Source: Candidatus Omnitrophota bacterium (lineage in GTDB: Bacteria > Omnitrophota > Gorgyraeia > Gygaellales > Profunditerraquicolaceae). Taken from it: 64,000 nucleotides of DNA. The notes under the pieces were generated by a model. That model ran no database searches. It saw nothing but the letters and a program-made list of their open reading frames with translations, and was not told the DNA's origin. The stretch lies in assembly GCA_028715785.1 (NCBI GenBank), contig JAQURC010000006.1, positions 21,630 through 85,629 on the forward strand, in the 5' to 3' direction. Made by a program: the position numbers and the translations under genes. This document shows positions 1 to 64,000 of this stretch, piece after piece. Each line of letters opens with the position of its first letter. Positions within the stretch are counted from its first letter, which is position 1.

Positions 1-917
1 TCGGCTCCATCGGTTTTAATTTTGGCACGGCAGACGTCCATCGTTACGATGCCCGAATCACTGATGCGGGAAAATTTTTACTTTTAGCCAGCGGGCAAAA
101 TACTGCCGAATTTATGGGCCGGGTGAATAAAATCAGGGCATTAATTGGCCAAGCTCATGAAAAAGGCGCAGCAGCATTCGTTGTTTCAGGCTTAAAGAAA
201 GATAAGATAGAACTGCTGCTGGAGGCAGTTAACAATGTGCTGCATAAAGGTGATAAAGTAGTAGTGGTGGGCGCTATCAATGCCTATCCTTTAGCCGCCG
301 AAGGAAAGACTACCGGTAAAATGGAGATTAAAAAAGACGCTTTGGAAACCTGGAAAGAAGTAGTTGAAGCGGCAAAAGCCAAAGGTATTGATTTATACTA
401 TCCTAAGGCGCTTAAAATAGTGAAAGATTTAACTACAGCGAAAAACGAAGATATTCAGGTTATTCAGGACGGAAATATTCCTGAGGATTATGTGATTGGC
501 GATGTGGCTGAACAGGGGCTTACAGAGATATTTAATATTCTTGAGGATGAGAATGTTAAATTGGTATTACAATCCGGCCCTGTTGGGCCGTTTGACTTAA
601 ATGATGTTCTCGCTGAAGGCAGTAACAAATTTCAGCAAAAATTGGCAGAGTTATCGTTAAAGAAAAAAGTAGTTTCTCTTGGTTCCGATACTCAAAAGGC
701 CAATAAAAAAGCAGGCGTGGAGGGCAAATTCCCCGATCAATTTACCGACGGCGGTTCGTTCCTTGATGCCTTAACTTGTCCGAAAGGCGAAGATTGTCCG
801 GCTATTAGCGCATTAAAAGAATCGGCAAAAATATATGCTGGGGTTTTAGCCAAAGATATTGAAAAAGAGGCCGAAAAAGTAGAAACGGCTGCAGGTGAAG
901 TTACGACAAAGAATTAA
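1..917 (+). CDS. Phosphoglycerate kinase-like protein, strongly divergent (5' end outside window)
   Basis: Frame 3 is open from nt 3, so the listed Met at 114 is internal. Collinear with PGK from the FGTAHR region onward: FGTADVHR; AAFVVSGLKKDKI (cf. VAIVGGSKVSTKL); QSGPVGPFDL (cf. WNGPVGVFEF); LGSDT (cf. GGGDT); FTDGGSFLDAL (cf. STGGGAFLEF). The Gly-rich nucleotide loops are substituted. Confidence 0.55.
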   Translation, partial: GSIGFNFGTADVHRYDARITDAGKFLLLASGQNTAEFMGRVNKIRALIGQAHEKGAAAFVVSGLKKDKIELLLEAVNNVLHKGDKVVVVGAINAYPLAAEGKTTGKMEIKKDALETWKEVVEAAKAKGIDLYYPKALKIVKDLTTAKNEDIQVIQDGNIPEDYVIGDVAEQGLTEIFNILEDENVKLVLQSGPVGPFDLNDVLAEGSNKFQQKLAELSLKKKVVSLGSDTQKANKKAGVEGKFPDQFTDGGSFLDALTCPKGEDCPAISALKESAKIYAGVLAKDIEKEAEKVETAAGEVTTKN

Positions 918-939
918 ATTTGAAAAAGTTGGCATAAAA

Positions 940-975
940 GTAGGGGGCGTTTAAACGTCCCCTACAATGTGGATA
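940..975. repeat. Family A hairpin (GTTTAAAC apex), copy 1
   Basis: GTAGGGGGCGTTTAAACGTCCCCTAC (940-965) followed by AATGTGGATAAC. Copy 2 shares the 3' flank TGTGGATAA. Confidence 0.8.
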
Positions 976-996
976 ACTAATAGCTCCGGGAAGACA

Positions 997-3900
997 ATGC
1001 GTAAATCAAAATTCAGCCCCTGGATAAGGTCTGTTGCTTTATTAGTAGTGGCTGTTTTTCTGCCGCAGCAGGTAATTTACGCCGGCAGCATCACCGATGA
1101 AATTACGTCTCGTCTCCCCAGCGTATCCAGCCTTAAATCAAGCGTTCAATCCACCATCTCCACCGCCCAATCCTATGTTTCTAAAGCCAATAGCGCCTAC
1201 ACTTCCGCAAGCAATGTTTACAACGCCGTAAAAGCCTCTACCGGCCTATCGGTAAGAAGCTTTGTCTCTCCCTTAAGCAGTATCAATGTCCAAACTATTA
1301 AAACTACTGCCGGCATAGCTACTGCCGCCCTTACCCGTAATCCCCAGGCAGGAATAGCCATAGCCAATACCAATTGGGCCAAGACGATATCTAATGGCCT
1401 TCCCGCAATAAAAAATTCTATTTACGATAAAGCAATCTGGGCAAGAGACCAGACTATATTCAAACCCGGTTTTAACGATAGCCCGGAAGGCCAAGAACAT
1501 TGGAAAGCTCTTGGCACAGCTTTTATCTTTATAACCGGCCCGGCTGGAGCAGCTGAAGGATTGCTTTCAAGCGCTGGCGGATTAGTGACTGTCAGTGTTG
1601 CCCGATACGCGCCTTCTTTAGCGATAAGAGGCGGTTCTTGGGCTTTGCAGGGCAGCCGGTTAATAGAATGGGTAGGGCCGAAAGTGGGGCAGGGCAGCAG
1701 TTGGGTATTTAATAGCCGGCCGGTCGCAGCTTATGGCAAATATGTGCTTGTGCCTGCGGGAATAGAGGTAATGGGTAATACTCTTTACGGTTATTCTCCG
1801 TTTAAATCCGTCGCGTTTACAACTTATAACTCTAATCAAGGGCAGATTACTAATTTGATGGGGGATATCAGCAGAAGGCAGCACTCGCTTGAGGCAGGGA
1901 GTTTTGCCGCTGAAAATTATGAACCGCTGATCAGCGATTTGTCAACCGCGTTTCCCGGTAACACTGCTACGCCCGAAGGAGTAAAGAGTTATTTACAGAA
2001 GAATGAAGGTAAATATCGCGGGGTTATATCCAATGATGCGCAGATTTCCTCCGATTTGGCAGTAATAAGTAATTTAAGCAACGACAATAAACACCAGGCA
2101 GGTAAATTCAATTCTTTTGAAAAAGGGTTTACTGCGTTGGCAGAAGTTAATTATGCCGCAGTTAACGCATTAGGCAATGGAATAAATAGTTCAGGTATTC
2201 CTCTTGCGGGTGAATTTATTAAATCCGTAGGTTCTTTTACCCCGCTTACCGGGCTTTCAATCGGCGGCTCTGTGGGCGCTGACCCCGGCCAAGGATTATA
2301 TGGTTTTGCGAATTTCTTTGCCAGTCCGGTTGAAAATGGTATTGGGCTTCGCGAAGGTTCAATTATTGAGCGTTTATCAAACCGCGAATTTTCGGCGCTT
2401 TTAACAGGCGCAGATTATCATTCTAATTATAGAAACCTTGGGAAAGCCGCAGGCAGCGCTTTTATTATGTTGGGCGGCGGCAGGCAGGTTTCAGGAGCGG
2501 CTAAGTCCGTGAAAGCAAAAGCAGGGACGTTAGATTCATTTTTGTCCGTTCATCCGGATATTAACGCTGTTGTAGCGCACCCTTACTTTAAACCCGCGGC
2601 GCACGCCTTAATATTGACCCTGCCGCTGGTGGGCGCAGCGCTATGGGAAGGTTATCAAAATAATAACTTAGGTAAACCTTTTGCTGCTACTACAGTGATG
2701 GCGGCAAATATGTTTGCGCCTTCTCTTGTTGCCAGGAGTAGATTTAATTCTAACCAGCAACTCGATCCTTTAATGAGTCCTAAAAACGATTTTCCTAAGA
2801 AATCCCCTATACCGGTGAAGAGTTTATTCGAGGATCAGGTAATGACTCTTAAAAGCATGGTTTCCAGCGGGACAAACGACCGCTTGGCGGTAATAAGAGG
2901 TTTAGGCACCGGTAAGACCACAGCCTTGTTAGCTTATATTTTGCCGTATAAAATAGGTGATAACCTAAAGAGAGGCAAGGGCACTCTTATATTGACTCCT
3001 AATGATGGGGTTACTAATGATGTGAAAGCGGTTCTCCGGGGGGCCAATGACGTTGGATTCAATCATCAAGAAATTCAGAAGCGGTTAGGAACAAATGTTA
3101 ATTTCCCTAAAGAGATAACTGAAAAGAAACTAAAAATTGAAAGTGTAACCAAAACTGAAGATAAACTTAAGCAGGAGCAGGATTTTATCGATAAGGTTAT
3201 GAATAATGATGTAGTGGTTATGCCGTATGAACTTTATAGTTCAATTTATCATACTTATTTAATGCGGCCAGGCCGAATGGACGCGGCCAGAGAAAAAGTT
3301 ATCAACAGGATTAAAGACAGTAATTTTCTTATGGATGAAGTTGATCTGCCCGCGTTTCTTCCTTCTTTGATGATGAGTGAGGGCAGAATGTATGTTCCTG
3401 AGGGTAATCCAGAATACAATTACTGGCAGGATGTGGCGGGGAAAAGCCGGCAGATTTATGATAAAGTTAAATATGACAAGGTTAATTCTAATGATATGAA
3501 ATTAGATAAGATAGAAGGCGAAACAAGCGCGGAATTAGAGTTTAGAACTATGGCTCAGGGGCAGAAGTTATTGAGTGAACGAATTCCGGGAATAGAAGAA
3601 TTGCCTTTGCCGGATTCCGCAACAGTGCGGAACTTAGTCCGGGAAATAAAAAATAAACATTCAGAAATAGGATACACTGACCAGGAAATTGCCGAGCATA
3701 TAGCCCATGGAACCTGGGGGTATCGGTCATATGAATTAAGAAACTCGTTTACTAAAGAAGAATACGCTGTTAAGACCGAGGCTGTTCCGGCAGCCGATAT
3801 AGATACATACGGTCCCAAAAAAGCTGTGGATACCGTAAAGATCGGAGGCGTGGAAGGCAGGGATATTCATAATTTTGATTTGCATATACCCGCGGGCCAA

Positions 3901-6513
3901 CAGCAAATCTTAGAAATACTTCACGGTGCCAAGCTTATTTCCCGGCCCTTAAAAGGGGATCATGTGGGTAACGCTATCGATGCTTTAGAAATATTAGGAG
4001 GTAGTATTGGATTCACAGGCACTGTTTCTGATACAGCCAAGCCTGTTCTTGAAAAAGCAGGCTTTACAAAGTTCGATTATGGGCAGGTAAAAGCTTCTGA
4101 TTACGAAGCCCCGGTTGTAAACGCAGATTTGAGCCAGACAATAAAGCAAGTCACAGATGGTATTGTCAATAACCGGGGGGATCGGCTTGATATCGATATA
4201 ACCCCGAATAATCCCCTTTCCCGTCTTATTAAAAAAGTTTTAATATCCAAGGGAATTGCTCCCGCGAAATTGGCAAAAGAGGGGGAAAATTATAAATTTA
4301 TAGAAGGAAAATATGTTCATATCGGAGGCCGGACTCCGGAAAAGGCTGCCCAGGCATTATTGGATTCTTTGAAAACCGAAAAAGCCCCTTATGCTATCGT
4401 CGGGACCGCCAATGAAATCGGCAGAGGCCTGAATTTTGATCCCGCGCCTTATTTAGCCAAAGATGGCACAAAAGTAGCGGTAAATCTTATTGAGCCGGAG
4501 TTGATGACCGCCACCCAGGTTAACCAGGGAGCGGGCCGTATCGGGGGGAAATTCCGATTTACAAATATAAAAGATAAAGAAGGTAATCTTCATAATCCGG
4601 AAAAAATCGTCCGCCTTCTGATGAGCAAAGATATGATGCGGCCAATGCCTGAATTTGAAGAAGCGCTGAAATTAGATAATTCTCAAGATGGTGTAAAAAG
4701 CCTTAAAATTATGGAAGCCCTGCAGGATGTCTGGAATAAAAACGAGAGAGAGGTAGTTGCCAGATCGGGCCTTTCTTCAGAGAGAATCGACAATAAAGTA
4801 GTGAAAAGTGAATTCAAGGAAGTAGATATGCCTACTACTTTGGAGGAAATAAAAGAGAAAGATGCCAAGGATTACCTTGTTTTAAAAGGCTACACGACTG
4901 AAAGTATTGTTAAAAAAGGAGAAGCATATATAAAGGAGAATAAGCTTACGATTAAGGGATTACGGTTTATGCAATTGCTTAAGGAGGCCGAGGCATTATT
5001 GGATAAGCAGCATAAGATTTTGGATAAAATTACTGCGCTTCGCATTTTGAATATAGATAATCCCGTCCAATTCGCGATAGGTTTGACTGAAAAGGGCATC
5101 GTAGAGCTTGAAGATTACAATAAGAGAGGGTTAACTTCCGTTATGTGCTTAGGAAGGGTATTAAAGCCGTTTAATACGGATATTTCAAGCGAAGAAATAA
5201 AACAATATCAGGATATCATAAGCAGCGCTTTGGAACAGAAGCTTGAATTCGTTGAAGGGCTGATAAATAAAAATAAGATAAAAATAGACGATAACGGGAC
5301 AAAAGAGTTAATTCTAAAGAAATTAGGGCTGCTAAGGGGCTCTTTAGCCAATATCCAGGAAATATCCCGTCAGATATCCGACGGATATGCTAAAAATAAA
5401 GGCACTGTTCTTCCAGCAGACAAGTTGCGTTTAAAATCCGCCTACCGTGAATTCGAAAATATTATGGCGTATCAGGATTTAGAGGATATCAGCGCTAAAC
5501 TTGGTTCTCCGGCAATAACTGACCTGATTCCTTTGTTTATTCCCAATGCCGGCACCGATGAGATCGCGAAATTCTCCGCGATTTTTGATTTTGCCAAGGA
5601 TAACAATATTAACTTGGCCCCGTATAATTTATTTGAATTGTTTAATTTGACTGACGGTAACAATAAAATTGATTTTGCCAAATTTATTGACAAGAACACC
5701 GGGGATCCGTATCTAAAAATCTATGCGCAACGATTAGCCCTTTATGAAAACGTTTTAGCCAAACAAATGCAATATTATATCCAATTATTTAGCGGAAAAA
5801 CAAAAGATGCAAAAGAATATGAACAGGGCTTGCAGGAAGATGTCGATTTCTTGAGGAATTTTGACATCGATCCAACAAGGGGCGCCCGGCTTAATTTAGC
5901 TCAACTAAGAAAATTGTCGGATGGAAAGCTCTCCGATAAATTATTGTTAAGAATTTATTTGGGTTTATGCGTTTCCGATGAAGAAATCGAAAATTTTATT
6001 CTTGACGAAGGAATTAATAATATAGTTTTAAAGAAAGAAGGATCGCAAGAAGTATCCGAGGCCTTGGCAGAACTAATTCGCCTTGGAAAATTATACGGGA
6101 TGGAAAGGGCAATAAGAGAGGTGCAGGCAAAATATGCCCCTGATGTAGTAAATGGAGCAATAAAGGAATATTTAGCAAATATAGGACAAGGAAAGTATTT
6201 CAGGCCCGAATACTTTAATACAATACAGGGGGGTATTATTGATGCGGTTTCTACCCTGGCGCCTTTAATAAATAGAGAAGGAGCGATTAACGCAGCTGCG
6301 GTTATGGGTATAGGCCTTCTAAGATATCCGGTTTCAGCAAGTTTTAAGGCTATTACCGAGGCAATTTTTAATACCAATTCTCCGGAGCAACGGCTTCGGG
6401 CTATCAGCGATATCAAAGCAACCCTTGACATCCTTCCTCCAACAGTATCAACCGCGCCTGCCTTACCAGCAGTCGATTCGAAAACAGTTGAAGTGGCCGA
6501 AACCGCCGTATAA
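997..6513 (+). CDS. Giant (~1840 aa) membrane-anchored protein with SecA-like DEAD-motor ATPase core
   Basis: Uninterrupted ORF (track 967..6513). Met at 997 is preferred because 940-975 belongs to a repeat hairpin. Signal anchor RSVALLVVAVFLPQQVIYA, then ~600 aa of S/T/A/G-rich sequence with hydrophobic helices. Motor motifs follow: GLGTGKTTAL (Walker A), GKGTLILTPNDGVTNDV, FLMDEVDLP (Walker B), GFTGTVSD, IVGTANEIGRGLNF, QGAGRIGG. Long helical C-terminus. Confidence 0.6.
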   Translation: MRKSKFSPWIRSVALLVVAVFLPQQVIYAGSITDEITSRLPSVSSLKSSVQSTISTAQSYVSKANSAYTSASNVYNAVKASTGLSVRSFVSPLSSINVQTIKTTAGIATAALTRNPQAGIAIANTNWAKTISNGLPAIKNSIYDKAIWARDQTIFKPGFNDSPEGQEHWKALGTAFIFITGPAGAAEGLLSSAGGLVTVSVARYAPSLAIRGGSWALQGSRLIEWVGPKVGQGSSWVFNSRPVAAYGKYVLVPAGIEVMGNTLYGYSPFKSVAFTTYNSNQGQITNLMGDISRRQHSLEAGSFAAENYEPLISDLSTAFPGNTATPEGVKSYLQKNEGKYRGVISNDAQISSDLAVISNLSNDNKHQAGKFNSFEKGFTALAEVNYAAVNALGNGINSSGIPLAGEFIKSVGSFTPLTGLSIGGSVGADPGQGLYGFANFFASPVENGIGLREGSIIERLSNREFSALLTGADYHSNYRNLGKAAGSAFIMLGGGRQVSGAAKSVKAKAGTLDSFLSVHPDINAVVAHPYFKPAAHALILTLPLVGAALWEGYQNNNLGKPFAATTVMAANMFAPSLVARSRFNSNQQLDPLMSPKNDFPKKSPIPVKSLFEDQVMTLKSMVSSGTNDRLAVIRGLGTGKTTALLAYILPYKIGDNLKRGKGTLILTPNDGVTNDVKAVLRGANDVGFNHQEIQKRLGTNVNFPKEITEKKLKIESVTKTEDKLKQEQDFIDKVMNNDVVVMPYELYSSIYHTYLMRPGRMDAAREKVINRIKDSNFLMDEVDLPAFLPSLMMSEGRMYVPEGNPEYNYWQDVAGKSRQIYDKVKYDKVNSNDMKLDKIEGETSAELEFRTMAQGQKLLSERIPGIEELPLPDSATVRNLVREIKNKHSEIGYTDQEIAEHIAHGTWGYRSYELRNSFTKEEYAVKTEAVPAADIDTYGPKKAVDTVKIGGVEGRDIHNFDLHIPAGQQQILEILHGAKLISRPLKGDHVGNAIDALEILGGSIGFTGTVSDTAKPVLEKAGFTKFDYGQVKASDYEAPVVNADLSQTIKQVTDGIVNNRGDRLDIDITPNNPLSRLIKKVLISKGIAPAKLAKEGENYKFIEGKYVHIGGRTPEKAAQALLDSLKTEKAPYAIVGTANEIGRGLNFDPAPYLAKDGTKVAVNLIEPELMTATQVNQGAGRIGGKFRFTNIKDKEGNLHNPEKIVRLLMSKDMMRPMPEFEEALKLDNSQDGVKSLKIMEALQDVWNKNEREVVARSGLSSERIDNKVVKSEFKEVDMPTTLEEIKEKDAKDYLVLKGYTTESIVKKGEAYIKENKLTIKGLRFMQLLKEAEALLDKQHKILDKITALRILNIDNPVQFAIGLTEKGIVELEDYNKRGLTSVMCLGRVLKPFNTDISSEEIKQYQDIISSALEQKLEFVEGLINKNKIKIDDNGTKELILKKLGLLRGSLANIQEISRQISDGYAKNKGTVLPADKLRLKSAYREFENIMAYQDLEDISAKLGSPAITDLIPLFIPNAGTDEIAKFSAIFDFAKDNNINLAPYNLFELFNLTDGNNKIDFAKFIDKNTGDPYLKIYAQRLALYENVLAKQMQYYIQLFSGKTKDAKEYEQGLQEDVDFLRNFDIDPTRGARLNLAQLRKLSDGKLSDKLLLRIYLGLCVSDEEIENFILDEGINNIVLKKEGSQEVSEALAELIRLGKLYGMERAIREVQAKYAPDVVNGAIKEYLANIGQGKYFRPEYFNTIQGGIIDAVSTLAPLINREGAINAAAVMGIGLLRYPVSASFKAITEAIFNTNSPEQRLRAISDIKATLDILPPTVSTAPALPAVDSKTVEVAETAV

Positions 6514-6801
6514 TGCATACAGATAACCCTAAATTAATTGATAAGCCATATTTAAAAAGGCGAGGGAAAATGAAATTTATTTCCACGGTCGTAAAAATTA
6601 CCGGATATAGAACCCGCGCAGGAGATAAATGAGATTGTTAAAAATGACGCTGATTTAATTTCCAAGTTTATGGATAGTTTTATTTAAGGTTTTTATGTTC
6701 TTTGAAAATATCGGGCCAAATTTTTTCTTGATTAATTTGATAAATAAAGGATAATATGCGTAAGTTCACTTGGCTCACTAGGTTAGGGCGGGGAGAAAAA
6801 G

Positions 6802-7497
6802 ATGGGCGAACGCAGAAAATTAGCCAGATGGCAGGTAAATCAACACGCCGCGCTTAAATTGGAGCAGGCCGCCGAGGAATTATTCTGCCAAATCAAGGAT
6901 ATCAATTCTAAAGGGGCAAGGATTACTTTAAATACAAAATTGCCGCAGGATAGCCGGCTTAAGATGAGTTTACGGCTCTCTGAAAATTATGCCGTTGAGG
7001 CGGAAGTTTGGGTTGCCTGGCACAAGGTTATTAACGGCATTAACCACTACGGGCTTTATTTTAGCAGGATAAAGGATGCGGATAAGGATAAAATTTATAA
7101 ATTTATCAACAGGTATCGTTCTAATGGTTTGAAACAGGAACCGTCGCCGGCAGCTGCAAGGGTTGAGAAAGAGAAAGGAGGTGAAGGGATGCATGACCAT
7201 CGGATATTCGAAAGGTTCAGGAAGGAATTTTCCGCCCGCTTTATCGGCTTAGACGGAAAAGAGGGGCAGGCTCAAACATTTGATGTAAGCGCAAAAGGCC
7301 TGGGGTTATCAACCACAAATGAATTGGAATCCAAGACTCCTCTAGAGATCTGGTTGGATGTTCCTGGCAGCACCGATCCTTTATACACAAGGGGGCAGGT
7401 TGTCTGGTCAAGGTTGGCAGGGGTAAGCGGATATCGTTCGGGTATCGAATTGGAAAGGGCTGATCTTATGGGTGTTTCGCGCCTCCTGCGCGCCTGA
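6802..7497 (+). CDS. Tandem PilZ-domain protein (c-di-GMP receptor)
   Basis: Two PilZ signatures. Domain 1: RRKLAR (RxxxR) plus DINSKG (variant DxNxxG). Domain 2: RIFER (RxxxR) plus DVSAKG (DxSxxG). Confidence 0.75.
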   Translation: MGERRKLARWQVNQHAALKLEQAAEELFCQIKDINSKGARITLNTKLPQDSRLKMSLRLSENYAVEAEVWVAWHKVINGINHYGLYFSRIKDADKDKIYKFINRYRSNGLKQEPSPAAARVEKEKGGEGMHDHRIFERFRKEFSARFIGLDGKEGQAQTFDVSAKGLGLSTTNELESKTPLEIWLDVPGSTDPLYTRGQVVWSRLAGVSGYRSGIELERADLMGVSRLLRA

Positions 7498-7615
7498 TTT
7501 AGCCGATAAAAAACTTGATTTGTTGGCTAAAATATGCTAAATTTTTATATTAACGTCTTTTATAATCTATTCCTATAGGGTAGATCTCCCACTAAAAGCG
7601 GAAGGAGTTATTAAG

Positions 7616-8914
7616 ATGTGGTTTAAGAACATACTTCTGGGTATTTCTATATTATTTTCAGCATTAGGCTGTTCGGGCCAAAAAGTTGATTCCAAACCCA
7701 CCATAACTATCTGGCACTGGATGACCGACCGCGACGCAACCTTCCAGGATCTGGCAAAAAAATATGAAACTTTAACCGGCGTAAAAGTAAATTTCGAGCT
7801 TTATGCCCCTTCGGACGCTTATTCACAGAAGATCCGCGCCGCAGCCCAGGGCATAAACCTTCCGGATGTTTTTGGCATTTTGGGAGAAAAGAGGGATTTT
7901 GCTTCTTTTATCAAAGCCGGCCACATTTTAGATCTTACCTCCTATATGGAAGCCAATAATAACGGTTGGAAGAACAGTTTTTTCCCCAAGGCGCTGGCGG
8001 TAAATGAATTTGCCGCAGGCAATAGTTATGGGATAAATCCCGGCACCTACGGTGTCCCTGTCGATATTATGACCATCCAGATGGTCTATAACAAAAAACT
8101 TTTTACGCAGTTGGGATTAAATCCCAGCCGGCCTCCGAAGACCCTCCAGGAGTTTTTAGATATCGGTCCGAAAATCCAGGCCGCCGGAATGCAGGGGCTG
8201 GTTTCCGGATGGGGCGAGGTTTGGATGATTGATTGCCTGGCCAATGACTATGCCTTCAATATTATGGGTAAAGATAAGGTAATGGCGACGATCAGGGGCC
8301 AGGTCCCTTATACCGATCCGGATTGGGTCAAGGTATTTTCTATCTTTAAGCAGATGCAGGACTCCGGTGTTTTAGCCAAAGGCCTGGTAACCATGATCAA
8401 TAAATCCGCCGAGCAGCTTTTTGCCAATGAAAAAGCTGTTTTTGCTTTTAACGGTTCCTGGTGCGTGAATGTTTATAAGGGGATGAATCCTAATCTTGAA
8501 TACGGGGCAATACTTCCGCCGCAGGCCTCTGACAAATATCCGATGTCTATCTGGGGCGGGGCAGGTTCTTCTTTTATGGTCAACGCGCGTTCTAAAAATA
8601 AGGAAGAAGCAATTAAGTTTTTAGTCTGGCTGACCGGCCAGGACCAGCAGGCATATTTATCCAGGGCCACCAATAACCTGCCTGCCAACAAAAACTGTTT
8701 GGCTAAGATCCCCGAGGTGCTTGCCCAATTTGCCCGCGGCATGGAGTATGCCACCCATCCGAACGTCTGGGGGGTTTCGGAGTTTTCTTTGGTCATCGAG
8801 GCTTTTGACCGCGGTATCCAATCCATCATTATCGGAGAGAAAACCCCCGAGCAGGTTGCTGATGAAGTTCAGAAAGTAAAGGAAAGGGAATTAAATAAGA
8901 GAAGAGCCAAATAG
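7616..8914 (+). CDS. Sugar ABC transporter substrate-binding lipoprotein (family 1 SBP)
   Basis: Lipobox LFSALGCSG. Sequence has general family-1 extracellular solute-binding character. GGAAGGAG RBS. Followed by two permease genes. Confidence 0.85.
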   Translation: MWFKNILLGISILFSALGCSGQKVDSKPTITIWHWMTDRDATFQDLAKKYETLTGVKVNFELYAPSDAYSQKIRAAAQGINLPDVFGILGEKRDFASFIKAGHILDLTSYMEANNNGWKNSFFPKALAVNEFAAGNSYGINPGTYGVPVDIMTIQMVYNKKLFTQLGLNPSRPPKTLQEFLDIGPKIQAAGMQGLVSGWGEVWMIDCLANDYAFNIMGKDKVMATIRGQVPYTDPDWVKVFSIFKQMQDSGVLAKGLVTMINKSAEQLFANEKAVFAFNGSWCVNVYKGMNPNLEYGAILPPQASDKYPMSIWGGAGSSFMVNARSKNKEEAIKFLVWLTGQDQQAYLSRATNNLPANKNCLAKIPEVLAQFARGMEYATHPNVWGVSEFSLVIEAFDRGIQSIIIGEKTPEQVADEVQKVKERELNKRRAK

Positions 8915-8917
8915 TCA

Positions 8918-9811
8918 ATGACACACAAATCAATGAAGCTGAAAGATACATTAGAGAATTACACCTTTGTCCTGCCGGCAGTAACCATATTTTCCATATT
9001 CTATATTATTCCTTTTATCTGGGTTTTTCAGTTGGGCCTCTTTGATTGGGACGGGATCTCTTTTAGCAAGACGTTTGTGGGCTTGGCAAATTTCAAAGAG
9101 ATCTTCCTGCAGGATAAAAACTGGTGGCAATCGATGTGGAACGCCGGTTACATCACTTTGATCGCCCTTACTTTTCAGAATATCCTGGCTTTTATGCTCG
9201 CCTGGGCCTGCGACCGCGAAATGAGGATGAAAAATTTTTACCGGGTGATTTTTTTTATCCCTCCGGTCCTCTCGGAAGTGGTCGTGGGCATGGCCTGGCG
9301 TTTTATCATCAATGACATCGACGGGGCGAATGTCATCAATCGCACGCTTACACAAATGGGTTTTCCGCATTTAGTGCATAATTGGTTATCCGACCCCAAC
9401 ACCGCACTTACTACCGTTGCGATTGTGCATTGCTGGAAGGGTTTTGGCTGGGGGTTCCTGATTTTTCTGGCAGGTCTGCAGACCATACCGCGCGAACTTT
9501 ACGAAGCCGCCCGGGTTGACGGGGCAAGCGCCTGGCAGTCATTTAAAAAAGTAACCATACCTTTGATGATCCCGGTGATGGTGCTGGTGGCCATCCTTAC
9601 GGTATTGGGCACGATGCAGGTGTTTGTATTGATTGTCAGCCTGGTGGGAGGCGAATTTGCCGGGCATACTTCGGTTCCGGTTTTAAGGATCCTGGCTTCT
9701 ATGCGCGGCTCATCGCGTTTTGGTTATGCCTGCGCCCAGGGGATTACTTTCGGTCTGGTATTGATTATAATATCTTTTATCCAATACCGTTTTTCCAAAA
9801 AAGGGCAATAG
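8918..9811 (+). CDS. Sugar ABC transporter permease (MalF/UgpA-like)
   Basis: Six-TM profile with EAA loop region ELYEAARVDGASAWQSFKKVTIPL. Confidence 0.85.
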   Translation: MTHKSMKLKDTLENYTFVLPAVTIFSIFYIIPFIWVFQLGLFDWDGISFSKTFVGLANFKEIFLQDKNWWQSMWNAGYITLIALTFQNILAFMLAWACDREMRMKNFYRVIFFIPPVLSEVVVGMAWRFIINDIDGANVINRTLTQMGFPHLVHNWLSDPNTALTTVAIVHCWKGFGWGFLIFLAGLQTIPRELYEAARVDGASAWQSFKKVTIPLMIPVMVLVAILTVLGTMQVFVLIVSLVGGEFAGHTSVPVLRILASMRGSSRFGYACAQGITFGLVLIIISFIQYRFSKKGQ

Positions 9812-9817
9812 AGTTAT

Positions 9818-9860
9818 CAATGTAGCGGAGGTTTAAACCTCCGCTACATTGTGGATAATT
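9818..9860. repeat. Family A hairpin, copy 2 (between the two permease genes)
   Basis: CAATGTAGCGGAGGTTTAAACCTCCGCTACATTG is a perfect 34-nt palindrome, followed by TGGATAAT. Confidence 0.85.
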
Positions 9861-9886
9861 TTCAAGAAAGGCCAGTGAGATAAAGA

Positions 9887-10735
9887 ATGATGAACTCATT
9901 TTATTATAAGGGTAAAAAGATCGTGGTAAATACGCTGATCCATCTTTTCCTGATTAGCGTGGCAATAACCTGTCTTTATCCGCTGCTTTGGATGATCGTT
10001 TCAAGCCTTAAAACCCAGGATATGATCTTTAAGGATATTTCTTTGATCCCGCATCAGTTCCGCCTGGAGAATTATGTCCTGGCCTGGAAAGAAGGGGGAT
10101 TCGGCGGAAACTTTTTTAACAGTATTATTTATACCGTTTCGGTAGTCTTCGGGATAGTGATTATTTCTTCCATGGCCGCCTATGCTTTCAGCCGCTTACG
10201 TTTTGCGGGAAGTAAATTTTTGTTCATCATGTTTATGGCGGCAATGATGATCCCCATCCCGGGAAGTTTTGTCGCCCTCTATGTTTTATTAAATAAACTG
10301 CATTTAAGGAATACTCCCATCGGTTATATTCTGTGCATGATTAACGTGGGGCTCTCCACCAGCATATTTTTGCTGAAAACTTTTTTTGATAAGATGCCCA
10401 AGGAGCTGGAAGATGCCGCGCGCATCGACGGCTGCTCGAAAATCGGGATTTGGTGGCATGTTGCCCTGCCGCTGGCCAAGCCGGTGCTGGCGGTGGTGAT
10501 TGTTTTTAACGCTTTAGCCGTATGGAACGAATATATCCTGGCGCTGATTATTTTTGATAACCGCAAGTTCATGCCGCTTCAGGTGGCCTTGCAGTCTTTT
10601 CAGGGCGAGTTCGTCACCAATTATCCGCTGTTAATGGCCGGATTGACGATTACGGCCCTGCCGATTATTTTAGTATATCTTTTTATGCAGAAGTATATTA
10701 TCAAGGGCGTTACCCAGGGAGCGGTAGTAGGATGA
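9887..10735 (+). CDS. Sugar ABC transporter permease (MalG/UgpE-like)
   Basis: EAA loop ELEDAARIDGCSKIGIWWHVALPLAKP. Multi-TM. Confidence 0.85.
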   Translation: MMNSFYYKGKKIVVNTLIHLFLISVAITCLYPLLWMIVSSLKTQDMIFKDISLIPHQFRLENYVLAWKEGGFGGNFFNSIIYTVSVVFGIVIISSMAAYAFSRLRFAGSKFLFIMFMAAMMIPIPGSFVALYVLLNKLHLRNTPIGYILCMINVGLSTSIFLLKTFFDKMPKELEDAARIDGCSKIGIWWHVALPLAKPVLAVVIVFNALAVWNEYILALIIFDNRKFMPLQVALQSFQGEFVTNYPLLMAGLTITALPIILVYLFMQKYIIKGVTQGAVVG

Positions 10736-13119
10736 GTTGTATAAATTTAAAATTTAATGTGTCATTGCGAGCCCGCAGGGCGAAGCAATCTGGGCTTGGA
10801 TTGCTTCGTCGCCTTCGGCTCCTCGCAATGACACTGCCAGTGTTTTTCATTTGCCAATGTACTGACGTGCTGGCTTCCCAGCCTGTTCCTCCCGCTGCTA
10901 CCGCCAGGCCTTCCTCAAGCGAGTTGACCACTAAGGCCTGGATTGCCCACGGCAAAAGGGATATCGAGGCGACGAATAAATACACTCAGGAATGTATCGA
11001 TCTATACAGTTTCCAAGCGGATAAAGAGCAGGCAGCTTTAGCCGCATTGCCTAAGAATAAAAAAGAGATCGAGGCGGTGCAGGTATTAAACGATGTGGCT
11101 ACCTGTTATTTTATTCAGGCTGAGGGCCTGATGCGCCAGCAAAAAATCGATGAGGCCAAGAAAATATTTAAATTGATCATCGATAAATATTCTTACGGAC
11201 AAGCCTGGGACCCGCGCGGCTGGTTCTGGTCGATAAAACTGGCTGCCGAACAAACGATCAAAAAAATCGAAACCGGCTCGATAGAAGTGGAGCAGAAGAA
11301 AAAAGTCAGCCAGCTTGCGACAAAATTGACTTTATTCGATCCGGGTAAAGAAGAAATTGTCGATTACGCAAAATACGGCGAGTTTCAAAACATCGGGACC
11401 AAAGATTATCAGTATGTTGTCGGCGACCAGAAGGGTTTAATCGAGGCAGCCGGAGAAGGCGTCTACCCCAATAACAGCGCAGTCAGGAAAGACCCGATTT
11501 TTAAGCAGGTGATTAAAGACAAGCGCCTGGAGGGGGATGTCTGGGATTTTCTTTATTCCCCGGATCTAGAGGCGGCATTTGTCAAATGGACAACCTCCAG
11601 CGAGCCGCAAGGGGTGAGATTATATGGCACCGGTTTGATTTTGGAGAAGGCCGGTTTAATCACCCAGGCGATCAAATGCTATTATTCGATTGTCGTGCAT
11701 TTCCCCGGCAGCTACGGCTGGACTTACTGGCATACGCCTTGGTATGTGGGCCAGGCCTCGATTGCCAAAATAAATTTTCTTCTCAGGCGCAACCCGCAGT
11801 TAGGTTATAAACTGGAAGGCGCGCAGATCGATATCATCAATGGTTTTGATAATGATATTTCCAATGATGTTGCGGTGGCTAATCCCGGCAAATTCGTGAA
11901 AGTTGATATGGGCCAGGAAGCGGCCAAGGCCAGGCCTACGGCTGAATCCGTGGGGATTAAAAAGAAGGTAGGACGCGGCAAGGTGCGTTTAGTGCAGTAT
12001 AATAATAATGACTGGCAGCTTCTGGTCGAGGACAAGCCTTATATTATTAAAGCGGTTACTTACGCTCCCACTAAGGTTGGCCAGTCTCCGGATGACGGAA
12101 CGCTTAAGAACTGGATGGAGGAGGATTTGAATAAAAACGGCAAAATCGACGGCCCCTATGATGCCTTCGTGGATAAGAACAGGAACAACATCCAGGATGC
12201 CGATGAGCCGTCGGTCGGTGATTTTAAATTGATGCAGGATATGGGTATTAATACCATACGCCTCTACCATCATCCTTTAAAGGTAAACAAAGAATTAATG
12301 CGCGATATGTATAATGCTTATGGGATAGGCGTAATTATGGGGGATTTTTTAGGTAAATATGCCATCGGCTCCGGGGCTGCCTGGAATCCCGGGACCGACT
12401 ATAACAATGAAGCGCAAAAGAAGAAAATGATCGAGTCGGTCAAAGGGATGGTCAATGAATTTAAAGACGAGCCCTACATTTTATTCTGGCTCCTGGGCAA
12501 TGAGAATGTTTACGGTTATGCCTGCAACGCCAATGAATACCCGGAAGCTTATTTTAAATTCGCCAACGAGGTGGCCAGGATAATTAAGTCTATCGACCCA
12601 AATCATCCGGTAGCCATATGCAGCGGCGATATTTTATTTCTGGATAAATTCGGCAAGAGCGCCCCGGATATAGATATCTTCGGTACCAATGCCTACCGCG
12701 GGGATTATGGTTTCGGCGCTTTTTGGAGGCAGGTCAAGGAACAGGCAGGCAAGCCGGCTTTTATCACCGAGTTTGGCTGTCCGGCATACGCTGAAGGGAA
12801 AAGTGTCGATGAAGCCGAGGAGCTGCAGGCGCAATATCATTTGGGTTCCTGGGAGGACATTCAGGATAATATGGCGTTTGGCGGCACAGCAGGTAACGCA
12901 ATAGGCGCAGTGATCTTTGAATGGCTGGATGAATGGTGGAAGGCTTATGAGCCGGGGATCCATGACACCAAGGGTTTGTGGACCGGGCCGTTTCCCGACG
13001 GATATATGCATGAGGAGTGGCTGGGTGTCAGCGGCCAGGGGGATGGAAAACTAAGCCCGTTTTTGCGGCAACTGCGCAAAGCGTATTATATGTATCAGAA
13101 AAAGTGGAAACAGAATTAA
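10732..13119 (+). CDS. Clan GH-A (TIM-barrel) glycoside hydrolase, secreted; family unassigned
   Basis: GINTIRLYHH, WLLGNENVY (acid/base NE), AFITEFGCPAY (nucleophile E), FEWLDEWWK. ATGA overlap with the permease stop. Codons 1-32 lie inside a repeat element, so Met at 10828 is an alternative start. Confidence 0.6.
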   Translation: MSCINLKFNVSLRARRAKQSGLGLLRRLRLLAMTLPVFFICQCTDVLASQPVPPAATARPSSSELTTKAWIAHGKRDIEATNKYTQECIDLYSFQADKEQAALAALPKNKKEIEAVQVLNDVATCYFIQAEGLMRQQKIDEAKKIFKLIIDKYSYGQAWDPRGWFWSIKLAAEQTIKKIETGSIEVEQKKKVSQLATKLTLFDPGKEEIVDYAKYGEFQNIGTKDYQYVVGDQKGLIEAAGEGVYPNNSAVRKDPIFKQVIKDKRLEGDVWDFLYSPDLEAAFVKWTTSSEPQGVRLYGTGLILEKAGLITQAIKCYYSIVVHFPGSYGWTYWHTPWYVGQASIAKINFLLRRNPQLGYKLEGAQIDIINGFDNDISNDVAVANPGKFVKVDMGQEAAKARPTAESVGIKKKVGRGKVRLVQYNNNDWQLLVEDKPYIIKAVTYAPTKVGQSPDDGTLKNWMEEDLNKNGKIDGPYDAFVDKNRNNIQDADEPSVGDFKLMQDMGINTIRLYHHPLKVNKELMRDMYNAYGIGVIMGDFLGKYAIGSGAAWNPGTDYNNEAQKKKMIESVKGMVNEFKDEPYILFWLLGNENVYGYACNANEYPEAYFKFANEVARIIKSIDPNHPVAICSGDILFLDKFGKSAPDIDIFGTNAYRGDYGFGAFWRQVKEQAGKPAFITEFGCPAYAEGKSVDEAEELQAQYHLGSWEDIQDNMAFGGTAGNAIGAVIFEWLDEWWKAYEPGIHDTKGLWTGPFPDGYMHEEWLGVSGQGDGKLSPFLRQLRKAYYMYQKKWKQN
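10759..10834. repeat. Family B ~75-bp nested palindrome (GTGTCATTGCGAG ... CTCGCAATGACAC), copy 1
   Basis: Outer arms GTGTCATTGCGAG/CTCGCAATGACAC and inner arms CGAAGCAATC/GATTGCTTCG. Overlaps the 5' end of the GH ORF. Confidence 0.85.
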
Positions 13120-13133
13120 AACGGAGGTGTAAG

Positions 13134-14282
13134 ATGAGAAAGTTGTCAGCAGTATTACTGGCTTTAAGTCTTTTGGTCCCGGCAATGGCCGCTTCCGAAG
13201 AAAAAGCCGCAGGCCCCAAGGAGTTTGTGGTCTACTTGGATAAAAACGCCAAGGAGAATCATTATATTCCTAGCGGCTGGATGGGTGATTACGGCGATAT
13301 CAAAATGAATGACCAGTCAGCGGATAATCCGCATGGCGGGACAACCAGCATTCAATTCATTTATAGCGCCAAGAAATCACAGAATCAGGGTTGGGCCGGA
13401 GTTTACTGGCAGAATCCTTCGAACAACTGGGGAAACAAAAAAGGCGGTTTTGACTTGACCGGCATGACCAAACTTACTTTTTGGGCCCGCGGGGCAAAAG
13501 GCGGTGAAGTGATCCAGAAGGTGATGGTCGGCGGGATCAAGGGGACATATCCTGATACCGCGATGGTGGAGATGGGGCCCATTGAATTGACCAATGCCTG
13601 GAAACAGTATACGGTTAATTTAGTAGGTAAGGATCTTTCTTATGTTAACGGCGCTTTTGGCTGGACTTCAACCGCCGATTTAAATCCGGAGGGAGCCGCG
13701 TTTTATATCGATGATATAAAATTTGAGGCGGATGCGGCTTTGAAACCCGAGGGTAAAAAACAACAGGCAATGCCGTTCTATATTTATGCCGACCGCTCAA
13801 CCGCAGCCAACCATTTTATACCTAGCGGCTGGATGGGCGATTACGGCGATATAAAATATGACGGGGCTTCCAAAGAAGACCCGTATTTAGGCGATACTTG
13901 CGTTAAAATAATCTACAACGGAAAAGCCGCCCAAGGCGCGCGCTGGGCGGGGATTTTCTGGCAGAATCCGGCTAATAACTGGGGCAGCGTTGATGCGGGT
14001 TTTGATCTTTCCAAAGCCGCCAAGCTTACTTTTTGGGCCCGCGGGGCAAAAGGCGGAGAACGCATCGAAGAGTTCAAGGTCGGCGGGATTATGGGGGAGT
14101 TTTCGGATTCAGACAGCGCGACCATCGGCCCGGTCCTCTTGAATAAAGAGTGGACCCAATATACTATTGATTTAAAAGGCAAAGATTTGTCGTATGTTAT
14201 CGGCGGTTTTTGCTGGTCGGCAAATGTGGACAACAACCCGGAAGGCGCTACATTCTATCTGGATGAGATCAAGTTTGAATAA
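13134..14282 (+). CDS. Secreted protein with two tandem CBM-like beta-sandwich modules
   Basis: GGAGGTG RBS and signal peptide MRKLSAVLLALSLLVPAMA. Two ~170-aa modules share H(Y/F)IPSGWMGDYGDIK, WAG..WQNP.NNWG, KLTFWARGAKGGE and NPEGA.FY.D.IKFE. A 32-nt DNA stretch is identical at ~13474 and ~14024. Confidence 0.5.
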   Translation: MRKLSAVLLALSLLVPAMAASEEKAAGPKEFVVYLDKNAKENHYIPSGWMGDYGDIKMNDQSADNPHGGTTSIQFIYSAKKSQNQGWAGVYWQNPSNNWGNKKGGFDLTGMTKLTFWARGAKGGEVIQKVMVGGIKGTYPDTAMVEMGPIELTNAWKQYTVNLVGKDLSYVNGAFGWTSTADLNPEGAAFYIDDIKFEADAALKPEGKKQQAMPFYIYADRSTAANHFIPSGWMGDYGDIKYDGASKEDPYLGDTCVKIIYNGKAAQGARWAGIFWQNPANNWGSVDAGFDLSKAAKLTFWARGAKGGERIEEFKVGGIMGEFSDSDSATIGPVLLNKEWTQYTIDLKGKDLSYVIGGFCWSANVDNNPEGATFYLDEIKFE

Positions 14283-15540
14283 TAAAAATAGTAATTACAA
14301 AGCTACAGGTTACAGGCATTTCTTGCTTGCAGCCTGTAGCTTTTTGTTTGTATTTATTTTGTCCGCCTGCCAGCCCAAGCAAGGCGCCTATATCCAAAAG
14401 TTAAAAAATCAACACTACGTTCTTATCGTAAACGCCCGGCCGTATATCGTCAAAGGAGTTTGTTATAACCCCATCCCGATAGGTTCAAATCAGGAGTATG
14501 ACTGGTGGGGTGATCCGAATAAGCCCTGGATTACCGACGGCAAACTGATGAAGGATATGGGGGTCAATACTATCCGTCTTTATCAAGCGCATGAGCATCC
14601 CGAAGAAGTAAGGCAGGTAATCCGGGATTTATATAATTTATACGGCATCCGGACACTCCTGGGCGACTGGCTGGGGTTCTGGGAATACCCCTGTCCTTTT
14701 TACGGCGACCAGAAATTCCAGGATAAAGTAAAGGCTCAGGTGTTGGAGATGGTCAAGCTTTATAAAGATGAGCCCGGGATCCTCGGATGGATTTTAGGAA
14801 ATGAGAATAATTATTCCTGCCTGGGGCATGTCAATCCCTGGTCAAGCCCCGAGGTTGACCAGGAAACAAACCCCCAGAAACAAAAAGCGCTGCGCGCAAA
14901 AATTTATTATTCTTTTGTAAATGATATCTCCAAGGAAATACATAAAATCGACTCCAGGCATCCGGTAGGGTTAGGCAACGGGGAGTTGGTGGGGTTGGAT
15001 TCTGCCGACAAATTTTGCCGGGATGTTGATTTTGTGGCCTGTATAATTTACCGCGGCAAGACCTTCGGCAATCTTTTTAGATCCCTCAAGATGACATTCG
15101 ATAAGCCGGTATTATTGTCCGAATTCGGCGCGGATTGCCACGATGCCTACTTAAAAAAAGAAGACCAGAATATGCAGGCGTTCTTCCTGCAATCCCAGTG
15201 GCAGCAGATCTACGAAAACTTAGCCAATAATAAAACAGGGGCGGGCAATTGCATAGGCGGGACGGTTTTTGAATGGACGGATGAATGGTGGAAGCACAGT
15301 TCGGATAATCCGGAAAGCTGGAAGGTCCATGACACCGAAGGCGGCTGGTCCAACGGCAGTTATTATTTTGACATAAAAGTCCCGGGCGGCATGAATATGA
15401 ACGAAGAATGGTTCGGTATATGCGCTTTATCGGAAAACCTTGAAAATGGTCTAAATAAACGTATCCCGCGCAAGGCCTATTATGTTATCAGGGAATTCTG
15501 GAAGCATCCGGTAATTAAAAAAGCGCATAAGAAAAAATAA
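14263..15540 (+). CDS. Clan GH-A glycoside hydrolase lipoprotein, paralogue of 10732..13119
   Basis: VNTIRLYQAH, WILGNENNY, VLLSEFGADCH, FEWTDEWWK; lipobox FILSAC. The start is uncertain: track 14194 overlaps the previous gene, and Met at 14263 or the in-frame TTG before LAAC are both possible. Confidence 0.6.
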   Translation: MRSSLNNKNSNYKATGYRHFLLAACSFLFVFILSACQPKQGAYIQKLKNQHYVLIVNARPYIVKGVCYNPIPIGSNQEYDWWGDPNKPWITDGKLMKDMGVNTIRLYQAHEHPEEVRQVIRDLYNLYGIRTLLGDWLGFWEYPCPFYGDQKFQDKVKAQVLEMVKLYKDEPGILGWILGNENNYSCLGHVNPWSSPEVDQETNPQKQKALRAKIYYSFVNDISKEIHKIDSRHPVGLGNGELVGLDSADKFCRDVDFVACIIYRGKTFGNLFRSLKMTFDKPVLLSEFGADCHDAYLKKEDQNMQAFFLQSQWQQIYENLANNKTGAGNCIGGTVFEWTDEWWKHSSDNPESWKVHDTEGGWSNGSYYFDIKVPGGMNMNEEWFGICALSENLENGLNKRIPRKAYYVIREFWKHPVIKKAHKKK

Positions 15541-15551
15541 TATAGTTAGGC

Positions 15552-15698
15552 GTGTCATTGCCGGGAGCGCAGCGGTTGCGAGGCGAAGCCGAAGCAAACC
15601 AGCAGCCCCTCGCAACTGGATTCCTTCGCTTCGCTCGGAACAGGCTGCGCAATCCAAAGCGAGATTGCTTCGGGCACTTCGTGCCCTCGCAATGACAC
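15552..15698. repeat. Family B composite (~147 bp) with a nested variant unit
   Basis: Same outer termini (GTGTCATTGCC ... CTCGCAATGACAC). The interior contains a second unit with arms GGTTGCGAGG/CCTCGCAAC plus the GAGATTGCTTCG inner arm. Confidence 0.75.
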
Positions 15699-15713
15699 TA
15701 AAGGGGAGGCAAT

Positions 15714-17267
15714 ATGTCAGTATTTTTGAGATGCACTCTGATAATTTTTTTAAGCATATTTTCATGGGCACCTTCGGTTTATTGCGCTCAAACATCCGGT
15801 TGTTCCGGCATCGAAGAATCCAAATCGAAATATCTGGCGGCCAACCGGTATAATGAATTTGTCGAGTTTCTTGATAATTTTAAGGATAAGGATAAAGTTG
15901 ATCCGCTTTGCTTGAATTATTATAAGGCGCAAACCCGTTACCTGCAGCTCGAATACCTGGAAGAAAAACAATCCTGGGATGATTATTTTGCCAACGGCAA
16001 CAATTATCGCCAGCAATTAGAGCAGAATGCCCAAAAGGTTGTTGACCAGGCCGATGCCGCCAATCCCTTAAGGCCGAAAGCAAGGCTTTTGCTTTGGCAA
16101 TTCCATTATGGCCAGCAGGATGCTTTTGTCCAGGCCTCATTAGACGATCTGGTTAGCGACCTTGGCGCTTACGCTAAAATTAAAAGCGACCCGGAACTGA
16201 TCAAAAATGTTGCCGATGCTCTCTTGGCCGTCGAAGAAAAAACAAAGGCCCGCCAAATTTATAAGCTTTATGTAGATCAGCTTGTCGCAGGAACGATGAC
16301 CGATGCAAAGCTCAAAAGCCAGGCCGCCGGATTTTACAAGGAAGGCAACCTGGAATTAGCGCAGGCTGTTTATAATATTTATATAGAAAGGATTTCAAAA
16401 ACCCCGGCTCCGGAGAAACTCATCCAGGAGTTGTTTGAAATTGCCAGCCTTTTTGTTTATAAGCAGACAGGCTTCTATGATATGGCTTACGCGGAGGATA
16501 TTTACGCCAAGATAGAAAAATTGGGCGGTAAGGATGCTTTTAATCAGGCAGCAATCTACTTGCGCGCCTTTAACTTAGAGAAACTCAAGGATTATAAAGG
16601 AGCGCAGAAGCTTTATTTGCAATTAATCCAGCTTTATCCGGATACCAAGTATTTTGATGAGGCCGTTTATAAAATTGCCATGATCGAGGCGTATGCTTTG
16701 GCAAATATTAATGAAGCAAGAAAATATTTTGAAATACTTGCGGCTAAGACCGTATTCAGCCCGCAGGTTATTTCCAGCCTCTATCAGTTAGGGCTATTGG
16801 CGCAATGGGAAGGCAACTTAGTTAAAGCCCAGGAATATTATGGCCTGTTGTTAAAAAATTCCGCGGATAACCATGTTTCCACCGCGGCCCTTGTTAAGGA
16901 CAGGCTCAAGGAGATAGAAGAGAATAAGCAGCTCGATTACAATTTAAAGACTTTCCTCGACCTGTCTTTAAAAAATGAGAATACACTGGTTGAGCCGGGC
17001 AAGGCAGAATTAAGATCTTCCGGATACCTGCTCGATAAAAATCAGAAAGCCGTAATTTCCTCTTTAGTCGCTATGCCGCAGAGCGGCTGTAATCAAGTTG
17101 ACCTGCAGTATCTCTGGAGCGGCGACTTGGGCGGGGAAAACCCTGCGGTAACCGATGGAAGCTTTCAATGCGCCTATTCCGATGCCGGGACAAAAACGAT
17201 AAATATAGTGATAATTTCGCCCGCAGGAGCCATCGACCGCTTCTTTATAATGGTGGATGTCTATTAA
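15714..17267 (+). CDS. Secreted helical-repeat (TPR-like) protein with C-terminal PKD/Ig-like domain
   Basis: AAAGGGGAGG RBS. Signal peptide ending SVYCAQ. Repeated helical hairpins. C-terminus QYLWSGDLGG...FQCAYSDAGTKTINIVIISPAG. Confidence 0.4.
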   Translation: MSVFLRCTLIIFLSIFSWAPSVYCAQTSGCSGIEESKSKYLAANRYNEFVEFLDNFKDKDKVDPLCLNYYKAQTRYLQLEYLEEKQSWDDYFANGNNYRQQLEQNAQKVVDQADAANPLRPKARLLLWQFHYGQQDAFVQASLDDLVSDLGAYAKIKSDPELIKNVADALLAVEEKTKARQIYKLYVDQLVAGTMTDAKLKSQAAGFYKEGNLELAQAVYNIYIERISKTPAPEKLIQELFEIASLFVYKQTGFYDMAYAEDIYAKIEKLGGKDAFNQAAIYLRAFNLEKLKDYKGAQKLYLQLIQLYPDTKYFDEAVYKIAMIEAYALANINEARKYFEILAAKTVFSPQVISSLYQLGLLAQWEGNLVKAQEYYGLLLKNSADNHVSTAALVKDRLKEIEENKQLDYNLKTFLDLSLKNENTLVEPGKAELRSSGYLLDKNQKAVISSLVAMPQSGCNQVDLQYLWSGDLGGENPAVTDGSFQCAYSDAGTKTINIVIISPAGAIDRFFIMVDVY

Positions 17268-17288
17268 ATCCAGCCTCGCCGAAAACTA

Positions 17289-17342
17289 GGGGACGTTTCT
17301 ATTTTTTCATAGCCTCGGCTTCAAAAAAATAGAAACGTTCCC
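17289..17342. repeat. Family D long hairpin, copy 1 (after the TPR/PKD gene; probable terminator)
   Basis: GGGGACGTTTCTATTTTTT-catagcctcggcttc-AAAAAAATAGAAACGTTCCC, followed by TTTTTC. Confidence 0.8.
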
Positions 17343-17436
17343 TTTTTCTTGAAACTACTTGACTTGAGGCTTCTTTAGTAGTAAAGTAAAAATAAATATT
17401 TCCATTTATTTTTATAAAGCGAGGCAATTCCCTCCC

Positions 17437-18669
17437 ATGCATCTATTAGATCTACAAAAAGAAGATTTTAGCGAAAAAGAAAAACGCAATATCGAGATAC
17501 TGGGCATACTTAGGAAGCAGGGGCCGATAAGCCGCCCGGATATTTCCCAGGAGATGGGGATAAATATAGTGAGCGTTTCCAACTATATCGACGATTTCAT
17601 CAAGAGTAACCTGGTTTATGAAAAGGAGCTTGATGTGTCCGAAGGGGGCCGCAGGCCGGTGTTGCTGGATTTAAACCCGCGGGCCGGATACGCCATCGGG
17701 GTGGGGTTAAACCTGATGAACATGGTCGGGCTTCTTGTGGATTTAAAGGGCAACATTATTACCAAAACTCAAATTGTCCGGCCGCAGGCTTCGGTTAAGG
17801 AAGTCTCTGAGTGCCTTTTAGAAATTGTGCGCGAAATCTTAAGGCGCTCCAAAGGATATGTTGAAAATATAAAAGGTATCGGCGTGGGCGTTGCCGGATT
17901 GATCAATAAAAAAGACGGCTCTATCCGCTGGCCGCAGAAAATGGACCATTATTATACTTATGCCTCGGTAGACCTTCCTTTAAAGGGGTTGATCGAGAAA
18001 GAATTCAACCTGCCGACACTGATCGAGAATGACGCCAGCAGCGCCTGCTTTGGCGAACATTGGCTGGATTTAGGAGGGGCCTATAAAGATGTCATTTATA
18101 TGTTCTCCGGGGTCGGCTGCGGGATCATGATCAACGGGGAGCTTTATCGCGGCTGGCAGGGATATGCCGGCGAGGTTTCCGTTTATAATTATAAGGAGCA
18201 GGACCTTTTTAACTGCCCAACCGGATCCCCCTGTTTTGTCAAACGCTGGGATATGGATTTGGGGATTGTCGATGAGATAAAAGCAATTTTGCTTAAAGAT
18301 AAAGAAAAAGCAGCGGAGTTTTTGCGGGCCAGCTCAACCAGCATAGAGAGCATAGATTTAAAAAGCATATTCAGCGCCTCCCGCTTAAAGAATGAAGTGG
18401 CCTTGACGGTACTAGAGCGGGCGGCCAAAAGATTAGGGATAAAAATCGCTTACCTGGTTAACCTGCTTAACCCGCAGGTGGTAATCATCGGCGGAGGCTT
18501 CGAAGAGTCAGGAGAAGAGTTTTTAAATAAAGTCAGGAGCACGGTTATGGATTGGGCTTTCCGCGAAGTAACCAGTGATTTGAAAATCGTTTATTCTCAA
18601 TTAAGAGAGAATGCCGTGGCCATGGGTGCGGCAAGTTTGGTTTTAGAGAGAGTATTCGCTCAATTATAA
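17437..18669 (+). CDS. ROK-family transcriptional regulator
   Basis: N-terminal wHTH (ILRKQGPISRPDISQEMGINIVSVSNYI) plus a ROK sugar-kinase fold (GVGVAGLINKKDG, ENDASSACFGE). The Cys/His zinc motif is degenerate. Confidence 0.75.
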   Translation: MHLLDLQKEDFSEKEKRNIEILGILRKQGPISRPDISQEMGINIVSVSNYIDDFIKSNLVYEKELDVSEGGRRPVLLDLNPRAGYAIGVGLNLMNMVGLLVDLKGNIITKTQIVRPQASVKEVSECLLEIVREILRRSKGYVENIKGIGVGVAGLINKKDGSIRWPQKMDHYYTYASVDLPLKGLIEKEFNLPTLIENDASSACFGEHWLDLGGAYKDVIYMFSGVGCGIMINGELYRGWQGYAGEVSVYNYKEQDLFNCPTGSPCFVKRWDMDLGIVDEIKAILLKDKEKAAEFLRASSTSIESIDLKSIFSASRLKNEVALTVLERAAKRLGIKIAYLVNLLNPQVVIIGGGFEESGEEFLNKVRSTVMDWAFREVTSDLKIVYSQLRENAVAMGAASLVLERVFAQL

Positions 18670-18687
18670 GCCATAACAGGGGGGATT

Positions 18688-19560
18688 ATGGAACAAAAAA
18701 CAAAATTTATTATTATTGGCTTGATAGTTTTTTCCGTAGTATGCCTTTTTTTCCTTTTTCAGGCGACTAACCAGCAGCAGACGCTGCTTAGGGAAAACAA
18801 TGATTTAAAGAGCGAGAATGCCACCCTGTTGAGTAAAGTTAACCGGCTTGAAAATGACTTAAGAGGAAACCAGAGTAAAATAGATTCTCTTAGAGGCGAG
18901 AGGGATAAGTGGGCCGAGGAGTTGAATGATTTACAGAAGAAATACGAATCAGTAGCCAGGGTCAGGGACGAACTGATTGAGAAGTTAAAGAAGCAAAGCC
19001 AGCGTCAGCAGGAGATGTTCGTTGCCCAAGACGCGCTGAAAACGCTTAAGGCTGAGAATGAAGAGTTTACCCGGCAATTAAAGAGTTTAAGCAGCCGTAA
19101 AATTATTTTGGATCAAAAAATCCAGAGCCTTCAGGAAACTAACTCCGCGCTGGAGAAGCGCTTGAATGAAATGAATACGATGCTTGTCAACAGGATGCCT
19201 CAGGCGGGTTCTCTTGGAAGCGAATCGGATATGATTAAGAGCGGCGTCCCCGCGGCGACTTTAGAGAAAAAAAGAGAGTCTGTGGAGCTGCCGGCAATAA
19301 TAGTGCGGTCATCGTTTTCTCCGGAAAAGCCAGTGGTGCCGGCATTTGGCGGCAAGATCTTAGCGGTAAATACGGATAATAACTTTGTAATTATAGATTT
19401 GGGGTCTGCATCAGGAGTGAAGGTTGGAGATATGTTTAATGTTTACCGCGCGCAAAAATCAATTGGTTCTATCGCGGTAATCCAGATAAGAGACAGTATT
19501 TCCGCCTGCGACATAAAGAGGACAAGTACGCCGTTAAAAATCGGCGATAATATCAAATAG
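18688..19560 (+). CDS. Membrane-anchored coiled-coil protein, unknown function
   Basis: N-terminal TM FIIIGLIVFSVVCLFFLF, ~170 aa of heptad-like coiled coil, and a small C-terminal beta domain (VIIDLGSASGVKVGDMFNVYR). Confidence 0.4.
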   Translation: MEQKTKFIIIGLIVFSVVCLFFLFQATNQQQTLLRENNDLKSENATLLSKVNRLENDLRGNQSKIDSLRGERDKWAEELNDLQKKYESVARVRDELIEKLKKQSQRQQEMFVAQDALKTLKAENEEFTRQLKSLSSRKIILDQKIQSLQETNSALEKRLNEMNTMLVNRMPQAGSLGSESDMIKSGVPAATLEKKRESVELPAIIVRSSFSPEKPVVPAFGGKILAVNTDNNFVIIDLGSASGVKVGDMFNVYRAQKSIGSIAVIQIRDSISACDIKRTSTPLKIGDNIK

Positions 19561-19563
19561 CCA

Positions 19564-20595
19564 ATGGCACGTATTAAAAAAGCAGTATCTGCCTCCAGAA
19601 ATAATTCTATTGTTGATGTCGCGCGGGCCAGCGGAGTATCCATTACTACCGTTTCCCGGGTAATCAATAAGATCGGCTCGGTCAAAGAATCCAACCGTAT
19701 AAAAGTAATGAATGCGGTCCGTGAATTGAAATTCCAGCCGTCTGTCTTTGCGCAGCGCCTGGCAACCGGCAAAAGCAATGTTGTGGCTTTGGTGATCCCG
19801 CGCTATGAAGGGGTATTTTATTCATTCTATGCCCTGGAGCTTATCCGCGGGGTAGGCACGATGTGCGAAGCTCTCAAGCTGGATTTACTTTTGCATTTAA
19901 CCGATGCGCGCTCTCCATTATCTCTGCGCGGAGTAGGCGGGATAATCTTTTCCGATATTATCGGTAACCGCGCCCAGTTGGAGGAATGTTTGGCAAAAGG
20001 CATACCCAGCGTCGTGATTAATTATTATGTGGATGATTTGGACGTTTCATGTATCGCCATCGATAACGCAGGCGGTGCCGAGAGGGCGGTTAATTATTTG
20101 ATCGAGCTGGGGCATCGAAAAATAGCGCATATTACCGGGGACGTAATGACCCAGGCGGCAGCCAAGCGCCTGGAGGGTTATAAGCACGCACTAACGAAAA
20201 ATAATATCAAGGTCAGGGAGGATTATATATTCCACACCGATTATTCCCGCGGGGCGGCAAGGAGCGCGGCCGAGAAGTTGATCAAGGCGGCGGATCCGGC
20301 AACCGCTGTATTTGTCGCCTCGGATGCGATGGCCCTGGAAGTAATGGCTGTGGCCCGTGAGTCAGGCAAGAATATTCCGGATGATTTATCGATTGTCGGT
20401 TTTGATGATAATCCTTCGGGGCTTTATGGCCCGGTCGGGCTTACTACCGTGCGCCAGCCGTTGATCCGGATGGCCGAAGAAAGCGTTAAAGAATTGAACC
20501 GGCTGATTGTCTTAAATAAAAATGCGCCAAAAAAGATCCTGCTTCCGGCGGAATTAGTGATCCGGGAGTCCTGCAAGCCTTTTTCCGGCGGATAA
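19564..20595 (+). CDS. LacI/GalR-family transcriptional regulator
   Basis: HTH SIVDVARASGVSITTVSRVIN plus a periplasmic-binding-protein-like sugar-binding core. Confidence 0.85.
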   Translation: MARIKKAVSASRNNSIVDVARASGVSITTVSRVINKIGSVKESNRIKVMNAVRELKFQPSVFAQRLATGKSNVVALVIPRYEGVFYSFYALELIRGVGTMCEALKLDLLLHLTDARSPLSLRGVGGIIFSDIIGNRAQLEECLAKGIPSVVINYYVDDLDVSCIAIDNAGGAERAVNYLIELGHRKIAHITGDVMTQAAAKRLEGYKHALTKNNIKVREDYIFHTDYSRGAARSAAEKLIKAADPATAVFVASDAMALEVMAVARESGKNIPDDLSIVGFDDNPSGLYGPVGLTTVRQPLIRMAEESVKELNRLIVLNKNAPKKILLPAELVIRESCKPFSGG

Positions 20596-20603
20596 GCTTT
20601 TCC

Positions 20604-20648
20604 TACAATCTATTGTATATTGCATAAATATCTATACAATATGTTGTA
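20604..20648 (+). promoter_or_regulatory. Two NrdR-box-like palindromes upstream of nrdJ
   Basis: TACAATCTATTGTA (20604-20617) and TACAATATGTTGTA (20635-20648). Centres are 31 bp apart. Confidence 0.55.
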
Positions 20649-20656
20649 ATTTTTTA

Positions 20657-20685
20657 TTGACAACCGTTGCCTCCTTTGTTATATT
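20657..20685 (+). promoter_or_regulatory. Sigma-70-type promoter for nrdJ
   Basis: TTGACA (20657-20662), 17-nt spacer, TATATT (20680-20685). Confidence 0.55.
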
Positions 20686-20731
20686 GCTTAAGTAATTTGT
20701 CGTTAACCTTCCTAAATATTCGAGGTGAAAA

Positions 20732-23026
20732 ATGGAATTAAAGTTATCCCCCAACGCCGTCAAAGTCCTTGAGCGCAGGTATCTGCGCAAGGATCAAGAG
20801 GGTAAACTTATCGAAACCCCGGAGCAGTTGTTTGCCCGCGTAGCCGGCGCCATTGCTATCGCGGATAAACAATACGGCGCATCAGAACAGGATGTAAAAC
20901 TTCTTACGGAGGCATTTTTTAAGATGATGGCCAATTTAGAATTCCTGCCTAATTCCCCGTGCCTGATGAACGCGGGAAAAGAATTAGGGCAGCTTTCCGC
21001 CTGCTTTACCCTTCCCATCGAAGATTCGATGGAATCCATTTTTGAAACCTTAAAAGTTACCAGCCTTATCCATAAATCCGGCGGCGGCACAGGTTTTAAT
21101 TTTTCACGCCTGCGCCCCAAGAATGCCGTAGTCAAAACTACCGGCGGAGTAGCCAGCGGGCCGATTTCATTTATGCGCGTCTATGATGCGGCAACCGAGG
21201 CGGTCAAACAGGGCGGCACACGCCGGGGCGCAAATATGGGGATTCTGCGCGTGGACCATCCGGATATCCTGGAGTTTATTACCTGCAAGGAAAACAATAA
21301 TCATATTACTAATTTTAATATTTCCGTTGCCATTACCGATGAGTTTATGCAGAGATTGGCCAAGGGCGAGGATTATGACTTGATCGATCCGCACACGCAT
21401 AAGCCGGTGCAGAAAATCAACAGTAAAGATGTATTTAATTTAATCGTAAAACAGGCGCACAAAAACGGGGAGCCCGGGATTATCTTTATTGACCGGATTA
21501 ACCAGTATAACCCCACTCCGAAATTAGGGGAGATTGAAAGTACCAATCCCTGCGGTGAACAGCCTCTCTTGCCTTATGAAAGCTGCGATTTAGGCTCGAT
21601 AAACCTGGACCAGATGTGCAAAAAATCCGGGGCACGCTGCGAGATCAATTGGGAGAGGTTAAAAGAGGTTACGGCTTTAGCGGTGCATTTTCTGGATAAT
21701 CTGATCGATGTGAATAAATTCCCGCTTCCGGAGATCGAGGAGGCCACCAAGGCCACTCGGAAGATCGGCTTAGGGGTTATGGGCTGGGCAAGCTTATTGA
21801 TCCGCCTGAATATCCCTTATAATAGCGAAGAGGCCGTGGCTTTGGGGGAAAAAGTAATGTCATTTATCCTGGAGGAAGCCAATAAAAAATCCCTGGAATT
21901 GGGGAAAAATAAAGGCGTATTCCCGGCTTTTAAAGGAAGTATTTATGATAAAAAAGACGGTTCAAGCAGGATGCGCAGCGCCACGCTGACAACCATCGCC
22001 CCCACGGGGACGATCAGTATCATCGCCGGCCCCTGTTCTTCGGGAATCGAGCCTTTATTCGCCCTCTCATATTATCGTAATGTCATGGACAATGATAAGC
22101 TGGTGGAGGTGGAGCCGTTATTTGAGCAGGTTGCGCGGCAAAGAGGGTTCTATAGCACCAAGCTTATGGAAAAGATTGCCGAGAGCGCTTCAATAAAAGA
22201 TATTAAGGAGATTCCCGAAGATGTGCGCAGGATTTTTGTGACCAGCCACGACATCGCTCCTGAATGGCATGTGCGGATGCAGGCAGCTTTCCAGAAATAT
22301 GTGCATAATGCGACAAGCAAGACGATTAATTTTCCGCATGAGGCAACTATTGAGGAAGTGCGCAAATCTTATATCATGGCGTTTGATTTAAATTGCAAAG
22401 GCATAACTATTTACCGCGATAAGAGCCGCGAGGAGCAGGTGTTAAATGTCGGCAAGCCCAAGGAAAAGCAGGAAAGAATTATTCATGAGATCAAGAAAGA
22501 GATTGCCCCGCGCCCGCGGCCGGAAGTAATTATCGGCACGACCACCAAGGTTTCTACCGGTTGCGGCAATCTTTACGTGACCATAAATATCGACGAGGAC
22601 GGCAAACCCTTTGAGTTATTTACCCAGATGGGTAAGGCCGGCGGTTGCGCCGCCAGCCAGCTGGAAGCAACCGGACGACTGGTTTCTTTGGCTTTTCGCG
22701 CCAATATCGAGGTAAAGTCTATTATCGAGCAATTACGTAATATCCGCTGCCCGTCTCCCTCCTGGGAAAAGGGGCAGAGAATATTTTCTTGCGCTGATGC
22801 CATTGCCCGGGTTATCGAGCGCCGGCTGATCAATACGCAGCCAGTTGCTATGGTTGCCGCAGAATCCGCGACCATTCCGATGAAGCATTCGCACGATGAC
22901 CAATTACAATCATCGGATTTGGATGAGCAGGTCAATATTGTGGGAATGTGCCCTGATTGCGGAGGCGCCCTGCGTCATGAAGAAGGCTGCGTCAAATGCC
23001 ATGGCTGCGGATATTCCAAGTGTTAA
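20732..23026 (+). CDS. nrdJ: Class II (adenosylcobalamin-dependent) ribonucleotide reductase
   Basis: LPNSPCLMNAG, TNPCGEQPL, C-terminal CPDCGG...CVKCHGCGYSKC zinc ribbon; 764 aa. Confidence 0.9.
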   Translation: MELKLSPNAVKVLERRYLRKDQEGKLIETPEQLFARVAGAIAIADKQYGASEQDVKLLTEAFFKMMANLEFLPNSPCLMNAGKELGQLSACFTLPIEDSMESIFETLKVTSLIHKSGGGTGFNFSRLRPKNAVVKTTGGVASGPISFMRVYDAATEAVKQGGTRRGANMGILRVDHPDILEFITCKENNNHITNFNISVAITDEFMQRLAKGEDYDLIDPHTHKPVQKINSKDVFNLIVKQAHKNGEPGIIFIDRINQYNPTPKLGEIESTNPCGEQPLLPYESCDLGSINLDQMCKKSGARCEINWERLKEVTALAVHFLDNLIDVNKFPLPEIEEATKATRKIGLGVMGWASLLIRLNIPYNSEEAVALGEKVMSFILEEANKKSLELGKNKGVFPAFKGSIYDKKDGSSRMRSATLTTIAPTGTISIIAGPCSSGIEPLFALSYYRNVMDNDKLVEVEPLFEQVARQRGFYSTKLMEKIAESASIKDIKEIPEDVRRIFVTSHDIAPEWHVRMQAAFQKYVHNATSKTINFPHEATIEEVRKSYIMAFDLNCKGITIYRDKSREEQVLNVGKPKEKQERIIHEIKKEIAPRPRPEVIIGTTTKVSTGCGNLYVTINIDEDGKPFELFTQMGKAGGCAASQLEATGRLVSLAFRANIEVKSIIEQLRNIRCPSPSWEKGQRIFSCADAIARVIERRLINTQPVAMVAAESATIPMKHSHDDQLQSSDLDEQVNIVGMCPDCGGALRHEEGCVKCHGCGYSKC

Positions 23027-23034
23027 ATATTTAA

Positions 23035-23091
23035 GGGGACGTGCCAAAAGGGGACACCCTCTTAAAGGGTGTCCCCCAAGAGGACGTCCCC
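23035..23091. repeat. Family C nested hairpin, copy 1 (after nrdJ)
   Basis: GGGGACGT...GGGACACCCT-ctta-AGGGTGTCCC...ACGTCCCC. Outer 8-bp and inner 10-bp stems. Confidence 0.8.
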
Positions 23092-23114
23092 GACTACACC
23101 TCTAATTATTTTCC

Positions 23115-24941
23115 ATGGATAATTTTGATGTAATTATTGTCGGTGCCGGCCATGCCGGCATCGAGGCAAGCTTGGCGTGCGCCCGGCTTGGCGCTAAAAC
23201 CTTGATGCTTACCTTGGATATTAATTCCATCGGTAGGATGAGCTGTAATCCGGCTATCGGCGGGGTAGGCAAGGGCCAGCTGGTAAAAGAAATCGATGCT
23301 TTAGGCGGCCAGATGGGCCGGGCTGCCGATGCCTGCGCGATCCAGTTCCGTATCCTTAACTCCTCAAAAGGCGCGGCGGTGCAGTCATCACGGGCCCAGA
23401 TCGATATGCATAAATATAGCCGTTATATGCGGCGTATAGTTTTACATCAGAAAAATTTAACGGTAAAAGAGGCAGAGGCAAAGAAATTAATCGTTAGAGA
23501 TGGCAGGGTTTTAGGAGTAGTTACGGATAAGGGGGAGATTGGCTCTAAATGCGTAATTATTTGCCCGGGGACATTTTTAGACGGTATAATTCATATAGGG
23601 TTAAAACATTTCAGCGCCGGCCGGATTAATGAACGCGCTTCCGTGGGGCTGGCGGATCACCTGAAAAGTTTAGGTTTTAACACCTTGCGTTTTAAAACCG
23701 GGACCTGCCCGCGCCTGAATAAGCATACCATTAATTTTTCCAATCTAATAATCCAGGAAGGGGATTTAATCCCCAAGCCGTTTTCGTTCTCAACAAAAAA
23801 CATAAAGCAAAAACAGGTTTGCTGCCACATTACTTATACCAATAAAAATACGCATGAGTTAATTCGGGCTAACCTCAACCGCTCCCCGCTTTATGCCGGT
23901 ATAATCAAAGCTACGGGCGTCAGATATTGCCCGTCGATCGAGGACAAAATCGTTAAATTCGCGGATAAAGAACGCCATCAGGTATTTTTAGAGCCCGAAG
24001 GTTTAGGAGTGGATGAAATTTATCCTAACGGCATATCCACCAGTTTACCCGAAGATGTGCAGCTTAAGCTTTTGCATTCTATTGCAGGGTTAGAGACAAC
24101 AAAGGTCATCCGTTTTGGTTATGGCATTGAACATACCGTGGTTGACTCCACTCAGCTTTACCCCAGCCTGGAAACAAAATTAATCAAAAATCTTTTTTTT
24201 GCCGGACAGATTAACGGCACAACCGGTTATGAAGAAGCAGCGGCCCAGGGATTGGTCGCCGGAATTAATGCCGCCCTGCGCCTTAAAGATAAAGAAGCTT
24301 TTATTCTGGACCGCTCAAGCAGCTATATCGGCGTGTTAATCGATGATTTAACCACTAAAGGCACGGCTGAACCATACCGCATGTTTACCTCAAGGGTGGA
24401 ATACCGTTTAATTATCCGCGAGGACAACGCGGACTTGCGTTTAGCCAAGGCAGGCTTTGATTTAGGTTTGGTAAAAAAAGATGTTTACCGTAAAATAAAA
24501 AAGAAAGCCCAGGGTATTAAAGAAGGCCTGATTTTTTTAAGAAAAACCCGGATTAATTGCGCTCCTTTTCATAAACCGTTAACTTTGGAAAAATTATTAA
24601 AACGGCCGCAGATAAGCATCAAAGATGTAAATAAGCTGCATAAATTAAAACCGGCGATACCTGAATCCGCTTGGCGGCAGGTTGAAATTGAGGTAAAATA
24701 TGCCGGGTTTATCCAAAGGCAAGAGAAGGATGTGGAACGGTTTAAGCATATAGAGAAAATCAAGCTCCCGGCGAATTTTGATTACGGCAGTTTAGCCGGC
24801 ATATCCCGGGAGATAAGGGAGAAGTTGTCTAAATTTAGGCCGCTTAATTTGGGCCAGGCCTCGCGTATTTCAGGGGTTACGCCTGCGGCAATTTCCCTGC
24901 TTATGGTTTATTTGAGAAAACTAAAAGGCTGTCCAAGTTAG
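23115..24941 (+). CDS. mnmG: tRNA uridine-5-carboxymethylaminomethyl modification enzyme MnmG/GidA
   Basis: FDVIIVGAGHAGIEA FAD motif. Full-length (608 aa) GidA-like sequence, including the C-terminal SGVTPAAISLL. Confidence 0.95.
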   Translation: MDNFDVIIVGAGHAGIEASLACARLGAKTLMLTLDINSIGRMSCNPAIGGVGKGQLVKEIDALGGQMGRAADACAIQFRILNSSKGAAVQSSRAQIDMHKYSRYMRRIVLHQKNLTVKEAEAKKLIVRDGRVLGVVTDKGEIGSKCVIICPGTFLDGIIHIGLKHFSAGRINERASVGLADHLKSLGFNTLRFKTGTCPRLNKHTINFSNLIIQEGDLIPKPFSFSTKNIKQKQVCCHITYTNKNTHELIRANLNRSPLYAGIIKATGVRYCPSIEDKIVKFADKERHQVFLEPEGLGVDEIYPNGISTSLPEDVQLKLLHSIAGLETTKVIRFGYGIEHTVVDSTQLYPSLETKLIKNLFFAGQINGTTGYEEAAAQGLVAGINAALRLKDKEAFILDRSSSYIGVLIDDLTTKGTAEPYRMFTSRVEYRLIIREDNADLRLAKAGFDLGLVKKDVYRKIKKKAQGIKEGLIFLRKTRINCAPFHKPLTLEKLLKRPQISIKDVNKLHKLKPAIPESAWRQVEIEVKYAGFIQRQEKDVERFKHIEKIKLPANFDYGSLAGISREIREKLSKFRPLNLGQASRISGVTPAAISLLMVYLRKLKGCPS

Positions 24942-25014
24942 TGTCATTGCCAGGAGCGTAGCGACGAAGCAATCTAATACGAGATTGCTTCGCCCTTCGG
25001 GCTCGCAATGACAC
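24941..25014. repeat. Family B, copy 3
   Basis: GTGTCATTGCCAGG...CGAAGCAATC-taatacga-GATTGCTTCG...CTCGCAATGACAC. Begins at the mnmG stop and supplies the ATG at 25008. Confidence 0.85.
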
Positions 25015-25025
25015 GCTATTTTAGA

Positions 25026-25703
25026 ATGGATAAAAATAAGAACTATTCAATTTTAAAGAAATTCTGCCTCGATGAAGGTATTGATCTTTTTGGGGTTGCC
25101 GATATAAGCCGGATAAGGGGTGAATTTAAGATCTCTCCCAAAATTTCGCAGAATTTCGACAAGGCTATTTGTTTGGGGGTCATGCTTTCCGCAGCCGTGC
25201 TTTCCGAAATAGATATTGTGCCTACCAAGCTGTATTTCCATCATTATAAAATAGTAAATTCTTTCCTGGACCACATAGCTTTAAGATTATGTAATATAAT
25301 CCAGAAGCGGGGTTTTTTGGCCCTTGCCGTCCCCGCGACCCAAATCATTGATTGGGAAAATAACATTGCGCATCTTTCGCACCGGAAATTAGGGGTTTTG
25401 GCCGGGTTGGGCTGGATTGGCCGGAATAACCTTTTGGTGAACGAGAGATTAGGCAGCCAATTCCGCTTGGTTTCGGTATTAACCAACATGCCGTTAAAGG
25501 CAGATGAGTTAAGTAAAAAAGATTGTGGGCAGTGCAGGCTTTGTGTTAAGATATGCCCGTCAGGGGCGATTCAGGATAATCCGGCGGATTTTGACCATGT
25601 TAAATGTTTTGAAAAACTCAAGAGTTTTCAGAAACAGCGCCAGGTTGAGCAGTTTGTCTGCGGAGTATGCGTGAATGTTTGCAAAGGCAAGGAAAAACAA
25701 TAG
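25026..25703 (+). CDS. QueG-like 4Fe-4S protein (epoxyqueuosine reductase family, short form)
   Basis: HRKLGVLAGLGWIGRNNLLVNERLGSQFRL and CGQCRLCVKICPSGAI. The track start at 25008 lies inside a repeat, so Met at 25026 is preferred. Confidence 0.5.
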   Translation: MDKNKNYSILKKFCLDEGIDLFGVADISRIRGEFKISPKISQNFDKAICLGVMLSAAVLSEIDIVPTKLYFHHYKIVNSFLDHIALRLCNIIQKRGFLALAVPATQIIDWENNIAHLSHRKLGVLAGLGWIGRNNLLVNERLGSQFRLVSVLTNMPLKADELSKKDCGQCRLCVKICPSGAIQDNPADFDHVKCFEKLKSFQKQRQVEQFVCGVCVNVCKGKEKQ

Positions 25704-26396
25704 ATGAAAGAAAAAATATTAATCGTCGAGGATGAAAGAGATATCATTAAGATGCTTGAGTATAACCTTAAGAAGGAGGGTTTTAAGGTTATTAGCGCCG
25801 GTGACGGTGAGGATGCTTTGGACCTGGCGGTGCGCGGGCAGCCGGACCTTATTTTGCTGGATTTGATGCTTCCGGGAATGGACGGCCTGGAGGTATGCAA
25901 GGCCTTAAAAAAAGAAAGCAAGGCCGCAGCTATACCGATAATTATGCTTACGGCCAAAGGCCAGGAATCGGATAAAGTGGTCGGTTTAGAATTAGGCGCG
26001 GATGATTATATGACCAAGCCGTTTAGCGTGCGCGAACTGATCGCCCGTATCAAGGCGGTCCTGCGCCGGGTAGCTGAAAAAGAAAAACTTCCGGAGATAT
26101 TCCAAGCCGGGGATTTAAAAATAGATTTTGCCAAAATATCCGTAACGGTCAAGGATAAGCCGGTTGAGTTAACGGCCAAGGAGTTTGAGCTTTTAAGGAC
26201 TTTGCTTGCCGCCAAAGGCAGGGTCTTATCGCGGGATTATCTATTAGACACAATTTGGGGTTTTGATCATGCGATGGAGATCCAGACGCGCACAGTCGAT
26301 GTGCATATCCGCACCCTGCGTAAAAAACTAAAAAACGCATCCAAATATATTCTAACAGTGAAAAATTACGGTTACCGTTTTGAGGTAGAGGGATAA
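25704..26396 (+). CDS. phoB: OmpR/PhoB-family response regulator
   Basis: Receiver (LLDLMLPGMDG, TAKG, MTKPF) plus winged-helix output (TVDVHIRTLRKKL, VKNYGYRF). Adjacent to a PhoR-like kinase and the pst genes. Confidence 0.75.
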   Translation: MKEKILIVEDERDIIKMLEYNLKKEGFKVISAGDGEDALDLAVRGQPDLILLDLMLPGMDGLEVCKALKKESKAAAIPIIMLTAKGQESDKVVGLELGADDYMTKPFSVRELIARIKAVLRRVAEKEKLPEIFQAGDLKIDFAKISVTVKDKPVELTAKEFELLRTLLAAKGRVLSRDYLLDTIWGFDHAMEIQTRTVDVHIRTLRKKLKNASKYILTVKNYGYRFEVEG

Positions 26397-26399
26397 AAA

Positions 26400-27509
26400 T
26401 TGTTCAATTCCCGCCTAAAGAAAAAAATATCCGAGCTGGATTCCGAACTGGAAATATTCAAGCAGCGCATCGACCTTTTAGAAAATGAGAACAACCGCAT
26501 ACATGCCATATTAAACAGTATGGTTGAGGGGGTAATCGCGGTAGATAAAGACACGCGTGTTCTTTGGCTTAATCCAACAGCCGAAAATATTTTTAATATC
26601 TCCCAAAAGAACGCGCAAGGTAAGATTTTTCTAGAGGTATTCCCTAACAATGATATTGCTGATGTAATTGCCTTGGTCTTAAAAGGCAAAGAACCCGTTT
26701 CTAAAGAGCTGGCTCTTATTTGGCCGGTACAAAAAGTATTCCAGGTGAATGCCTCCCCGATTTTTGAATCCAAAGTAACCAGCGGCTGCCTTTTAGTCAT
26801 CCACGATATTACCGAGATCAGGCGCCTTGAGACGATGCGCCGGGATTTTGTGGCCAATGTTTCGCACGAGTTGAAAACGCCGCTTACCTCGATAAAAGGT
26901 TTTGTGGAAACCCTGCTTGAGGGGGCCCTGGAGGACAAAGAAAACAGCGTCAATTTCCTCAAGATCATCAATACCCACGCTGACAGGCTGAATACTTTAA
27001 TTAATGACCTGCTGGATCTTTCGCATATCGAATCCAAAGAAATTGTGCTTAAAAAAGATAAATTTGATTTAGCCGGGCTTGTCAATGAGGTTATATCGGG
27101 ATTTAAGTCTCAGGCAAAAAAGAAAGGGATAGAGATCAATTCGGCATTACCCCAAGGCCTGGAAATTTTTGCCGATAAGAGCAAGATCGAACAAGTTTTC
27201 ACTAACCTGGTTAATAATGCAATAAAATACAATAAAGAGAACGGTTTTGTGCGTATTTATTCTGAGCAGCTTGCCGATAAAATAAAAATTGTTGTCGAAG
27301 ATTCCGGTTCAGGCATACCCGCAAAAGATATCCCCCGTATTTTTGAGCGCTTTTACCGCGTCGATAAAGCCCGCTCCCGCCAGCTTGGAGGCACCGGCCT
27401 TGGGCTTTCTATTGTTAAGCATATCATCGAACTGCATGGCGGTAATGTTGGAGTGGAAAGCACCGAAGGCTTAGGCTCCAAATTTTGGTTTATCCTGCCA
27501 ATTTCCTAA
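26400..27509 (+). CDS. phoR: PhoR-like sensor histidine kinase, soluble (no TM segment)
   Basis: TTG start. Coiled coil plus PAS, H-box FVANVSHELKTPLTSIKGF, HATPase motifs (NLVNNAIKY, DSGSGI, GGTGLGLSIV). Confidence 0.7.
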   Translation: MFNSRLKKKISELDSELEIFKQRIDLLENENNRIHAILNSMVEGVIAVDKDTRVLWLNPTAENIFNISQKNAQGKIFLEVFPNNDIADVIALVLKGKEPVSKELALIWPVQKVFQVNASPIFESKVTSGCLLVIHDITEIRRLETMRRDFVANVSHELKTPLTSIKGFVETLLEGALEDKENSVNFLKIINTHADRLNTLINDLLDLSHIESKEIVLKKDKFDLAGLVNEVISGFKSQAKKKGIEINSALPQGLEIFADKSKIEQVFTNLVNNAIKYNKENGFVRIYSEQLADKIKIVVEDSGSGIPAKDIPRIFERFYRVDKARSRQLGGTGLGLSIVKHIIELHGGNVGVESTEGLGSKFWFILPIS

Positions 27510-27543
27510 TTACCACAATATCTTCTCGAGTGTCATTTTTAAT

Positions 27544-27597
27544 TTTACCCAGATTTTACCTCTCTTTGAAGTAGATTTAACCCCTTTATTTTATACT
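27544..27597 (+). promoter_or_regulatory. Pho-box array plus -10 element (R1)
   Basis: TTTACC-cagat-TTTACC-tctct-TTGAAG-tagat-TTAACC at 27544/27555/27566/27577 (11-bp phase). TATACT at 27592-27597 lies 9 nt after the last repeat. Confidence 0.6.
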
Positions 27598-27603
27598 TTG
27601 GCC

Positions 27604-28002
27604 ATGGTTAAGAAAATAATGATCGTAGAAGATGATAAAGATGTCAACGACCTTATTGCCTATAACCTGCGCAAAGAGGATTTTTATGTGGAGCAGGCTT
27701 TTGACGGCTTAAGTGCACAGGAGAGAATTAGAAAAGAAAGTTTTAATATTGTTATTCTCGATATTATGCTGCCCGGCATAGATGGGTTTGATATATGCAA
27801 ACTGATAAAAGATGACCCGCGGAATTTTCACACCTTTATTATAGTGGTGAGCGCTAAATCTCATGAACAGGATAAATTATATGCCCATCTTTTGGGGGCG
27901 GATTGTTATCTAAGCAAACCCTTCAATTTGGCAAGCTTATTAAGCACGGTAAGGGAAATAAGCGCCAACCTGGATAAAGAATTTTTAGTAAAAAGCAGAT
28001 AA
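27604..28002 (+). CDS. Single-domain response regulator (receiver only), PhoB-receiver paralogue
   Basis: IMIVEDDKDVNDLIAYNLRKEDF, LDIMLPGIDG, VSAKS, LSKPF. No output domain. The track start TTG 27598 is in frame; ATG 27604 is preferred. Confidence 0.8.
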   Translation: MVKKIMIVEDDKDVNDLIAYNLRKEDFYVEQAFDGLSAQERIRKESFNIVILDIMLPGIDGFDICKLIKDDPRNFHTFIIVVSAKSHEQDKLYAHLLGADCYLSKPFNLASLLSTVREISANLDKEFLVKSR

Positions 28003-28008
28003 ATTGAA

Positions 28009-28062
28009 TTTACACAGATTTTACCTGCGTTTAATTTAGAATCAATATGAAAAATGTAATAT
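28009..28062 (+). promoter_or_regulatory. Pho-box array plus -10 element (R2)
   Basis: TTTACA-cagat-TTTACC-tgcgt-TTAATT-tagaa-TCAATA at 28009/28020/28031/28042. TG-TAATAT at 28055-28062. Confidence 0.6.
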
Positions 28063-28107
28063 TGCAGTGATATCAGGGGAGGGTTAACAAAAAAAGGAGG
28101 GACAGGA

Positions 28108-29394
28108 ATGAAAAGGTTGTTAATCGCAGTATTGTTGGGAACTTTCTGCTTGATGAGCGCAGGTGTCCGGGTTTCATACGCAGGGGAAATCGATTTATTG
28201 TTACAAAAGTTAGTAGATAAAGGTGTTTTAACCGGCGCAGAAGCACAGCAGGTAAAACTTGAGACTCAGGAGCAGGTAAAGAAGGAAATTGCCCAGGGCA
28301 AGTATTCTTCTCTGCCGGCTTGGGTGCAGAATATCAAGTTAAAAGGTGATTTACGGCTGAGATATCAGAATCAACATGAAAAAAATAATGCTGATATACA
28401 AAAAGACGCCAACATCGGCCGTGTGCGTATGCGCTTGGGCTTAGAGGCCAAGGTAAACGATAAGATCCTCGCCGGAGTCGGTATAGCTACCGGAAGCGGA
28501 GATCCGCGCTCTACCAATATATCTTTCGGCGGTTACAATAGTAAAAAGACGGTTGTGCTGGATTATGCTTACGGTAAGTATGCGCCGCTTCCCTGGCTAA
28601 AACTTGTCGGCGGAAAAATGCTTCCTGGTGATGTATTTTGGGAGCCTACCGATTTAATATGGGATACGGATATAACTCCTGAAGGCGCGGTTATCGGGCT
28701 TAGCAAGGATTTGAATCCCAGAACCAATTTGTTTATGAACGGCAGTTTCTTAGTTGTCGAGACAGATTCTACATCAACTTCCGGGGCTTCGGCGTTCCTT
28801 ATTCAGCCGGGAGCAAGTTACAAATTTAATGATACCTACTCATTAAAAGGGGCGGTTTCTTTTTCCTCGTTCGATGTCAAAGACCAGGTTCCTTCAAGCC
28901 ACGATAAAGGCTCCAATACTAAATATAATAGCACTTCTGCTACTACGGGAAACTATGCCTTTAATTACGCGATGCTTAATCCTGCGTTAGAATTTAAGAT
29001 TATGCAGCCTTTTAAAGTTTTTGGGTTAAGCCCTGAATCTTTAAAGTTTTTTGGTGAATATGTGAATAACCTGGATGTTTCCAAGAAAAATACCGGTTTC
29101 TCGGCAGGGTTCCAGCTTGGCAATGAAAAAATCGAAAAGTGGGGTGATTGGCAGTTACGATACCTCTATGCTATGTTAGGCAAGGATGCCGTGCTTGATA
29201 TATTGCCTGACTCTGACCGTTATAGCGGTAAAACAGGCATAAGAAGCCATGAGGTTATTTTAAATTTCGGCTTAGCTAAAAATACCTCCCTTGGTTTTGA
29301 TATCTACCGTTCATGGGGAATAAACGGGATAAATAGCGGCGGAAGGGCGCAGCCTGAAACCTTGGCTCAGGTTGATCTTAATATGAAGTTCTGA
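28108..29394 (+). CDS. Outer-membrane beta-barrel porin, putatively phosphate-selective (OprO/P-like context)
   Basis: Signal peptide. N-terminal helical segment, then alternating beta-strand pattern and a C-terminal aromatic (LNMKF). Immediately upstream of pstS and downstream of a Pho box. Confidence 0.5.
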   Translation: MKRLLIAVLLGTFCLMSAGVRVSYAGEIDLLLQKLVDKGVLTGAEAQQVKLETQEQVKKEIAQGKYSSLPAWVQNIKLKGDLRLRYQNQHEKNNADIQKDANIGRVRMRLGLEAKVNDKILAGVGIATGSGDPRSTNISFGGYNSKKTVVLDYAYGKYAPLPWLKLVGGKMLPGDVFWEPTDLIWDTDITPEGAVIGLSKDLNPRTNLFMNGSFLVVETDSTSTSGASAFLIQPGASYKFNDTYSLKGAVSFSSFDVKDQVPSSHDKGSNTKYNSTSATTGNYAFNYAMLNPALEFKIMQPFKVFGLSPESLKFFGEYVNNLDVSKKNTGFSAGFQLGNEKIEKWGDWQLRYLYAMLGKDAVLDILPDSDRYSGKTGIRSHEVILNFGLAKNTSLGFDIYRSWGINGINSGGRAQPETLAQVDLNMKF

Positions 29395-29427
29395 CAAGCG
29401 TAATCAGCGAAAAGAGGAGGAATTAAA

Positions 29428-30246
29428 ATGAAATTAACAAGGTTAGCGGTAATGGGAACGTTGATTTTGGGCCTTGCGTTACCCTGCTACGCAGAGAAGA
29501 TTGTGGTTGAAGGCTCTACTACTGTGCTTCCTATCGCCCAAAAAACAGCTGAAGTTTATATGGACAAAAATCCCGGTGCCAATATTTCTGTGCGCGGCGG
29601 AGGTTCAGGAGTGGGTATTGCATCGTTGTTAGATAAAAATTGCGATATCGCTGATTCTTCCCGTCCGATTAAGGACACAGAGCTTGATAAAGCAGTAACT
29701 AACGGCGTTGATGCTACAGCTAATATAGTTGCCATGGATGGTTTAGCAGTAATTGTCAATCCGGAAAATAGCATTAGTAAATTAAGTAAAAAACAGGTAA
29801 AAGATATTTTTACCGGCACAATTTCTAACTGGTCTCAGTTAGGAGGCAAAGATGAGAAGATTGTAGTTGTATCCCGCGATACTTCAAGCGGGACATTTGA
29901 AGCTTTCCTCACGTTAGTATTGGAAGGCGGTAAAACCCGCTCTGATGCTTTAATGCAGGCATCTAATCAGGCAGTGGCAACTACTGTTGCTGGCACCCCG
30001 GGAGCTATAGGTTATGTGGGGTTAGGTTTTCTTTCATCTTCGGTAAAGGCGATTGAAATAAACGGAGTTATGCCTTCAAGGGATACGGTTGTCTCCGGTA
30101 AATATCCAGTTACCCGCCCGCTTTTTATGTACACCAATGGTAAACCTAAAGGGTTAGTTAAGGAATACATTGATTTTATTTTAAGCGATGAAGGACAGAA
30201 GTTAGTTGAAGAAGAGGGTTTTGTAGGGTTAAAGGAGAAAAAATAA
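29428..30246 (+). CDS. pstS: Phosphate ABC transporter substrate-binding protein PstS (copy 1)
   Basis: GSTTVLPIAQK...RGGGSGVGIASLLDKNCDIADSSRPIK...VSRDTSSGT. Confidence 0.9.
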   Translation: MKLTRLAVMGTLILGLALPCYAEKIVVEGSTTVLPIAQKTAEVYMDKNPGANISVRGGGSGVGIASLLDKNCDIADSSRPIKDTELDKAVTNGVDATANIVAMDGLAVIVNPENSISKLSKKQVKDIFTGTISNWSQLGGKDEKIVVVSRDTSSGTFEAFLTLVLEGGKTRSDALMQASNQAVATTVAGTPGAIGYVGLGFLSSSVKAIEINGVMPSRDTVVSGKYPVTRPLFMYTNGKPKGLVKEYIDFILSDEGQKLVEEEGFVGLKEKK

Positions 30247-30269
30247 AGCGTTTACTCGGTAACCCTAAG

Positions 30270-30300
30270 ATGGCACGGTGGATTTATTCTGCCGTGCCAT
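30270..30300 (+). other. Intercistronic stem-loop between pstS and pstC
   Basis: ATGGCACGG (13-nt loop) CCGTGCCAT, a 9-bp perfect stem with no U-run. This fits a 3' stabiliser or partial terminator that gives excess pstS mRNA. Confidence 0.5.
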
Positions 30301-30310
30301 TACTCCTATT

Positions 30311-31201
30311 ATGAAGATACTGCGTTTTAAAGAAAGACTATACAAATGGATTTTTACTATCCTTGCCTTTGCTTCGCTTTTTTTCCTGATGGGCATTGTG
30401 TTAGTGCTGGTTAAAGAAAGCCTGCCCATATTCCAGAAAGTAAACTTCTTTAAATTTATCTTTGGCCGCAGCTGGTATCCTACTTATAATCCCGCGGAAT
30501 TCGGAATCTTACCTTTAATTTTAGCTTCTATTTGGGTAACTTTGGGCGCGGTTGTAGTTTGTGTTCCTTTAGGGGTTGGCAGCGCGCTTTATCTAAATGA
30601 ATTAGCCGGGAGGCGCCAAAAAGCCGTACTCAAGCCAATCGTTGAATTGTTAGCCAGCATCCCTTCGGTAGTTTTCGGATTTTTTGGCGTGGTTATACTT
30701 ACGCCTTTATTACAGAAGGTATTTCATTTACCTACAGGGTTAACTGCCTTAAATGCCAGTATTATTTTGGGGGTTATGGCTACTCCTACGGTATGCAGTA
30801 TCGCAGAAGACGCATTAAATTATGTCCCGAATGCGTTTCGCGAGGCTTCATTTGCGGTAGGGGCCACACGCTGGCAAACTTTGACTCAAGTAATAATCCC
30901 GGCAGCGGGTTCAGGAATAGCTACGGCCATAATTTTAGGGATGAGCCGGGCGATCGGCGAAACGATGACTGTGTTAATGGTTGCCGGAGGTTCAGCAGTC
31001 ATACCTCATACATTCTTAGAGCCGGTGCGGCCGATGACCGCGGCGATTGCCGCGGAGATGGGGGAGGCTCCTATGGGCGGCAGCCATTATCACGCGCTTT
31101 TTGCCATCGCGCTCATATTATTTGTGATTACATTTATATTTAATGTTATCGCCGAGATAATCAGCCGGAGTTTTAGGGTAAAGCTGGGGTTAAGCGGATG
31201 A
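30311..31201 (+). CDS. pstC: Phosphate ABC transporter permease PstC (copy 1)
   Basis: PstC-like multi-TM protein with EDALNYVPNAFREASFAVGATRWQT. The track GTG 30278 lies in the hairpin, so ATG 30311 is preferred. Confidence 0.9.
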   Translation: MKILRFKERLYKWIFTILAFASLFFLMGIVLVLVKESLPIFQKVNFFKFIFGRSWYPTYNPAEFGILPLILASIWVTLGAVVVCVPLGVGSALYLNELAGRRQKAVLKPIVELLASIPSVVFGFFGVVILTPLLQKVFHLPTGLTALNASIILGVMATPTVCSIAEDALNYVPNAFREASFAVGATRWQTLTQVIIPAAGSGIATAIILGMSRAIGETMTVLMVAGGSAVIPHTFLEPVRPMTAAIAAEMGEAPMGGSHYHALFAIALILFVITFIFNVIAEIISRSFRVKLGLSG

Positions 31202-32046
31202 AGAAAGAGTTTTCGCAAAATTTGGGATTTTTTGGTTTATTCCTCTGCATGCTTACTACCATTTTGGCCCTGGGCTCAATTATTTATTTTATCGCGGCGC
31301 GTGGATTTAGCGTGTTGAGTTGGAGTTTTCTTACCCAGGTGCCGTATTCGGCGATGACTAAAGGCGGGATTGCGCCGGTTATCGTGGGCACATTTTATAT
31401 TACTTTGGGGGCGATTATGTTTGCTCTTCCGCTGGGGATTGCTTGCGCGGTATATCTTTGCGAGTATTCACCTAAGAGCATCGTGGTAAATATTATTAGA
31501 ATCAGCATCAATAATCTGGCCGGCGTGCCATCGGTTGTCTTTGGCCTATTTGGCTTAGCGGTGTTCGTTAAATTCTTCGGTTTTGGAGTTTCCATTCTCT
31601 CCGGAAGCCTGACTTTAGGGATTTTGGCGCTGCCAATGATAATCTCCTCAGCGCAAGAGGCGCTTTTGGCCGTTCCTCAATCAATCAGGGAAGCTTCATT
31701 ATCTCTGGGGGCGACGAAATGGGGAACTATCAAAAATATCGTCTTACCTACAGCTTTGCCCGGGATCCTTACCGGTGTGATTTTAAGTATTGGCAGGGTG
31801 GCCGGAGAAACTGCACCGATTCTATTTACCGCCGCCGCCTTTTATACGCGCGGCTATCCTAAATCCGTATTTTCCGAAGTCATGGCCCTGCCGTACCATA
31901 TTTACGCGCTGATGACTGAAGGAGCGCATCCGGATAAGCAAAGAGCGATTGCCTATGGTTGCAGCTTGGTGCTTTTATTTTTGGTTTTATTTATTTCAGG
32001 ATTTGCTATATTCTTGCGTCAAAGGCAGAGGAGTTTGTATGGATAA
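31198..32046 (+). CDS. pstA: Phosphate ABC transporter permease PstA (copy 1)
   Basis: [38 protein letters not shown] overlap with pstC. Confidence 0.9.
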
Positions 32047-32800
32047 CAAGATAAAAATGCAGGCAAAAAACGTGGATTTTTTTTACGGGAAAAACCAGGC
32101 GCTAAAAAATGTCAACCTCAATGTTTATGCCAATAAAGTTACGGCGATGATCGGGCCTTCAGGCTGCGGCAAATCAACATTCATCCGTCTGTTTAACCGG
32201 ATGAATGAATTAGTCGCGCATACAACCCTTAAAGGCAAGATTTTGCTGGATGATTTGGATATTAACAGCCCTCTGGTTGATGCCGTGGATATTCGAAAAA
32301 GGGTGGGGATGGTTTTTCAGAAACCCAATCCTTTTCCTAAAACTATATTTGAAAATATAAGCTACGGTTTAAAAGTGAACGGAATAAAAGATAAAGCGTT
32401 TATTGAGCAGAAGGTTGAAGATTCCTTAAAGAAGGCGGTTATCTGGGCTGAAGTAAAGGACAGGCTTAATGACAGTGCTTTGAAATTATCCGGCGGGCAG
32501 CAACAACGTTTATGTATTGCCCGGTGTTTGGCCGTAGAGACAGAGGTAATACTATTTGATGAGCCATGTGCCAGCCTGGATCCGATATCAACCGCTAAGA
32601 TAGAGGAATTGATTTTGGAGCTTAAAAAAGATTATTCCATTGTGATTGTCACGCATAATATGCAGCAGGCAGCGCGGGTCTCTGATTATACAGGGTTTTT
32701 CCTTTTGGGGGAGTTGATTGAGTTTGGAAAAACGCAGGATATATTTACCGCTCCCAAAGATAAAAAAACCGAGGCTTATATAACCGGTAGGTTTGGTTAA
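32039..32800 (+). CDS. pstB: Phosphate import ATPase PstB (copy 1, canonical motifs)
   Basis: [43 protein letters not shown]-type Walker [12 protein letters not shown]. Start at Met 32039 (8-nt overlap with pstA); the upstream part of the track ORF is out-of-frame overlap. Confidence 0.95.
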
Positions 32801-32829
32801 ACAAGGCAACTTATTAGCGAGGTCTGATT

Positions 32830-33507
32830 ATGGAAAGACATTTTGACGTAGAGTTGGCCGATTTAAAAAGTAGTATACTTCAGATGGGTGATTTAGTGGA
32901 GGAAGCGATTATTGATTCGGTGGAGGCGCTTAAACAGTTACGTAAAGATAAAGCTGCCAGGGTGATTGCCGAAGATAAGATTGTTGATGAGTGCGAACTT
33001 AAAATTGATGAAGAGTGTCTGGATCTTTTGGCTTTAAGGCAGCCGATGGCAGTGGACCTGCGTTTTATTACCATGGCGATGAAGATCTCTACTGATTTGG
33101 AAAGAATGGCGGATCTGGCTGTGGATATCTCCCAGCGGGTGTTGGAATTAGCAGATAAGCCGCTGCTTAAGCCGCTGGTAGATATACCAAAATTAACCCT
33201 GCTTGCGCAAAAGATGACTCGTGATGCCATAAGTTCATTTGTTAATAAAGACGCGGAATTAGCCAGGATAGTAATATCGAGCGATCGAGAAGCCGATAAC
33301 CTGCGTGATCTAGTTCAACAGGAGCTGCTCAATGATTATATCTCCAAAAATAAAACAACTATTCCACGCGCTATTCCTTTACTTTTGATTGCCCGCCATC
33401 TTGAGCGTATCTGCGATCACGCCACTAATATCGCCGAAGATGTAATCTATATGGTTGAGGCAAAGGTAGTAAAACACCACCTGGAAAAATTAGATGAAAA
33501 CAGTTGA
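32830..33507 (+). CDS. phoU: Phosphate signalling regulator PhoU (copy 1)
   Basis: Two PhoU repeats, with LERMADLAVDI and LERICDHATNIAEDVIYM. Confidence 0.95.
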   Translation: MERHFDVELADLKSSILQMGDLVEEAIIDSVEALKQLRKDKAARVIAEDKIVDECELKIDEECLDLLALRQPMAVDLRFITMAMKISTDLERMADLAVDISQRVLELADKPLLKPLVDIPKLTLLAQKMTRDAISSFVNKDAELARIVISSDREADNLRDLVQQELLNDYISKNKTTIPRAIPLLLIARHLERICDHATNIAEDVIYMVEAKVVKHHLEKLDENS

Positions 33508-33569
33508 TTTAAGATGGTTGCTGCAATATTATAATGTCGCGTTGTATTTTAAAAGGAGATACTTTTAGC

Positions 33570-34001
33570 ATGGATAAGAAAAAAGTTTTATTTGTTTGCG
33601 TGCATAACTCGGCTCGTTCGCAAATGGCCGAAGCGTTTTTAAAACAGATGGCTGGTGATAGATTTGAGGTGGAGAGCGCGGGCCTGGAGCCTGGCAAGTT
33701 AAATCCCACAGTTGTCGAGGTGATGAAAGAGGTAGGCATCGATATTTCACAGAACAAGACTAAGAGTGTGTTTGATTTCTACAAACAGGGTAAACGATAT
33801 GATTATGTTGTGACTGTGTGCGCTGAATCGCAAGCGGAAAAGTGTCCTATTTTTCCCGGGACAGCAGTCACACAAAGAATGCATTGGGGTTTTGATGACC
33901 CCTCGAGTTTTCAGGGGGGCCAGGATGAGAGAATGAAGAAAATCCGCCAGGTTAGAGATAAAATTAAACGCCGGATTATGGAATGGATTAATGAAAGATA
34001 G
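33570..34001 (+). CDS. arsC: Arsenate reductase, LMW-PTP/thioredoxin-coupled type
   Basis: CVHNSARS (CX5R P-loop) and the downstream Cys pair VCAESQAEKCP. AAAGGAG RBS before Met 33570. Confidence 0.8.
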   Translation: MDKKKVLFVCVHNSARSQMAEAFLKQMAGDRFEVESAGLEPGKLNPTVVEVMKEVGIDISQNKTKSVFDFYKQGKRYDYVVTVCAESQAEKCPIFPGTAVTQRMHWGFDDPSSFQGGQDERMKKIRQVRDKIKRRIMEWINER

Positions 34002-34875
34002 CCGGTGCAAAGTATTTTGCTTGCCTGTTATTATCCGCCCCCGTTTACTATCAGTTATTTTAATGGTATTAGCTTTATCCTTGAATACAGTTGTTCAGGG
34101 TTCCTTTGCCCAAGGTGCCGATTCTACTTATCGCAAAGGTATAGAATACGCTTCCGAAGGAAGATTCCCGGAGGCTGCGGATTGGTTTCAAGATAACCTA
34201 AAAAACAATAAATCAGATTCTACTTCACTTAGTTCCCTTATCGTTATTAAGGATTTAAATGACGGTAAAATTACCGATGTGTATGCCAAGTCTTTTTTTA
34301 CAGGATTGAATTTTCTACAAAACGGTAATATAGATGATGGGCTTAAGGAGCTCCAGAAGGCTATAGAATTTAATCCAGGCTATCCTAAGCCGTATAATGT
34401 CATTGGTGTGGTTTATGCTTCAGTTGGGGATAAATCCAAAGCCATTGATTATTTCCAAAAAGCCATAGAAATAAATCCTCAATATAGCCAGGCATGTTTT
34501 AACCTAGCCGCGTTGTATCAATCATCAGCCCAGCCGGAAGATGCCCTTAAGTATTATGAGAAAGTAATATCTTTGGATCCAAATTCTTTCGAAGCAATAA
34601 TTAATATGGCCGCAATTTATGCTTTACTTGGGAAATACTCCGAAGCGATTAGGTATTATCAAAATGCCATCGGGTTGGATGGGAATAACCCCGAACTGTA
34701 TTATAACCTCGCCCTATCTTATTTTATGTCTGATCAATTTAGAAAGTTTAAAGAAAATCTTCTTAAATCCCAAGAATTATATCAAGAAAAAGGTGATCGC
34801 CAGGGGCTTGAGAAAGTAGCAGTATATATGAATAAGATGAAAGAAATTGAAAGCAAGGCAAGGCATACCAAGTAA
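33991..34875 (+). CDS. Secreted TPR-repeat protein
   Basis: Signal peptide (LMVLALSLNTVVQGSFA) and several TPR units (AIEFNPGYPKPYNVIGVVY, AIEINPQYSQACFNLAALY ...). Confidence 0.6.
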   Translation: MKDSRCKVFCLPVIIRPRLLSVILMVLALSLNTVVQGSFAQGADSTYRKGIEYASEGRFPEAADWFQDNLKNNKSDSTSLSSLIVIKDLNDGKITDVYAKSFFTGLNFLQNGNIDDGLKELQKAIEFNPGYPKPYNVIGVVYASVGDKSKAIDYFQKAIEINPQYSQACFNLAALYQSSAQPEDALKYYEKVISLDPNSFEAIINMAAIYALLGKYSEAIRYYQNAIGLDGNNPELYYNLALSYFMSDQFRKFKENLLKSQELYQEKGDRQGLEKVAVYMNKMKEIESKARHTK

Positions 34876-34933
34876 GCAACTCCCCTCATTAGAACGGACA
34901 CTCCCTGATTGTTAATTGTAATTATGCGGTAAA

Positions 34934-34987
34934 TTTACAAAGAATTTACATTGCCTTAATAATTAGTTAACAAATTAATTGTATATT
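34934..34987 (+). promoter_or_regulatory. Pho-box array plus -10 element (R3)
   Basis: TTTACA-aagaa-TTTACA-ttgcc-TTAATA-attag-TTAACA at 34934/34945/34956/34967. TATATT at 34982-34987, 9 nt after the last repeat. Confidence 0.65.
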
Positions 34988-35021
34988 TTCTATGTAAGCA
35001 ATGGATTAAAAAGCCACGGAA

Positions 35022-35051
35022 GGGAAAGGTCTCGTAAAAGAGGCTTTTCCC
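35022..35051 (+). other. 5'-leader stem-loop upstream of 35077
   Basis: GGGAAAGGTCTC-gtaaaa-GAGGCTTTTCCC: a 12-bp stem (two G-U pairs) between the putative -10 and the start codon. Confidence 0.4.
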
Positions 35052-35076
35052 TTAAAATATCACCAGGGAATCAAAA

Positions 35077-35730
35077 ATGTTAAAAATAAGAGGCACTATT
35101 TTATCCATAATATTTATCCTTTTATTGTCGCGCTATGCCGTGGCCGAAGTAGTTACTCTCAAATCCGGCAAGGTTATTGACGGTGAAATTGTCGAAAGAA
35201 ATAAAGACTATGTTAAAGTTAAATATGATGGACAAGAGATTTATTATGAAAATAAATATATTAAAAATATAGAGGCACAAAATACGCCTGAGCCAGCCGT
35301 GAATGCGGAAAAAGAAAAAGCAGCGCAAGATCCAATGCCATCTTTTAAGAGCGCAATAGAGTTGGCTGCGGCAGGGAACTTCAGCCAGGCTAGGCAGGAA
35401 TTTCAAAAGCAGTTCAATGATATAAAAGGAGGGCTTAATATTCTTGATGATGTGGAGAAAGGCTTAATCAGTAAAGAGTATGCCATCTATTTATTTCAAG
35501 GGTCATTGCATATGATTAACGGGGAATATAATTTAGCCATAACATCTTTGGAAAAGGCCTGGGAAATTAATCCCAGGGATCCGGATCTAAATTATAACCT
35601 CGGTTCCGCTTATTTTTCCTTGGGGGAATATAAAGAATCAATCGTGTATTTGTCCGCTGTTTTAAAATTACAACCGCTTGATACCGAGGCCCAGGAGCTT
35701 CTAACCAGGGCTTATCATGGACAAAACTAA
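35077..35730 (+). CDS. Secreted protein with small N-terminal beta domain and TPR repeats
   Basis: Signal peptide ILSIIFILLLSRYAVA. TPR-like units (KAWEINPRDPDLNYNLGSAYFSLGEYKESI). Confidence 0.55.
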   Translation: MLKIRGTILSIIFILLLSRYAVAEVVTLKSGKVIDGEIVERNKDYVKVKYDGQEIYYENKYIKNIEAQNTPEPAVNAEKEKAAQDPMPSFKSAIELAAAGNFSQARQEFQKQFNDIKGGLNILDDVEKGLISKEYAIYLFQGSLHMINGEYNLAITSLEKAWEINPRDPDLNYNLGSAYFSLGEYKESIVYLSAVLKLQPLDTEAQELLTRAYHGQN

Positions 35731-35747
35731 ACAGCTAATTCCTCAAC

Positions 35748-38700
35748 ATGTTTAGAATGTTACGTAGAATCTTAGCCTGCCTGTTATGTTTTACGCTCCT
35801 CTTTGAACAGAGTGGTTTTGCCCAGTCTGTAGCGGAAGGCAATTTCTTAGGTTTTTTTGCCCCTCCTCACCTAAGCGGCGCCTTTAATCCCGCGCGTCTT
35901 CGCTATGTTGCATACGCCGAAAACATCAATAAATTTAAATTTTTATTTGACAAGGGTGATTTAAGAGATACTGACGATTTTACTTTAAAGGATTCAATCA
36001 GCGGACCTTTAAGTTATTTTTTGGTAGGGATAACTTTACCGAGCGAAAGTTTCTGGGTAAATCTGCGGCCGGATTCCCCGGCTAATGTTATCGATGATTT
36101 ACTGGCTGAAACTGATGTGGGCAAGATTTTCTTAGAAGCCGACTTGCAGTTAAAGAAGGAGTTTGCTCGTTACACTATGTCTGCCCAGCAGGGAAAAGAA
36201 TATCGGCTGCAAATCAGGAAAAAAGCCGAAGAGCTTTTTGGCTGCCTGGCGTTAGCTCCTTCAACTTTTACCCGCGTGTGGATTGACCCGGGTGAGATAA
36301 TCATCAGAGAAACTCAAAACAGCGCTTATATATATAAAGCAAATTTGAATGTGCTTACGGAGGAAGATTATTTTGGAAATTCCTTGGCCTCTGAAGATAA
36401 ACGGGTACAGGCTTTTAACGAATACGCGTCAGAACTTATAAAAAATTTAATTTTACCCAAGCTTATCAAGGAGGTGAATACCGGGAAAGAATTTGCCGCT
36501 TTAAGACAGGTTTATTATTCTTTTATTTTAGCTCAGTGGTTTAAAAATAGATTCTTGCAGCGTAACGGTCCAGCGCCCCGGTTTATCGATAGTAAAATTT
36601 TATCTGGTCTTAATTCTAAACATCCTTGGTCCAAGGAGGATTATTTTGCGCAATACCAGGAATCAGTACAAAGGGGGGACTACCGTTTTGATGAAAGAGA
36701 ACCTTTAGTTTTTGGAGAAATGGTAACTAGTTATTCTTGCGGCGGGGTAACTCTGGCATTAAAAATTCCGCCTTTTGCTTCTGCGGGGATGATCACTAGT
36801 GATGGGAGTATGACTTTAATAGGCGGAAGAGAAATAGAAGGTATTTTATCCCCTGACCGGGTTCTTGACCTAGGGTTAATCAGTGCAACTGCAAAATTTG
36901 ATCTAAAGGATCCGCTGGGTAATGTTATTGTTGAATCCGCAGCAAGTTCAGTTCGTAATGCTGCGTCAGCCGCTCCTGTTTCTGCTGCCAGCAGCGCGCA
37001 GGCGATGAATGACGGTGGAAGCCAGGTATTGAAAAAAGCAAAAGAAAAACTAAGTGTGTTAGAATTAAATAATCCGGCTTATTTAATTGCCGCGGAGCTA
37101 TTGCTTGGCGCTTTATTTATTTTTGGATTTTTTGTTGACGCCGGGAGTATGTTTTATAACTATGGGGTATTTGGACACTCCGTAATAGAAAGGTTTGTCG
37201 GTTATCCCTTGCCGAGTTTGAATGAGTATTTCCAGATTATCTCGCTTTCTTTTATTGCCTTTAACGCCTTGTTTGGATTATCAAAATCACCCGCGGTTAG
37301 GGCAAAAACCGGGCTTGCCCCCATTTTTTCAATACTTTCGGGATTTACGCTTTTTGGGATAGTGCCGCTGGCTATCAGCCTTACGGGTTTAGATAAATAT
37401 TTCAACTTGCAACTGGCGGTTTCTCCTTACGCGATGGAGGCCTTCGCGCTTTTGGGCGCGGCAGTTATAGGTCTATTGCCGGGGATGAATACTAAAAAGG
37501 AGAGCCCGGTTGATTTCCCTGAGAGTAGTCCGGATATAGAAAATAATACGGGTTGGGTGGAGCCTTCATGGGACGCTGTAGTAGAGGCGGCTTTGAATGA
37601 AGTAAACAAAAGGGCCGGTATTTCCGGCCTTACCGATGGAGCCTGTCTTGAGTTCCTGGAACAAACGCGCAAGCTCAGAAACCTCCTGCCTTTTGAATCG
37701 CATATCGTTACCGACAAAAGAGTCGCCTATTATCAGATTTACGACGAAGCTTTACAGTCTCTGTGCAAGAAACTCCAGGAAATTATGGATAGGCTGCGTG
37801 TAAGTACAGATGAGTTGGAACGAAAACGCCTGAATATCTACGCTTCTGAAATATTGGTTACTGCCGAATATTTTAATGAATGCCTGCGCGCTCTTAATGA
37901 GGTAGAGAATATCCCTCTTTCATCCGGTGACCGGCTTGACCGCAGCACCCCTTTTCGTAAAACAATCTCTTTTATTGTCGGGCATGCCTTTGGGTTTAAT
38001 AAGACATTTAACTATTCCAAGAAGGAGCTTATGAAGCAGCTAAAGGAGAAAATCATTCCGTTAGGCAATAGCTTGGATAACCTTTATTCGACAAAAGCCG
38101 ATATCGATAAGCAGGTTATTAAAAAGTGGGGGGAATGGATCCAAAACTGTTATGAAGGCAAAAGAAAAAGGCTGGGCGCCAGAAAAGGCTGGGTTTTTTG
38201 GAAAGAGATGTTCGGCCCGCTTGTCAGCCTGGTCTTGGTGGCTTCTGCACTTCCGATTGGCGGGAACATTGGTTTTCTAGAGTTCTTGTCCGCCCCTGAC
38301 TTTAGCGCGGGCGCTTTATGGAACGCAAAACCATTGGTAGGGCTTTCGCTTATTTTTTTGGGTTGGTATGTGTTACTGTTTCCCGGCAGAGGTAAAGCCG
38401 ACCAGACTTATAAAGAACACAATAAGACAATTGAGAAGTTAAAGCGGCAATTTAAAGACACTTTTTTCCTTATTGAGGGGGATTCAAGAAACAAGGCATT
38501 ACAATTTGCTTATGAGCAGTCTCTTGAAGCGGCTTGGAAAGAACTTTCTAGCGCCAGCGCAAGCGCGCAGGCAGTCATTGTTGTCACGGAACAGCCCAAA
38601 ATAATTCAGGATTTTCTTGAAAATTTGCGCGGTACGATATTACGAAAAGATGTCGAATTATTGGCTATTTCCGCCGAAAACAAAGGCAGTGCCGCGGCGT

Positions 38701-40094
38701 TTATCGAAGGTATGTTAGAAGCGCGGAAGTTTAAGAGAAGTATACTGTTGTTGGGAAGAGAGCAGGATATTGCGCGGTCATTGCAGCTTTTGCCGCTTCC
38801 GGCGTTTGAGCCGCTGGGGCGGCCATTGACCCCTTTGGAATTATCGCTGATTAATGGTTATCAGCTAACCCAGGCTTTAAAACAAAAAGGCCGTTGGGGT
38901 ACAGCGGTAGAAGTTACGCATAAATGCTTGATTCGTGATCTGAATTCATCATTGGAAGAAGTGCCTGACATGGAATTAACAACGGCATTGGTCGATATAG
39001 AGCAAATGGCCAGGCAGGATCTGGCATTAATTGTTGAAAATAACGGTAATGGCGGAAACGGTAAGCCAAAACCGTATGGGTGGATCCGCAAGATATTTAA
39101 ACATTTGAGTCTAGAAGACGTGAGAAATAAGACCGGGCCAAGGCATTTGCCCGCGTTTTCTGTTGACTGGCGCAATAAAGAAAAGCGGCAAATGCGCGTA
39201 TTCAGCGGAGAGATATTGGTAAGTATTCAGGATAAAGAACGCAATGAGTCTTTTATGTCGTTTCTTTCGCAAATGAAGGATTATATGGCTGAGCATTCCA
39301 AAGATAGTTTTCAACCCAATCTTACTACCCATTTTCTCGTTCCTCTGGTTATGCTTACTAATAACGAAGGAGCAGGGATTCACCGTTTTCGGGAGGGCCT
39401 GAATTTAAAAAATAAAGAGGATATTTTTTTAAAGGGGCTCTTCAATTTGTTTTGGCCTGAAGATGATACAGGGTATCACAGTAAATTAGCAGCTCTTCAA
39501 ATAGAAGCTCTTATACCCCATCAAAGTTCATTCTATACGCGTTTAGACGGCACTACGGATGCGGATGCGGTATTGAAACAACAATTAGGCGGCCTTTATA
39601 CTGAACCGCCTAACAAAGAAATTTTAACTTTACTGTACAGGGCTGCCCAAAACGAGGATACAGCCTCAATGCAACATGAATTAGACGGCGGGCATTCATC
39701 ATCCAATGTAATATCCTCCAGCCCGCAGAGAGTTGTAATTCCATCATTGGGAGCCGGCGTCGGCGGCATAGGTTTTTCTTCAATGAAAGTTGTCCTGAAC
39801 TACGATGATCTGTTGAAAATAGATGGGGAGTGGGGTCAAATTGAAAAGATGTTGGAGTCCGGAAACCTTCCCTCGATACCTTCGGTCACAAATTATGTGG
39901 AAACGGCGGTAAAAAATACTGATTCCGGTATGCAGTTATATAAAGCGATGGCCTGCGTTGCCGGTATCCTCAAACTGGAAGAAGAATTGGTAATCCCGGC
40001 GCAGATGGAAATTAAAAGGCTGTTGCTGGTGCTGGAAGAACATCTAAACCGGCAGGGCGGCCAAATGAATTCTAAGAATCTTGCTTTAAGGTAA
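35748..40094 (+). CDS. Giant (1448 aa) multi-pass membrane protein, unknown function
   Basis: Uninterrupted ORF. Signal peptide ending GFAQS, ~430-aa N-terminal exported domain, two TM clusters (~aa 445-590 and ~aa 820-880) around a helical soluble region, and a ~560-aa C-terminal domain. No motif I can assign securely. Confidence 0.5.
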   Translation: MFRMLRRILACLLCFTLLFEQSGFAQSVAEGNFLGFFAPPHLSGAFNPARLRYVAYAENINKFKFLFDKGDLRDTDDFTLKDSISGPLSYFLVGITLPSESFWVNLRPDSPANVIDDLLAETDVGKIFLEADLQLKKEFARYTMSAQQGKEYRLQIRKKAEELFGCLALAPSTFTRVWIDPGEIIIRETQNSAYIYKANLNVLTEEDYFGNSLASEDKRVQAFNEYASELIKNLILPKLIKEVNTGKEFAALRQVYYSFILAQWFKNRFLQRNGPAPRFIDSKILSGLNSKHPWSKEDYFAQYQESVQRGDYRFDEREPLVFGEMVTSYSCGGVTLALKIPPFASAGMITSDGSMTLIGGREIEGILSPDRVLDLGLISATAKFDLKDPLGNVIVESAASSVRNAASAAPVSAASSAQAMNDGGSQVLKKAKEKLSVLELNNPAYLIAAELLLGALFIFGFFVDAGSMFYNYGVFGHSVIERFVGYPLPSLNEYFQIISLSFIAFNALFGLSKSPAVRAKTGLAPIFSILSGFTLFGIVPLAISLTGLDKYFNLQLAVSPYAMEAFALLGAAVIGLLPGMNTKKESPVDFPESSPDIENNTGWVEPSWDAVVEAALNEVNKRAGISGLTDGACLEFLEQTRKLRNLLPFESHIVTDKRVAYYQIYDEALQSLCKKLQEIMDRLRVSTDELERKRLNIYASEILVTAEYFNECLRALNEVENIPLSSGDRLDRSTPFRKTISFIVGHAFGFNKTFNYSKKELMKQLKEKIIPLGNSLDNLYSTKADIDKQVIKKWGEWIQNCYEGKRKRLGARKGWVFWKEMFGPLVSLVLVASALPIGGNIGFLEFLSAPDFSAGALWNAKPLVGLSLIFLGWYVLLFPGRGKADQTYKEHNKTIEKLKRQFKDTFFLIEGDSRNKALQFAYEQSLEAAWKELSSASASAQAVIVVTEQPKIIQDFLENLRGTILRKDVELLAISAENKGSAAAFIEGMLEARKFKRSILLLGREQDIARSLQLLPLPAFEPLGRPLTPLELSLINGYQLTQALKQKGRWGTAVEVTHKCLIRDLNSSLEEVPDMELTTALVDIEQMARQDLALIVENNGNGGNGKPKPYGWIRKIFKHLSLEDVRNKTGPRHLPAFSVDWRNKEKRQMRVFSGEILVSIQDKERNESFMSFLSQMKDYMAEHSKDSFQPNLTTHFLVPLVMLTNNEGAGIHRFREGLNLKNKEDIFLKGLFNLFWPEDDTGYHSKLAALQIEALIPHQSSFYTRLDGTTDADAVLKQQLGGLYTEPPNKEILTLLYRAAQNEDTASMQHELDGGHSSSNVISSSPQRVVIPSLGAGVGGIGFSSMKVVLNYDDLLKIDGEWGQIEKMLESGNLPSIPSVTNYVETAVKNTDSGMQLYKAMACVAGILKLEEELVIPAQMEIKRLLLVLEEHLNRQGGQMNSKNLALR

Positions 40095-40109
40095 GGGGGC
40101 ATTTACGGC

Positions 40110-40385
40110 ATGAAAAATTACATTTTCAAAAATGATTTAAGGCGCAAGAATACAAAATTTCTTACAACAGCCAGCATGGTTTTAAAAACGTACGCTTGGT
40201 TTATTCTTATTTTAAGCGTATTGTCGGCAATATTGATAATGTCCGGGGTTTTAAGCAGCGTGCCGCCGTGGGCAGGCCTGGTTGTTTTATCCGCGTATAC
40301 ATTCTTCTTCTTTTTCTTCTACACCATAGCCGAAATTTCAGATTTATTGGTAGCGATCAAAGAGGCGTTACAAAGTAATTGTTGA
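40110..40385 (+). CDS. Small two-TM membrane protein
   Basis: AAGGGGG RBS. Two hydrophobic helices. Follows the giant gene after a 15-nt gap. Confidence 0.45.
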   Translation: MKNYIFKNDLRRKNTKFLTTASMVLKTYAWFILILSVLSAILIMSGVLSSVPPWAGLVVLSAYTFFFFFFYTIAEISDLLVAIKEALQSNC

Positions 40386-40483
40386 CTAAATCCCCGATTA
40401 ATTATTTACTTACTCATTAACATATCATATAATAATTCAGATTGTTTTACCCGCAATAATCTTTCCAAAGAAAGGTTAAAGAA

Positions 40484-41140
40484 ATGAATAAAACAGGCTT
40501 GGTGGCTATTGGTTTGATACTATTGTTATTAGCTAATGCCTATGCTTATGACGACGGTGATTTTCAGGTATGGAACACGGATGTCGAGGAAATCCAGCTT
40601 AAGAAAGATTTAAAGCTGGCCTTTGAGCAGGAGTTTCGCTGGGGGGATAACGCCAGTGAATTTTACTACCAGCATTATGATGTCGGATTAACCTATAACC
40701 TAAATAAATATTGGAGTGCCGGCGGTGGATACCGGCATGTGCTTAATAAAAGCAAAGATAAATTTTTGGTAGAAAACGAGCCTTATGTTACGGCCACTTT
40801 TGCCAGCCAATTTGCCGGATTTAAATATGATGACCGCAGCCGGCTGGAATATAACCATTTTGATTATAAAGATGACACCTGGCGCTACCGCAATAAGCTT
40901 ACGGTAAAGGCCCCCTGGAAATTTACTAAATTAGAGATCCAGCCGTTTGCTGCCGATGAGATATTCATTCTTTTTGATGATGGCCAGAGGTTAAGTGAAA
41001 ACAGGACGACTGCGGGTTTGGCGATGAATATCGCCAAAAACCTAAAAGGTGAAGTTTATTATATGTTCAGAACCGTAAAAAGCGGACTGAAGTGGACGGA
41101 TACGAATGTATTGGGAACAAAACTAAAGTTAGTGTTTTAA
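40484..41140 (+). CDS. Outer-membrane beta-barrel protein (DUF2490-like)
   Basis: Signal peptide. DDGDFQVWN...EQEFRWGDN...YYQHYDVGLTY alternating pattern. Terminal LKLVF. Confidence 0.5.
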   Translation: MNKTGLVAIGLILLLLANAYAYDDGDFQVWNTDVEEIQLKKDLKLAFEQEFRWGDNASEFYYQHYDVGLTYNLNKYWSAGGGYRHVLNKSKDKFLVENEPYVTATFASQFAGFKYDDRSRLEYNHFDYKDDTWRYRNKLTVKAPWKFTKLEIQPFAADEIFILFDDGQRLSENRTTAGLAMNIAKNLKGEVYYMFRTVKSGLKWTDTNVLGTKLKLVF

Positions 41141-41142
41141 AT

Positions 41143-41186
41143 TTTACTTAGATTTAACATGGATTTAGAGTAAATACAAGTATAAT
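41143..41186 (+). promoter_or_regulatory. Pho-box array plus -10 element (R4)
   Basis: TTTACT-tagat-TTAACA-tggat-TTAGAG at 41143/41154/41165. TATAAT at 41181-41186, 10 nt after the third repeat. Confidence 0.55.
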
Positions 41187-41220
41187 AAAGGTAATATAAA
41201 TATGAGCAAATGGAGGAGAA

Positions 41221-42075
41221 ATGTTTAAGAAAGGTTTGTTTATTTTAGCTTTGCTTATCTTTACGGTTCCGGCGTTTGCCGGAAAAGATAAAAATTCCAT
41301 CCAGATTAAAGGCTCGGATACTATGGTCAATCTCGGACAGGCCTGGGCAGAGAAATATATGGAAAAAAATCCCGGGGATTTTGTGGCGGTAACCGGCGGC
41401 GGCTCCGGGACAGGATTGTCCAGTTTAATCAGCGGAACCTGCGATATCGCGATGAGCTCAAGAAATATCAAGGATAAAGAGATTTCTTTGGCCGAACAAA
41501 AAGGGATTGATCCTTTTGAGATAAAAGTTGCTTTGGATGGTTTGGCGGTAGTCGTCAATCCGGCTAATCCGGTGAGCAAGCTCACAGTGGAACAGCTGGC
41601 CGGAATCTTTACCGGCAGTATCACTAACTGGAAAGAAGTGGGGGGAAAAGACGGGAAGATCGTCATTCTTTCGCGCGAAGTAAATTCCGGGACCCACGTT
41701 TATTTTAAAGAGCACGTATTAAGGAAAGGCAATGCCAACGGCAGAGAGGAATTTGCTCCCGGAGCCTTGTTATTATCTTCTTCGCAGGCGATTGCCGATG
41801 AAGTTGCCGGTAATTCCGCAACGATAGGTTATTATGGGATGGGTTATATCTCAAGCAAGCAAAAGCCCGTTGCTATTGCTAAAGACGCTAAATCCGAATA
41901 CGTTAATCCCAGTATCGAGAATGTTCTAAGCGGTAAATACCCCATATCCAGGCCGCTTTTTCTATATACTAATGGAGAGCCGCAAGGACTGATTAGGAAA
42001 TTCGTTGATTATGCCCTTTCTAAAGAAGGTCAGGATATTGTAGTCAAGACGGACTTTGTTCCCATTAAAAAATAA
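41221..42075 (+). CDS. pstS: Phosphate ABC transporter substrate-binding protein PstS (copy 2)
   Basis: GSDTMVNLGQA...TGGGSGTGLSSLISGTCDIAMSSRNIK...LSREVNSGT. Confidence 0.9.
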   Translation: MFKKGLFILALLIFTVPAFAGKDKNSIQIKGSDTMVNLGQAWAEKYMEKNPGDFVAVTGGGSGTGLSSLISGTCDIAMSSRNIKDKEISLAEQKGIDPFEIKVALDGLAVVVNPANPVSKLTVEQLAGIFTGSITNWKEVGGKDGKIVILSREVNSGTHVYFKEHVLRKGNANGREEFAPGALLLSSSQAIADEVAGNSATIGYYGMGYISSKQKPVAIAKDAKSEYVNPSIENVLSGKYPISRPLFLYTNGEPQGLIRKFVDYALSKEGQDIVVKTDFVPIKK

Positions 42076-42094
42076 TGCGAAAGTTATTAACAGT

Positions 42095-42122
42095 TGTAGG
42101 GGAGGTTTAAACCTCCCCTACA
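42095..42122. repeat. Family A hairpin, copy 3 (between pstS2 and pstC2)
   Basis: TGTAGGGGAGGTTTAAACCTCCCCTACA is a perfect 28-nt palindrome, preceded by TAACAGTT. Confidence 0.85.
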
Positions 42123-42141
42123 TTAAGGGTATCAGGCGGCT

Positions 42142-43005
42142 ATGCGGAAAATCAAGGAGTTTGTTATTGAGAAGCTAATCCTGGTCTGCGGCTTAGCTTC
42201 CATATTTTTTGTCATCCTAATTTTTTTATTTCTAACCAAAGAAGGCCTGTCCGTATTTAAATCGGTTAGTCCTTTTAATTTTCTTTTTGGCAAAAGCTGG
42301 TATCCCATCTCTGAACCGCCGCAATTAGGGATCTTACCGCTAATATTGGGTTCATTATTAGTGACCTTGGGAGCGGCAATTATTTCTATCCCTATAGGCG
42401 TAGCCTGCGCAGTTTATATCGCCGAAATCGCGCCATTAAAAATTAAAGAAATTCTAAAAGCCGGAATTGAATTATTGGCGGCTATACCCAGCGTGGTCTT
42501 AGGTTTTATTGGTATGGTAACTTTAGTCCCCTGGGTAAAGACTACTTTTCATCTGCCTACGGGTTTAACTGCCTTGTCCGGTTCGATAATTTTAGCTTTT
42601 ATGGCTATGCCGACGATAGTTTCGATTGCCGAGGACGCGCTTTATTCTGTTCCCAAAAGTTATAAAGAAGGCGCCTTTGCTTTAGGGGCTACGCATTGGC
42701 AGACAATTTACCGGGTTTTGCTTCCGGCTGCTTCTTCAGGGATAGTCGCGGCGGTAATGCTTGGTATCGGCCGGGTAATCGGCGAGACCATGGCGGTAAT
42801 GATGATTACCGGCAACGCCGCGGTCATTCCGCAGAGCATTCTTGTGCCGGTGCGCACTTTGACCGCCACCATTGCCGCGGAAATGGGCGAGGCGGTTGTG
42901 GGCAGCGAACATTATTTTGCGCTTTTTGCTATCGGCATAGTTTTATTCATCATAAGTTTTATCATCAATGTTACCGCGGACCTATTCTTGCACAAGAGGC
43001 ATTAA
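42142..43005 (+). CDS. pstC: Phosphate ABC transporter permease PstC (copy 2)
   Basis: EDALYSVPKSYKEGAFALGATHWQT. Multi-TM. Confidence 0.9.
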   Translation: MRKIKEFVIEKLILVCGLASIFFVILIFLFLTKEGLSVFKSVSPFNFLFGKSWYPISEPPQLGILPLILGSLLVTLGAAIISIPIGVACAVYIAEIAPLKIKEILKAGIELLAAIPSVVLGFIGMVTLVPWVKTTFHLPTGLTALSGSIILAFMAMPTIVSIAEDALYSVPKSYKEGAFALGATHWQTIYRVLLPAASSGIVAAVMLGIGRVIGETMAVMMITGNAAVIPQSILVPVRTLTATIAAEMGEAVVGSEHYFALFAIGIVLFIISFIINVTADLFLHKRH

Positions 43006-43853
43006 TGCGTAATACGCAAAGATCACAAAAGATCGCCTTCTTTTTTCTTTTCCTGGCTACGCTTTTAATTGTTGTGCCGGTTGGCTTGATTGTTGTGATT
43101 ATTATCCAGAAAGGCCTGCCGGCGATTAACTGGCAATTTTTAGCGGATATTCCGCGCCAGGGGATGCGCGCCGGAGGGATTTTCCCGGCGATCATCGGGA
43201 CAATTTATCTTGTTTTGGGCGCGATAATCTTTGCCCTGCCCATAGGCCTGCTGGCGGCAATTTATTTAAGTGAATACGCAAAGGACAATATTCTTAACCG
43301 CATAATCAAGCTGGCAATCGTGAATCTCTCCGGTGTGCCTTCGGTTGTCTATGGTTTATTTGGTTTGGCGCTTTTTGTGGTTTTCTTAAAATTTGGCGCA
43401 TCGATTTTATCCGGTTCGCTCACTTTAGGGATAATGATCCTGCCGATAATCATTACTACCTCCCGGGAGGCTTTGGAAAGCGTGCCGCATTCGTTTCGCG
43501 AGGTAAGCTTGTCTTTGGGGGCAAGTAAATGGCAAACCATAAGGCATATAGTTTTACCCAATGCCGTACCCGGAATTCTAACCGGGACCATTCTGGGATT
43601 AGGCCGCGCAGCGGGAGAAACCGCCCCGATTCTTTTTACTGTGGCGGCTTTTTATCTGCCGCAGCTGCCTAAATCTATTTTTGATCAGGCGATGGCGCTG
43701 CCGTATCACTTGTATGTAATTTCAACGCAGGTGCCTAATGTGGATGAAAAAATACGTTATGGCACGGCTTTAGTCCTGTTATCTTTGGTTTTGTTTATGA
43801 ATTTAGTGGCCATAATCATCCGTTATAATTTCAGAAAGAAGAAGAAATGGTAA
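43005..43853 (+). CDS. pstA: Phosphate ABC transporter permease PstA (copy 2)
   Basis: Met at 43005 (TAATG overlap with pstC). REALESVPHSFREVSLSLGASKWQT, ALPYHLYVI. The longer track ORF (42696) is an out-of-frame overlap. Confidence 0.9.
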   Translation: MRNTQRSQKIAFFFLFLATLLIVVPVGLIVVIIIQKGLPAINWQFLADIPRQGMRAGGIFPAIIGTIYLVLGAIIFALPIGLLAAIYLSEYAKDNILNRIIKLAIVNLSGVPSVVYGLFGLALFVVFLKFGASILSGSLTLGIMILPIIITTSREALESVPHSFREVSLSLGASKWQTIRHIVLPNAVPGILTGTILGLGRAAGETAPILFTVAAFYLPQLPKSIFDQAMALPYHLYVISTQVPNVDEKIRYGTALVLLSLVLFMNLVAIIIRYNFRKKKKW

Positions 43854-44593
43854 AACTTAACGCCAGGAACCTGAATATCTGGTTTGGCCAGATCCACGCT
43901 TTAAAAAGCGTGAACATCGAGGTAGAGGCCAATGAGATTTTAAGCGTAATCGGCCCGTCCAACAGCGGAAAGACCAGTTTCCTGCGCATGCTTAATCGTC
44001 TGAATGACCTGTATCCGGGTTTTAAAATGAGCGGCAGCTTAGAGTTTGATCAAGAGGATATCAGAAAAATAGATATTGAGGTTTTGCGCAAAAAAGTAGG
44101 CATGGTTTTTGCTTTACCCCTGCCCCTGCCTTTATCGATTTTTGAAAATGTGGCCTATGGGGTCAGGATGCACGGAGAAAATAACCGCGGCCGGATCTCC
44201 GGGATTGTCGAGCGTTCCTTAAAGCAAGCCTATCTCTGGGATGAGGTCAAGGACAGGTTGGATGTCTCGGCTTTTAAATTATCCGGCGGACAGCAGCAGC
44301 GTCTTTGCATTGCCCGGACCCTGGCGGTTGAGCCGGAGGTCATCTTATTCGATGAGCCTTGTTCCGGGCTTGACCCGATTTCAACCGCCAAAGTTGAAGA
44401 GGCAATGTTAAAGCTGAAAAAAGACTATACAATAGTTTTAGTAACTAACAATGTAAAGCAGGCGGCCAGGGTGGGGGACCGCACGGCTTTTTTTCTGTCA
44501 GGAGAGCTGATAGAATTGGACAAAACAGAAAAGATGTTTACGGCGCCCAGCGACCAGCGTACCGATGGCTATATTAGAGGAAAGTTTGGATAA
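43847..44593 (+). CDS. pstB: PstB-like ATPase with degenerate Q-loop and H-loop (copy 2a)
   Basis: Walker [19 protein letters not shown] replaces VFQKPNPFP. Signature LSGGQQQRL is intact. Walker [17 protein letters not shown] replaces VTHN. Confidence 0.85.
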
Positions 44594-45348
44594 TGGCGGA
44601 TATTTTAGTAAATAATTTAAATTTATGGTACGCTGATTTCCAGGCGCTGATAGGCGTAAAAGCGCATTTTACCCAAAAGCAGATTACCGCTATGATTGGG
44701 CCATCAGGGTGCGGTAAGTCGACTTTACTGCGGGTGTTTAACCGGATGAATGACCTTATCGAAGGGGTGCGCGTAGAAGGGGAAGTAATCATTGACGCCG
44801 AAAATATAATTTCCGATAAAACGGATTTAGTGGGCTTGCGTAAAAAAGTAGGCATGGTCTTTCAGCGGCCCAACCCCTTCCCGTTATCTATTTATGAGAA
44901 TATTGTTTTTGGCCAGAAGGTGCATGCCGAAGGCTTAACTAAGCTAAAACTCAATGAGATAGTTGAGGATAGCTTAAAATCCGTTCTTTTGTGGGATGAA
45001 CTTAAAGATAAGCTGAATAAATCCGCGCTGAGTTTGTCGCTTGAACAGAAGCAGCGGCTTTGCATTGCCAGGCTGATCGCGGTTAAGCCTGAGATTTTGC
45101 TGATGGATGAGCCCTGTTCGACCCTTGACCCGCAGGCAACCAGCCGTATCGAAGAATTAATGCGTGAACTTAAGAATAACTATACTATAATAATTGTTAC
45201 GCACAATATGCAGCAGGCAGCGCGCGTTTCGGACCAAACAGGTTTTATGCTTTTAGGCGAATTGGTTGAATTTGGTAAAACAGAGGATATTTTTACCCGG
45301 CCAAAAGATAAGCGGACAGAAGATTATATTACCGGCCGATACGGTTAG
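44593..45348 (+). CDS. pstB: PstB-like ATPase with degenerate ABC signature (copy 2b)
   Basis: Walker [11 protein letters not shown]-loop VFQRPNPFP, Walker [13 protein letters not shown] and H-loop VTHN are all canonical. The signature is LSLEQKQRL instead of LSGGQ. Confidence 0.85.
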
Positions 45349-45394
45349 ACACCCCGCGCTTATAAGGTATTGCGCGGGTATGGCCTTGTGGCCA
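45349..45394 (+). repeat. Family E element + satellite hairpin, copy 1
   Basis: ACACCCCGCGCTTATAAGGTATTGCGCGGGTA, then TGGCC-ttgt-GGCCA. Starts right after the pstB2b stop. The satellite abuts the phoU2 RBS. Confidence 0.8.
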
Positions 45395-45404
45395 AGGAGG
45401 ATAA

Positions 45405-46073
45405 ATGCTAAGGCATTTAGATGAAGAATTAAAGGAACTGCACAAAGATATTTTGAAGATGGCGGTATTTGCCCAGGAGTCGATATTTAAATCTATCGAG
45501 TCGCTAAAGAACCGCGATAAAAACCTGGCTCAGGATGTAATCGATACTGATAATAAGATCGATGAACTGGAGTTGGCAATCGATGAAAAATGCATTGATC
45601 TTATTGCCCGTTATCAGCCGATGGCAGGAGATTTAAGGTATATTACCACCGGGATGAAGATAAATACGGAGCTGGAGCGGATTGCCGACATAGCATTAGA
45701 TATCTCGCAAAAATCATTAGCATTGATGGATAAGCCTTTACTTAAACCATTAGTGGATATTCCCAAGCTTTCCCAGGTGGCGCAGAATATGGTTAAGGAT
45801 GCCATTGACGCATTTGTCAAAAAGGATGCCCAGTTGGCCCGGCAGGTGGTTTTAGCGGATTGCGAAGCCGACAGGTTGCGTAACCTGGTTCAGGATGAGC
45901 TGGTTAATGAATATCTGGCGCGCGATCCTAAAACCGCGGAGCGGGCGGTGGCATTATTGCTTATTGCCCGGTATTTGGAGCGTATCTGCGACCACACTAC
46001 CAATATTGCCGAAGACGTAATTTATATGGTCGAGGCAAAAGTAGTCAAGCACCATCCCGAAGAATTGAAATAA
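45405..46073 (+). CDS. phoU: Phosphate signalling regulator PhoU (copy 2)
   Basis: LERIADIALDI and LERICDHTTNIAEDVIYMVEAKVVKHH. Close paralogue of 32830..33507. Confidence 0.95.
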   Translation: MLRHLDEELKELHKDILKMAVFAQESIFKSIESLKNRDKNLAQDVIDTDNKIDELELAIDEKCIDLIARYQPMAGDLRYITTGMKINTELERIADIALDISQKSLALMDKPLLKPLVDIPKLSQVAQNMVKDAIDAFVKKDAQLARQVVLADCEADRLRNLVQDELVNEYLARDPKTAERAVALLLIARYLERICDHTTNIAEDVIYMVEAKVVKHHPEELK

Positions 46074-46084
46074 TTTCTAGTTGG

Positions 46085-46141
46085 GGGGACGTCCTCTTAG
46101 GGGACACCCTTTAAAAAGGGTGTCCCTTTTTGGCACGTCCC
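46085..46141. repeat. Family C nested hairpin, copy 2, inverted orientation (after phoU2; probable terminator)
   Basis: Its reverse complement matches copy 1 with a few substitutions. Followed by TTTTAATTT. Confidence 0.8.
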
Positions 46142-46161
46142 TTTTAATTTAATATATCCCC

Positions 46162-46190
46162 TTGACCCCTCGTATTTAGTGGTATATAAT
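46162..46190 (+). promoter_or_regulatory. Sigma-70-type promoter upstream of the Lrp-aminotransferase pair
   Basis: TTGACC (46162-46167), 17-nt spacer, TATAAT (46185-46190). Confidence 0.5.
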
Positions 46191-46260
46191 CCATTCAATA
46201 TCTGTTTAAATATTGTAAAATAATTTTTTAGGCCATTACAATAGCAAAAGGAGTGAAAAA

Positions 46261-46746
46261 ATGGATGAGATTCTAGAAATTTTAGAAAAAGACGGCCGGG
46301 CAAGCGTGGAAGATATCGCTAAAATGACCCGCAAGAATCCGGAGGATGTAAAAAAGGCGATCAAGAAATACGAAAAAGAGGGGGCAATTTTAAAATATAA
46401 GGCGGTAATCAATAAGGATTTGATTAAGGACAATGAATCCGAGGTCAGGGCTTTAATTGAGGTGAATATCATCCCCCAGAAGGACCTGGGTTTTGAGAAA
46501 ATTGCCGAGCGTATCTATTCATTCCCCGAGGTAACCAGTTGTTATTTAATCAGCGGAACATATGATTTATTGGTGGTTGTCGAGGGCAAGAACCTGCATA
46601 CGGTTTCCAACTTTGTGGCGGAGAAGCTTTCCTGTTTAGAGAATGTCCGCGGCACAGCCACCCATTTTTTATTGAAAAAGTATAAGGAAGACGGAGTAAT
46701 TTTGAAGCAGAAAGCGGAGAACAAAAGGATAGCCATATCCTATTAA
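46261..46746 (+). CDS. Lrp/AsnC-family transcriptional regulator
   Basis: HTH ILEKDGRASVEDIAKMTRKNPEDVKKAIKKYEKEG plus a RAM/ACT-like C-terminal domain. Confidence 0.85.
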   Translation: MDEILEILEKDGRASVEDIAKMTRKNPEDVKKAIKKYEKEGAILKYKAVINKDLIKDNESEVRALIEVNIIPQKDLGFEKIAERIYSFPEVTSCYLISGTYDLLVVVEGKNLHTVSNFVAEKLSCLENVRGTATHFLLKKYKEDGVILKQKAENKRIAISY

Positions 46747-46753
46747 AGGGCAA

Positions 46754-47914
46754 ATGCAAATATCAAAAGTTGTAGAAAAAATGCAGCCATCGGGCATCCG
46801 GGCGTTCTTTGATTTAGTGCTCGGGATGAAGGATGTTATATCTTTAGGAGTGGGGGAGCCGGATTTTGTCACCCCCTGGCAGATCCGTGAGGCCGGGATC
46901 TATTCCCTGGAGCAGGGTTTTACCAGTTATACCTCGAATAAAGGGCTGTATAAACTGCGTTTAGGAATCCACCGTTTTTTAAAAAGTGAATACGGCCTGG
47001 ACTATTGCCCGGATGAGGAAATATTAATTACCGTGGGAGTCAGCGAGGGCATTGACCTGCTTATGCGGGCGATCATTAACCCCGGCGATAAGATATTGGT
47101 TCCCCAACCCAGTTATGTTTCATACGGCCCGGTTACCGAGCTTGCCGGCGGCACTCCGGTTTATATCGATACCTCAAAAGATGGATTCAAAATCACGCCC
47201 AGGCTTTTAGAAAAACATATCGATAAGAAGACCAAAGGTATTGTTTTGAATTACCCCACCAATCCTACCGGTGTTTCATACCGCCGCAAGGAGCTGCTGG
47301 ATATAAATAAAGTTTTATTAAAACATAAAATACTTTGTATCAGTGATGAAGTTTATGGCGACCTGACTTATGATTTTGAGCATGTTGCTTTTCCGGCTTT
47401 ACCGGGTGCCAGGAAAAATACGGTTTATTTTAACGGATTTTCCAAGTCATACGCGATGACCGGCTGGCGCGTGGGATTTGCCTGCGGCCCGAAAGAGATC
47501 ATCGCGGCGATGACTAAAATCCATCAATATACGATTATGTGCGTATCGATCACCAGCCAGATGGCCGCGGCAGAGGCATTGGTCAGCGGCAGGAGATCGG
47601 TAGAGCAGATGAAACGCGAATATAACCGCAGGCGGGAGCTGATGACCTTTGAATTAAATTCTTTGGGATTAAAATGCTTCCGGCCGCAGGGAGCTTTTTA
47701 TGTTTTTCCCTGCATTAAAAGCGCAGGTTTGTCGTCTATGGAATTCTCGCGCCAATTATTGAAAGAGGAGAAGGTGGCGGTGGTCCCGGGAACTGCTTTT
47801 GGTCCCTGCGCGGAAGGTTATATCAGGATTTCTTACGCTTCCAGCATGGATAATTTAAAGGAAGCTTTGAATAGAATAAAAAGATTTTTAAATAGAAGGA
47901 CACCCCGCGCTTAA
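46754..47914 (+). CDS. Class I/II pyridoxal-phosphate aminotransferase (aspartate/alanine type)
   Basis: NGFSKSYAMTGWRVG (PLP lysine), NYPTNPTG; 386 aa. Confidence 0.85.
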   Translation: MQISKVVEKMQPSGIRAFFDLVLGMKDVISLGVGEPDFVTPWQIREAGIYSLEQGFTSYTSNKGLYKLRLGIHRFLKSEYGLDYCPDEEILITVGVSEGIDLLMRAIINPGDKILVPQPSYVSYGPVTELAGGTPVYIDTSKDGFKITPRLLEKHIDKKTKGIVLNYPTNPTGVSYRRKELLDINKVLLKHKILCISDEVYGDLTYDFEHVAFPALPGARKNTVYFNGFSKSYAMTGWRVGFACGPKEIIAAMTKIHQYTIMCVSITSQMAAAEALVSGRRSVEQMKREYNRRRELMTFELNSLGLKCFRPQGAFYVFPCIKSAGLSSMEFSRQLLKEEKVAVVPGTAFGPCAEGYIRISYASSMDNLKEALNRIKRFLNRRTPRA

Positions 47915-47945
47915 AGGTATTGCGCGGGTGTTGTCTTCGTAGACA
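47900..47945 (+). repeat. Family E element + satellite hairpin, copy 2
   Basis: ACACCCCGCGCTTAAAGGTATTGCGCGGGTGT, then TGTCT-tcgt-AGACA. Encodes the last four codons and the stop (TPRA*) of the aminotransferase. Confidence 0.8.
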
Positions 47946-47950
47946 AGATA

Positions 47951-48673
47951 ATGGCTGCTAAAAAAGACAATTTCCAGGTTTATGTAAAACAGATTGAGGC
48001 TATTTCAAAAGTGGCAAACCTGCTTACTTCCGGGATGTATTTGGAAGAGCTCCTGCGTTTAGTGGTGCAGGTTACCGCTGAAATTATGAACTCCAAAATT
48101 TCTTCTTTGATGCTGCTTGACCCGGAGAAAAAAGAGCTGGTGGTTAAAGCTACGCAGTCAATATCCGAGGCCTACAATAAAAAGCCTAATATCCGTTTAG
48201 GCGAAGGTATAGCCGGCATGGTTGCCCGGGAGAATAAGCCGATGTGTATCCTGGATGTTAAAAGCGATGCGCGCTATCTAAACCAGGATGTGGCTAAAAA
48301 AGAGGGCTTATGTTCTTTGGCTTGCGTGCCGTTGGCAGTCAAGGGAAGAGTCATCGGGGTACTCAACTGTTATACTTCTAAAAAGCACAAATTTTCTAAA
48401 CACGAATTGGATCTTTTGACGGCTCTGGCCAATCAGGCGGCCATTGCTATCGAAAACGCAGAGCTGGATTTACGCGTCCGCTCGGCAGAAGAGGCCCTGA
48501 CCATTCGTAAGCTGGTCGAGAGGGCAAAGGACATCCTTTCCCAGGAAGCAAACATTGCGCCTTCAGAAGCATACCGTTTGATCCAGAAGCAAAGTATGGA
48601 TATGCGAAAATCCATGCGCGAGGTGGCCGAGGCGATTATTCTGGCAAAAGATATAAGGACCAGGAAAAAATGA
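47951..48673 (+). CDS. GAF-ANTAR RNA-binding antiterminator-type regulator
   Basis: GAF domain ([17 protein letters not shown] ... VIGVLNCY) followed by ANTAR helices ([44 protein letters not shown]). Confidence 0.8.
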
Positions 48674-50355
48674 AAGATAAATCTTTGCGCCTGGCAATTG
48701 CGCAGGTAAATTCCACTGTCGGCGACCTGCGAGGGAATGCCGCTAAAATCAGCCGGTATATCGAAAAAGCAAAAGATTGCGGCGCAGATATCGTCTGTTT
48801 CCCGGAATTGGCGCTTTGCGGATACCCTCCCGAAGACCTCCTGTTAAAACCAAAATTCATCAGTGATAACCTCAAAGCCTTAAAAAAGTTGGCCAGGGCC
48901 ATAAAAGGCAATATCACCGCGATTGTAGGTTTTGCCGATGGCAGGGGCAAAGTGGCCTATAATGCCGCCGCGGTAATTTATAACCGGAAAATTAAAGGGG
49001 TCTACCGCAAGGTCCTTCTGCCCAATTACGGGGTTTTTGATGAGAAACGTTATTTTGAGCCCGGAGACAAGCCCCTGGTTTTTAAGTTTGGTGATTTTAT
49101 CTTTGGAGTAAATATCTGTGAGGACATTTGGTATCCGAGCGGCCCGACAAAATCGCAGGCGGAAGCGGGAGCAAAATTAATCCTGAATATCAATGCCTCT
49201 CCCTATTATGCGGCTAAATTCAAGCAAAGGCAGGCGGTTATTGCCGGCCAGGCCAAGAGCAACAGGGTGTTTGTGGTTTACGCTAACCTTGTCGGCGGCC
49301 AGGATGAGCTGGTATTTGACGGCCAGAGCATGATTGTCGATAATAAGGGGAAAACGCTGGCGCGCGCCAGGGCCTTTGCGGAGGATTTATTAATCCAGGA
49401 TTTAGATATTCCCGCAAGCAAGGTAAGCCCTTCTAGAAAGATAATTAGAATTTCGAACATATTGCAGCCGGCAAAGAAAAAAATAGTTACCCAGGAAGAG
49501 CCTGAGATTTTACGGCCTGTAGAAGAGATTTACCGGGCATTGGTCTTAGGATTAAGGGATTATGTGCTTAAAAACGGTTTTGGAAAAGTTATCATCGGTT
49601 TAAGCGGCGGGATTGATTCTTCTTTGGTGGCGGCGCTGGCAGTGGATGCTTTAGGTAAAGAAAATGTTACCGGCGTATTCATGCCTTCGCGCTATTCTTC
49701 CAGCCACTCACATGAAGACGCTATCATGCTAGCGAGAAATTTAGGGATTAAATTTATCACTATTTCTATCGAGCAAATATTCAAGTTTTACCTGTTGGCG
49801 CTTGAGCCGCATTTTAAAGGCCTGGGAAGGGATAGCGCCGAGGAGAACCTGCAGGCGCGCATAAGAGGTAATATCCTGATGGCTTTTTCCAACAAATTCG
49901 GCTGGCTGGTCCTGGCTACCGGAAATAAATCAGAGATGAGCACCGGTTATGCCACTCTTTACGGCGATATGGCCGGAGGGCTTGCCGTGATCAAAGATGT
50001 GCCCAAAACATTGGTTTATAAATTATCCAGGCACAGGAATTCTATCTGTCAAGTTATCCCCGAGCGCGTATTTACCAAGGCCCCTACTGCCGAACTGAAA
50101 CCAAACCAGAAGGACCAGGATACCCTGCCGCCTTATGAAATCCTGGATGCGATCCTGAAAGCCTATGTTGAAGAAGATAAGGATTTGGCAAAAATTGTCT
50201 CTTCAGGTTTTAATAAAGAAACAGTCAATAAGACTATTAGTATGGTGGATAAAAATGAATATAAACGCAGGCAGTCTCCGCCGGGTATCAAGATTACGCC
50301 CAAGGCCTTTGGCCGGGACAGGCGCATGCCGATTACCAATAAGTACCGCGGTTAG
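48670..50355 (+). CDS. nadE: Glutamine-dependent NAD+ synthetase (CN-hydrolase + NAD synthetase domains)
   Basis: N-terminal nitrilase-like domain ([21 protein letters not shown]) and a C-terminal PP-loop (GLSGGIDSS). ATGA overlap with the GAF-ANTAR gene. Confidence 0.9.
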
Positions 50356-50390
50356 AAAGATATAAAAGGCGAAAAGCAGCTGTGCAATTC

Positions 50391-51062
50391 ATGGAGTTAT
50401 TTCAAAAACTAATTAATATATTGCTTAATTTTGATACCCACCTTAGTGTCCTGATCCAGCAGTGCGGTTTGTGGACATATCTCATACTTTTCGGGGTTAT
50501 CTTTGCCGAGACCGGGTTTGTGGTAACGCCGTTTCTGCCCGGAGATTCGCTTCTTTTTGTGCTGGGCGCTTTTGCCGCGCAAGGGACATTCCATCCTTTT
50601 GTTTTGGCCGGCATCCTGATGTGCGCGGCAATATTGGGCGACAGTGTTAATTATGCCATTGGGAAATATTTGGGAAATCGCCTGGTCAACGCCAAACATA
50701 TCCCTTTTTTTAAGAAAGAGTACCTGGATCGCACCCATCACTTTTATAAAAAGTACGGCGGAAAAACTATTATTTTAGCCAGGTTTATACCCGTAGTACG
50801 GATGTTTGCGCCGTTTATAGCAGGAATCGTGCGTATGGATTACGCCAAATTCTTTATCTATAATGTAATCGGAGGCGTATTATGGGTGGCAATTTTTGTG
50901 TTCGGCGGTTTTTATTTCGGGAATATTCCTATTGTGAAAGAGAATTTTTCTTTAGTCGCGCTATTGATTATAGGTATTTCAATAATGCCGGTTATAATTG
51001 AATTTTTTAAAGCAAGAACAAGAATTAAGCAGGGAGCTAAATACGCCGCACCTTCGGAATGA
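50391..51062 (+). CDS. DedA-family membrane protein
   Basis: VTPFLPGDSLLFVLGAFA motif, multi-TM. The track start GTG 50382 is also possible. Confidence 0.8.
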   Translation: MELFQKLINILLNFDTHLSVLIQQCGLWTYLILFGVIFAETGFVVTPFLPGDSLLFVLGAFAAQGTFHPFVLAGILMCAAILGDSVNYAIGKYLGNRLVNAKHIPFFKKEYLDRTHHFYKKYGGKTIILARFIPVVRMFAPFIAGIVRMDYAKFFIYNVIGGVLWVAIFVFGGFYFGNIPIVKENFSLVALLIIGISIMPVIIEFFKARTRIKQGAKYAAPSE

Positions 51063-51134
51063 ATTTTAGTTGACAAATCCCTAAAATGTGTTAAACTTTA
51101 AATAGATTACAGCGTTGTAGTAAAAGACACAGAA

Positions 51135-51175
51135 GTCTTCTGGCAGGAAAGTTTGCCCAGAAGGCTTTTTTATTT
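51135..51175 (+). terminator. Intrinsic terminator after dedA
   Basis: GTCTTCTGGCA ... TGCCCAGAAGGC stem (one bulge, one G-U) followed by TTTTTTATTT. Confidence 0.6.
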
Positions 51176-51195
51176 GTCAGGACTAAGGCGTCCTT

Positions 51196-51241
51196 TGCCC
51201 ACCGGGGCACATCCGCGCAATACCTTATAAGCGCGGGGTGT
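51196..51241 (-). repeat. Family E element + satellite hairpin, copy 3 (inverted)
   Basis: TGCCC-accg-GGGCA, then ACATCCGCGCAATACCTTATAAGCGCGGGGTGT. This is the reverse complement of the copy 1 core. Confidence 0.8.
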
Positions 51242-51273
51242 ACCCATATGGGGCCAAAGGACGTTTTTGTTTT

Positions 51274-51319
51274 CCACCACCTGGTGGACATCCGCGCAAT
51301 ACCTATTAGCGCGGGGTGT
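51274..51319 (-). repeat. Family E element + satellite hairpin, copy 4 (inverted)
   Basis: CCACC-acct-GGTGG, then ACATCCGCGCAATACCTATTAGCGCGGGGTGT. Ends 16 nt before the sigma-factor start. Confidence 0.8.
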
Positions 51320-51334
51320 TATGAGGATTAAAAT

Positions 51335-51853
51335 ATGAGTTTTGAAGAGCTGCACCAGAAACTGTCGCCGACAATCAAGCGGATTGCCTATAAGCTAAAC
51401 GGGCGTTATCGCTCCTTTAACCATGACGACCTGTATCAGGAGGCATCAATCCACCTTTGGAGCAATTTTCTAAAAGGAAAGCTTAGCGATAAGACCGAAA
51501 GCTATATCCTGCAGGGGTGTTATTTTCATCTGAAAAATTATATCCGTAAGGTGAATGAACGCTCCAATGTTATCAGTATTGATGCTACGTTGAGCGCGGA
51601 TGGGGCAACTATAGAGGATGTGTTGGGGAAATATTGGTCTTCTCCGGATTGCCGGGGGCAATTGCATAATATATTTTTAGCGCGGAGTATCCAGAATAAT
51701 GGTTTCAACCTCAAAGAAAAAAAGCTGCTTGCCTATTTCAGCCAGGGCCTGACTACCAGAGAGATAGGCAAGCGTATGGGGATCTCTCACGTTAGCGTAG
51801 TAAAGCTGATGCAGAAGGTTAGAGCCAGGGCCCAAAAACATTTGGATAAATAA
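51335..51853 (+). CDS. Sigma-70-family (group 4/ECF-like) RNA polymerase sigma factor
   Basis: Region 2-like DDLYQEASIHLWSNF...YILQGCYFHLKNYIRK. Region 4 HTH LTTREIGKRMGISHVSVVKLMQKVRARAQ. 172 aa. Confidence 0.7.
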   Translation: MSFEELHQKLSPTIKRIAYKLNGRYRSFNHDDLYQEASIHLWSNFLKGKLSDKTESYILQGCYFHLKNYIRKVNERSNVISIDATLSADGATIEDVLGKYWSSPDCRGQLHNIFLARSIQNNGFNLKEKKLLAYFSQGLTTREIGKRMGISHVSVVKLMQKVRARAQKHLDK

Positions 51854-51920
51854 AAGAGATCCTTCGTTTGTAGATAAAAGCTTATTGTAGACTCAGGACA
51901 AATTTTGCTACGCAAAATTT

Positions 51921-51951
51921 GGTTACCAGATTTAAGCATTCTTTACTTGTA
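51921..51951 (+). promoter_or_regulatory. N-motif copy A: GGTTACCA-N12-CTTTACTTGTA
   Basis: One of three near-identical motifs (with 54591 and 56928). A perfect 10-bp inverted repeat CAAATTTTGC-tac-GCAAAATTTG (51899-51921) abuts it. Confidence 0.6.
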
Positions 51952-51988
51952 GTGACGTAAGGCACATTGAAGTGTAAGATTTAAACAT

Positions 51989-52020
51989 AGGCGTTCTATG
52001 AAAATAGAGCGCCTTTTTTA
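51989..52020 (+). terminator. Leader terminator/attenuator A
   Basis: AGGCGTTCTA-tgaaaa-TAGAGCGCCT (10 bp, one G-U) plus TTTTTTA. It ends 17 nt before the start at 52037, just upstream of the GGAAAGGAG RBS. Confidence 0.65.
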
Positions 52021-52036
52021 TTCGGAAAGGAGAATA

Positions 52037-52864
52037 ATGGCGAAACGAATTGGATTGATTTTTGCGGTTTTCTGCGTCTTTGTTTTATCAAATGCGTACG
52101 CAACTCCTTCAACGCACATCTGGGCTCCGTCAACGGATATCCAGCCTTATAAGAAAATCCACGTTACCTCGGATTTTTATTTTCCCACGACCGGCAAAGG
52201 CACCAACGCCGATAATTACGATCAGCATAATTATGTCCAGCAGGTATACGGCCTTACCTTTAGTTTATTATCGGATAAACCGGAAGAGAATCTTTTAGGC
52301 AAACTCTGGCAGCCGCTGGGAAAGATTATGGCGGAGACCGGTTTTGATTATAAAAAGGGGTTTGGTTCTTTCTATGATTCGACTCCCTGGTATTTTCATT
52401 TTAAGTTCGGCATCCCCGAAGGTTATTCAAAATTTACCTGCCCGTTAGGCAGCGCGGATATGCCCGCAATCGCCGCGGGTATGTATGACATGGGAACCAG
52501 AAGCCACCGGACGAATTATAACGTTGCTTATGTTAAGGCCGCAAAGACCGTTAATCTAGGCAAGGTTAATCTGGGAAGGTTTTCCGCCGGTTATTTTAAG
52601 GGAAATGGCAGGCTGCTTAGGGGCAGGGATGGTTTGCGGGATAACGCCGGGCCGATGTTTGCCTGGGAACGCACAATGTGCGAGATAAGCCCGAAGTTAT
52701 GGCTGTGCGTGGATTATCAGGGCACGCAATCATCTTACGGAGCGATTAATTACGGTTTTGCCTGGAGTTTTACGCCGGACATCTCGGCGATCCTTGCGTA
52801 TGATATTTATAATAACCGTAATTTAACCGACACTATTACGCTTCAATTGGATATTAATTTCTAA
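52037..52864 (+). CDS. Putative outer-membrane beta-barrel protein co-transcribed with amtB
   Basis: GGAAAGGAG RBS. Signal peptide MAKRIGLIFAVFCVFVLSNAYA. Beta-strand alternation. Terminal LQLDINF. The track start 51998 lies inside the terminator hairpin. Confidence 0.45.
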   Translation: MAKRIGLIFAVFCVFVLSNAYATPSTHIWAPSTDIQPYKKIHVTSDFYFPTTGKGTNADNYDQHNYVQQVYGLTFSLLSDKPEENLLGKLWQPLGKIMAETGFDYKKGFGSFYDSTPWYFHFKFGIPEGYSKFTCPLGSADMPAIAAGMYDMGTRSHRTNYNVAYVKAAKTVNLGKVNLGRFSAGYFKGNGRLLRGRDGLRDNAGPMFAWERTMCEISPKLWLCVDYQGTQSSYGAINYGFAWSFTPDISAILAYDIYNNRNLTDTITLQLDINF

Positions 52865-52879
52865 CAGAGGAGGAGCCAA

Positions 52880-54106
52880 ATGAATTCAGGCGATACAGCA
52901 TGGGTGTTAATCTCATCAGCCCTGGTTTTACTGATGACCCCCGGCCTTGCTTTTTTCTACGGAGGCATGGTGCGGCGAAAAAATGTTTTAAGCGTTTTGA
53001 TGCAGTGTTTTATTATTATGTGTGTCTTAAGCCTGCAATGGGTTTTGATTGGTTATAGCTTATCATTTCATCCGGGAAATGGGTTTTGGGGAGGTCTGCA
53101 ATGGCTGGGTTTAAACGGAGTGGGGTTGGAGCCTTACGCGGATTACGCCGGCACAATTCCGCATCAGGCGTTTATGATCTTTCAGGCGATGTTCGCCATA
53201 ATTACTCCGGCTTTGATTATCGGCGCGTTTGCCGAGAGGATGAAATTTTCCGCGTTTCTGATTTTTACTCTGCTTTGGGCAACTTTTGTTTATGATCCGT
53301 TATGCCATTGGGTTTGGGGAATGGGCGGATGGTTAAGGAATTTAGGGGCAATGGATTTTGCCGGAGGAACTGTCGTGCATATTAATGCCGGTATTGCCGC
53401 TCTTGTTACGGCAATAGTATTAGGCAGAAGAGGTAATTTAGAAAAAAATGTGCCTACTCCGCATAATATGCCTTTCGTGGTTTTGGGCACAGGGCTCTTA
53501 TGGTTTGGCTGGTTTGGTTTTAATGCCGGAAGCGCTTTGGCGGCAAATGGATTAGCGGTAAACGCCTTTGTCGTAACCAATACTGCCGCCGCGGCTGCGG
53601 GATTAAGCTGGGCGTTGATTGAATGGATACGCAATGGCAAACCCACAATTTTCGGCGTATGTTCCGGGGCGGTCGCCGGGTTAGTCGCGATTACTCCGGC
53701 AGCCGGGTTTGTGGGCGTGGTTGCGGCGATAATTATCGGTTTATTAGTCAGCGTGATTTGTTTTATCGCTGTAACTGTGATTAAGCCTCTGTTCGGTTAT
53801 GATGATTCTCTTGATGCCTTCGGCGTGCATTGCGTAGGAGGGATTTGGGGGGCCTTGGCTACCGGATTATTCGCTTCAAAATTAGTTAACCCTGCCGGAG
53901 CCGACGGATTATTTTTTGGCAACCCCAAACAATTCCTAACACAGCTTTTAGCCGTAGCCGTAACTATTGTTTATACGGCGGTTGTAACATTCGTAATTTA
54001 TAAATTAGTGGATATTTTTGTCGGGGTCAGGGTGGATGAAAAATCCGAAGCTATTGGCTTGGACCTTACGCAGCATCGCGAGAGAGCGTATACGATATTA
54101 GAATGA
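52880..54106 (+). CDS. amtB: Ammonium transporter AmtB
   Basis: DTAWVLISSALVLLMTPGLAFFYGGMVR, DFAGGTVVHINAG, FGWFGFNAGS, DDSLDAFGVHCVGGIWG. Confidence 0.95.
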   Translation: MNSGDTAWVLISSALVLLMTPGLAFFYGGMVRRKNVLSVLMQCFIIMCVLSLQWVLIGYSLSFHPGNGFWGGLQWLGLNGVGLEPYADYAGTIPHQAFMIFQAMFAIITPALIIGAFAERMKFSAFLIFTLLWATFVYDPLCHWVWGMGGWLRNLGAMDFAGGTVVHINAGIAALVTAIVLGRRGNLEKNVPTPHNMPFVVLGTGLLWFGWFGFNAGSALAANGLAVNAFVVTNTAAAAAGLSWALIEWIRNGKPTIFGVCSGAVAGLVAITPAAGFVGVVAAIIIGLLVSVICFIAVTVIKPLFGYDDSLDAFGVHCVGGIWGALATGLFASKLVNPAGADGLFFGNPKQFLTQLLAVAVTIVYTAVVTFVIYKLVDIFVGVRVDEKSEAIGLDLTQHRERAYTILE

Positions 54107-54113
54107 GAAACAT

Positions 54114-54168
54114 GGGGACGGTTCTATTTTTCCATAGCTAACCGTGTTCGAAAAATAGAACCGTCCCC
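54114..54168. repeat. Family D long hairpin, copy 2 (between amtB and glnB)
   Basis: GGGGACGGTTCTATTTTT-ccatagctaaccgtgttcg-AAAAATAGAACCGTCCCC is a perfect 18-bp stem. The loop starts CATAGC, as in copy 1. Confidence 0.85.
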
Positions 54169-54195
54169 AGGATTTTAAAAACTCGGGAGGTATAA

Positions 54196-54537
54196 ATGAA
54201 ATTAATTATTGCGATAATTCAACCCTATAAATTAGAAGAGGTAAAAGAAGAATTGTATAAAGCGGAAGTAAATCTAATTACGGTCAGTGAGGTTTTAGGC
54301 CACGGCCGCCAGAAGGGCCTGACCGAAGTTTACCGCGGCGCAAAGGAAACCGGAAATCTCCTGCGCAAAATCCGCCTTGAGATCGCGGTAAATGATAATT
54401 ATCTTGAGCCAACCATTAAAGCAATCGTCAAAGGTGCCAAAACCGGCGAAACCGGCGACGGAAAAATTTTTGTGCTGGATTTAAAAGAGTGTGTGCGTAT
54501 AAGGACTGAAGAGCGCGGAAGCTTGGCGATAGGATAG
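54196..54537 (+). CDS. glnB: PII nitrogen regulatory protein (GlnB/GlnK)
   Basis: 113 aa, collinear with E. coli GlnB. The T-loop reads [20 protein letters not shown] (position 49 = Ala, 51 = Glu). C-terminal GDGKIFV. Confidence 0.95.
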
Positions 54538-54545
54538 TAAAACAT

Positions 54546-54575
54546 GGGGGCTGTCCTCTTGAGAGGACCGTCCCC
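54546..54575. repeat. Family D-related short hairpin after glnB
   Basis: GGGGGCTGTCCTC-ttg-AGAGGACCGTCCCC. Shares the AACATGGGG prefix with 54109-54117. Confidence 0.6.
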
Positions 54576-54590
54576 TATTTTAAAAATTTA

Positions 54591-54621
54591 GGTTACCAAC
54601 GCTTTGTATTTCTTACTTGTA
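54591..54621 (+). promoter_or_regulatory. N-motif copy B: GGTTACCA-N12-TCTTACTTGTA
   Basis: Lies between the post-glnB hairpin (54546-54575) and leader terminator B. Confidence 0.6.
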
Positions 54622-54631
54622 ATTAGAGGAC

Positions 54632-54672
54632 GGGGGCGTTCTGGGGCCTTAAAGAATGCCTCTTTTATTTTA
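54632..54672 (+). terminator. Leader terminator/attenuator B
   Basis: GGCGTTCT-ggggccttaa-AGAATGCC (one G-U, extendable outward) followed by TCTTTTATTTT. 56 nt before the glnN start. Confidence 0.55.
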
Positions 54673-54727
54673 ACTTAATTGTGGTAAAATTAAACTTAAC
54701 GGAAGAATAGATAATCAGGAGGAAGGA

Positions 54728-56923
54728 ATGAGCATAAGACAGAAAGTTCTATTTAAAATTAAAAGCACCGAATTAGAAAAAATAGATTTTCCTAAAAAAG
54801 TTTCCTCTTATTTCGGCGTGAATACCTTTAGCACGGAAACTATGCAAAAGCATATTTCTAAAGGTACTTTTGAGGCATTCAAGACCTGGATGTCTGAAGG
54901 TAAAACCATAACTTTAGCGCAGGCAAACGAAATTGCCGATGCGATGAAGGAGTGGGCAATTGCCAAAGGCGCTACCTATTATACGCACTGGTTCCAGCCG
55001 ATGACCGGGCTTACCGCGGAAAAGCACGACAGCTTTATTTCGATAACCGCTCCGGGAAAAGTAATCGAAAAATTCTCGGGGAATAAATTAATCCAGGGGG
55101 AGCCGGATGCATCCAGCTTTCCTTCAGGAGGAATCCGGGCGACCTTTGAAGCCAGAGGTTATACTGCCTGGGATCCATCAAGTGCGGCGTTTATTATCGA
55201 AAGTACGCTTGGCAAAACTTTGTGTATCCCCACAATATTTATTTCTTACCACGGTGAAGCTTTAGACAAGAAGCTGCCGCTTTTGCGTTCGGATGAAGCG
55301 TTAAATAACGCCGCTTTAGGCCTGATTAAACTTTTCGGCCATAAAGATGTAAAAAAGATATTTTCTACCTGCGGTCCGGAGCAGGAATATTTCCTGATCG
55401 ATAAGAACTATTACAATTTACGCCAGGATTTGATCATGACCGGCCGGACCCTGGTTGGAGCGCCGTCTCCTAAAGGCCAGCAGTTAGAGGACCAGTATTT
55501 CGGCACGATTAAAGAGCGGGTGGTTAATTTTATGTTCGAGGTCGCTGAAGAGGCTTACAAGCTGGGCATACCGGTAATGACCCGGCACAATGAAGTTGCC
55601 CCGCATCAGTATGAATTTGCTCCGATATTCGAAGAATCAAATATCGCCGCCGATCACAATCAACTGCTTATGGAATTGATGAAAAAGATTGCCTTAAGGC
55701 ATGGGATGGTCTGCCTTTTGCATGAGAAACCTTTTGCCGGAATCAACGGCAGCGGAAAACACCTGAACTGGTCGCTGGCCGATGATAAAGGCAATAACCT
55801 GCTTAATCCCGGGCAGACTCCGGAGGATAACCTGCAGTTTTTGGCAGTTTTAGCCGCGGTATTAAGAGCGGTCTATCTGCACGCTGATCTCCTGCGTGCT
55901 TCGGTTGCCCTGGCTGGCAATGAACATCGCTTAGGCGCTAACGAGGCCCCTCCGGCCATTATCAGCGTATTTTTAGGCGAACAATTGACTTCGATCCTGG
56001 ACATGATTGAAAAAGGGGCTAAATCCAAAGTTTCTAAAAGCGACATTATCGATTTAGGGATAGGCCGCCTGCCCAAATTTAACAAGGATACAACCGATAG
56101 GAACCGCACCTCGCCTTTTGCCTTTACCGGGGCCAAATTTGAATTTCGCGCCGTCGGTTCATCGCAGAATATCTCCACACCCATCGCGGTAATCAATACC
56201 ATTATTGCTGAAAGCCTTGATTATGTTGCTGAGCAGATTAAAAAGGCCAAGTCCACGGGCAAGGATTTTAATTCCGCGGTATTGCTGGTAATCTCTAAGA
56301 TTGTTAAAGAGACCAAGGATATCCGCTTTGAAGGAAATAACTACGCGCAAGAGTGGATTAAAGAAGCTAAGAAACGGGGACTGCCGAACATCGCTTCGAC
56401 TTACCAGTCCCTGGAGGCTTTAACCAAAAAAGAGAATATCGCCCTTTTTGAGAAATACAAAGTCTTTTCTAAAGAAGAGCTGATCGCCCGTTACCATATC
56501 TGGATCCATATGTATAACCTGACCCTGGAAATCGAGGCCAATACCTTAAACGAAATGGTTAATGCTTCGGTAGTGCCGGCAGGTTATGAATATGAAAAAT
56601 TATTGGCGGCAAACCTGGACGCGTTAGTCAAATTACATAAAGACGCCAGCCTGAAAGTTGATAGCGGAGCGTTAAAAGACAAAAAGGATCATTTGGCTGA
56701 GATAGTTGCCAAGATTTATTATGTGCGCAGGAATGTCGGTGAAATGGTTAAGTTGCTTGAGGATGCCGGTAAACTAAACAACGAAAAACGCGCCGCGCTT
56801 TATTTTGATGAGCTTAAGCCTTTGATGGAGCATATTCGAAGGCACGTTGATCAGCTGGAATGCGTAGTTTCCGATGATGCCTGGGATCTGCCTAAGTATC
56901 GGGAAATGCTGTTCATAAAATAA
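54728..56923 (+). CDS. glnN: Glutamine synthetase type III
   Basis: 731 aa. GSIII-type N-terminus (FGVNTF...MKEWAIAKGATYYTHWFQPMTG) and catalytic core (NGSGKHLNWS, RTSPFAFTGAKFEFRAVGSS). Confidence 0.9.
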   Translation: MSIRQKVLFKIKSTELEKIDFPKKVSSYFGVNTFSTETMQKHISKGTFEAFKTWMSEGKTITLAQANEIADAMKEWAIAKGATYYTHWFQPMTGLTAEKHDSFISITAPGKVIEKFSGNKLIQGEPDASSFPSGGIRATFEARGYTAWDPSSAAFIIESTLGKTLCIPTIFISYHGEALDKKLPLLRSDEALNNAALGLIKLFGHKDVKKIFSTCGPEQEYFLIDKNYYNLRQDLIMTGRTLVGAPSPKGQQLEDQYFGTIKERVVNFMFEVAEEAYKLGIPVMTRHNEVAPHQYEFAPIFEESNIAADHNQLLMELMKKIALRHGMVCLLHEKPFAGINGSGKHLNWSLADDKGNNLLNPGQTPEDNLQFLAVLAAVLRAVYLHADLLRASVALAGNEHRLGANEAPPAIISVFLGEQLTSILDMIEKGAKSKVSKSDIIDLGIGRLPKFNKDTTDRNRTSPFAFTGAKFEFRAVGSSQNISTPIAVINTIIAESLDYVAEQIKKAKSTGKDFNSAVLLVISKIVKETKDIRFEGNNYAQEWIKEAKKRGLPNIASTYQSLEALTKKENIALFEKYKVFSKEELIARYHIWIHMYNLTLEIEANTLNEMVNASVVPAGYEYEKLLAANLDALVKLHKDASLKVDSGALKDKKDHLAEIVAKIYYVRRNVGEMVKLLEDAGKLNNEKRAALYFDELKPLMEHIRRHVDQLECVVSDDAWDLPKYREMLFIK

Positions 56924-56927
56924 AAAG

Positions 56928-56958
56928 GGTTACCAAAACAGCCCTTTTCTTACTTGTA
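56928..56958 (+). promoter_or_regulatory. N-motif copy C: GGTTACCA-N12-TCTTACTTGTA
   Basis: Begins 5 nt after the glnN stop. Followed by TATATA and leader terminator C. Confidence 0.6.
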
Positions 56959-57000
56959 TATATAGACACGCTGTTGTGTTTATCATAACGAATAGAACGT

Positions 57001-57052
57001 AGACGTTCATGCTGGCTAAAACTGTTTTTTGCCAAAATGAACGTCTTTTTTT
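57001..57052 (+). terminator. Leader terminator/attenuator C
   Basis: AGACGTTCAT...ATGAACGTCT (10-bp perfect outer stem, inner TGGC/GCCA) plus TTTTTTT. A competing small hairpin GAACG-taga-CGTTC (56995-57008) sequesters the 5' arm. Confidence 0.65.
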
Positions 57053-57084
57053 GTCAACAGCCATGCCTAAAGTTTGGGCATAAT

Positions 57085-57468
57085 ATGATTACTATAGTTA
57101 TTACCGAAGATGAAACAAAGGCAAAAGAGGCTTTGGCTAAGATGTTAAAGCAGGAGGGGTACACTTTATCCCCGGATACAAGCCGGGAAAATGTAATCCG
57201 CGTCGTGAAAAAGGATTGTATAAGGGACCTGGCTTTTATCAAAGACAGGGTAGTGGAATTAGAAAATTCATTGTTTATTGAAAAAAAGGGAGTATTGTAT
57301 AAATCCGTTTTGGAGGCAATCGAGAAACCTTTGCTTGAACAGACGCTAGAGCGTTGTGAAGGCAACCAGCTTAAAGCCGCCCGCATCCTGGGGATTAACC
57401 GCAACACCATGCGGGCCAAAATTAACAAATTAGGTATTGATGTTTCAAGGTGGAAAATAAATTTATGA
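57085..57468 (+). CDS. Small Fis/NtrC-type HTH protein (mini-NtrC: receiver-like N-terminal stub + HTH_8, no AAA+ domain)
   Basis: C-terminus KPLLEQTLERCEGNQLKAARILGINRNTMRAKINKLGI. N-terminus IVITEDETKAKEALAKMLKQEGYTL resembles receiver beta1-alpha1-beta2 only. ATGA coupling to gltB. The track start 57037 lies in the terminator. Confidence 0.65.
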   Translation: MITIVITEDETKAKEALAKMLKQEGYTLSPDTSRENVIRVVKKDCIRDLAFIKDRVVELENSLFIEKKGVLYKSVLEAIEKPLLEQTLERCEGNQLKAARILGINRNTMRAKINKLGIDVSRWKINL

Positions 57469-60400
57469 AACAGGCGCGTTTACCAAAAAAGCAGGGTCTA
57501 TACGACCCGCGGTTTGAGCATGATTCCTGCGGAGTAGGGTTTGTTTGCAATATCAAAGGCAAGAAAAGCCATGATATTGTTAAGCAGGGGCTGGAGGTTT
57601 TACGGCGCTTAAGCCACCGCGGAGCAACCGGCGCGGACCCTAAAACCGGTGACGGCGCGGGCCTGCTTATCCAGTTTCCTCATGAATTTTTTGTATCGAT
57701 ATGCGCGAAAGAAAAGATCAATCTGCCTAAAGAAGGTGAATATGCCTCAGGGTTAGTCTTCCTGCCGCAGGATGCCAAAGAGCGCAGGTTTTGTAAAGAG
57801 GCCTTTGAGAAAATAATTAATAGCGAAGGGCAGTTATTTTTGGGCTGGCGTAATGTACCGGTAGATAATTCTGATATCGGCCAGAGCGCCAAAGACACCC
57901 AGCCGGTGATCGAGCAGATATTTATTGGCGCTGCTGCGGTGTCATTGCGAGCCCCGAAGGGGCGAAGCAATCCAAAAGAGATTGCTTCGTCGCCTGCGGC
58001 TCCTGGCAATGACAATTTAGATAACCTGGCTTTTGAAAGAAAGCTTTATGTTATTCGTAGGCAGGTTGAAAATATTATCCGCGCCTCCAAAATAAAACAA
58101 AAAACATCTTTCTATATTCCCAGCTTGTCCGGCCGCACATTTATCTATAAGGGCCTGCTTATGCCGCATCAGGTAGAAAACTTCTTTTTGGATTTAAGTT
58201 CCCAGGAAATTAAAAGCGCTTTAGCCATGGTCCATTCGCGTTACTCTACCAATACTTTTCCCACCTGGGACCTCTCTCAACCGTTTAGATTTATCGCCCA
58301 TAACGGAGAGATCAATACTTTAAGGGGCAATATTAATTGGATGCGTGCCCGCCAAAACTTCTTAAAGAGCCAATTATTCGGCCAAGACTTAAAGAAAATA
58401 TTTCCGGTAATTGTTCCGGGCGGCAGTGATTCGGCGGCCATTGATAATGTTTTTGAGCTCCTGACCTTGTCCGGCAGAAGCCTGACGCAGGCAATCTCGA
58501 TGCTCATACCGGCTGCTTGGGAACAGAATAACCTGCTTACCCAGGAGGTAAGGGCTTTTCATAAATACCACACCTGTCTTATTGAGCCCTGGGACGGCCC
58601 GGCAGCCATGGTTTTTACTGACGGGATATCTATCGGAGCAGTGCTTGACCGTAACGGATTGCGGCCCTGCCGTTATATTGTTACCAAAGATGATTTTGTG
58701 GTGATGGCCTCCGAAGTAGGAGTTTTAGATATCGATCCTGCCAAGATCCTTCATTCAGGACGGCTTGAGCCGGGCAAGGCATTTTTTATCGATACCAAAG
58801 CCGGGTGCATAATTGAAGACAGCCGGATAAAAAAAGAGCTCAGCGAAGATAAGCCATACGATCAATGGGTTAAGAAGAATATACTGGAGTTAGACAGTTT
58901 AAAAGACAGAGGACAGAAGACAGAAGATAGAGGACAGAGGAGAGAAACAAATATTTTGACCCAATTAAAGGTTTTTGGTTATACCCGCGAAGATCTGAAA
59001 ATGATTATTAAGCCGATGGCTGAAAATGCCCAGGAACCGGTGGGCTCGATGGGCAATGATACCCCGCACGCCGTACTTTCAACCAGGCCGCAACTCTTGT
59101 TTTCCTATTTTAAACAATTATTCGCCCAGGTAACTAACCCTCCGATTGATCCTATCCGTGAGGAGCTGGTGATGAGCCTGGCCAGTTATTTGGGCCCGGA
59201 AAAGAATATTTTAAGCGATGGAGAGGACCACTGCCATAAATTATTAGTAAAACAGCCGATTTTAAACGACGCGGAATTAAAGAAAATCAGAAAAATTAGA
59301 ACAAGCGGATTTAGGACTAAAACAATCTCCATAAATTTTAAGATTTCCGAAAAGGACGCCTTCAAAAGGACATTGGAGAGAATACGTAAAGAGGCAGAGC
59401 AGGCGATATCCGCCAAAGGCGGATCCCTGCCTGTCCGGCAGGCAGGCGCCTCCGGCGGAAAAAAAGGCTATACTTTTATTATTTTAAGCGACCGCGGAGT
59501 GAATAAAGATTATGCCGCTATTCCCAGCCTCCTGGCGGTTTCAGCGCTGCACCATTATCTGGTGCGCCGTTCTTTGCGCACGCAGATCAGCATTATTTTA
59601 GAGAGCGCCGAGCCCCGCGAAGTAAATCATTTTGCCCTGCTTTTTGCCTACGGAGTTGATTGTGTTAATCCGTATCTTGTATTTGGCGCCTTGGAAAAGA
59701 TGGCTAAAGAGAAAGAATTGAACCTTGGCGCCGAGAAGGCAAAGCATAATTACATAAAAGCCATCGACAAAGGGATACTCAAAGTCCTTTCCAAGATGGG
59801 CATCTCGACTTTACAGAGTTACCGCGGGGCCCAGATTTTTGAAGCGGTGGGATTAAATAAAAGCGTAATTGATGAATATTTCACCGGCACAGTTTCCCGG
59901 ATTAACGGCGCATCTTTAGGGGTAATTGTTAAAGAAACTATTCTGCGCCATAAGGAGGCTTTTGCCGTAAGGAGCCAAGGCGAAAATCATCTGGCTTCCG
60001 GCGGCCTTTATCAGTGGAGGCGCGACGGAGAATTCCATCTCTGGAACCCGGACACGATTGCCGCTTTGCAGGATGCCGCGCGCAATAATGATGCCAAAAA
60101 ATATCAGGAGTTTGCCAGCTTAATTAATGATCAGTCAAAAAATCCGACTACTCTAAGAAGCCTGCTAAAATTTAAAATACAAAAATCTATCCCGCTAAGT
60201 GAAGTTGAGCCGGTTGAAGAAATTGTAAAAAGGTTTGCTACCGGGGCGATGAGTTTTGGCTCAATCAGCCGCGCCACGCATGAAACGATTGCTATCGCCA
60301 TGAATAGGTTAGGTGGAAGGTCTAATACTGGAGAGGGCGGCGAAGACCCCGCGCGTTTTGTTCCGTTGCCTGGCGGAGATTCTGCCAGAAGCGCGATAAA

Positions 60401-62132
60401 GCAGGTTGCCTCCGGGCGTTTCGGCGTAACCACGAATTATTTAGTTAATGCCGATGAAATCCAGATAAAAATGGCCCAAGGCGCAAAACCCGGCGAGGGC
60501 GGCCAGCTTCCCGGGCATAAGGTAAGCGCGATAATCGCCAAGACCCGCTATACTACCCCGGGAGTTACTTTGATTTCCCCGCCTCCGCACCATGATATAT
60601 ATTCAATCGAAGATTTAGCGCAGCTTATCTTTGACCTAAAAAACGCAAATCCCAAAGCGCGGATTAGCGTAAAATTAGTTTCTGAAATCGGCGTAGGCAC
60701 GGTAGCCGCGGGTGTGGCTAAAGGGCATGCCGATATGATCCTTATTTCCGGCCAGGACGGAGGCACCGGAGCTTCTCCTTTGAGTTCAATTAAACACGCC
60801 GGACTTCCCTGGGAGCTGGGGCTTTCCGAAACGCACCAGACTTTAGTCTTAAATGATTTAAGGAGCAGGGTGCGCCTGCAGAGTGACGGCCAGATGCGCA
60901 CCGGACGGGATGTGGCGATTGCCGCAATGCTTGGCGCCGAAGAGTTCGGTTTCTGCACCGCGGTATTAATCGTGTTGGGATGCGTGATGCTGCGTCATTG
61001 TAATTTAAATAATTGTTCGGTAGGGATTGCTACCCAAGATGAGATCCTGGAAAAAAGATTTACCGGCCGGCCGGAATATATTATTAATTATTTTACCTTT
61101 ATCGCCGATGAACTGCGCCAGATCATGAGCTCTTTAGGCATAAAAAAATTAGAGGATATGGTCGGCAGGGTGGATCTGCTGGAATTGAATCAGGAGATTT
61201 TACCCTGGAAGGCAAAAGAAATCGATTTTTCTAAAATCCTTTATAAACCTCAGGTGCCGGAGTCAGTAATTACGCATTATTGTAAAAAACAGGACCATGG
61301 TATTGATAAGATTCTGGATTTAAAGTTGATTGAATTATCCGAGCCGGCATTGGCAGAAGCTAAAAACGTGGAAATAAATCAAAAGATCGAAAACGTAAAC
61401 CGCGCCACCGGGGCAATGTTAAGCGGGGAGGTTTGCCGGCGGTTTGGCGAAAGCGGGCTGCCCGAAGATACGATTAAATGTAATTTTAAAGGGGTGGCCG
61501 GCCAAAGCTTCGGGGCTTTTTTGGCCAAAGGGATAACTTTTGCCCTGGAAGGCATGGCTAATGATTATGTGGGCAAAGGGATATCCGGAGGTAAAATTAT
61601 AATTTATCCGGATAAAAAAGTTGATTACAAACCGGATGAAAATATTATTATCGGCAACACTACTTTCTACGGGGCAATCAACGGAGAGGCATATATACGG
61701 GGGGTTGCCGGAGAGAGGTTCTGTATCCGGAATTCCGGGTTAAATGCGGTTATTGAGGGTTTGGGAGACCACGGTTGTGAATATATGACCGGAGGAAGGG
61801 TGGTTGTCCTGGGAAAATGCGGCAGGAATTTCGGGGCAGGGATGTCCGGGGGGATTGCCTATTGTCTGGATGAAAGAAGAGATTTTAAGAAAAAATGTAA
61901 TTTGGAGATGGTGGCTTTGGAGAAAATAAATGCCCAAGACGCAGAGACGATCAAAAACCTGCTGTTTAACCACCGCAAATACACGCAAAGCTTTAAAGCC
62001 AAAGAGATTCTCGATGATTTTCATAAGTATGCCAATCTTTTTGTCAAAGTCATGCCTTTGGAATACAAACGTATATTGGAAGAAAAAAAGGCTGTTGGGA
62101 AGGCTGACCTGGGAGAATATACTGATGGGTGA
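57465..62132 (+). CDS. gltB: Glutamate synthase large subunit
   Basis: Ntn Cys (HDSCGVGFV), GEINTL, the FMN/Fe-S central and synthase domains (GEGGEDP, KMAQGAKPGEGGQLPG, SGQDGGTGASP) and the C-terminal GXGXG domain. Contains three in-frame repeat-like insertions. Confidence 0.95.
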   Translation: MKQARLPKKQGLYDPRFEHDSCGVGFVCNIKGKKSHDIVKQGLEVLRRLSHRGATGADPKTGDGAGLLIQFPHEFFVSICAKEKINLPKEGEYASGLVFLPQDAKERRFCKEAFEKIINSEGQLFLGWRNVPVDNSDIGQSAKDTQPVIEQIFIGAAAVSLRAPKGRSNPKEIASSPAAPGNDNLDNLAFERKLYVIRRQVENIIRASKIKQKTSFYIPSLSGRTFIYKGLLMPHQVENFFLDLSSQEIKSALAMVHSRYSTNTFPTWDLSQPFRFIAHNGEINTLRGNINWMRARQNFLKSQLFGQDLKKIFPVIVPGGSDSAAIDNVFELLTLSGRSLTQAISMLIPAAWEQNNLLTQEVRAFHKYHTCLIEPWDGPAAMVFTDGISIGAVLDRNGLRPCRYIVTKDDFVVMASEVGVLDIDPAKILHSGRLEPGKAFFIDTKAGCIIEDSRIKKELSEDKPYDQWVKKNILELDSLKDRGQKTEDRGQRRETNILTQLKVFGYTREDLKMIIKPMAENAQEPVGSMGNDTPHAVLSTRPQLLFSYFKQLFAQVTNPPIDPIREELVMSLASYLGPEKNILSDGEDHCHKLLVKQPILNDAELKKIRKIRTSGFRTKTISINFKISEKDAFKRTLERIRKEAEQAISAKGGSLPVRQAGASGGKKGYTFIILSDRGVNKDYAAIPSLLAVSALHHYLVRRSLRTQISIILESAEPREVNHFALLFAYGVDCVNPYLVFGALEKMAKEKELNLGAEKAKHNYIKAIDKGILKVLSKMGISTLQSYRGAQIFEAVGLNKSVIDEYFTGTVSRINGASLGVIVKETILRHKEAFAVRSQGENHLASGGLYQWRRDGEFHLWNPDTIAALQDAARNNDAKKYQEFASLINDQSKNPTTLRSLLKFKIQKSIPLSEVEPVEEIVKRFATGAMSFGSISRATHETIAIAMNRLGGRSNTGEGGEDPARFVPLPGGDSARSAIKQVASGRFGVTTNYLVNADEIQIKMAQGAKPGEGGQLPGHKVSAIIAKTRYTTPGVTLISPPPHHDIYSIEDLAQLIFDLKNANPKARISVKLVSEIGVGTVAAGVAKGHADMILISGQDGGTGASPLSSIKHAGLPWELGLSETHQTLVLNDLRSRVRLQSDGQMRTGRDVAIAAMLGAEEFGFCTAVLIVLGCVMLRHCNLNNCSVGIATQDEILEKRFTGRPEYIINYFTFIADELRQIMSSLGIKKLEDMVGRVDLLELNQEILPWKAKEIDFSKILYKPQVPESVITHYCKKQDHGIDKILDLKLIELSEPALAEAKNVEINQKIENVNRATGAMLSGEVCRRFGESGLPEDTIKCNFKGVAGQSFGAFLAKGITFALEGMANDYVGKGISGGKIIIYPDKKVDYKPDENIIIGNTTFYGAINGEAYIRGVAGERFCIRNSGLNAVIEGLGDHGCEYMTGGRVVVLGKCGRNFGAGMSGGIAYCLDERRDFKKKCNLEMVALEKINAQDAETIKNLLFNHRKYTQSFKAKEILDDFHKYANLFVKVMPLEYKRILEEKKAVGKADLGEYTDG
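57939..58014. repeat. Family B, copy 4, in frame inside gltB
   Basis: GTGTCATTGCGAGCCCCGAAGGGGCGAAGCAATCCAAAAGAGATTGCTTCGTCGCCTGCGGCTCCTGGCAATGACA. Translated as VSLRAPKGRSNPKEIASSPAAPGND. Confidence 0.85.
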
Positions 62133-63567
62133 TCCAAAAGGATTCTTAAAAGTTAAAAGACAGCCCGGGACATACCGTCTGGTTTGCGAAAGAATAAAAG
62201 ATTTCGCCGAAGTTAATTTATTGCGGACTGAATTTCAAAACAAGGAGCAGGCATCGCGCTGTATGGATTGCGGCACGCCTTTTTGCCACTCCGGCTGCCC
62301 CATCGGTAATTATATACCGGAATGGAATGACCTTGTTTTTGCCGGCCAGTGGGAAAAGGCCTTTAGTTTACTTAACGCCACCAATAACCTTCCGGAAATT
62401 ACCGGAAGGATTTGCCCTGCGCTTTGTGAATATGCCTGTGTTTTGGGGATCAATGATGACCCGGTAACGATTCGGGAAAACGAATTGAGTATTATCGAGT
62501 ATGCCTTTAAGAATGATTTAATCCAGCCGCGAATTTTAAGCAAGAGGACAGGAAAAAAAATAGCCGTAGTCGGTTCCGGGCCGGCAGGCCTGGCCTGCGC
62601 CGACCAGCTGAATTGCGCCGGGCATAAGGTTGTGGTTTTTGAAAGGGATGATGCCATTGGAGGAATTTTGCGTTATGGGATCCCCGAGTTTAAGCTGGAG
62701 AAGAAAATAATCGACCGCCGGATAAAGATCCTGCAAAAGGAAGGGATAAAATTTAAAACGAATGTTGATGTAGGCGCGGATTTATCCGCGCGAAAATTGT
62801 TGCGGGAGTTTGACGCGGTTTGTATTGCCTGCGGGTCGCGGCAGCCGCGGGACCTGCATATTGAGGGCAGAAACCTTTCCGGCATCCATTTTGCCATGGA
62901 TTATTTGATTCAATCCAATAAAAGGATAAAAGGAGAGAGGATACCGGATGATTTATTGATTGACGCAAAGGATAAGCGCGTAGCGGTGATCGGCGGAGGA
63001 GATACCGGAGCAGATTGCGTGGGAGTGGCGCATCGGCAAGGCGCATCCTGCGTTACGCAGATCGAGATTATGCCTAAACCCGCCTCCTGCCGCACTAAAG
63101 ATTACCCCTGGCCAAAGTATCCTTTATTGCTTAAATCTTCGACCAGCCATGAAGAAGGCGGACAAAGAGATTGGTCAATATTAACCAAAAAATTTACCGG
63201 CTCAAGCGGAAAGGTAAAAAAACTTTCCTGCGCAAGGGTGGAGTTTAAAAAAGATGCCGCGGGGTGCCCGGTCATGCAGGAAGTAAGGGATTCGGAGTTT
63301 GAAATCGAAACCGACCTGGTGATTCTGGCTTTGGGTTTTTTGCACCCTGAGAAAAAAGGGATAATCGAGGAACTCAGATTGGATTTGGATCAAAAGGGAA
63401 ATGTAAAAACAAGCGATAATTTTATGACTTCTAACGAAGGCCTGTTTGCCTGTGGAGATATGCGCCGCGGCCAATCCCTGATTGTCTGGGCAATTGCCGA
63501 AGGCAGGCGCGCTGCCCACTATATCGACAAATACCTTATGGGTGATTCAATCCTGCCGGTGTTATAA
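62125..63567 (+). CDS. gltD: Glutamate synthase small subunit (NADPH-dependent)
   Basis: Met at 62125 (8-nt overlap with gltB). [50 protein letters not shown]. Confidence 0.95.
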
Positions 63568-63674
63568 AATTCGTAACAGTTCAACTCTTGGAAGCGCTCC
63601 GACAAGATTGTAGGGCAGGTTTAAACCTGCCCTACGACGATCTCCTTCTGAAAGCTGAACTGTTACTAAAATTC
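63565..63674. mobile_element. 94-bp MITE-like element carrying a family A hairpin, flanked by an 8-bp direct repeat
   Basis: Terminal inverted repeats GTAACAGTTCA (63573-63583) and TGAACTGTTAC (63656-63666). Central GTAGGGCAGGTTTAAACCTGCCCTAC (63610-63635). Direct repeats TAAAATTC at 63565-63572 and 63667-63674; the left one contains the gltD stop codon. Confidence 0.65.
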
Positions 63675-63753
63675 AAGCTTTTTTACTAATTTTAAGTTAC
63701 AATATTAAGAAAAAGACAAGGAGAGAGGTTTGTATTTATTAGAGTTTTTAATC

Positions 63754-64000
63754 ATGTTTCCGTTGTTAATCTCCGTAATCCTGCTTTTGTTAAAAGGGGA
63801 AAGATTGCGGGCCGGCCTGGTCAAGATATCCGCCTTAGCCATTTCTTCGGCAGCCATTGCCCTGCTCATAAGCACTTTCCATCGAAGTATCCAGTATTTT
63901 AAAGCCGAATCCCATCTGGTTGATAAAATCATGTTTTTTACGGAATGGGCTTTGGCAGGTTATATTTTATATTTAGGGTTAAAATTCAAACGCGCCCGCC
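63754..64000 (+). CDS. Partial hydrophobic membrane protein (3' end outside window)
   Basis: Frame open from ATG 63754 (or in-frame TTG 63730, 7 nt after AAGGAG) to the window end. MFPLLISVILLLL...ISALAISSAAIALLI...WALAGYILYLGL. It reminded me of the N-termini of NuoL/Mrp-type subunits, but I cannot support that. Confidence 0.35.
   Translation, partial: MFPLLISVILLLLKGERLRAGLVKISALAISSAAIALLISTFHRSIQYFKAESHLVDKIMFFTEWALAGYILYLGLKFKRAR

Follow-up and report, generated by a model that had tools for sequence, protein, structure and literature searches.

The 64,000-nt stretch analysed here (the window), from a Candidatus Omnitrophota bacterium, carries three nitrogen transcription units on its + strand, raising the question of how their expression is controlled. 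Unit A (52037-54537), whose gene order recurs in other loci, comprises a gene for an outer-membrane-like protein (OMP, 52037-52864), amtB (52880-54106, Pfam), and the PII gene glnB (54196-54537, Pfam). The OMP returned no match to any family; it is a member of a conserved family preceding amtB. The second unit is glnN (54728-56923), encoding a type III glutamine synthetase (Pfam GSIII_N, 249 bits), and unit C (57085-63567) encodes a Fis-type HTH_8 mini-protein (57085-57468), GltB (57450-62132), and GltD (open reading frame listed from 61930 to 63567), all three recognized by Pfam and NCBIfam. These databases agree with the calls made earlier from the letters alone for AmtB, PII, GSIII, GltB, GltD, the mini-HTH protein, and a GAF-ANTAR protein. 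A preliminary description of this DNA had proposed a dedicated nitrogen regulon in which a special promoter is coupled to conditional antitermination; its candidate regulators included the adjacent sigma factor and the GAF-ANTAR protein. The comparative data support this proposal. The locus is probably a two-layer nitrogen switch, built from a sigma-read motif promoter, ANTAR attenuators, and a sigma cascade.

The pattern GGTTACCA-N12-YYTTACTTGTA matches the window three times with no mismatch, always on the + strand: at 51921-51951 (copy A), 54591-54621 (copy B), and 56928-56958 (copy C, which overlaps the hairpin 3' of glnN at 56923-56948). These are the predicted alternative-sigma promoters of OMP-amtB-glnB, glnN, and HTH_8-gltBD, respectively. 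As had been judged by eye, there is no fourth copy in the window, even at two mismatches, and neither half, GGTTACCA or TTACTTGTA, occurs again on its + strand. Chance predicts 0.01 matches, and none of 100 shuffles reached three. Searching related metagenome-assembled genomes (MAGs), a check proposed at the outset, bore out the link to nitrogen: a scan for the exact pattern yielded at least 119 stretches, most of them in Omnitrophota MAGs, and among the matches listed about 90% of the classifiable downstream genes were nitrogen genes or porins of the amtB cluster. The first open reading frames after the 135 sites listed included GS-III or GS-I (44), porin/OMP of three families (29), amtB (19), PII or PII fusions (7), HTH_8-gltBD (6), GATase (3), GAF-ANTAR (2), NifH (1), and a hybrid-cluster protein (1). 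The motif is phylum-wide in Omnitrophota, ahead of nitrogen genes, and almost invariant across loci. Its core is GTTACCA-N13/14-TACTTGTA; the first G of the 31-nt motif described earlier varies between loci.

We infer that this motif is a promoter not usable by the housekeeping sigma. Its flank is A-rich at -6 to -2, and a T-run lies ahead of TACTTGTA. Among the distinct sites listed, 87 of 98 have a purine 6 nt 3' of the motif. The first RNA hairpin downstream (P1) begins at least 6 nt from the motif in all cases, most often at 10 nt. A housekeeping TTGAC with an extended -10 was found near the motif (-90 to +8) at 1 of the 98 sites, versus 54 of 64 distinct sigma-selected loci when the region upstream of the sigma gene was considered. 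At two loci (L019 and L104), a c-di-AMP riboswitch (72 and 70 bits) takes the place of the ANTAR leader after the motif, and this marks the motif as a separable module. The alternative-sigma promoter proposed earlier thus keeps its geometry, but GGTTAC-N16-TTACTT is only one possible register, since TTACCA-N17-CTTGTA fits a purine at +6 equally well. Unlike the typical ECF promoter (AAC / CGT), the motif has neither element.

The most likely reader of the motif, to judge from sequence and position, is the ECF-like sigma-70-family factor of 172 aa encoded at 51335-51853 (+). It matches NCBIfam TIGR02937 (sigma70-ECF) over its full length at 50.1 bits (cut-off, 42.9) and scores below the cut-offs of the Pfam sigma domains. 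Its AlphaFold model is poor (pLDDT 56.8). At least 985 homologues were found, and among the best 120 of these, those named by organism are all Omnitrophica/Omnitrophota; the single exception carries just the label "bacterium." In 76 of 76 loci picked by the sigma protein alone, independently of the motif, the motif lies directly 3' of the sigma stop codon, which adds to the case for an alternative-sigma promoter. The predicted DNA-reading segments are nearly invariant, at an overall identity of 34-83%. The link between sigma and motif is one of adjacency, for which conserved gene order in the nitrogen cluster could account. Most ECF sigmas have an anti-sigma partner and autoregulation, whereas this sigma has neither.

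Could the motif instead be an operator, bound by the HTH_8 mini-protein or by the Lrp/AsnC protein encoded at 46261-46746, with the sigma factor unrelated or only one input? We consider this unlikely, although the motif holds imperfect palindromes (GGTnACC and TACnnGTA), repeats TTAC in its two halves 20 bp apart, and exceeds most promoters in length and invariance. An HTH_8 gene is present in 35 of the 119 motif loci listed, and the Lrp/AsnC gene heads the string that contains the GAF-ANTAR gene. An operator would still need a core promoter, however, and a housekeeping-type one is seen at that single site of 98 (-90 to +8). The A-rich flank, the blocks about 17 bp apart, and the purine 6 nt downstream suffice as promoter geometry, and the RNA structures never start less than 6 nt after the motif. 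In the 76 sigma-selected loci it is the sigma gene that adjoins the motif every time; HTH_8 and Lrp genes are not consistently near. A further, very improbable reading makes the motif a transcribed segment of the regulatory RNA, such as one more protein-binding element ahead of P1, with the promoter farther upstream. The motif does invariably abut the leader on its 5' side, and it might conceivably replace P1 in leaders that have a second hairpin (P2) only, such as that of copy B. Against this, no pairing pattern is visible in the variable N12 spacer, the conserved blocks are not complementary, the motif also precedes an unrelated RNA (the c-di-AMP riboswitch), and copy C overlaps the hairpin of the preceding gene. 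In many loci, moreover, the motif lies about 1 nt past the sigma stop, 4 nt past the protein match, and therefore leaves no promoter space outside coding sequence.

Between the putative promoter and the genes, each copy is followed by a stem-loop with a U-run, as first described; the terminator scan recovers it for copy A and RNA folding for all three. Leader A (51962-52022) has P1 GCAC-AUUGAA-GUGU (51962-51975), P2 AAC-AUAGGC-GUU (51984-51995), and a terminator at 51989-52022 (51989-52014 plus a T-run in the terminator scan). It scores 39.8 bits with a covariance model of which it is itself a seed sequence and folds at -20.6 kcal/mol as the terminator versus -2.9 otherwise. In leader C (56966-57053), P1 is ACAC-GCUGUU-GUGU (56966-56979), and P2, GAAC-GUAGAC-GUUC (56995-57008), is the competing hairpin GAACG-taga-CGTTC recognized earlier; the terminator spans 57002-57053 (15.6 bits, the second-highest score in the window; -26.5 versus -5.9 kcal/mol), and position 1 is G, not A, in both hexaloops. 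Leader B (54628-54671) is a variant with no real P1, consisting of P2 GGAC-GGGGGC-GUUC (54628-54641) and a terminator at 54633-54671 (12.2 bits; -15.7 versus -2.1 kcal/mol). The 5' arms of all three terminators share GNCGTTC, again as noted before. Distances from terminator to start codon, given earlier as 17-56 nt, are about 15-17 nt for A (ATG at 52037), 56 nt for B (ATG at 54728), and about 32 nt for C (ATG at 57085).

The P2-only layout recurs in six orthologous glnN leaders (L029, L034, L077, L099, L100, and L110), which, like copy B, depart from the two-hairpin ANTAR definition. Between terminator and glnN start codon lies an extended -10 element, TGTGGTAAAAT (54680-54690, +). The argument that no promoter fits in this interval therefore holds for copy A and fails for copy B. 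Of 25 glnN leaders, the window included, 9 have T[AG]TGnTAnnnT 57-60 nt past the motif, and three more have it farther out (L113, 102 nt; L101, about 100; L060, about 220). The element is likely a second, constitutive-looking glnN promoter past the terminator. Both this element and the missing P1 of copy B qualify the preliminary description.

The four best covariance-model matches in the 64 kb are leaders A, C, and B and a leader ahead of the sigma gene. The motif lies within 200 nt upstream of 80 of 94 matches in motif-selected loci, and 95 of 96 matches in sigma-selected loci are on the sigma strand. P1 is paired in 97.5-98.8% of cells, and three of its four pairs change on both sides. The covariation check gave 52 compensatory-change cells versus 20.6 ± 3.3 in shuffles, and 36 versus 13.9 ± 2.7 (0 of 500 shuffles reached the observed values), counted on model-fitted alignments that are biased towards the structure; the number of pairs changing on both sides did not exceed shuffles (147 and 154 of 500 reached it). 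Position 1 is A in 55/75 and position 4 is G in 73/75 of the first hexaloops, and the second gives 67/87 and 85/87, agreeing with the published ANTAR target definition (PMC3369931, PMC8164766). The folding check set terminators of -15.7 to -26.5 kcal/mol against P1 + P2 folds of -2.1 to -5.9. The leaders thus fit predicted ANTAR-type attenuators of a known kind. P1 and the hexaloop signature had gone unremarked, as had the attenuators ahead of the sigma gene. The least credible reading takes the hairpins for plain terminators, or for a dispersed repeat, that lack conditional read-through, with an ANTAR likeness that is coincidental or another RNA-binding factor acting on them: P2 stems are just 3-4 bp, about 20% of loops have G at position 1, and the covariation is modest, but G4 is found in 97-98% of loops, P1 pairing is kept by compensatory changes, matches keep to the coding strand (95/96), the element sits at orthologous sites ahead of nitrogen genes phylum-wide, the ANTAR gene is syntenic, and in copy A, where the terminator lies about 15 nt short of the start codon, unconditional termination would kill the operon.

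In other phyla, ANTAR dual-hexaloop targets are known to stand ahead of PII, amtB, GS, GOGAT, and nif genes (PMC3369931). The antitermination half is therefore not a new scheme, since the leaders fit that target. Earlier cases of its pairing with an alternative-sigma promoter are Geobacter (PMC2995071) and Klebsiella nasF (PMC12591593). Both points qualify the earlier reading. What is new here is a sigma gene with a housekeeping promoter and tandem ANTAR-type attenuators, without the motif. That promoter (51070-51097, +; TTGACA, 16 nt, TAAACT, with an upstream TG) has 10/12 matches plus TG in the promoter scan. Attenuator 1 (51107-51175, conserved in other loci) has P1 UUAC-AGCGUU-GUAG (51107-51120), P2 AGAC-ACAGAA-GUCU (51125-51138), and a terminator at 51132-51175 (13.0 bits, the third-highest score in the window; -22.5 versus -3.3 kcal/mol). 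Attenuator 2 (51180-51273, from sequence and fold) has a P2-like hairpin, GGAC-UAAGGC-GUCC (51180-51193), overlapping a long terminator (51187-51273). The second tandem attenuators ahead of sigma genes lack P1; their GGAC-NNNGRY-GUC is present in 45 of 64 distinct loci. The attenuator hairpin signature occurs in 57 of the 64 distinct sigma leaders, and the motif in none of the 64. This arrangement implies that the system works as a cascade, or feed-forward gate.

The GAF-ANTAR protein encoded at 47951-48673 (+; Pfam GAF_2, 90.3 bits; ANTAR, 58.3 bits) is the candidate for both antiterminator and sensor of nitrogen status. Its gene is syntenic, in the same cluster as the attenuated nitrogen genes, and 13 of the 32 sigma-selected loci that span 6 kb or more have a homologue encoded immediately upstream of the sigma gene. 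The ANTAR domain resembles those of Rv1626 and NasR and the GAF domain those of NifA, Nlh1, and PtsP. Because of the likeness to NifA and PtsP, the protein may, speculatively, sense 2-oxoglutarate, glutamine, or PII.

In the switch we propose, the sigma factor would read the motif and start transcription at the purine about 6 nt past it. Each leader would by default fold into its highly stable intrinsic terminator. P1 and P2 are weak hairpins whose hexaloops have A in the first and G in the fourth position, and P2 and the terminator are mutually exclusive because the terminator takes its 5' arm from the 3' half of P2 (GNCGUUC). Read-through would occur only if a protein, presumably the GAF-ANTAR protein as a dimer, clamped P1 and P2 so that P2 persists. 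The antiterminator would be needed twice, first to permit sigma synthesis and then to permit each sigma-dependent transcript, an architecture whose logic would be a coherent feed-forward AND gate. The promoter-like element downstream of attenuator B would give glnN basal expression. This putative two-lock design is conserved across Omnitrophota, with every functional role predicted from sequence.

The string that contains the GAF-ANTAR gene (Lrp/AsnC by Pfam, aminotransferase, GAF-ANTAR, nadE, and DedA) is itself preceded by a putative housekeeping-type promoter, TTGACC-N14-TGGTATATAAT, at 46162-46190 (+).

The preliminary description had placed a 31-nt motif ahead of each of three nitrogen-assimilation transcription units and nowhere else in the window, and both observations hold. 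The sequence GGTTACCA-N12-YYTTACTTGTA is present on the forward strand at 51921 (copy A), 54591 (copy B) and 56928 (copy C) without mismatches, against a chance expectation of 0.01; the 64-kb window contains no further match even when two mismatches are allowed, and each half of the motif is also unique on that strand. All three copies are intergenic and, as had been described, each has a stable hairpin and U-run downstream of it (51989-52022 for A, 54633-54671 for B and 57002-57053 for C). Pfam and NCBIfam searches support the proposed downstream units, which are a conserved outer-membrane-like protein with amtB and glnB (A), a type III glnN (B), and a Fis-type HTH_8 mini-protein with gltB and gltD (C). 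Two looser candidates were dropped: a GGTTAC-N16-TTACTT match at 9146, which lies within a coding region and lacks the flanking bases, and a degenerate motif-like sequence after gltD (TGTTACTA-N12-TTTTACTA, 63661-63688) with two mismatches, which is probably unrelated because no attenuator is found downstream.

An exact-pattern scan covering one genome per species recovered at least 119 stretches carrying the motif, and most of those listed come from Omnitrophota MAGs. By our own arithmetic, about 17 chance matches are expected in the scanned genome collection; a few of the listed matches do look like chance, these being in Flavobacterium, Rothia and Eubacteriales, inside coding regions. When the first downstream ORF was taken at each of 135 listed motif sites and the ORFs were clustered, glutamine synthetases of types III and I accounted for 44, three porin or outer membrane protein (OMP) families (one of them Pfam BBP2) for 29, and amtB for 19. 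PII, or PII fused to an amino acid permease, lies behind 7 of the 135 sites, the HTH_8 mini-protein heading gltBD behind 6, a conserved 86-107-aa protein behind another 6, glutamine amidotransferases behind 3, GAF-ANTAR itself behind 2 (in two genomes), and NifH and the hybrid-cluster protein behind 1 each. This clustering gives no sign that the motif occurs widely outside a nitrogen context and, judged by the genes behind it, the motif marks a predicted nitrogen regulon that is conserved across a phylum.

Among less frequent members of this gene set, what we interpret below as a promoter-plus-attenuator module precedes nifH (Fer4_NifH, 428 bits) and the gene for the hybrid-cluster (prismane) protein, as well as a gene for an amino acid permease with a C-terminal PII domain (comparison loci L085, from 3003 onward, L001, L063 and L087). 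The 86-107-aa protein, which has no Pfam match, is encoded directly behind the motif in L080 (from ~4570), L031, L007, L016, L096 and L117. Its leader differs in MAGs labelled Syntrophaceae or delta proteobacterium (CCGCGUGACGUGUAUGGCGCGCGG, without the second leader hairpin), and the motif is therefore not confined to genomes that carry an Omnitrophota label. In the window, the amtB operon opens with a gene (52037-52864) that has no Pfam or NCBIfam match; its family is found behind the motif in 10 listed loci, at 46-84% identity and usually ahead of amtB, and its product may be an outer-membrane channel related to ammonium.

Several independent lines of evidence favor reading the motif as a promoter and not as an RNA element or a simple operator. 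Across 98 distinct listed sites, A predominates in the flank from -6 to -2, the spacer carries no information, and a run of T stands ahead of TACTTGTA; a purine occupies position +6 after the motif in 87 of them. The stem of the first leader hairpin (P1) starts at least 6 nt after the motif, with a mode of 10 nt, by model-based placement; a longest-hexaloop-stem heuristic, which had put some P1 stems 0-5 nt after the motif, was discarded in its favor. Where a leader has only the second hairpin (P2), this begins 5-8 nt after the motif. The housekeeping promoters of the lineage are recognizable as TTGAC-N14-TGnTAnAAT, and one is found within -90 to +8 at only 1 of the 98 sites. At two Omnitrophota-type comparison loci, L019 (4919-5070, reverse strand) and L104 (7776-7954, forward strand), a c-di-AMP riboswitch (Rfam RF00379, 72 and 70 bits) takes the place of the ANTAR leader behind the motif, so the motif appears to be a separable module. 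The riboswitch in L019 precedes a P-type cation ATPase fused to a PTS-Ntr-like EIIA, while the L104 sequence ends before the gene; these loci hint that nitrogen status and the transport of cations or potassium are connected.

What kind of promoter this might be was considered next to the known classes. A sigma-54 or NtrC-type promoter (-24 GG and -12 GC, 10 nt apart) is ruled out because the -12 position, 10-11 nt after the GG, falls within the variable and uninformative spacer. A housekeeping sigma-70 reading is likewise excluded: the -10 block lacks TAnnnT, unlike the promoters of the lineage itself. The -35 AAC and -10 CGT of a typical ECF promoter are also absent, the corresponding elements here being GTTACCA and TACTTGTA.

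A candidate reader is the sigma-70-family protein encoded immediately upstream of copy A (51335-51853), one of the regulators that the earlier inspection had nominated. This 172-aa protein (here sigma) matches NCBIfam TIGR02937 (sigma70-ECF) over its full length with 50.1 bits against a cut-off of 42.9, while its Pfam Sigma70_r2 (22.9) and r4 (17.4) scores are both under their cut-offs. It has the group 4 layout, with sigma2 and sigma4 only and a length within the ~170-200-aa range, and its C-terminal part matches the sigma4 of FliA/SigF in the PDB (E = 5e-9). The AlphaFold model, made from a shallow alignment, is too poor to use (pLDDT 56.8). A Candidatus Omnitrophica MAG has an annotated protein of identical sequence, and a homologue of sigma is present in 46 of the 119 listed motif-selected loci, typically ending a few nucleotides before a motif.

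To remove the bias of selecting loci by the motif, we retrieved 80 metagenomic loci by alignment of the sigma protein alone. In all 76 of these with at least 120 nt after the gene, a motif directly follows the sigma stop codon, with no more than three mismatches in 73 and with the spacer shifted by one nucleotide in the other 3. These copies share the core GTTACCA-N13/14-TACTTGTA and vary at the first G of the motif, which is consequently not conserved. The expected DNA-contact segments of sigma (DKTDSYILQGCYFHLKNYIRK; GLTTREIG..GISHV.VVK) are almost invariant at overall identities of 34-83%. It is likely that sigma reads the motif, given this strong association, which conserved gene order alone could also explain. 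There is no co-transcribed anti-sigma gene, the next gene after sigma being a porin/OMP gene or amtB, behind the motif; such a partner is not universal among ECF groups.

The transcripts that would start at the motif share a second feature. Within 130 nt after motif sites, a layout recurs of P1 (e.g., GCAC-AUUGUA-GUGC), a short linker, P2 (e.g., GAAC-AGAGGC-GUUC), and a terminator whose 5' arm starts with the GGCGUUC of P2. By definition, ANTAR target RNAs consist of two stem-loops, each with 3 bp or more and a hexaloop bearing A1 and G4; 2-25 nt of linker lie between them, and the second one competes with a terminator (PMC3369931, PMC8164766). Such elements have been noted before genes for PII, ammonium transporters, GS, GOGAT and nitrogenase in diverse bacteria (PMC3369931). 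By sequence and predicted folding, the leaders match this published definition, and all the sequence-level defining features of the class are found in leaders A and C and in the 5' region of the sigma gene (the sigma leader), but not in leader B. The proposal of an attenuator with conditional antitermination is thus upheld at the level of prediction, with P2 and the terminator mutually exclusive. Rfam at gathering thresholds has no match in the window, the glutamine riboswitch included; the Moco, trpB and other hits to leader A in a permissive Rfam scan are sub-threshold chance matches.

Because Rfam gave no ANTAR-target match, we built our own covariance model from 23 compact leaders. With filters off, its top four matches in the 64-kb window are headed by leader A at 39.8 bits, itself one of the seeds; leader C follows with 15.6 bits, then a new site (51106-51139) with 13.0 and finally leader B, which has P2 only, with 12.2. 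The listed motif-selected loci contain 94 matches, 80 of which have a motif no more than 200 nt upstream and 4 more of which overlap one. In these loci, 98.8% of P1 cells are paired, both sides vary at three of the four P1 pairs, and compensatory cells number 52 versus 20.6 +/- 3.3 in shuffles; in the independent sigma-selected set the values are 97.5% and 36 versus 13.9 +/- 2.7, the alignments being fitted to the model and hence leaning towards structure. The count of pairs that ever covary is not in excess of shuffles. The inner three pairs of P2 are mostly paired across loci.

The loops carry the expected bases. Among the 94 matches, loop 1 is 6 nt long in 75 and loop 2 in 87; A1 is found in 55 of the 75 and 67 of the 87 (73-77%), and G4 in 73 and 85, respectively (97-98%). 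Leader A, with AUUGAA and AUAGGC, is by its sequence a textbook case, and the sigma leader has AGCGUU and ACAGAA. Both loops of leader C have G1 together with G4, so each could close to a tetraloop. Leader A has a linker of 8 nt, leader C one of 15 nt and the sigma leader one of 4 nt (2-20 nt in the model alignment), and P2 and the terminator have a stretch in common at 51989-51995 (A), 54633-54641 (B), 57002-57008 (C) and 51132-51138 (sigma leader). Stem-loops with runs of 4-7 U, as in intrinsic terminators, are present in all three leaders and in both attenuators of the sigma leader. The terminator folds (-15.7 to -26.5 kcal/mol) are favored over P1 plus P2 (-2.1 to -5.9 kcal/mol) by 13-21 kcal/mol; termination would therefore be the default, and read-through would need a protein clamp. 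ANTAR systems work in this way, by default termination relieved through a protein clamp. In many porin, PII and nifH leaders, a second attenuator follows in tandem (AGAC-GNNGGC-GUCUU), without P1 and overlapping a second terminator (L005 1670-1850; also L020, L028, L038, L045, L072, L081, L085, L087, L103 and L119).

Leader B, ahead of glnN, has P2 only, starting 7 nt after the motif, and so lacks the two-hairpin arrangement. An extended -10 element (TGTGGTAAAAT, 54680-54690) lies between its terminator and the glnN start codon, 58 nt after the motif. Of 25 glnN leaders, 9 have such an element 57-60 nt after the motif and 3 more have one further away, and glnN thus probably has two promoters, one regulated and followed by an attenuator, the other constitutive. 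The arrangement resembles the dual glnA promoters of enteric bacteria.

The new site at 51106-51139 lies within the leader of the sigma gene itself. Here a housekeeping-type promoter (51070-51097) is followed by P1 (UUAC-AGCGUU-GUAG) and by P2 (AGAC-ACAGAA-GUCU), which overlaps a terminator ending at 51175, and then by another P2-like hairpin (GGAC-UAAGGC-GUCC) and, overlapping it, a second terminator with its end at 51273. Among 64 distinct sigma-selected loci, the hairpin signature is present in 57 and a TTGAC plus extended -10 housekeeping promoter in 54, and the 31-nt motif occurs upstream of sigma in none. With a housekeeping promoter and no motif in these leaders, sigma is therefore predicted not to be autoregulated, and attenuators of one kind appear to gate both its synthesis and its targets. 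A 32-nt hairpin-forming element (ACAUCCGCGCAAUACCU..A.GCGCGGGGUGU) also occurs twice in the sigma leader, within the loop of terminator 2 (51209-51241) and directly 5' of the sigma ribosome-binding site (51288-51319); the second copy recurs in comparison loci L136 and L166.

The other nominated regulator, a GAF-ANTAR protein, is indeed encoded nearby (47951-48673; Pfam ANTAR, 58.3 bits). ANTAR homologues are found in the same cluster in other genomes, and GAF-ANTAR is directly upstream of sigma in 13 of 32 long sigma-selected loci. In the window, a canonical promoter (TTGACC-N14-TGGTATATAAT) and an Lrp/AsnC-family gene (46162-46746) head a string of aminotransferase, GAF-ANTAR, nadE and DedA genes, with PhoU just upstream (45405-46073).

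We tentatively propose a model to which we would give slightly less than an even chance. Omnitrophota would lack the classical NtrBC/sigma-54, NtcA or GlnR nitrogen logic, and a single metabolite-sensing GAF-ANTAR protein would act twice, releasing attenuation first of a dedicated ECF-like sigma and then of every transcript that this sigma initiates at the near-invariant, non-canonical GTTACCA-N13/14-TACTTGTA. If true, this would constitute an RNA-level coherent feed-forward AND gate over a whole regulon, which in some lineages extends to nif genes, and the sigma and its promoter would form a pair not described before. Some ECF (group 4) sigmas, such as HrpL, are regulated by their own transcription and not by an anti-sigma. 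Like them, the protein described here is a small sigma2 plus sigma4 factor that lacks a neighboring anti-sigma gene and would serve a dedicated regulon through a strongly conserved promoter; unlike them, it goes with a promoter lacking AAC and CGT, is not autoregulated, and has its synthesis apparently under transcription attenuation.

Nitrogen genes that combine an alternative-sigma promoter with an ANTAR attenuator are already known from Geobacter (PMC2995071) and from Klebsiella (nasF; reviewed in PMC12591593). In the GnfL/GnfM and GnfK/GnfR system of Geobacter sulfurreducens, as here, an alternative-sigma promoter is coupled to a leader terminator overridden by an ANTAR protein, and the cascade is hierarchical, one layer controlling expression of the other (PMC2995071). 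The Geobacter promoter is of the sigma-54 type (-24 GG/-12 GC) and works with the enhancer-binding protein GnfM, and the ANTAR layer, whose protein is a response regulator, is induced by the transcriptional one (PMC2995071), whereas the promoter here is non-sigma-54 with a small ECF-like sigma, and the order appears reversed, ANTAR-type attenuators gating the sigma gene. Klebsiella nasF, under NtrC/sigma-54 and NasR, similarly has two locks, a nitrogen-limitation alternative-sigma promoter and then ANTAR antitermination in the leader (PMC12591593). One of its locks responds to general nitrogen limitation and the other to nitrate, both on a single operon (PMC12591593); here the whole assimilation regulon has both, possibly under a single sensor.

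ANTAR antiterminators with dual-hexaloop targets include EutV (eut), NasR (nasF) and AmiR (ami), and nitrogen regulons of this type have been predicted in Desulfotomaculum and Pelobacter (PMC3369931). The system described here shares with them two short A1/G4 hexaloop stem-loops, a short linker, a second stem-loop overlapping an intrinsic terminator, an ANTAR-domain protein encoded nearby, and PII, amtB, GS, GOGAT and nif targets (PMC3369931). It differs in its sensor, which is GAF rather than REC, NIT or AmiC-partnered, in its occurrence in an uncultivated phylum, in its many tandem P2-only second attenuators and P2-only glnN leaders, and in a regulon tied to one fixed promoter. Our literature search found no characterized GAF-ANTAR nitrogen regulator.

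Omnitrophota are widespread, uncultivated and often ultra-small bacteria, and to our knowledge nothing is known of their gene regulation; searches of the literature for the motif and for an Omnitrophota/ANTAR/ECF system likewise returned no description. For the antitermination mechanism as such, other phyla already provide established examples. What appears to be new is the promoter, its likely reader (an ECF-like sigma with neither anti-sigma nor autoregulation), the use of GAF as the sensor, the position of the sigma gene downstream of attenuators, and the conservation of the arrangement across an uncultivated phylum. The locus offers a concrete wiring diagram of nitrogen control in Omnitrophota, comprising a defined promoter, a candidate 172-aa sigma, a candidate RNA-binding sensor of 240 aa and RNA targets of ~35 nt, all small enough for reconstitution in vitro or in E. 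coli. If the sigma-promoter pairing is true, it would provide an orthogonal sigma/promoter set and a new ECF-like group gated by attenuation instead of an anti-sigma. The motif and hairpin signature can also serve to annotate nitrogen-regulated genes in MAGs, among them unannotated porins, the 86-aa family and the PII-fused permease.

Two details concern the borders of the transcription units in the window. A mechanical ORF list begins the OMP gene of the amtB operon at ATG 51998, within the terminator stem; ATG 52037, preceded by GGAAAGGAG, is the more likely start. The hairpin after glnN (AAAAGGG...CCCTTTT, 56923-56948) overlaps motif copy C, so that the same 26 nt serve both the 3' end of the glnN unit and the predicted promoter of the following one.

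Follow-up and report, generated by a model that had tools for sequence, protein, structure and literature searches.

Repeat-derived insertions, probably tolerated, in three loops of the glutamate synthase large subunit of an Omnitrophota bacterium

The 64-kb stretch of DNA analysed here (the window) carries on its forward strand, at 57450..62132, the gene gltB for the large subunit of glutamate synthase, as assigned from the ORF list, Pfam and a structure match. The reading frame is 1560 aa long from a GTG start, or 1555 aa from the ATG at 57465, the length at which the original prediction had called it intact. All four Pfam domains of the family were found (GATase_2, Glu_syn_central, Glu_synthase and GXGXG; E 1e-84 to 1e-175), in keeping with the Ntn amidotransferase, central, FMN/Glu_synthase and GXGXG beta-helix domains of the large subunit; the HDSCGVGF motif is present, and the protein aligns over its full length to 7mfm_G (E = 0). 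The ORF immediately downstream, which ends at 63567, is probably the small subunit, judging by its position and sequence. Compared with the orthologue L124, which is syntenic and about 81% identical in nucleotides (84% in amino acids), codon positions 1, 2 and 3 of gltB are 90, 89 and 59% identical, and hence the gene is under purifying selection. Three repeat-like inserts interrupt its first half, while residues 751-1560 contain no further insertion of 5 aa or more.

Insert 1 is a palindrome spanning 57940-58014, of which exactly 72 nt (57942..58013, + strand; 24 codons, SLRAPKGRSNPKEIASSPAAPGND) are net insertion in codon alignments with empty-site orthologues, and its translation reads VSLRAPKGRSNPKEIASSPAAPGND. 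It is an inverted dimer of units of a repeat termed family B, each consisting of a TGTC tag, an ATTGC...GCAAT stem and an inner GC hairpin. The insert folds with a minimum free energy (MFE) of -43.4 kcal/mol (z = -6.85), and none of 200 shuffles was as stable. No Rfam family reaches its gathering score in the window, and matches on the insert itself are chance hairpin-like ones far below threshold. No target-site duplication is visible in the alignment. Both the in-frame translation of this nested palindrome and the otherwise intergenic habit of family B in the window had been predicted, and both hold, as every other copy lies between genes. These are a dimer at 10759..10833 (+ strand, in the same orientation as the gltB copy; MFE -44.4, z -6.68), a dimer at 24941..25015 (- strand, inverse to the gltB copy), found by repeat search of the window and folding, and a single unit, GAGATTGCTTCGGGCACTTCGTGCCCTCGCAATGACA, at 15660..15697 (+ strand), which has a degenerate partner upstream and is matched at 92% by a unit of Omnitrophica GWA2_41_15 (L014). 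The window thus holds three dimers, one of them in gltB, and one single unit.

Insert 2 (58905..58946, + strand; 14 codons, DRGQKTEDRGQRRE) consists of six imperfect heptanucleotides, GACAGAG GACAGAA GACAGAA GATAGAG GACAGAG GAGAGAA. Tandem Repeats Finder reports it at 58905-58945 with period 7, 5.9 copies, 85% matches and a score of 54, the highest of any tandem repeat in the window. It occupies a hypervariable linker between the amidotransferase and central domains, and the net gain relative to L001, L002 and L124 is only 18 nt because the array replaces part of that linker. The predicted purine-rich imperfect tandem repeat is therefore present, but it is not a palindrome (folding gave no secondary structure) and it adds only 6 aa. 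Insert 3 (59409..59459, + strand; 51 nt, 17 codons, SAKGGSLPVRQAGASGG), delimited by alignment gaps, folding and composition, is a nested GC-rich palindrome directly before GYTFIILSDRG, with 75% G+C against 44% for the window, and folds at -35.0 kcal/mol (z = -4.58). Here the GC-rich palindromes had been recognised correctly, but their extent of 59411-59446 was too short. Predicted peptides that span the insert junctions include IFIGAAAVSLR and GNDNLDNLAFER.

Mapping onto an AF2 model of residues 1-895 (mean pLDDT 85; TM 0.83 to 7mfm_G) places the inserts in low-confidence loops of a fold that equals that of solved GltB. Values below 50 occur only at residues 1-4, 160-183, 652-664 and 853-856. 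The second of these stretches is exactly insert 1, which sits in the amidotransferase domain between a strand (148-155) and a helix (187-207); the third falls in the region of insert 3, which in the central domain is flanked by a helix and a strand. The region of insert 2 (residues 481-490) has a pLDDT of about 59. All three lie in coil flanked by confidently predicted secondary-structure elements, and in the holoenzyme they are probably on the surface, as suggested by disorder in the model and tolerance of indels.

The segments are lineage-specific, as the original prediction had held. The GltB proteins of B. subtilis, Azospirillum and Synechocystis have gaps at all three positions, inserts 1 and 3 are missing from all 60 of the closest database homologues, and of some 30 metagenome orthologues only L124 (insert 1, at the identical codon) and L003 (insert 2) share any of the three. 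Insert 1 is missing from about 90 other Omnitrophota orthologues and from all solved GltB structures, while insert 3 is absent from all of the roughly 90 orthologues examined and known from one assembly. The same loops have been struck by hairpin insertions of independent origin in the Omnitrophota gltB genes L143 (twice), L154, L129, L130 and L133; the gltB linker of L166 holds a family-B dimer, and L149 has a single unit. L130 and L132 are 95.6% identical, and a 30-nt double hairpin is found there in L130 only. The GltB and GS-III of the genome under study are not on record in databases, and a metagenome scan for strain-level polymorphism returned nothing above 81% identity over the best segment.

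We consider it probable, at roughly 0.8, that repeat DNA entered three flexible loops of a functional gltB and is tolerated there. Lineage-specific indels, low pLDDT, kinship with repeats found elsewhere and purifying selection on the gene all support this proposal, which was also the original one. The inserts would survive because their lengths are multiples of three, they have no stop in the frame used and the fold tolerates extra residues; the peptides themselves are probably neutral. Insert 1 is a genuine copy of a dispersed palindromic repeat, a REP-type dimer (CGTC/TGTC tag, stem starting with AT, CC(A) tail, tags facing outward). This repeat would be scattered across the genome under study, and related forms of it occur in many phyla; insert 1 would be translated into a disordered 24-residue loop of the amidotransferase domain. 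Among 10 ORFs bracketed by pairs of family-B elements there was no Y1/RAYT transposase; they are ordinary genes, one of them a Mutator-family transposase fragment. With neither a transposase or RAYT near the elements nor a target-site duplication, transposition remains a putative mechanism. In-frame palindromic repeats within genes have already been described (PMC3733652; PMC10969869).

For a purely neutral passenger one would expect divergence at the synonymous rate, about 41%, and the stems of insert 1 do not fit this. Between the present gene and L124 the stems are nearly invariant, with differences at 2 of 58 paired positions, whereas the loops vary (4 of 14 unpaired positions); the probability of two or fewer changes in 58 under the third-position divergence of the gene is 3e-11. 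Third codon positions of the insert are identical in 23 of 24 cases, and among 598 aligned codons it is the 24-codon window most conserved at synonymous sites. Its codons show four amino-acid replacements and no purely synonymous change, which points to constraint on the bases and not on the peptide. A "selfish" or "neutral" label alone does not explain this conservation. It is possible, although we would not favour it, that an activity of the nucleic-acid hairpin maintains insert 1 and perhaps also insert 3, the peptide being a by-product; as candidate roles, the mRNA structure might stabilise the transcript or make ribosomes pause after a folding unit, or there might be a REP function at the DNA level. 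Such a role fits an origin by insertion and conflicts with the idea that the element is merely tolerated. The hairpin is highly stable (-43 kcal/mol). Its inner hairpins vary from one paralogous copy to the next and yet are the same in both orthologues, which argues against homogenisation from other copies. On the other hand, the comparison comprises one orthologous pair and six differences, family copies are 88-92% identical to each other, so that a recent common master or an insertion after the split could mimic constraint, and about 90 other orthologues work without the insert. A published study of REPs in unrelated genes also argues against functional constraint (PMC3733652). A wider proposal is doubtful, namely that nucleic-acid-level selection holds the paired positions of the intragenic REP dimer, that a conserved trans-acting partner maintains the CGTC-type family, and that gltB loops are preferred targets and not merely permissive.

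Insert 1 most likely entered once, in the common ancestor of this lineage and L124, and was then inherited. It is unlikely that the two copies are recent arrivals at a preferred target, through separate insertions or lateral exchange, in which case their low divergence would reflect youth only. This would suit the 92% identity of the element against 80% for the gene, the four wholly different codons directly upstream (AAAV versus VNLK), the repeated strikes on the same loops in other lineages, and a bootstrap of only 73% for the sister grouping with L124 in a neighbour-joining tree (750 columns). However, both genes have the identical insertion codon and the derived 3' flank NLDN, and they share variable inner hairpins that no other copy in the window has. 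In the central loop 4 of 7 positions differ, close to neutral divergence, and third-position identity in the upstream flank (0.60) is at background level, which excludes a recombination tract. An identity matrix of 521 columns in which the two were not sisters was set aside, given the bootstrap support in the 750-column tree.

Insert 3 probably represents a second, rarer palindrome family, and it would have arrived only in the lineage under study. It aligns with an insert that L002 carries in-frame elsewhere in gltB, with 43 of 53 ungapped nt identical (81%) and a score of 56, where 2000 shuffles reached 25 at most, and its modules GCGCCTCCGGCG and CTGCC-GTCCGGCAGG recur in the inserts of L130, L133 and L154. 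Shared bases at a different site, shared modules and a G+C content foreign to the local composition make it quite improbable that insert 3, like the other small GC hairpins, is no mobile element and was made in place by template-switching or strand-slippage errors of replication, even though most small hairpins of the orthologues are unique sequences with perfect stems, such as GTTGGGGTGGATCGTGATCCACCCCAAC in L143, and the 64-kb window contains no second copy of insert 3.

Insert 2 would have arisen in another way, by slipped-strand expansion of the 7-nt unit in the inter-domain linker, where only arrays in multiples of 21 nt would keep the frame; the present one has 6 units and 42 nt. L003 carries GRCRGAA x6 at the same position, and the closer relative L124 is without the array, a distribution that calls for one loss or for two separate gains. 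A heptanucleotide is not a multiple of three, and within an ORF the gain or loss of one unit could shift the frame and switch gltB off and on, but phase variation of this kind is very improbable given imperfect units (85% matches), exactly six of them in both this genome and L003 despite many substitutions, and a housekeeping gene as host. That the inserts are artefacts of assembly or binning, or gltB a decaying pseudogene, can scarcely be credited: the source organism is uncultured, misassembly classically occurs at repeats and several homologous contigs or ORFs terminate close to the insert sites, but independent assemblies also have insert 1 (L124) and insert 2 (L003), all three inserts are stop-free and exact multiples of 3, the 1560-aa frame is unbroken with every domain present and under strong purifying selection, and the two ORF ends inspected are in-frame TAG codons and not repeats. 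Repeat-induced breaks at the insert sites were accordingly rejected as evidence, both of the two opened cases being such TAG codons.

Protein-coding palindromes, once thought peculiar to Rickettsia, are present in Omnitrophota and the candidate phyla radiation as well, where one large enzyme has been hit in the same loops again and again. In metagenome bins, inserts of this kind lengthen gene calls artificially and break them up. They also mark permissive sites at which GltB could be tagged or engineered, and their presence or absence may serve as a marker to track strains. Should further genomes confirm the conservation of the insert 1 stems, this would bear on whether REP-type repeats are parasites or have a function as nucleic acid.

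Several known systems resemble these inserts in part. The STRR sequences of cyanobacteria are short tandemly repeated heptanucleotides, mostly intergenic. Insert 2 is likewise a 7-nt tandem array, but it differs from STRR in sequence, is translated and imperfect, and is fixed at six units. Family B resembles the REP/REPIN-RAYT system in its short GC-rich hairpin units, single or in inverted doublets and dispersed between genes. Its units lack the GTAG tag and no RAYT flanks them in the 10 bracketed ORFs, which places it outside REPIN-RAYT, and unlike GTAG REPs, which are mostly species-specific, it has a core conserved across phyla.

On its sequence, we assign family B, as a variant, to the REP superfamily with CGTC/TGTC tags (Di Nocera, De Gregorio & Rocco, 2013, BMC Genomics 14:522; PMC3733652). 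That superfamily includes the Rickettsia repeats RPE-4 and RPE-6, is already known in-frame in genes, and there forms dimers encoding 20-30 aa, e.g. SFRGEAVEPGIQRAGLDSRLRGND (PMC3733652). Its tag is CGTC, with variants TGTC and CCTC; copies in the window read TGTC-ATTGCGAG, and among 148 family-B units collected from other genomes there are 78 CGTC, 60 TGTC and 10 other tags. As in CGTC REPs, the stem starts with A, T. The short tail, unpaired and with the consensus CCA in the superfamily, agrees in part of the copies: GCAAT-CCAG occurs in 47 of the 148 units, the rest having CTC, CTG or CCC, and the window copies have CCA (in gltB), CTG and CTA. Organisation also agrees, mostly as inverted dimers with tags outward, with single units and rare clusters; a central-stem partner accompanies 77 of the 148 units, 42 belong to a complete dimer, and tandem clusters appear in L009 and L113 only. 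Both repeats are mainly intergenic and now and then in-frame within genes, family B in GuaA, PurL, ATP-dependent DNA ligase and KsgA of other phyla, and its reading frame gives the S-x-R...G-N-D of the published P. spadix CGTC REP. The stem is different. Published CGTC-1 to CGTC-4 have a simple stem of 8-9 bp, the first two pairs A-T, and a loop of 4-5 nt, whereas the ATTGC/GCAAT stem of family B has 5 bp only, then an internal loop and an inner hairpin that varies, the conserved blocks lying 8-22 nt apart; for this reason we rank family B as a variant outside CGTC-1 to CGTC-4. CGTC REPs are described as having no dedicated transposase, and the 10 bracketed ORFs of family B gave no Y1/RAYT. 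Both repeats are multi-phylum, but beyond the five phyla reported for CGTC REPs, family B is also present in Omnitrophota, Chloroflexota, Patescibacteria, Cyanobacteria and others. Separately, the CGTC-type core is conserved from Bradyrhizobium to Omnitrophota and Patescibacteria. Other searches added little: a plasmid collection gave only 7 weak, uninformative matches, a literature search by repeat sequence only unrelated primers, and a protein-database search with a 48-aa concatenate of family-B peptides no match.

Finally, insert 1 recalls the RPE of Rickettsia (Ogata et al., 2000, 2002; via PMC10969869), which that source describes as palindromic repeats in-frame in housekeeping genes, translated, and thought to lie at structurally tolerated sites. 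Classic RPE-1 is there given as 100-150 bp long, restricted to Rickettsia and unique to the genus (PMC10969869), and it encodes a conserved peptide. Insert 1 is palindromic and in-frame in a housekeeping gene too, but it measures 72 nt, its host belongs to a free-living candidate phylum (Omnitrophota), and its peptide is conserved no further than its DNA imposes. RPE-4 and RPE-6, for their part, belong to the CGTC REPs (PMC3733652), and units like family B are also found in L087, a Ca. Tisiphia genome, and in L050, a Rickettsiales MAG. Insert 1 works like an RPE but is not RPE-1.

The gltB open reading frame (57450..62132, + strand) is intact as originally predicted, encoding 1555 aa from an ATG at 57465 or 1560 aa from a GTG. 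Its product has all four GltB domains and aligns over its full length with solved GltB structures, B. subtilis 7mfm_G being the top match. The gene is flanked by a type III glutamine synthetase gene on one side and the small-subunit gene on the other, and its nearest homologues (74–78% identity) all come from Candidatus Omnitrophota genomes. A groundwater contig, L124, is colinear with 56245–61109 at ~81% nucleotide identity. Its gltB is 90, 89 and 59% identical to the query at codon positions 1, 2 and 3, and the gene is under purifying selection.

Three in-frame stretches had been predicted in gltB, and all three were found at the expected places with corrected extents. Insert 1 (57942–58013, + strand), a copy of the palindromic repeat family B, adds a net 72 nt or 24 codons. 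Insert 2 (58905–58946, + strand) is a tandem repeat as proposed, a period-7 array of six units and the top-scoring one of the 64-kb window, with a net gain of only 18 nt. Insert 3 (59409–59459, + strand) spans 51 nt (17 codons) rather than 36, with a G+C content of 75%, where the window as a whole has 44%. The folds of inserts 1 and 3 are much more stable than those of shuffled sequences (−43.4 kcal/mol, z −6.85, and −35.0 kcal/mol, z −4.58, respectively), and no fold was found for insert 2 in the same test. Alignment with solved GltB found no comparable insertion in the C-terminal half.

Comparison with orthologues identifies these stretches as lineage-specific indels. The GltB proteins of B. 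subtilis and Azospirillum lack 24 aa at insert 1 and 17–18 aa at insert 3, and that of B. subtilis also lacks ~6 aa at insert 2. Among the orthologues compared, insert 1 is carried only by the query and L124, being missing from the 60 closest database homologues and ~30 other metagenome orthologues. Insert 2 is shared with the related locus L003 (GRCRGAA x6, at the same place) and missing from L001, L002 and L124, while insert 3 is missing from every orthologue examined, including the 60 homologues. Inserts 1 and 2 are confirmed by their presence in independent assemblies (L124 and L003); insert 3 is seen in one assembly, that of the query.

An AlphaFold model of GltB residues 1–895, made from 82 aligned sequences, has a mean pLDDT of 85 and a TM-score of 0.83 to 7mfm_G. 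The N terminus aside, pLDDT values under 50 are confined to residues 160–183, which are exactly insert 1, 652–664, within insert 3, and 853–856; insert 2 lies inside a block of pLDDT ~59. All three inserts are modelled as coil flanked by well-predicted elements. Lineage specificity, coil placement in the model and purifying selection on gltB together support the original reading of insertions tolerated in loops.

A second copy of insert 3 was not found in the 64-kb window. The related gltB of L002, though, has an in-frame insert ~20 codons upstream that matches it at 43/53 nt without gaps (score 56; maximum 25 among 2000 shuffles), and modules of insert 3 reappear in inserts of L130, L133 and L154. 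These sequence matches suggest that small GC palindromes make up a second family. Insert 2 is a microsatellite of the slipped-strand type in the linker between the amidotransferase and central domains, a linker whose length and sequence vary from one orthologue to the next. L003 has another heptanucleotide array, AACAGAA x3, at the insert-1 loop (L003:1-30), right where that contig begins, and heptamer arrays seem recurrent in this lineage.

Other Omnitrophota gltB genes have acquired independent insertions in the same loops, nearly all of them hairpins (L143, with two perfect palindromes, L154, L129, L130 and L133). A family-B dimer is found in the linker of L166 (protein P0016) and a single unit in L149. 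L130 and L132, close relatives with 95.6% identity at the DNA level, show a presence/absence polymorphism: a double GC hairpin of 30 nt (CCCGCCGTAGGCGGG + TGCGCCTCCGGCGCA; ~3390–3430), inserted in frame in the loop immediately upstream of the insert-3 site, is found in L130 only, which implies a recent gain or loss. The L129 gene has a 25-aa in-frame insert at ~3390–3470 (IDTFDSSRQRRDSLSINPERAKRVE) formed by yet another long palindrome (MFE −38 kcal/mol), an indication that this loop is also used by other repeat families. In-frame family-B units or dimers were also found in genes for GMP synthase (GuaA; L056:4073-5743), FGAM synthase (PurL; L096:2352-6242), ATP-dependent DNA ligase (L100:1184-3091), the rRNA dimethyltransferase KsgA (L108:867-1808) and a PD-(D/E)XK nuclease (L048:1656-4484), in hosts labelled Gammaproteobacteria, Bacteroidales, Curtissbacteria, Patescibacteria and Eubacteriales, respectively. 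Pfam domains flank the insert on both sides, or in the nuclease downstream only. Element lengths show no bias towards multiples of three (27/120), and roughly one frame in two is open; selection therefore serves as the filter, since a gene under purifying selection retains only insertions that are in frame, free of stops and placed in permissive loops.

An in-frame TAG occurs in two gltB orthologues (L167:2855-2865 and L168, the same protein P0026 on 4 contigs; L165:2310-2320), one exactly at the insert-3 position (..AESAI*EKYSFIILSDRG) and the other in place of the conserved Gln of LVFLPQD. These could be split genes, pseudogenes or cases of stop-codon recoding. Partial database GltB proteins preferentially end or start at the insert-1 and insert-3 loops: 9/35 ends fall in a 19-residue stretch, query aa 636–654 (P0044, P0050, P0088, P0017, P0068, P0045, P0046, P0026, P0040), and three starts at aa 184–193 (P0003, P0061, P0065). 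Contig breaks brought about by repeats could be one cause; the two cases inspected proved to be in-frame stop codons.

Insert 1 lies at exactly the same codon in L124 (KSLRAPKGRSNLVEIASSPTAPRND), which is without inserts 2 and 3. The two genes share the derived flank NLDN and cluster in a neighbour-joining tree (750 gap-free columns, 73% bootstrap). Only 6/72 bases of the insert differ, 4 in the 7-nt central loop, 1 in a hairpin loop and 1 in the outer stem. Third codon positions are identical at 23/24 sites, against 337/574 in the rest of the alignment (Fisher p = 1.4e-4), and 24-codon windows reaching 23/24 fall exclusively on insert 1 across the whole alignment. Paired positions have diverged less than unpaired ones (2/58 vs 4/14, p = 0.011), and the probability of ≤2 changes in 58 sites is ~3e-11 under gltB third-position divergence. 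As the changes are mostly amino-acid replacing, the constraint is on the bases and not the peptide. In this one genome pair, simple tolerance of an insertion does not account for such conservation, which hints at nucleotide-level constraint on the intragenic copy, possibly through selection on the hairpin in mRNA or DNA. An insertion younger than the species split is another possible explanation; however, the identical site, shared flank and diverged loop speak against it. Overwriting by gene conversion is disfavoured because the inner hairpins are the same in both orthologues and variable among paralogous copies.

Outside gltB, family B is intergenic in the window, as anticipated, with complete copies at 10759–10833 and (inverted) 24941–25015 and a single unit at 15660–15697. 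Each unit, tag inward, reads (C/T)GTC ATTGC GAG [variable GC hairpin] CGAA GCAAT CC, and a complete element is two inverted units with tags outward. Scanning 185,579 species genomes with the other-strand pattern GATTGCTTCG-N8-22-CGCAATGAC gave at least 120 loci. The matches listed include Bradyrhizobium and many other Alphaproteobacteria, Gammaproteobacteria, Bacteroidota (Pedobacter, Chryseobacterium, Hymenobacter, Mucilaginibacter), Chloroflexota, Patescibacteria, Cyanobacteria, Ignavibacteriota, Planctomycetota, Armatimonadota, Atribacterota, Sporomusa, Helicobacter rodentium, a Ca. Tisiphia endosymbiont and Omnitrophota. We estimate roughly 65 chance matches in 596 Gb; even so, the matches are real elements, since among 148 units listed 77 have a central-stem partner, 42 form a whole dimer, 138 have a CGTC or TGTC tag and 47 a CCAG tail. 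The core (GTCATTGCGAG...CGAAGCAATC / GATTGCTTCG...CTCGCAATGAC) is kept across >12 phyla among the matches listed (window copies and L004–L123), including cultured Bradyrhizobium, Pedobacter, Chryseobacterium, Sporomusa and Helicobacter rodentium. No Rfam family corresponds to it, and no mobilising enzyme was found among ten ORFs bracketed by element pairs.

The right end of family B (GCAATGAC) contributes an ATG at 10826–10828 and 25008–25010. The latter is the first ATG of ORF 25008..25703; the former is in frame with ORF 10732..13119, and the product from there resembles a signal peptide (MTLPVFFICQC...). Start codons may be supplied or shifted by these repeats. At least four other palindromic families occur in the window, all intergenic (e.g. 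TGTAGGGGAGGTTTAAACCTCCCCTACA, ACACCCCGCGCTTATAAGGTATTGCGCGGGTGT and GGGGACG-type hairpins), with groups at 939–975, 9819–9857, 42093–42131 and 63609–63645; at 45349–45395, 47900–47931, 51195–51241 and 51288–51319; at 23029–23091 and 46085–46148; and at 17288–17343 and 54108–54174. The query genome is unusually rich in such repeats.

Intragenic REPs and Rickettsia palindromic elements are already known (PMC3733652; PMC10969869). CGTC-tagged REPs have been described from five phyla, mainly paired as inverted dimers and lacking a dedicated transposase; Di Nocera et al. (2013; PMC3733652) equated two of the families with RPE-6 and RPE-4 of Rickettsia. Intragenic copies were catalogued there, with dimers coding for 20–30 residues, and one published 24-aa peptide, SFRGEAVEPGIQRAGLDSRLRGND, matches that of insert 1, SLRAPKGRSNPKEIASSPAAPGND, in length, frame and ends (S-x-R...G-N-D) (PMC3733652). 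Family B has their defining tag and inverted dimers, with a CCAG tail in part of its units (PMC3733652). However, its units combine a 5-bp stem with an inner hairpin, whereas the published ones have a simple 8–9 bp stem and a 4–5 nt loop, and it is therefore filed as a new family or variant inside the CGTC-tagged REP superfamily. Its phylum range among the matches listed is far wider than the five published. What is added here to the known phenomenon is this family-level variant, its occurrence in Omnitrophota and a number of other phyla, repeated insertion into the same GltB loops, and a hint that the bases of an intragenic copy may be constrained.
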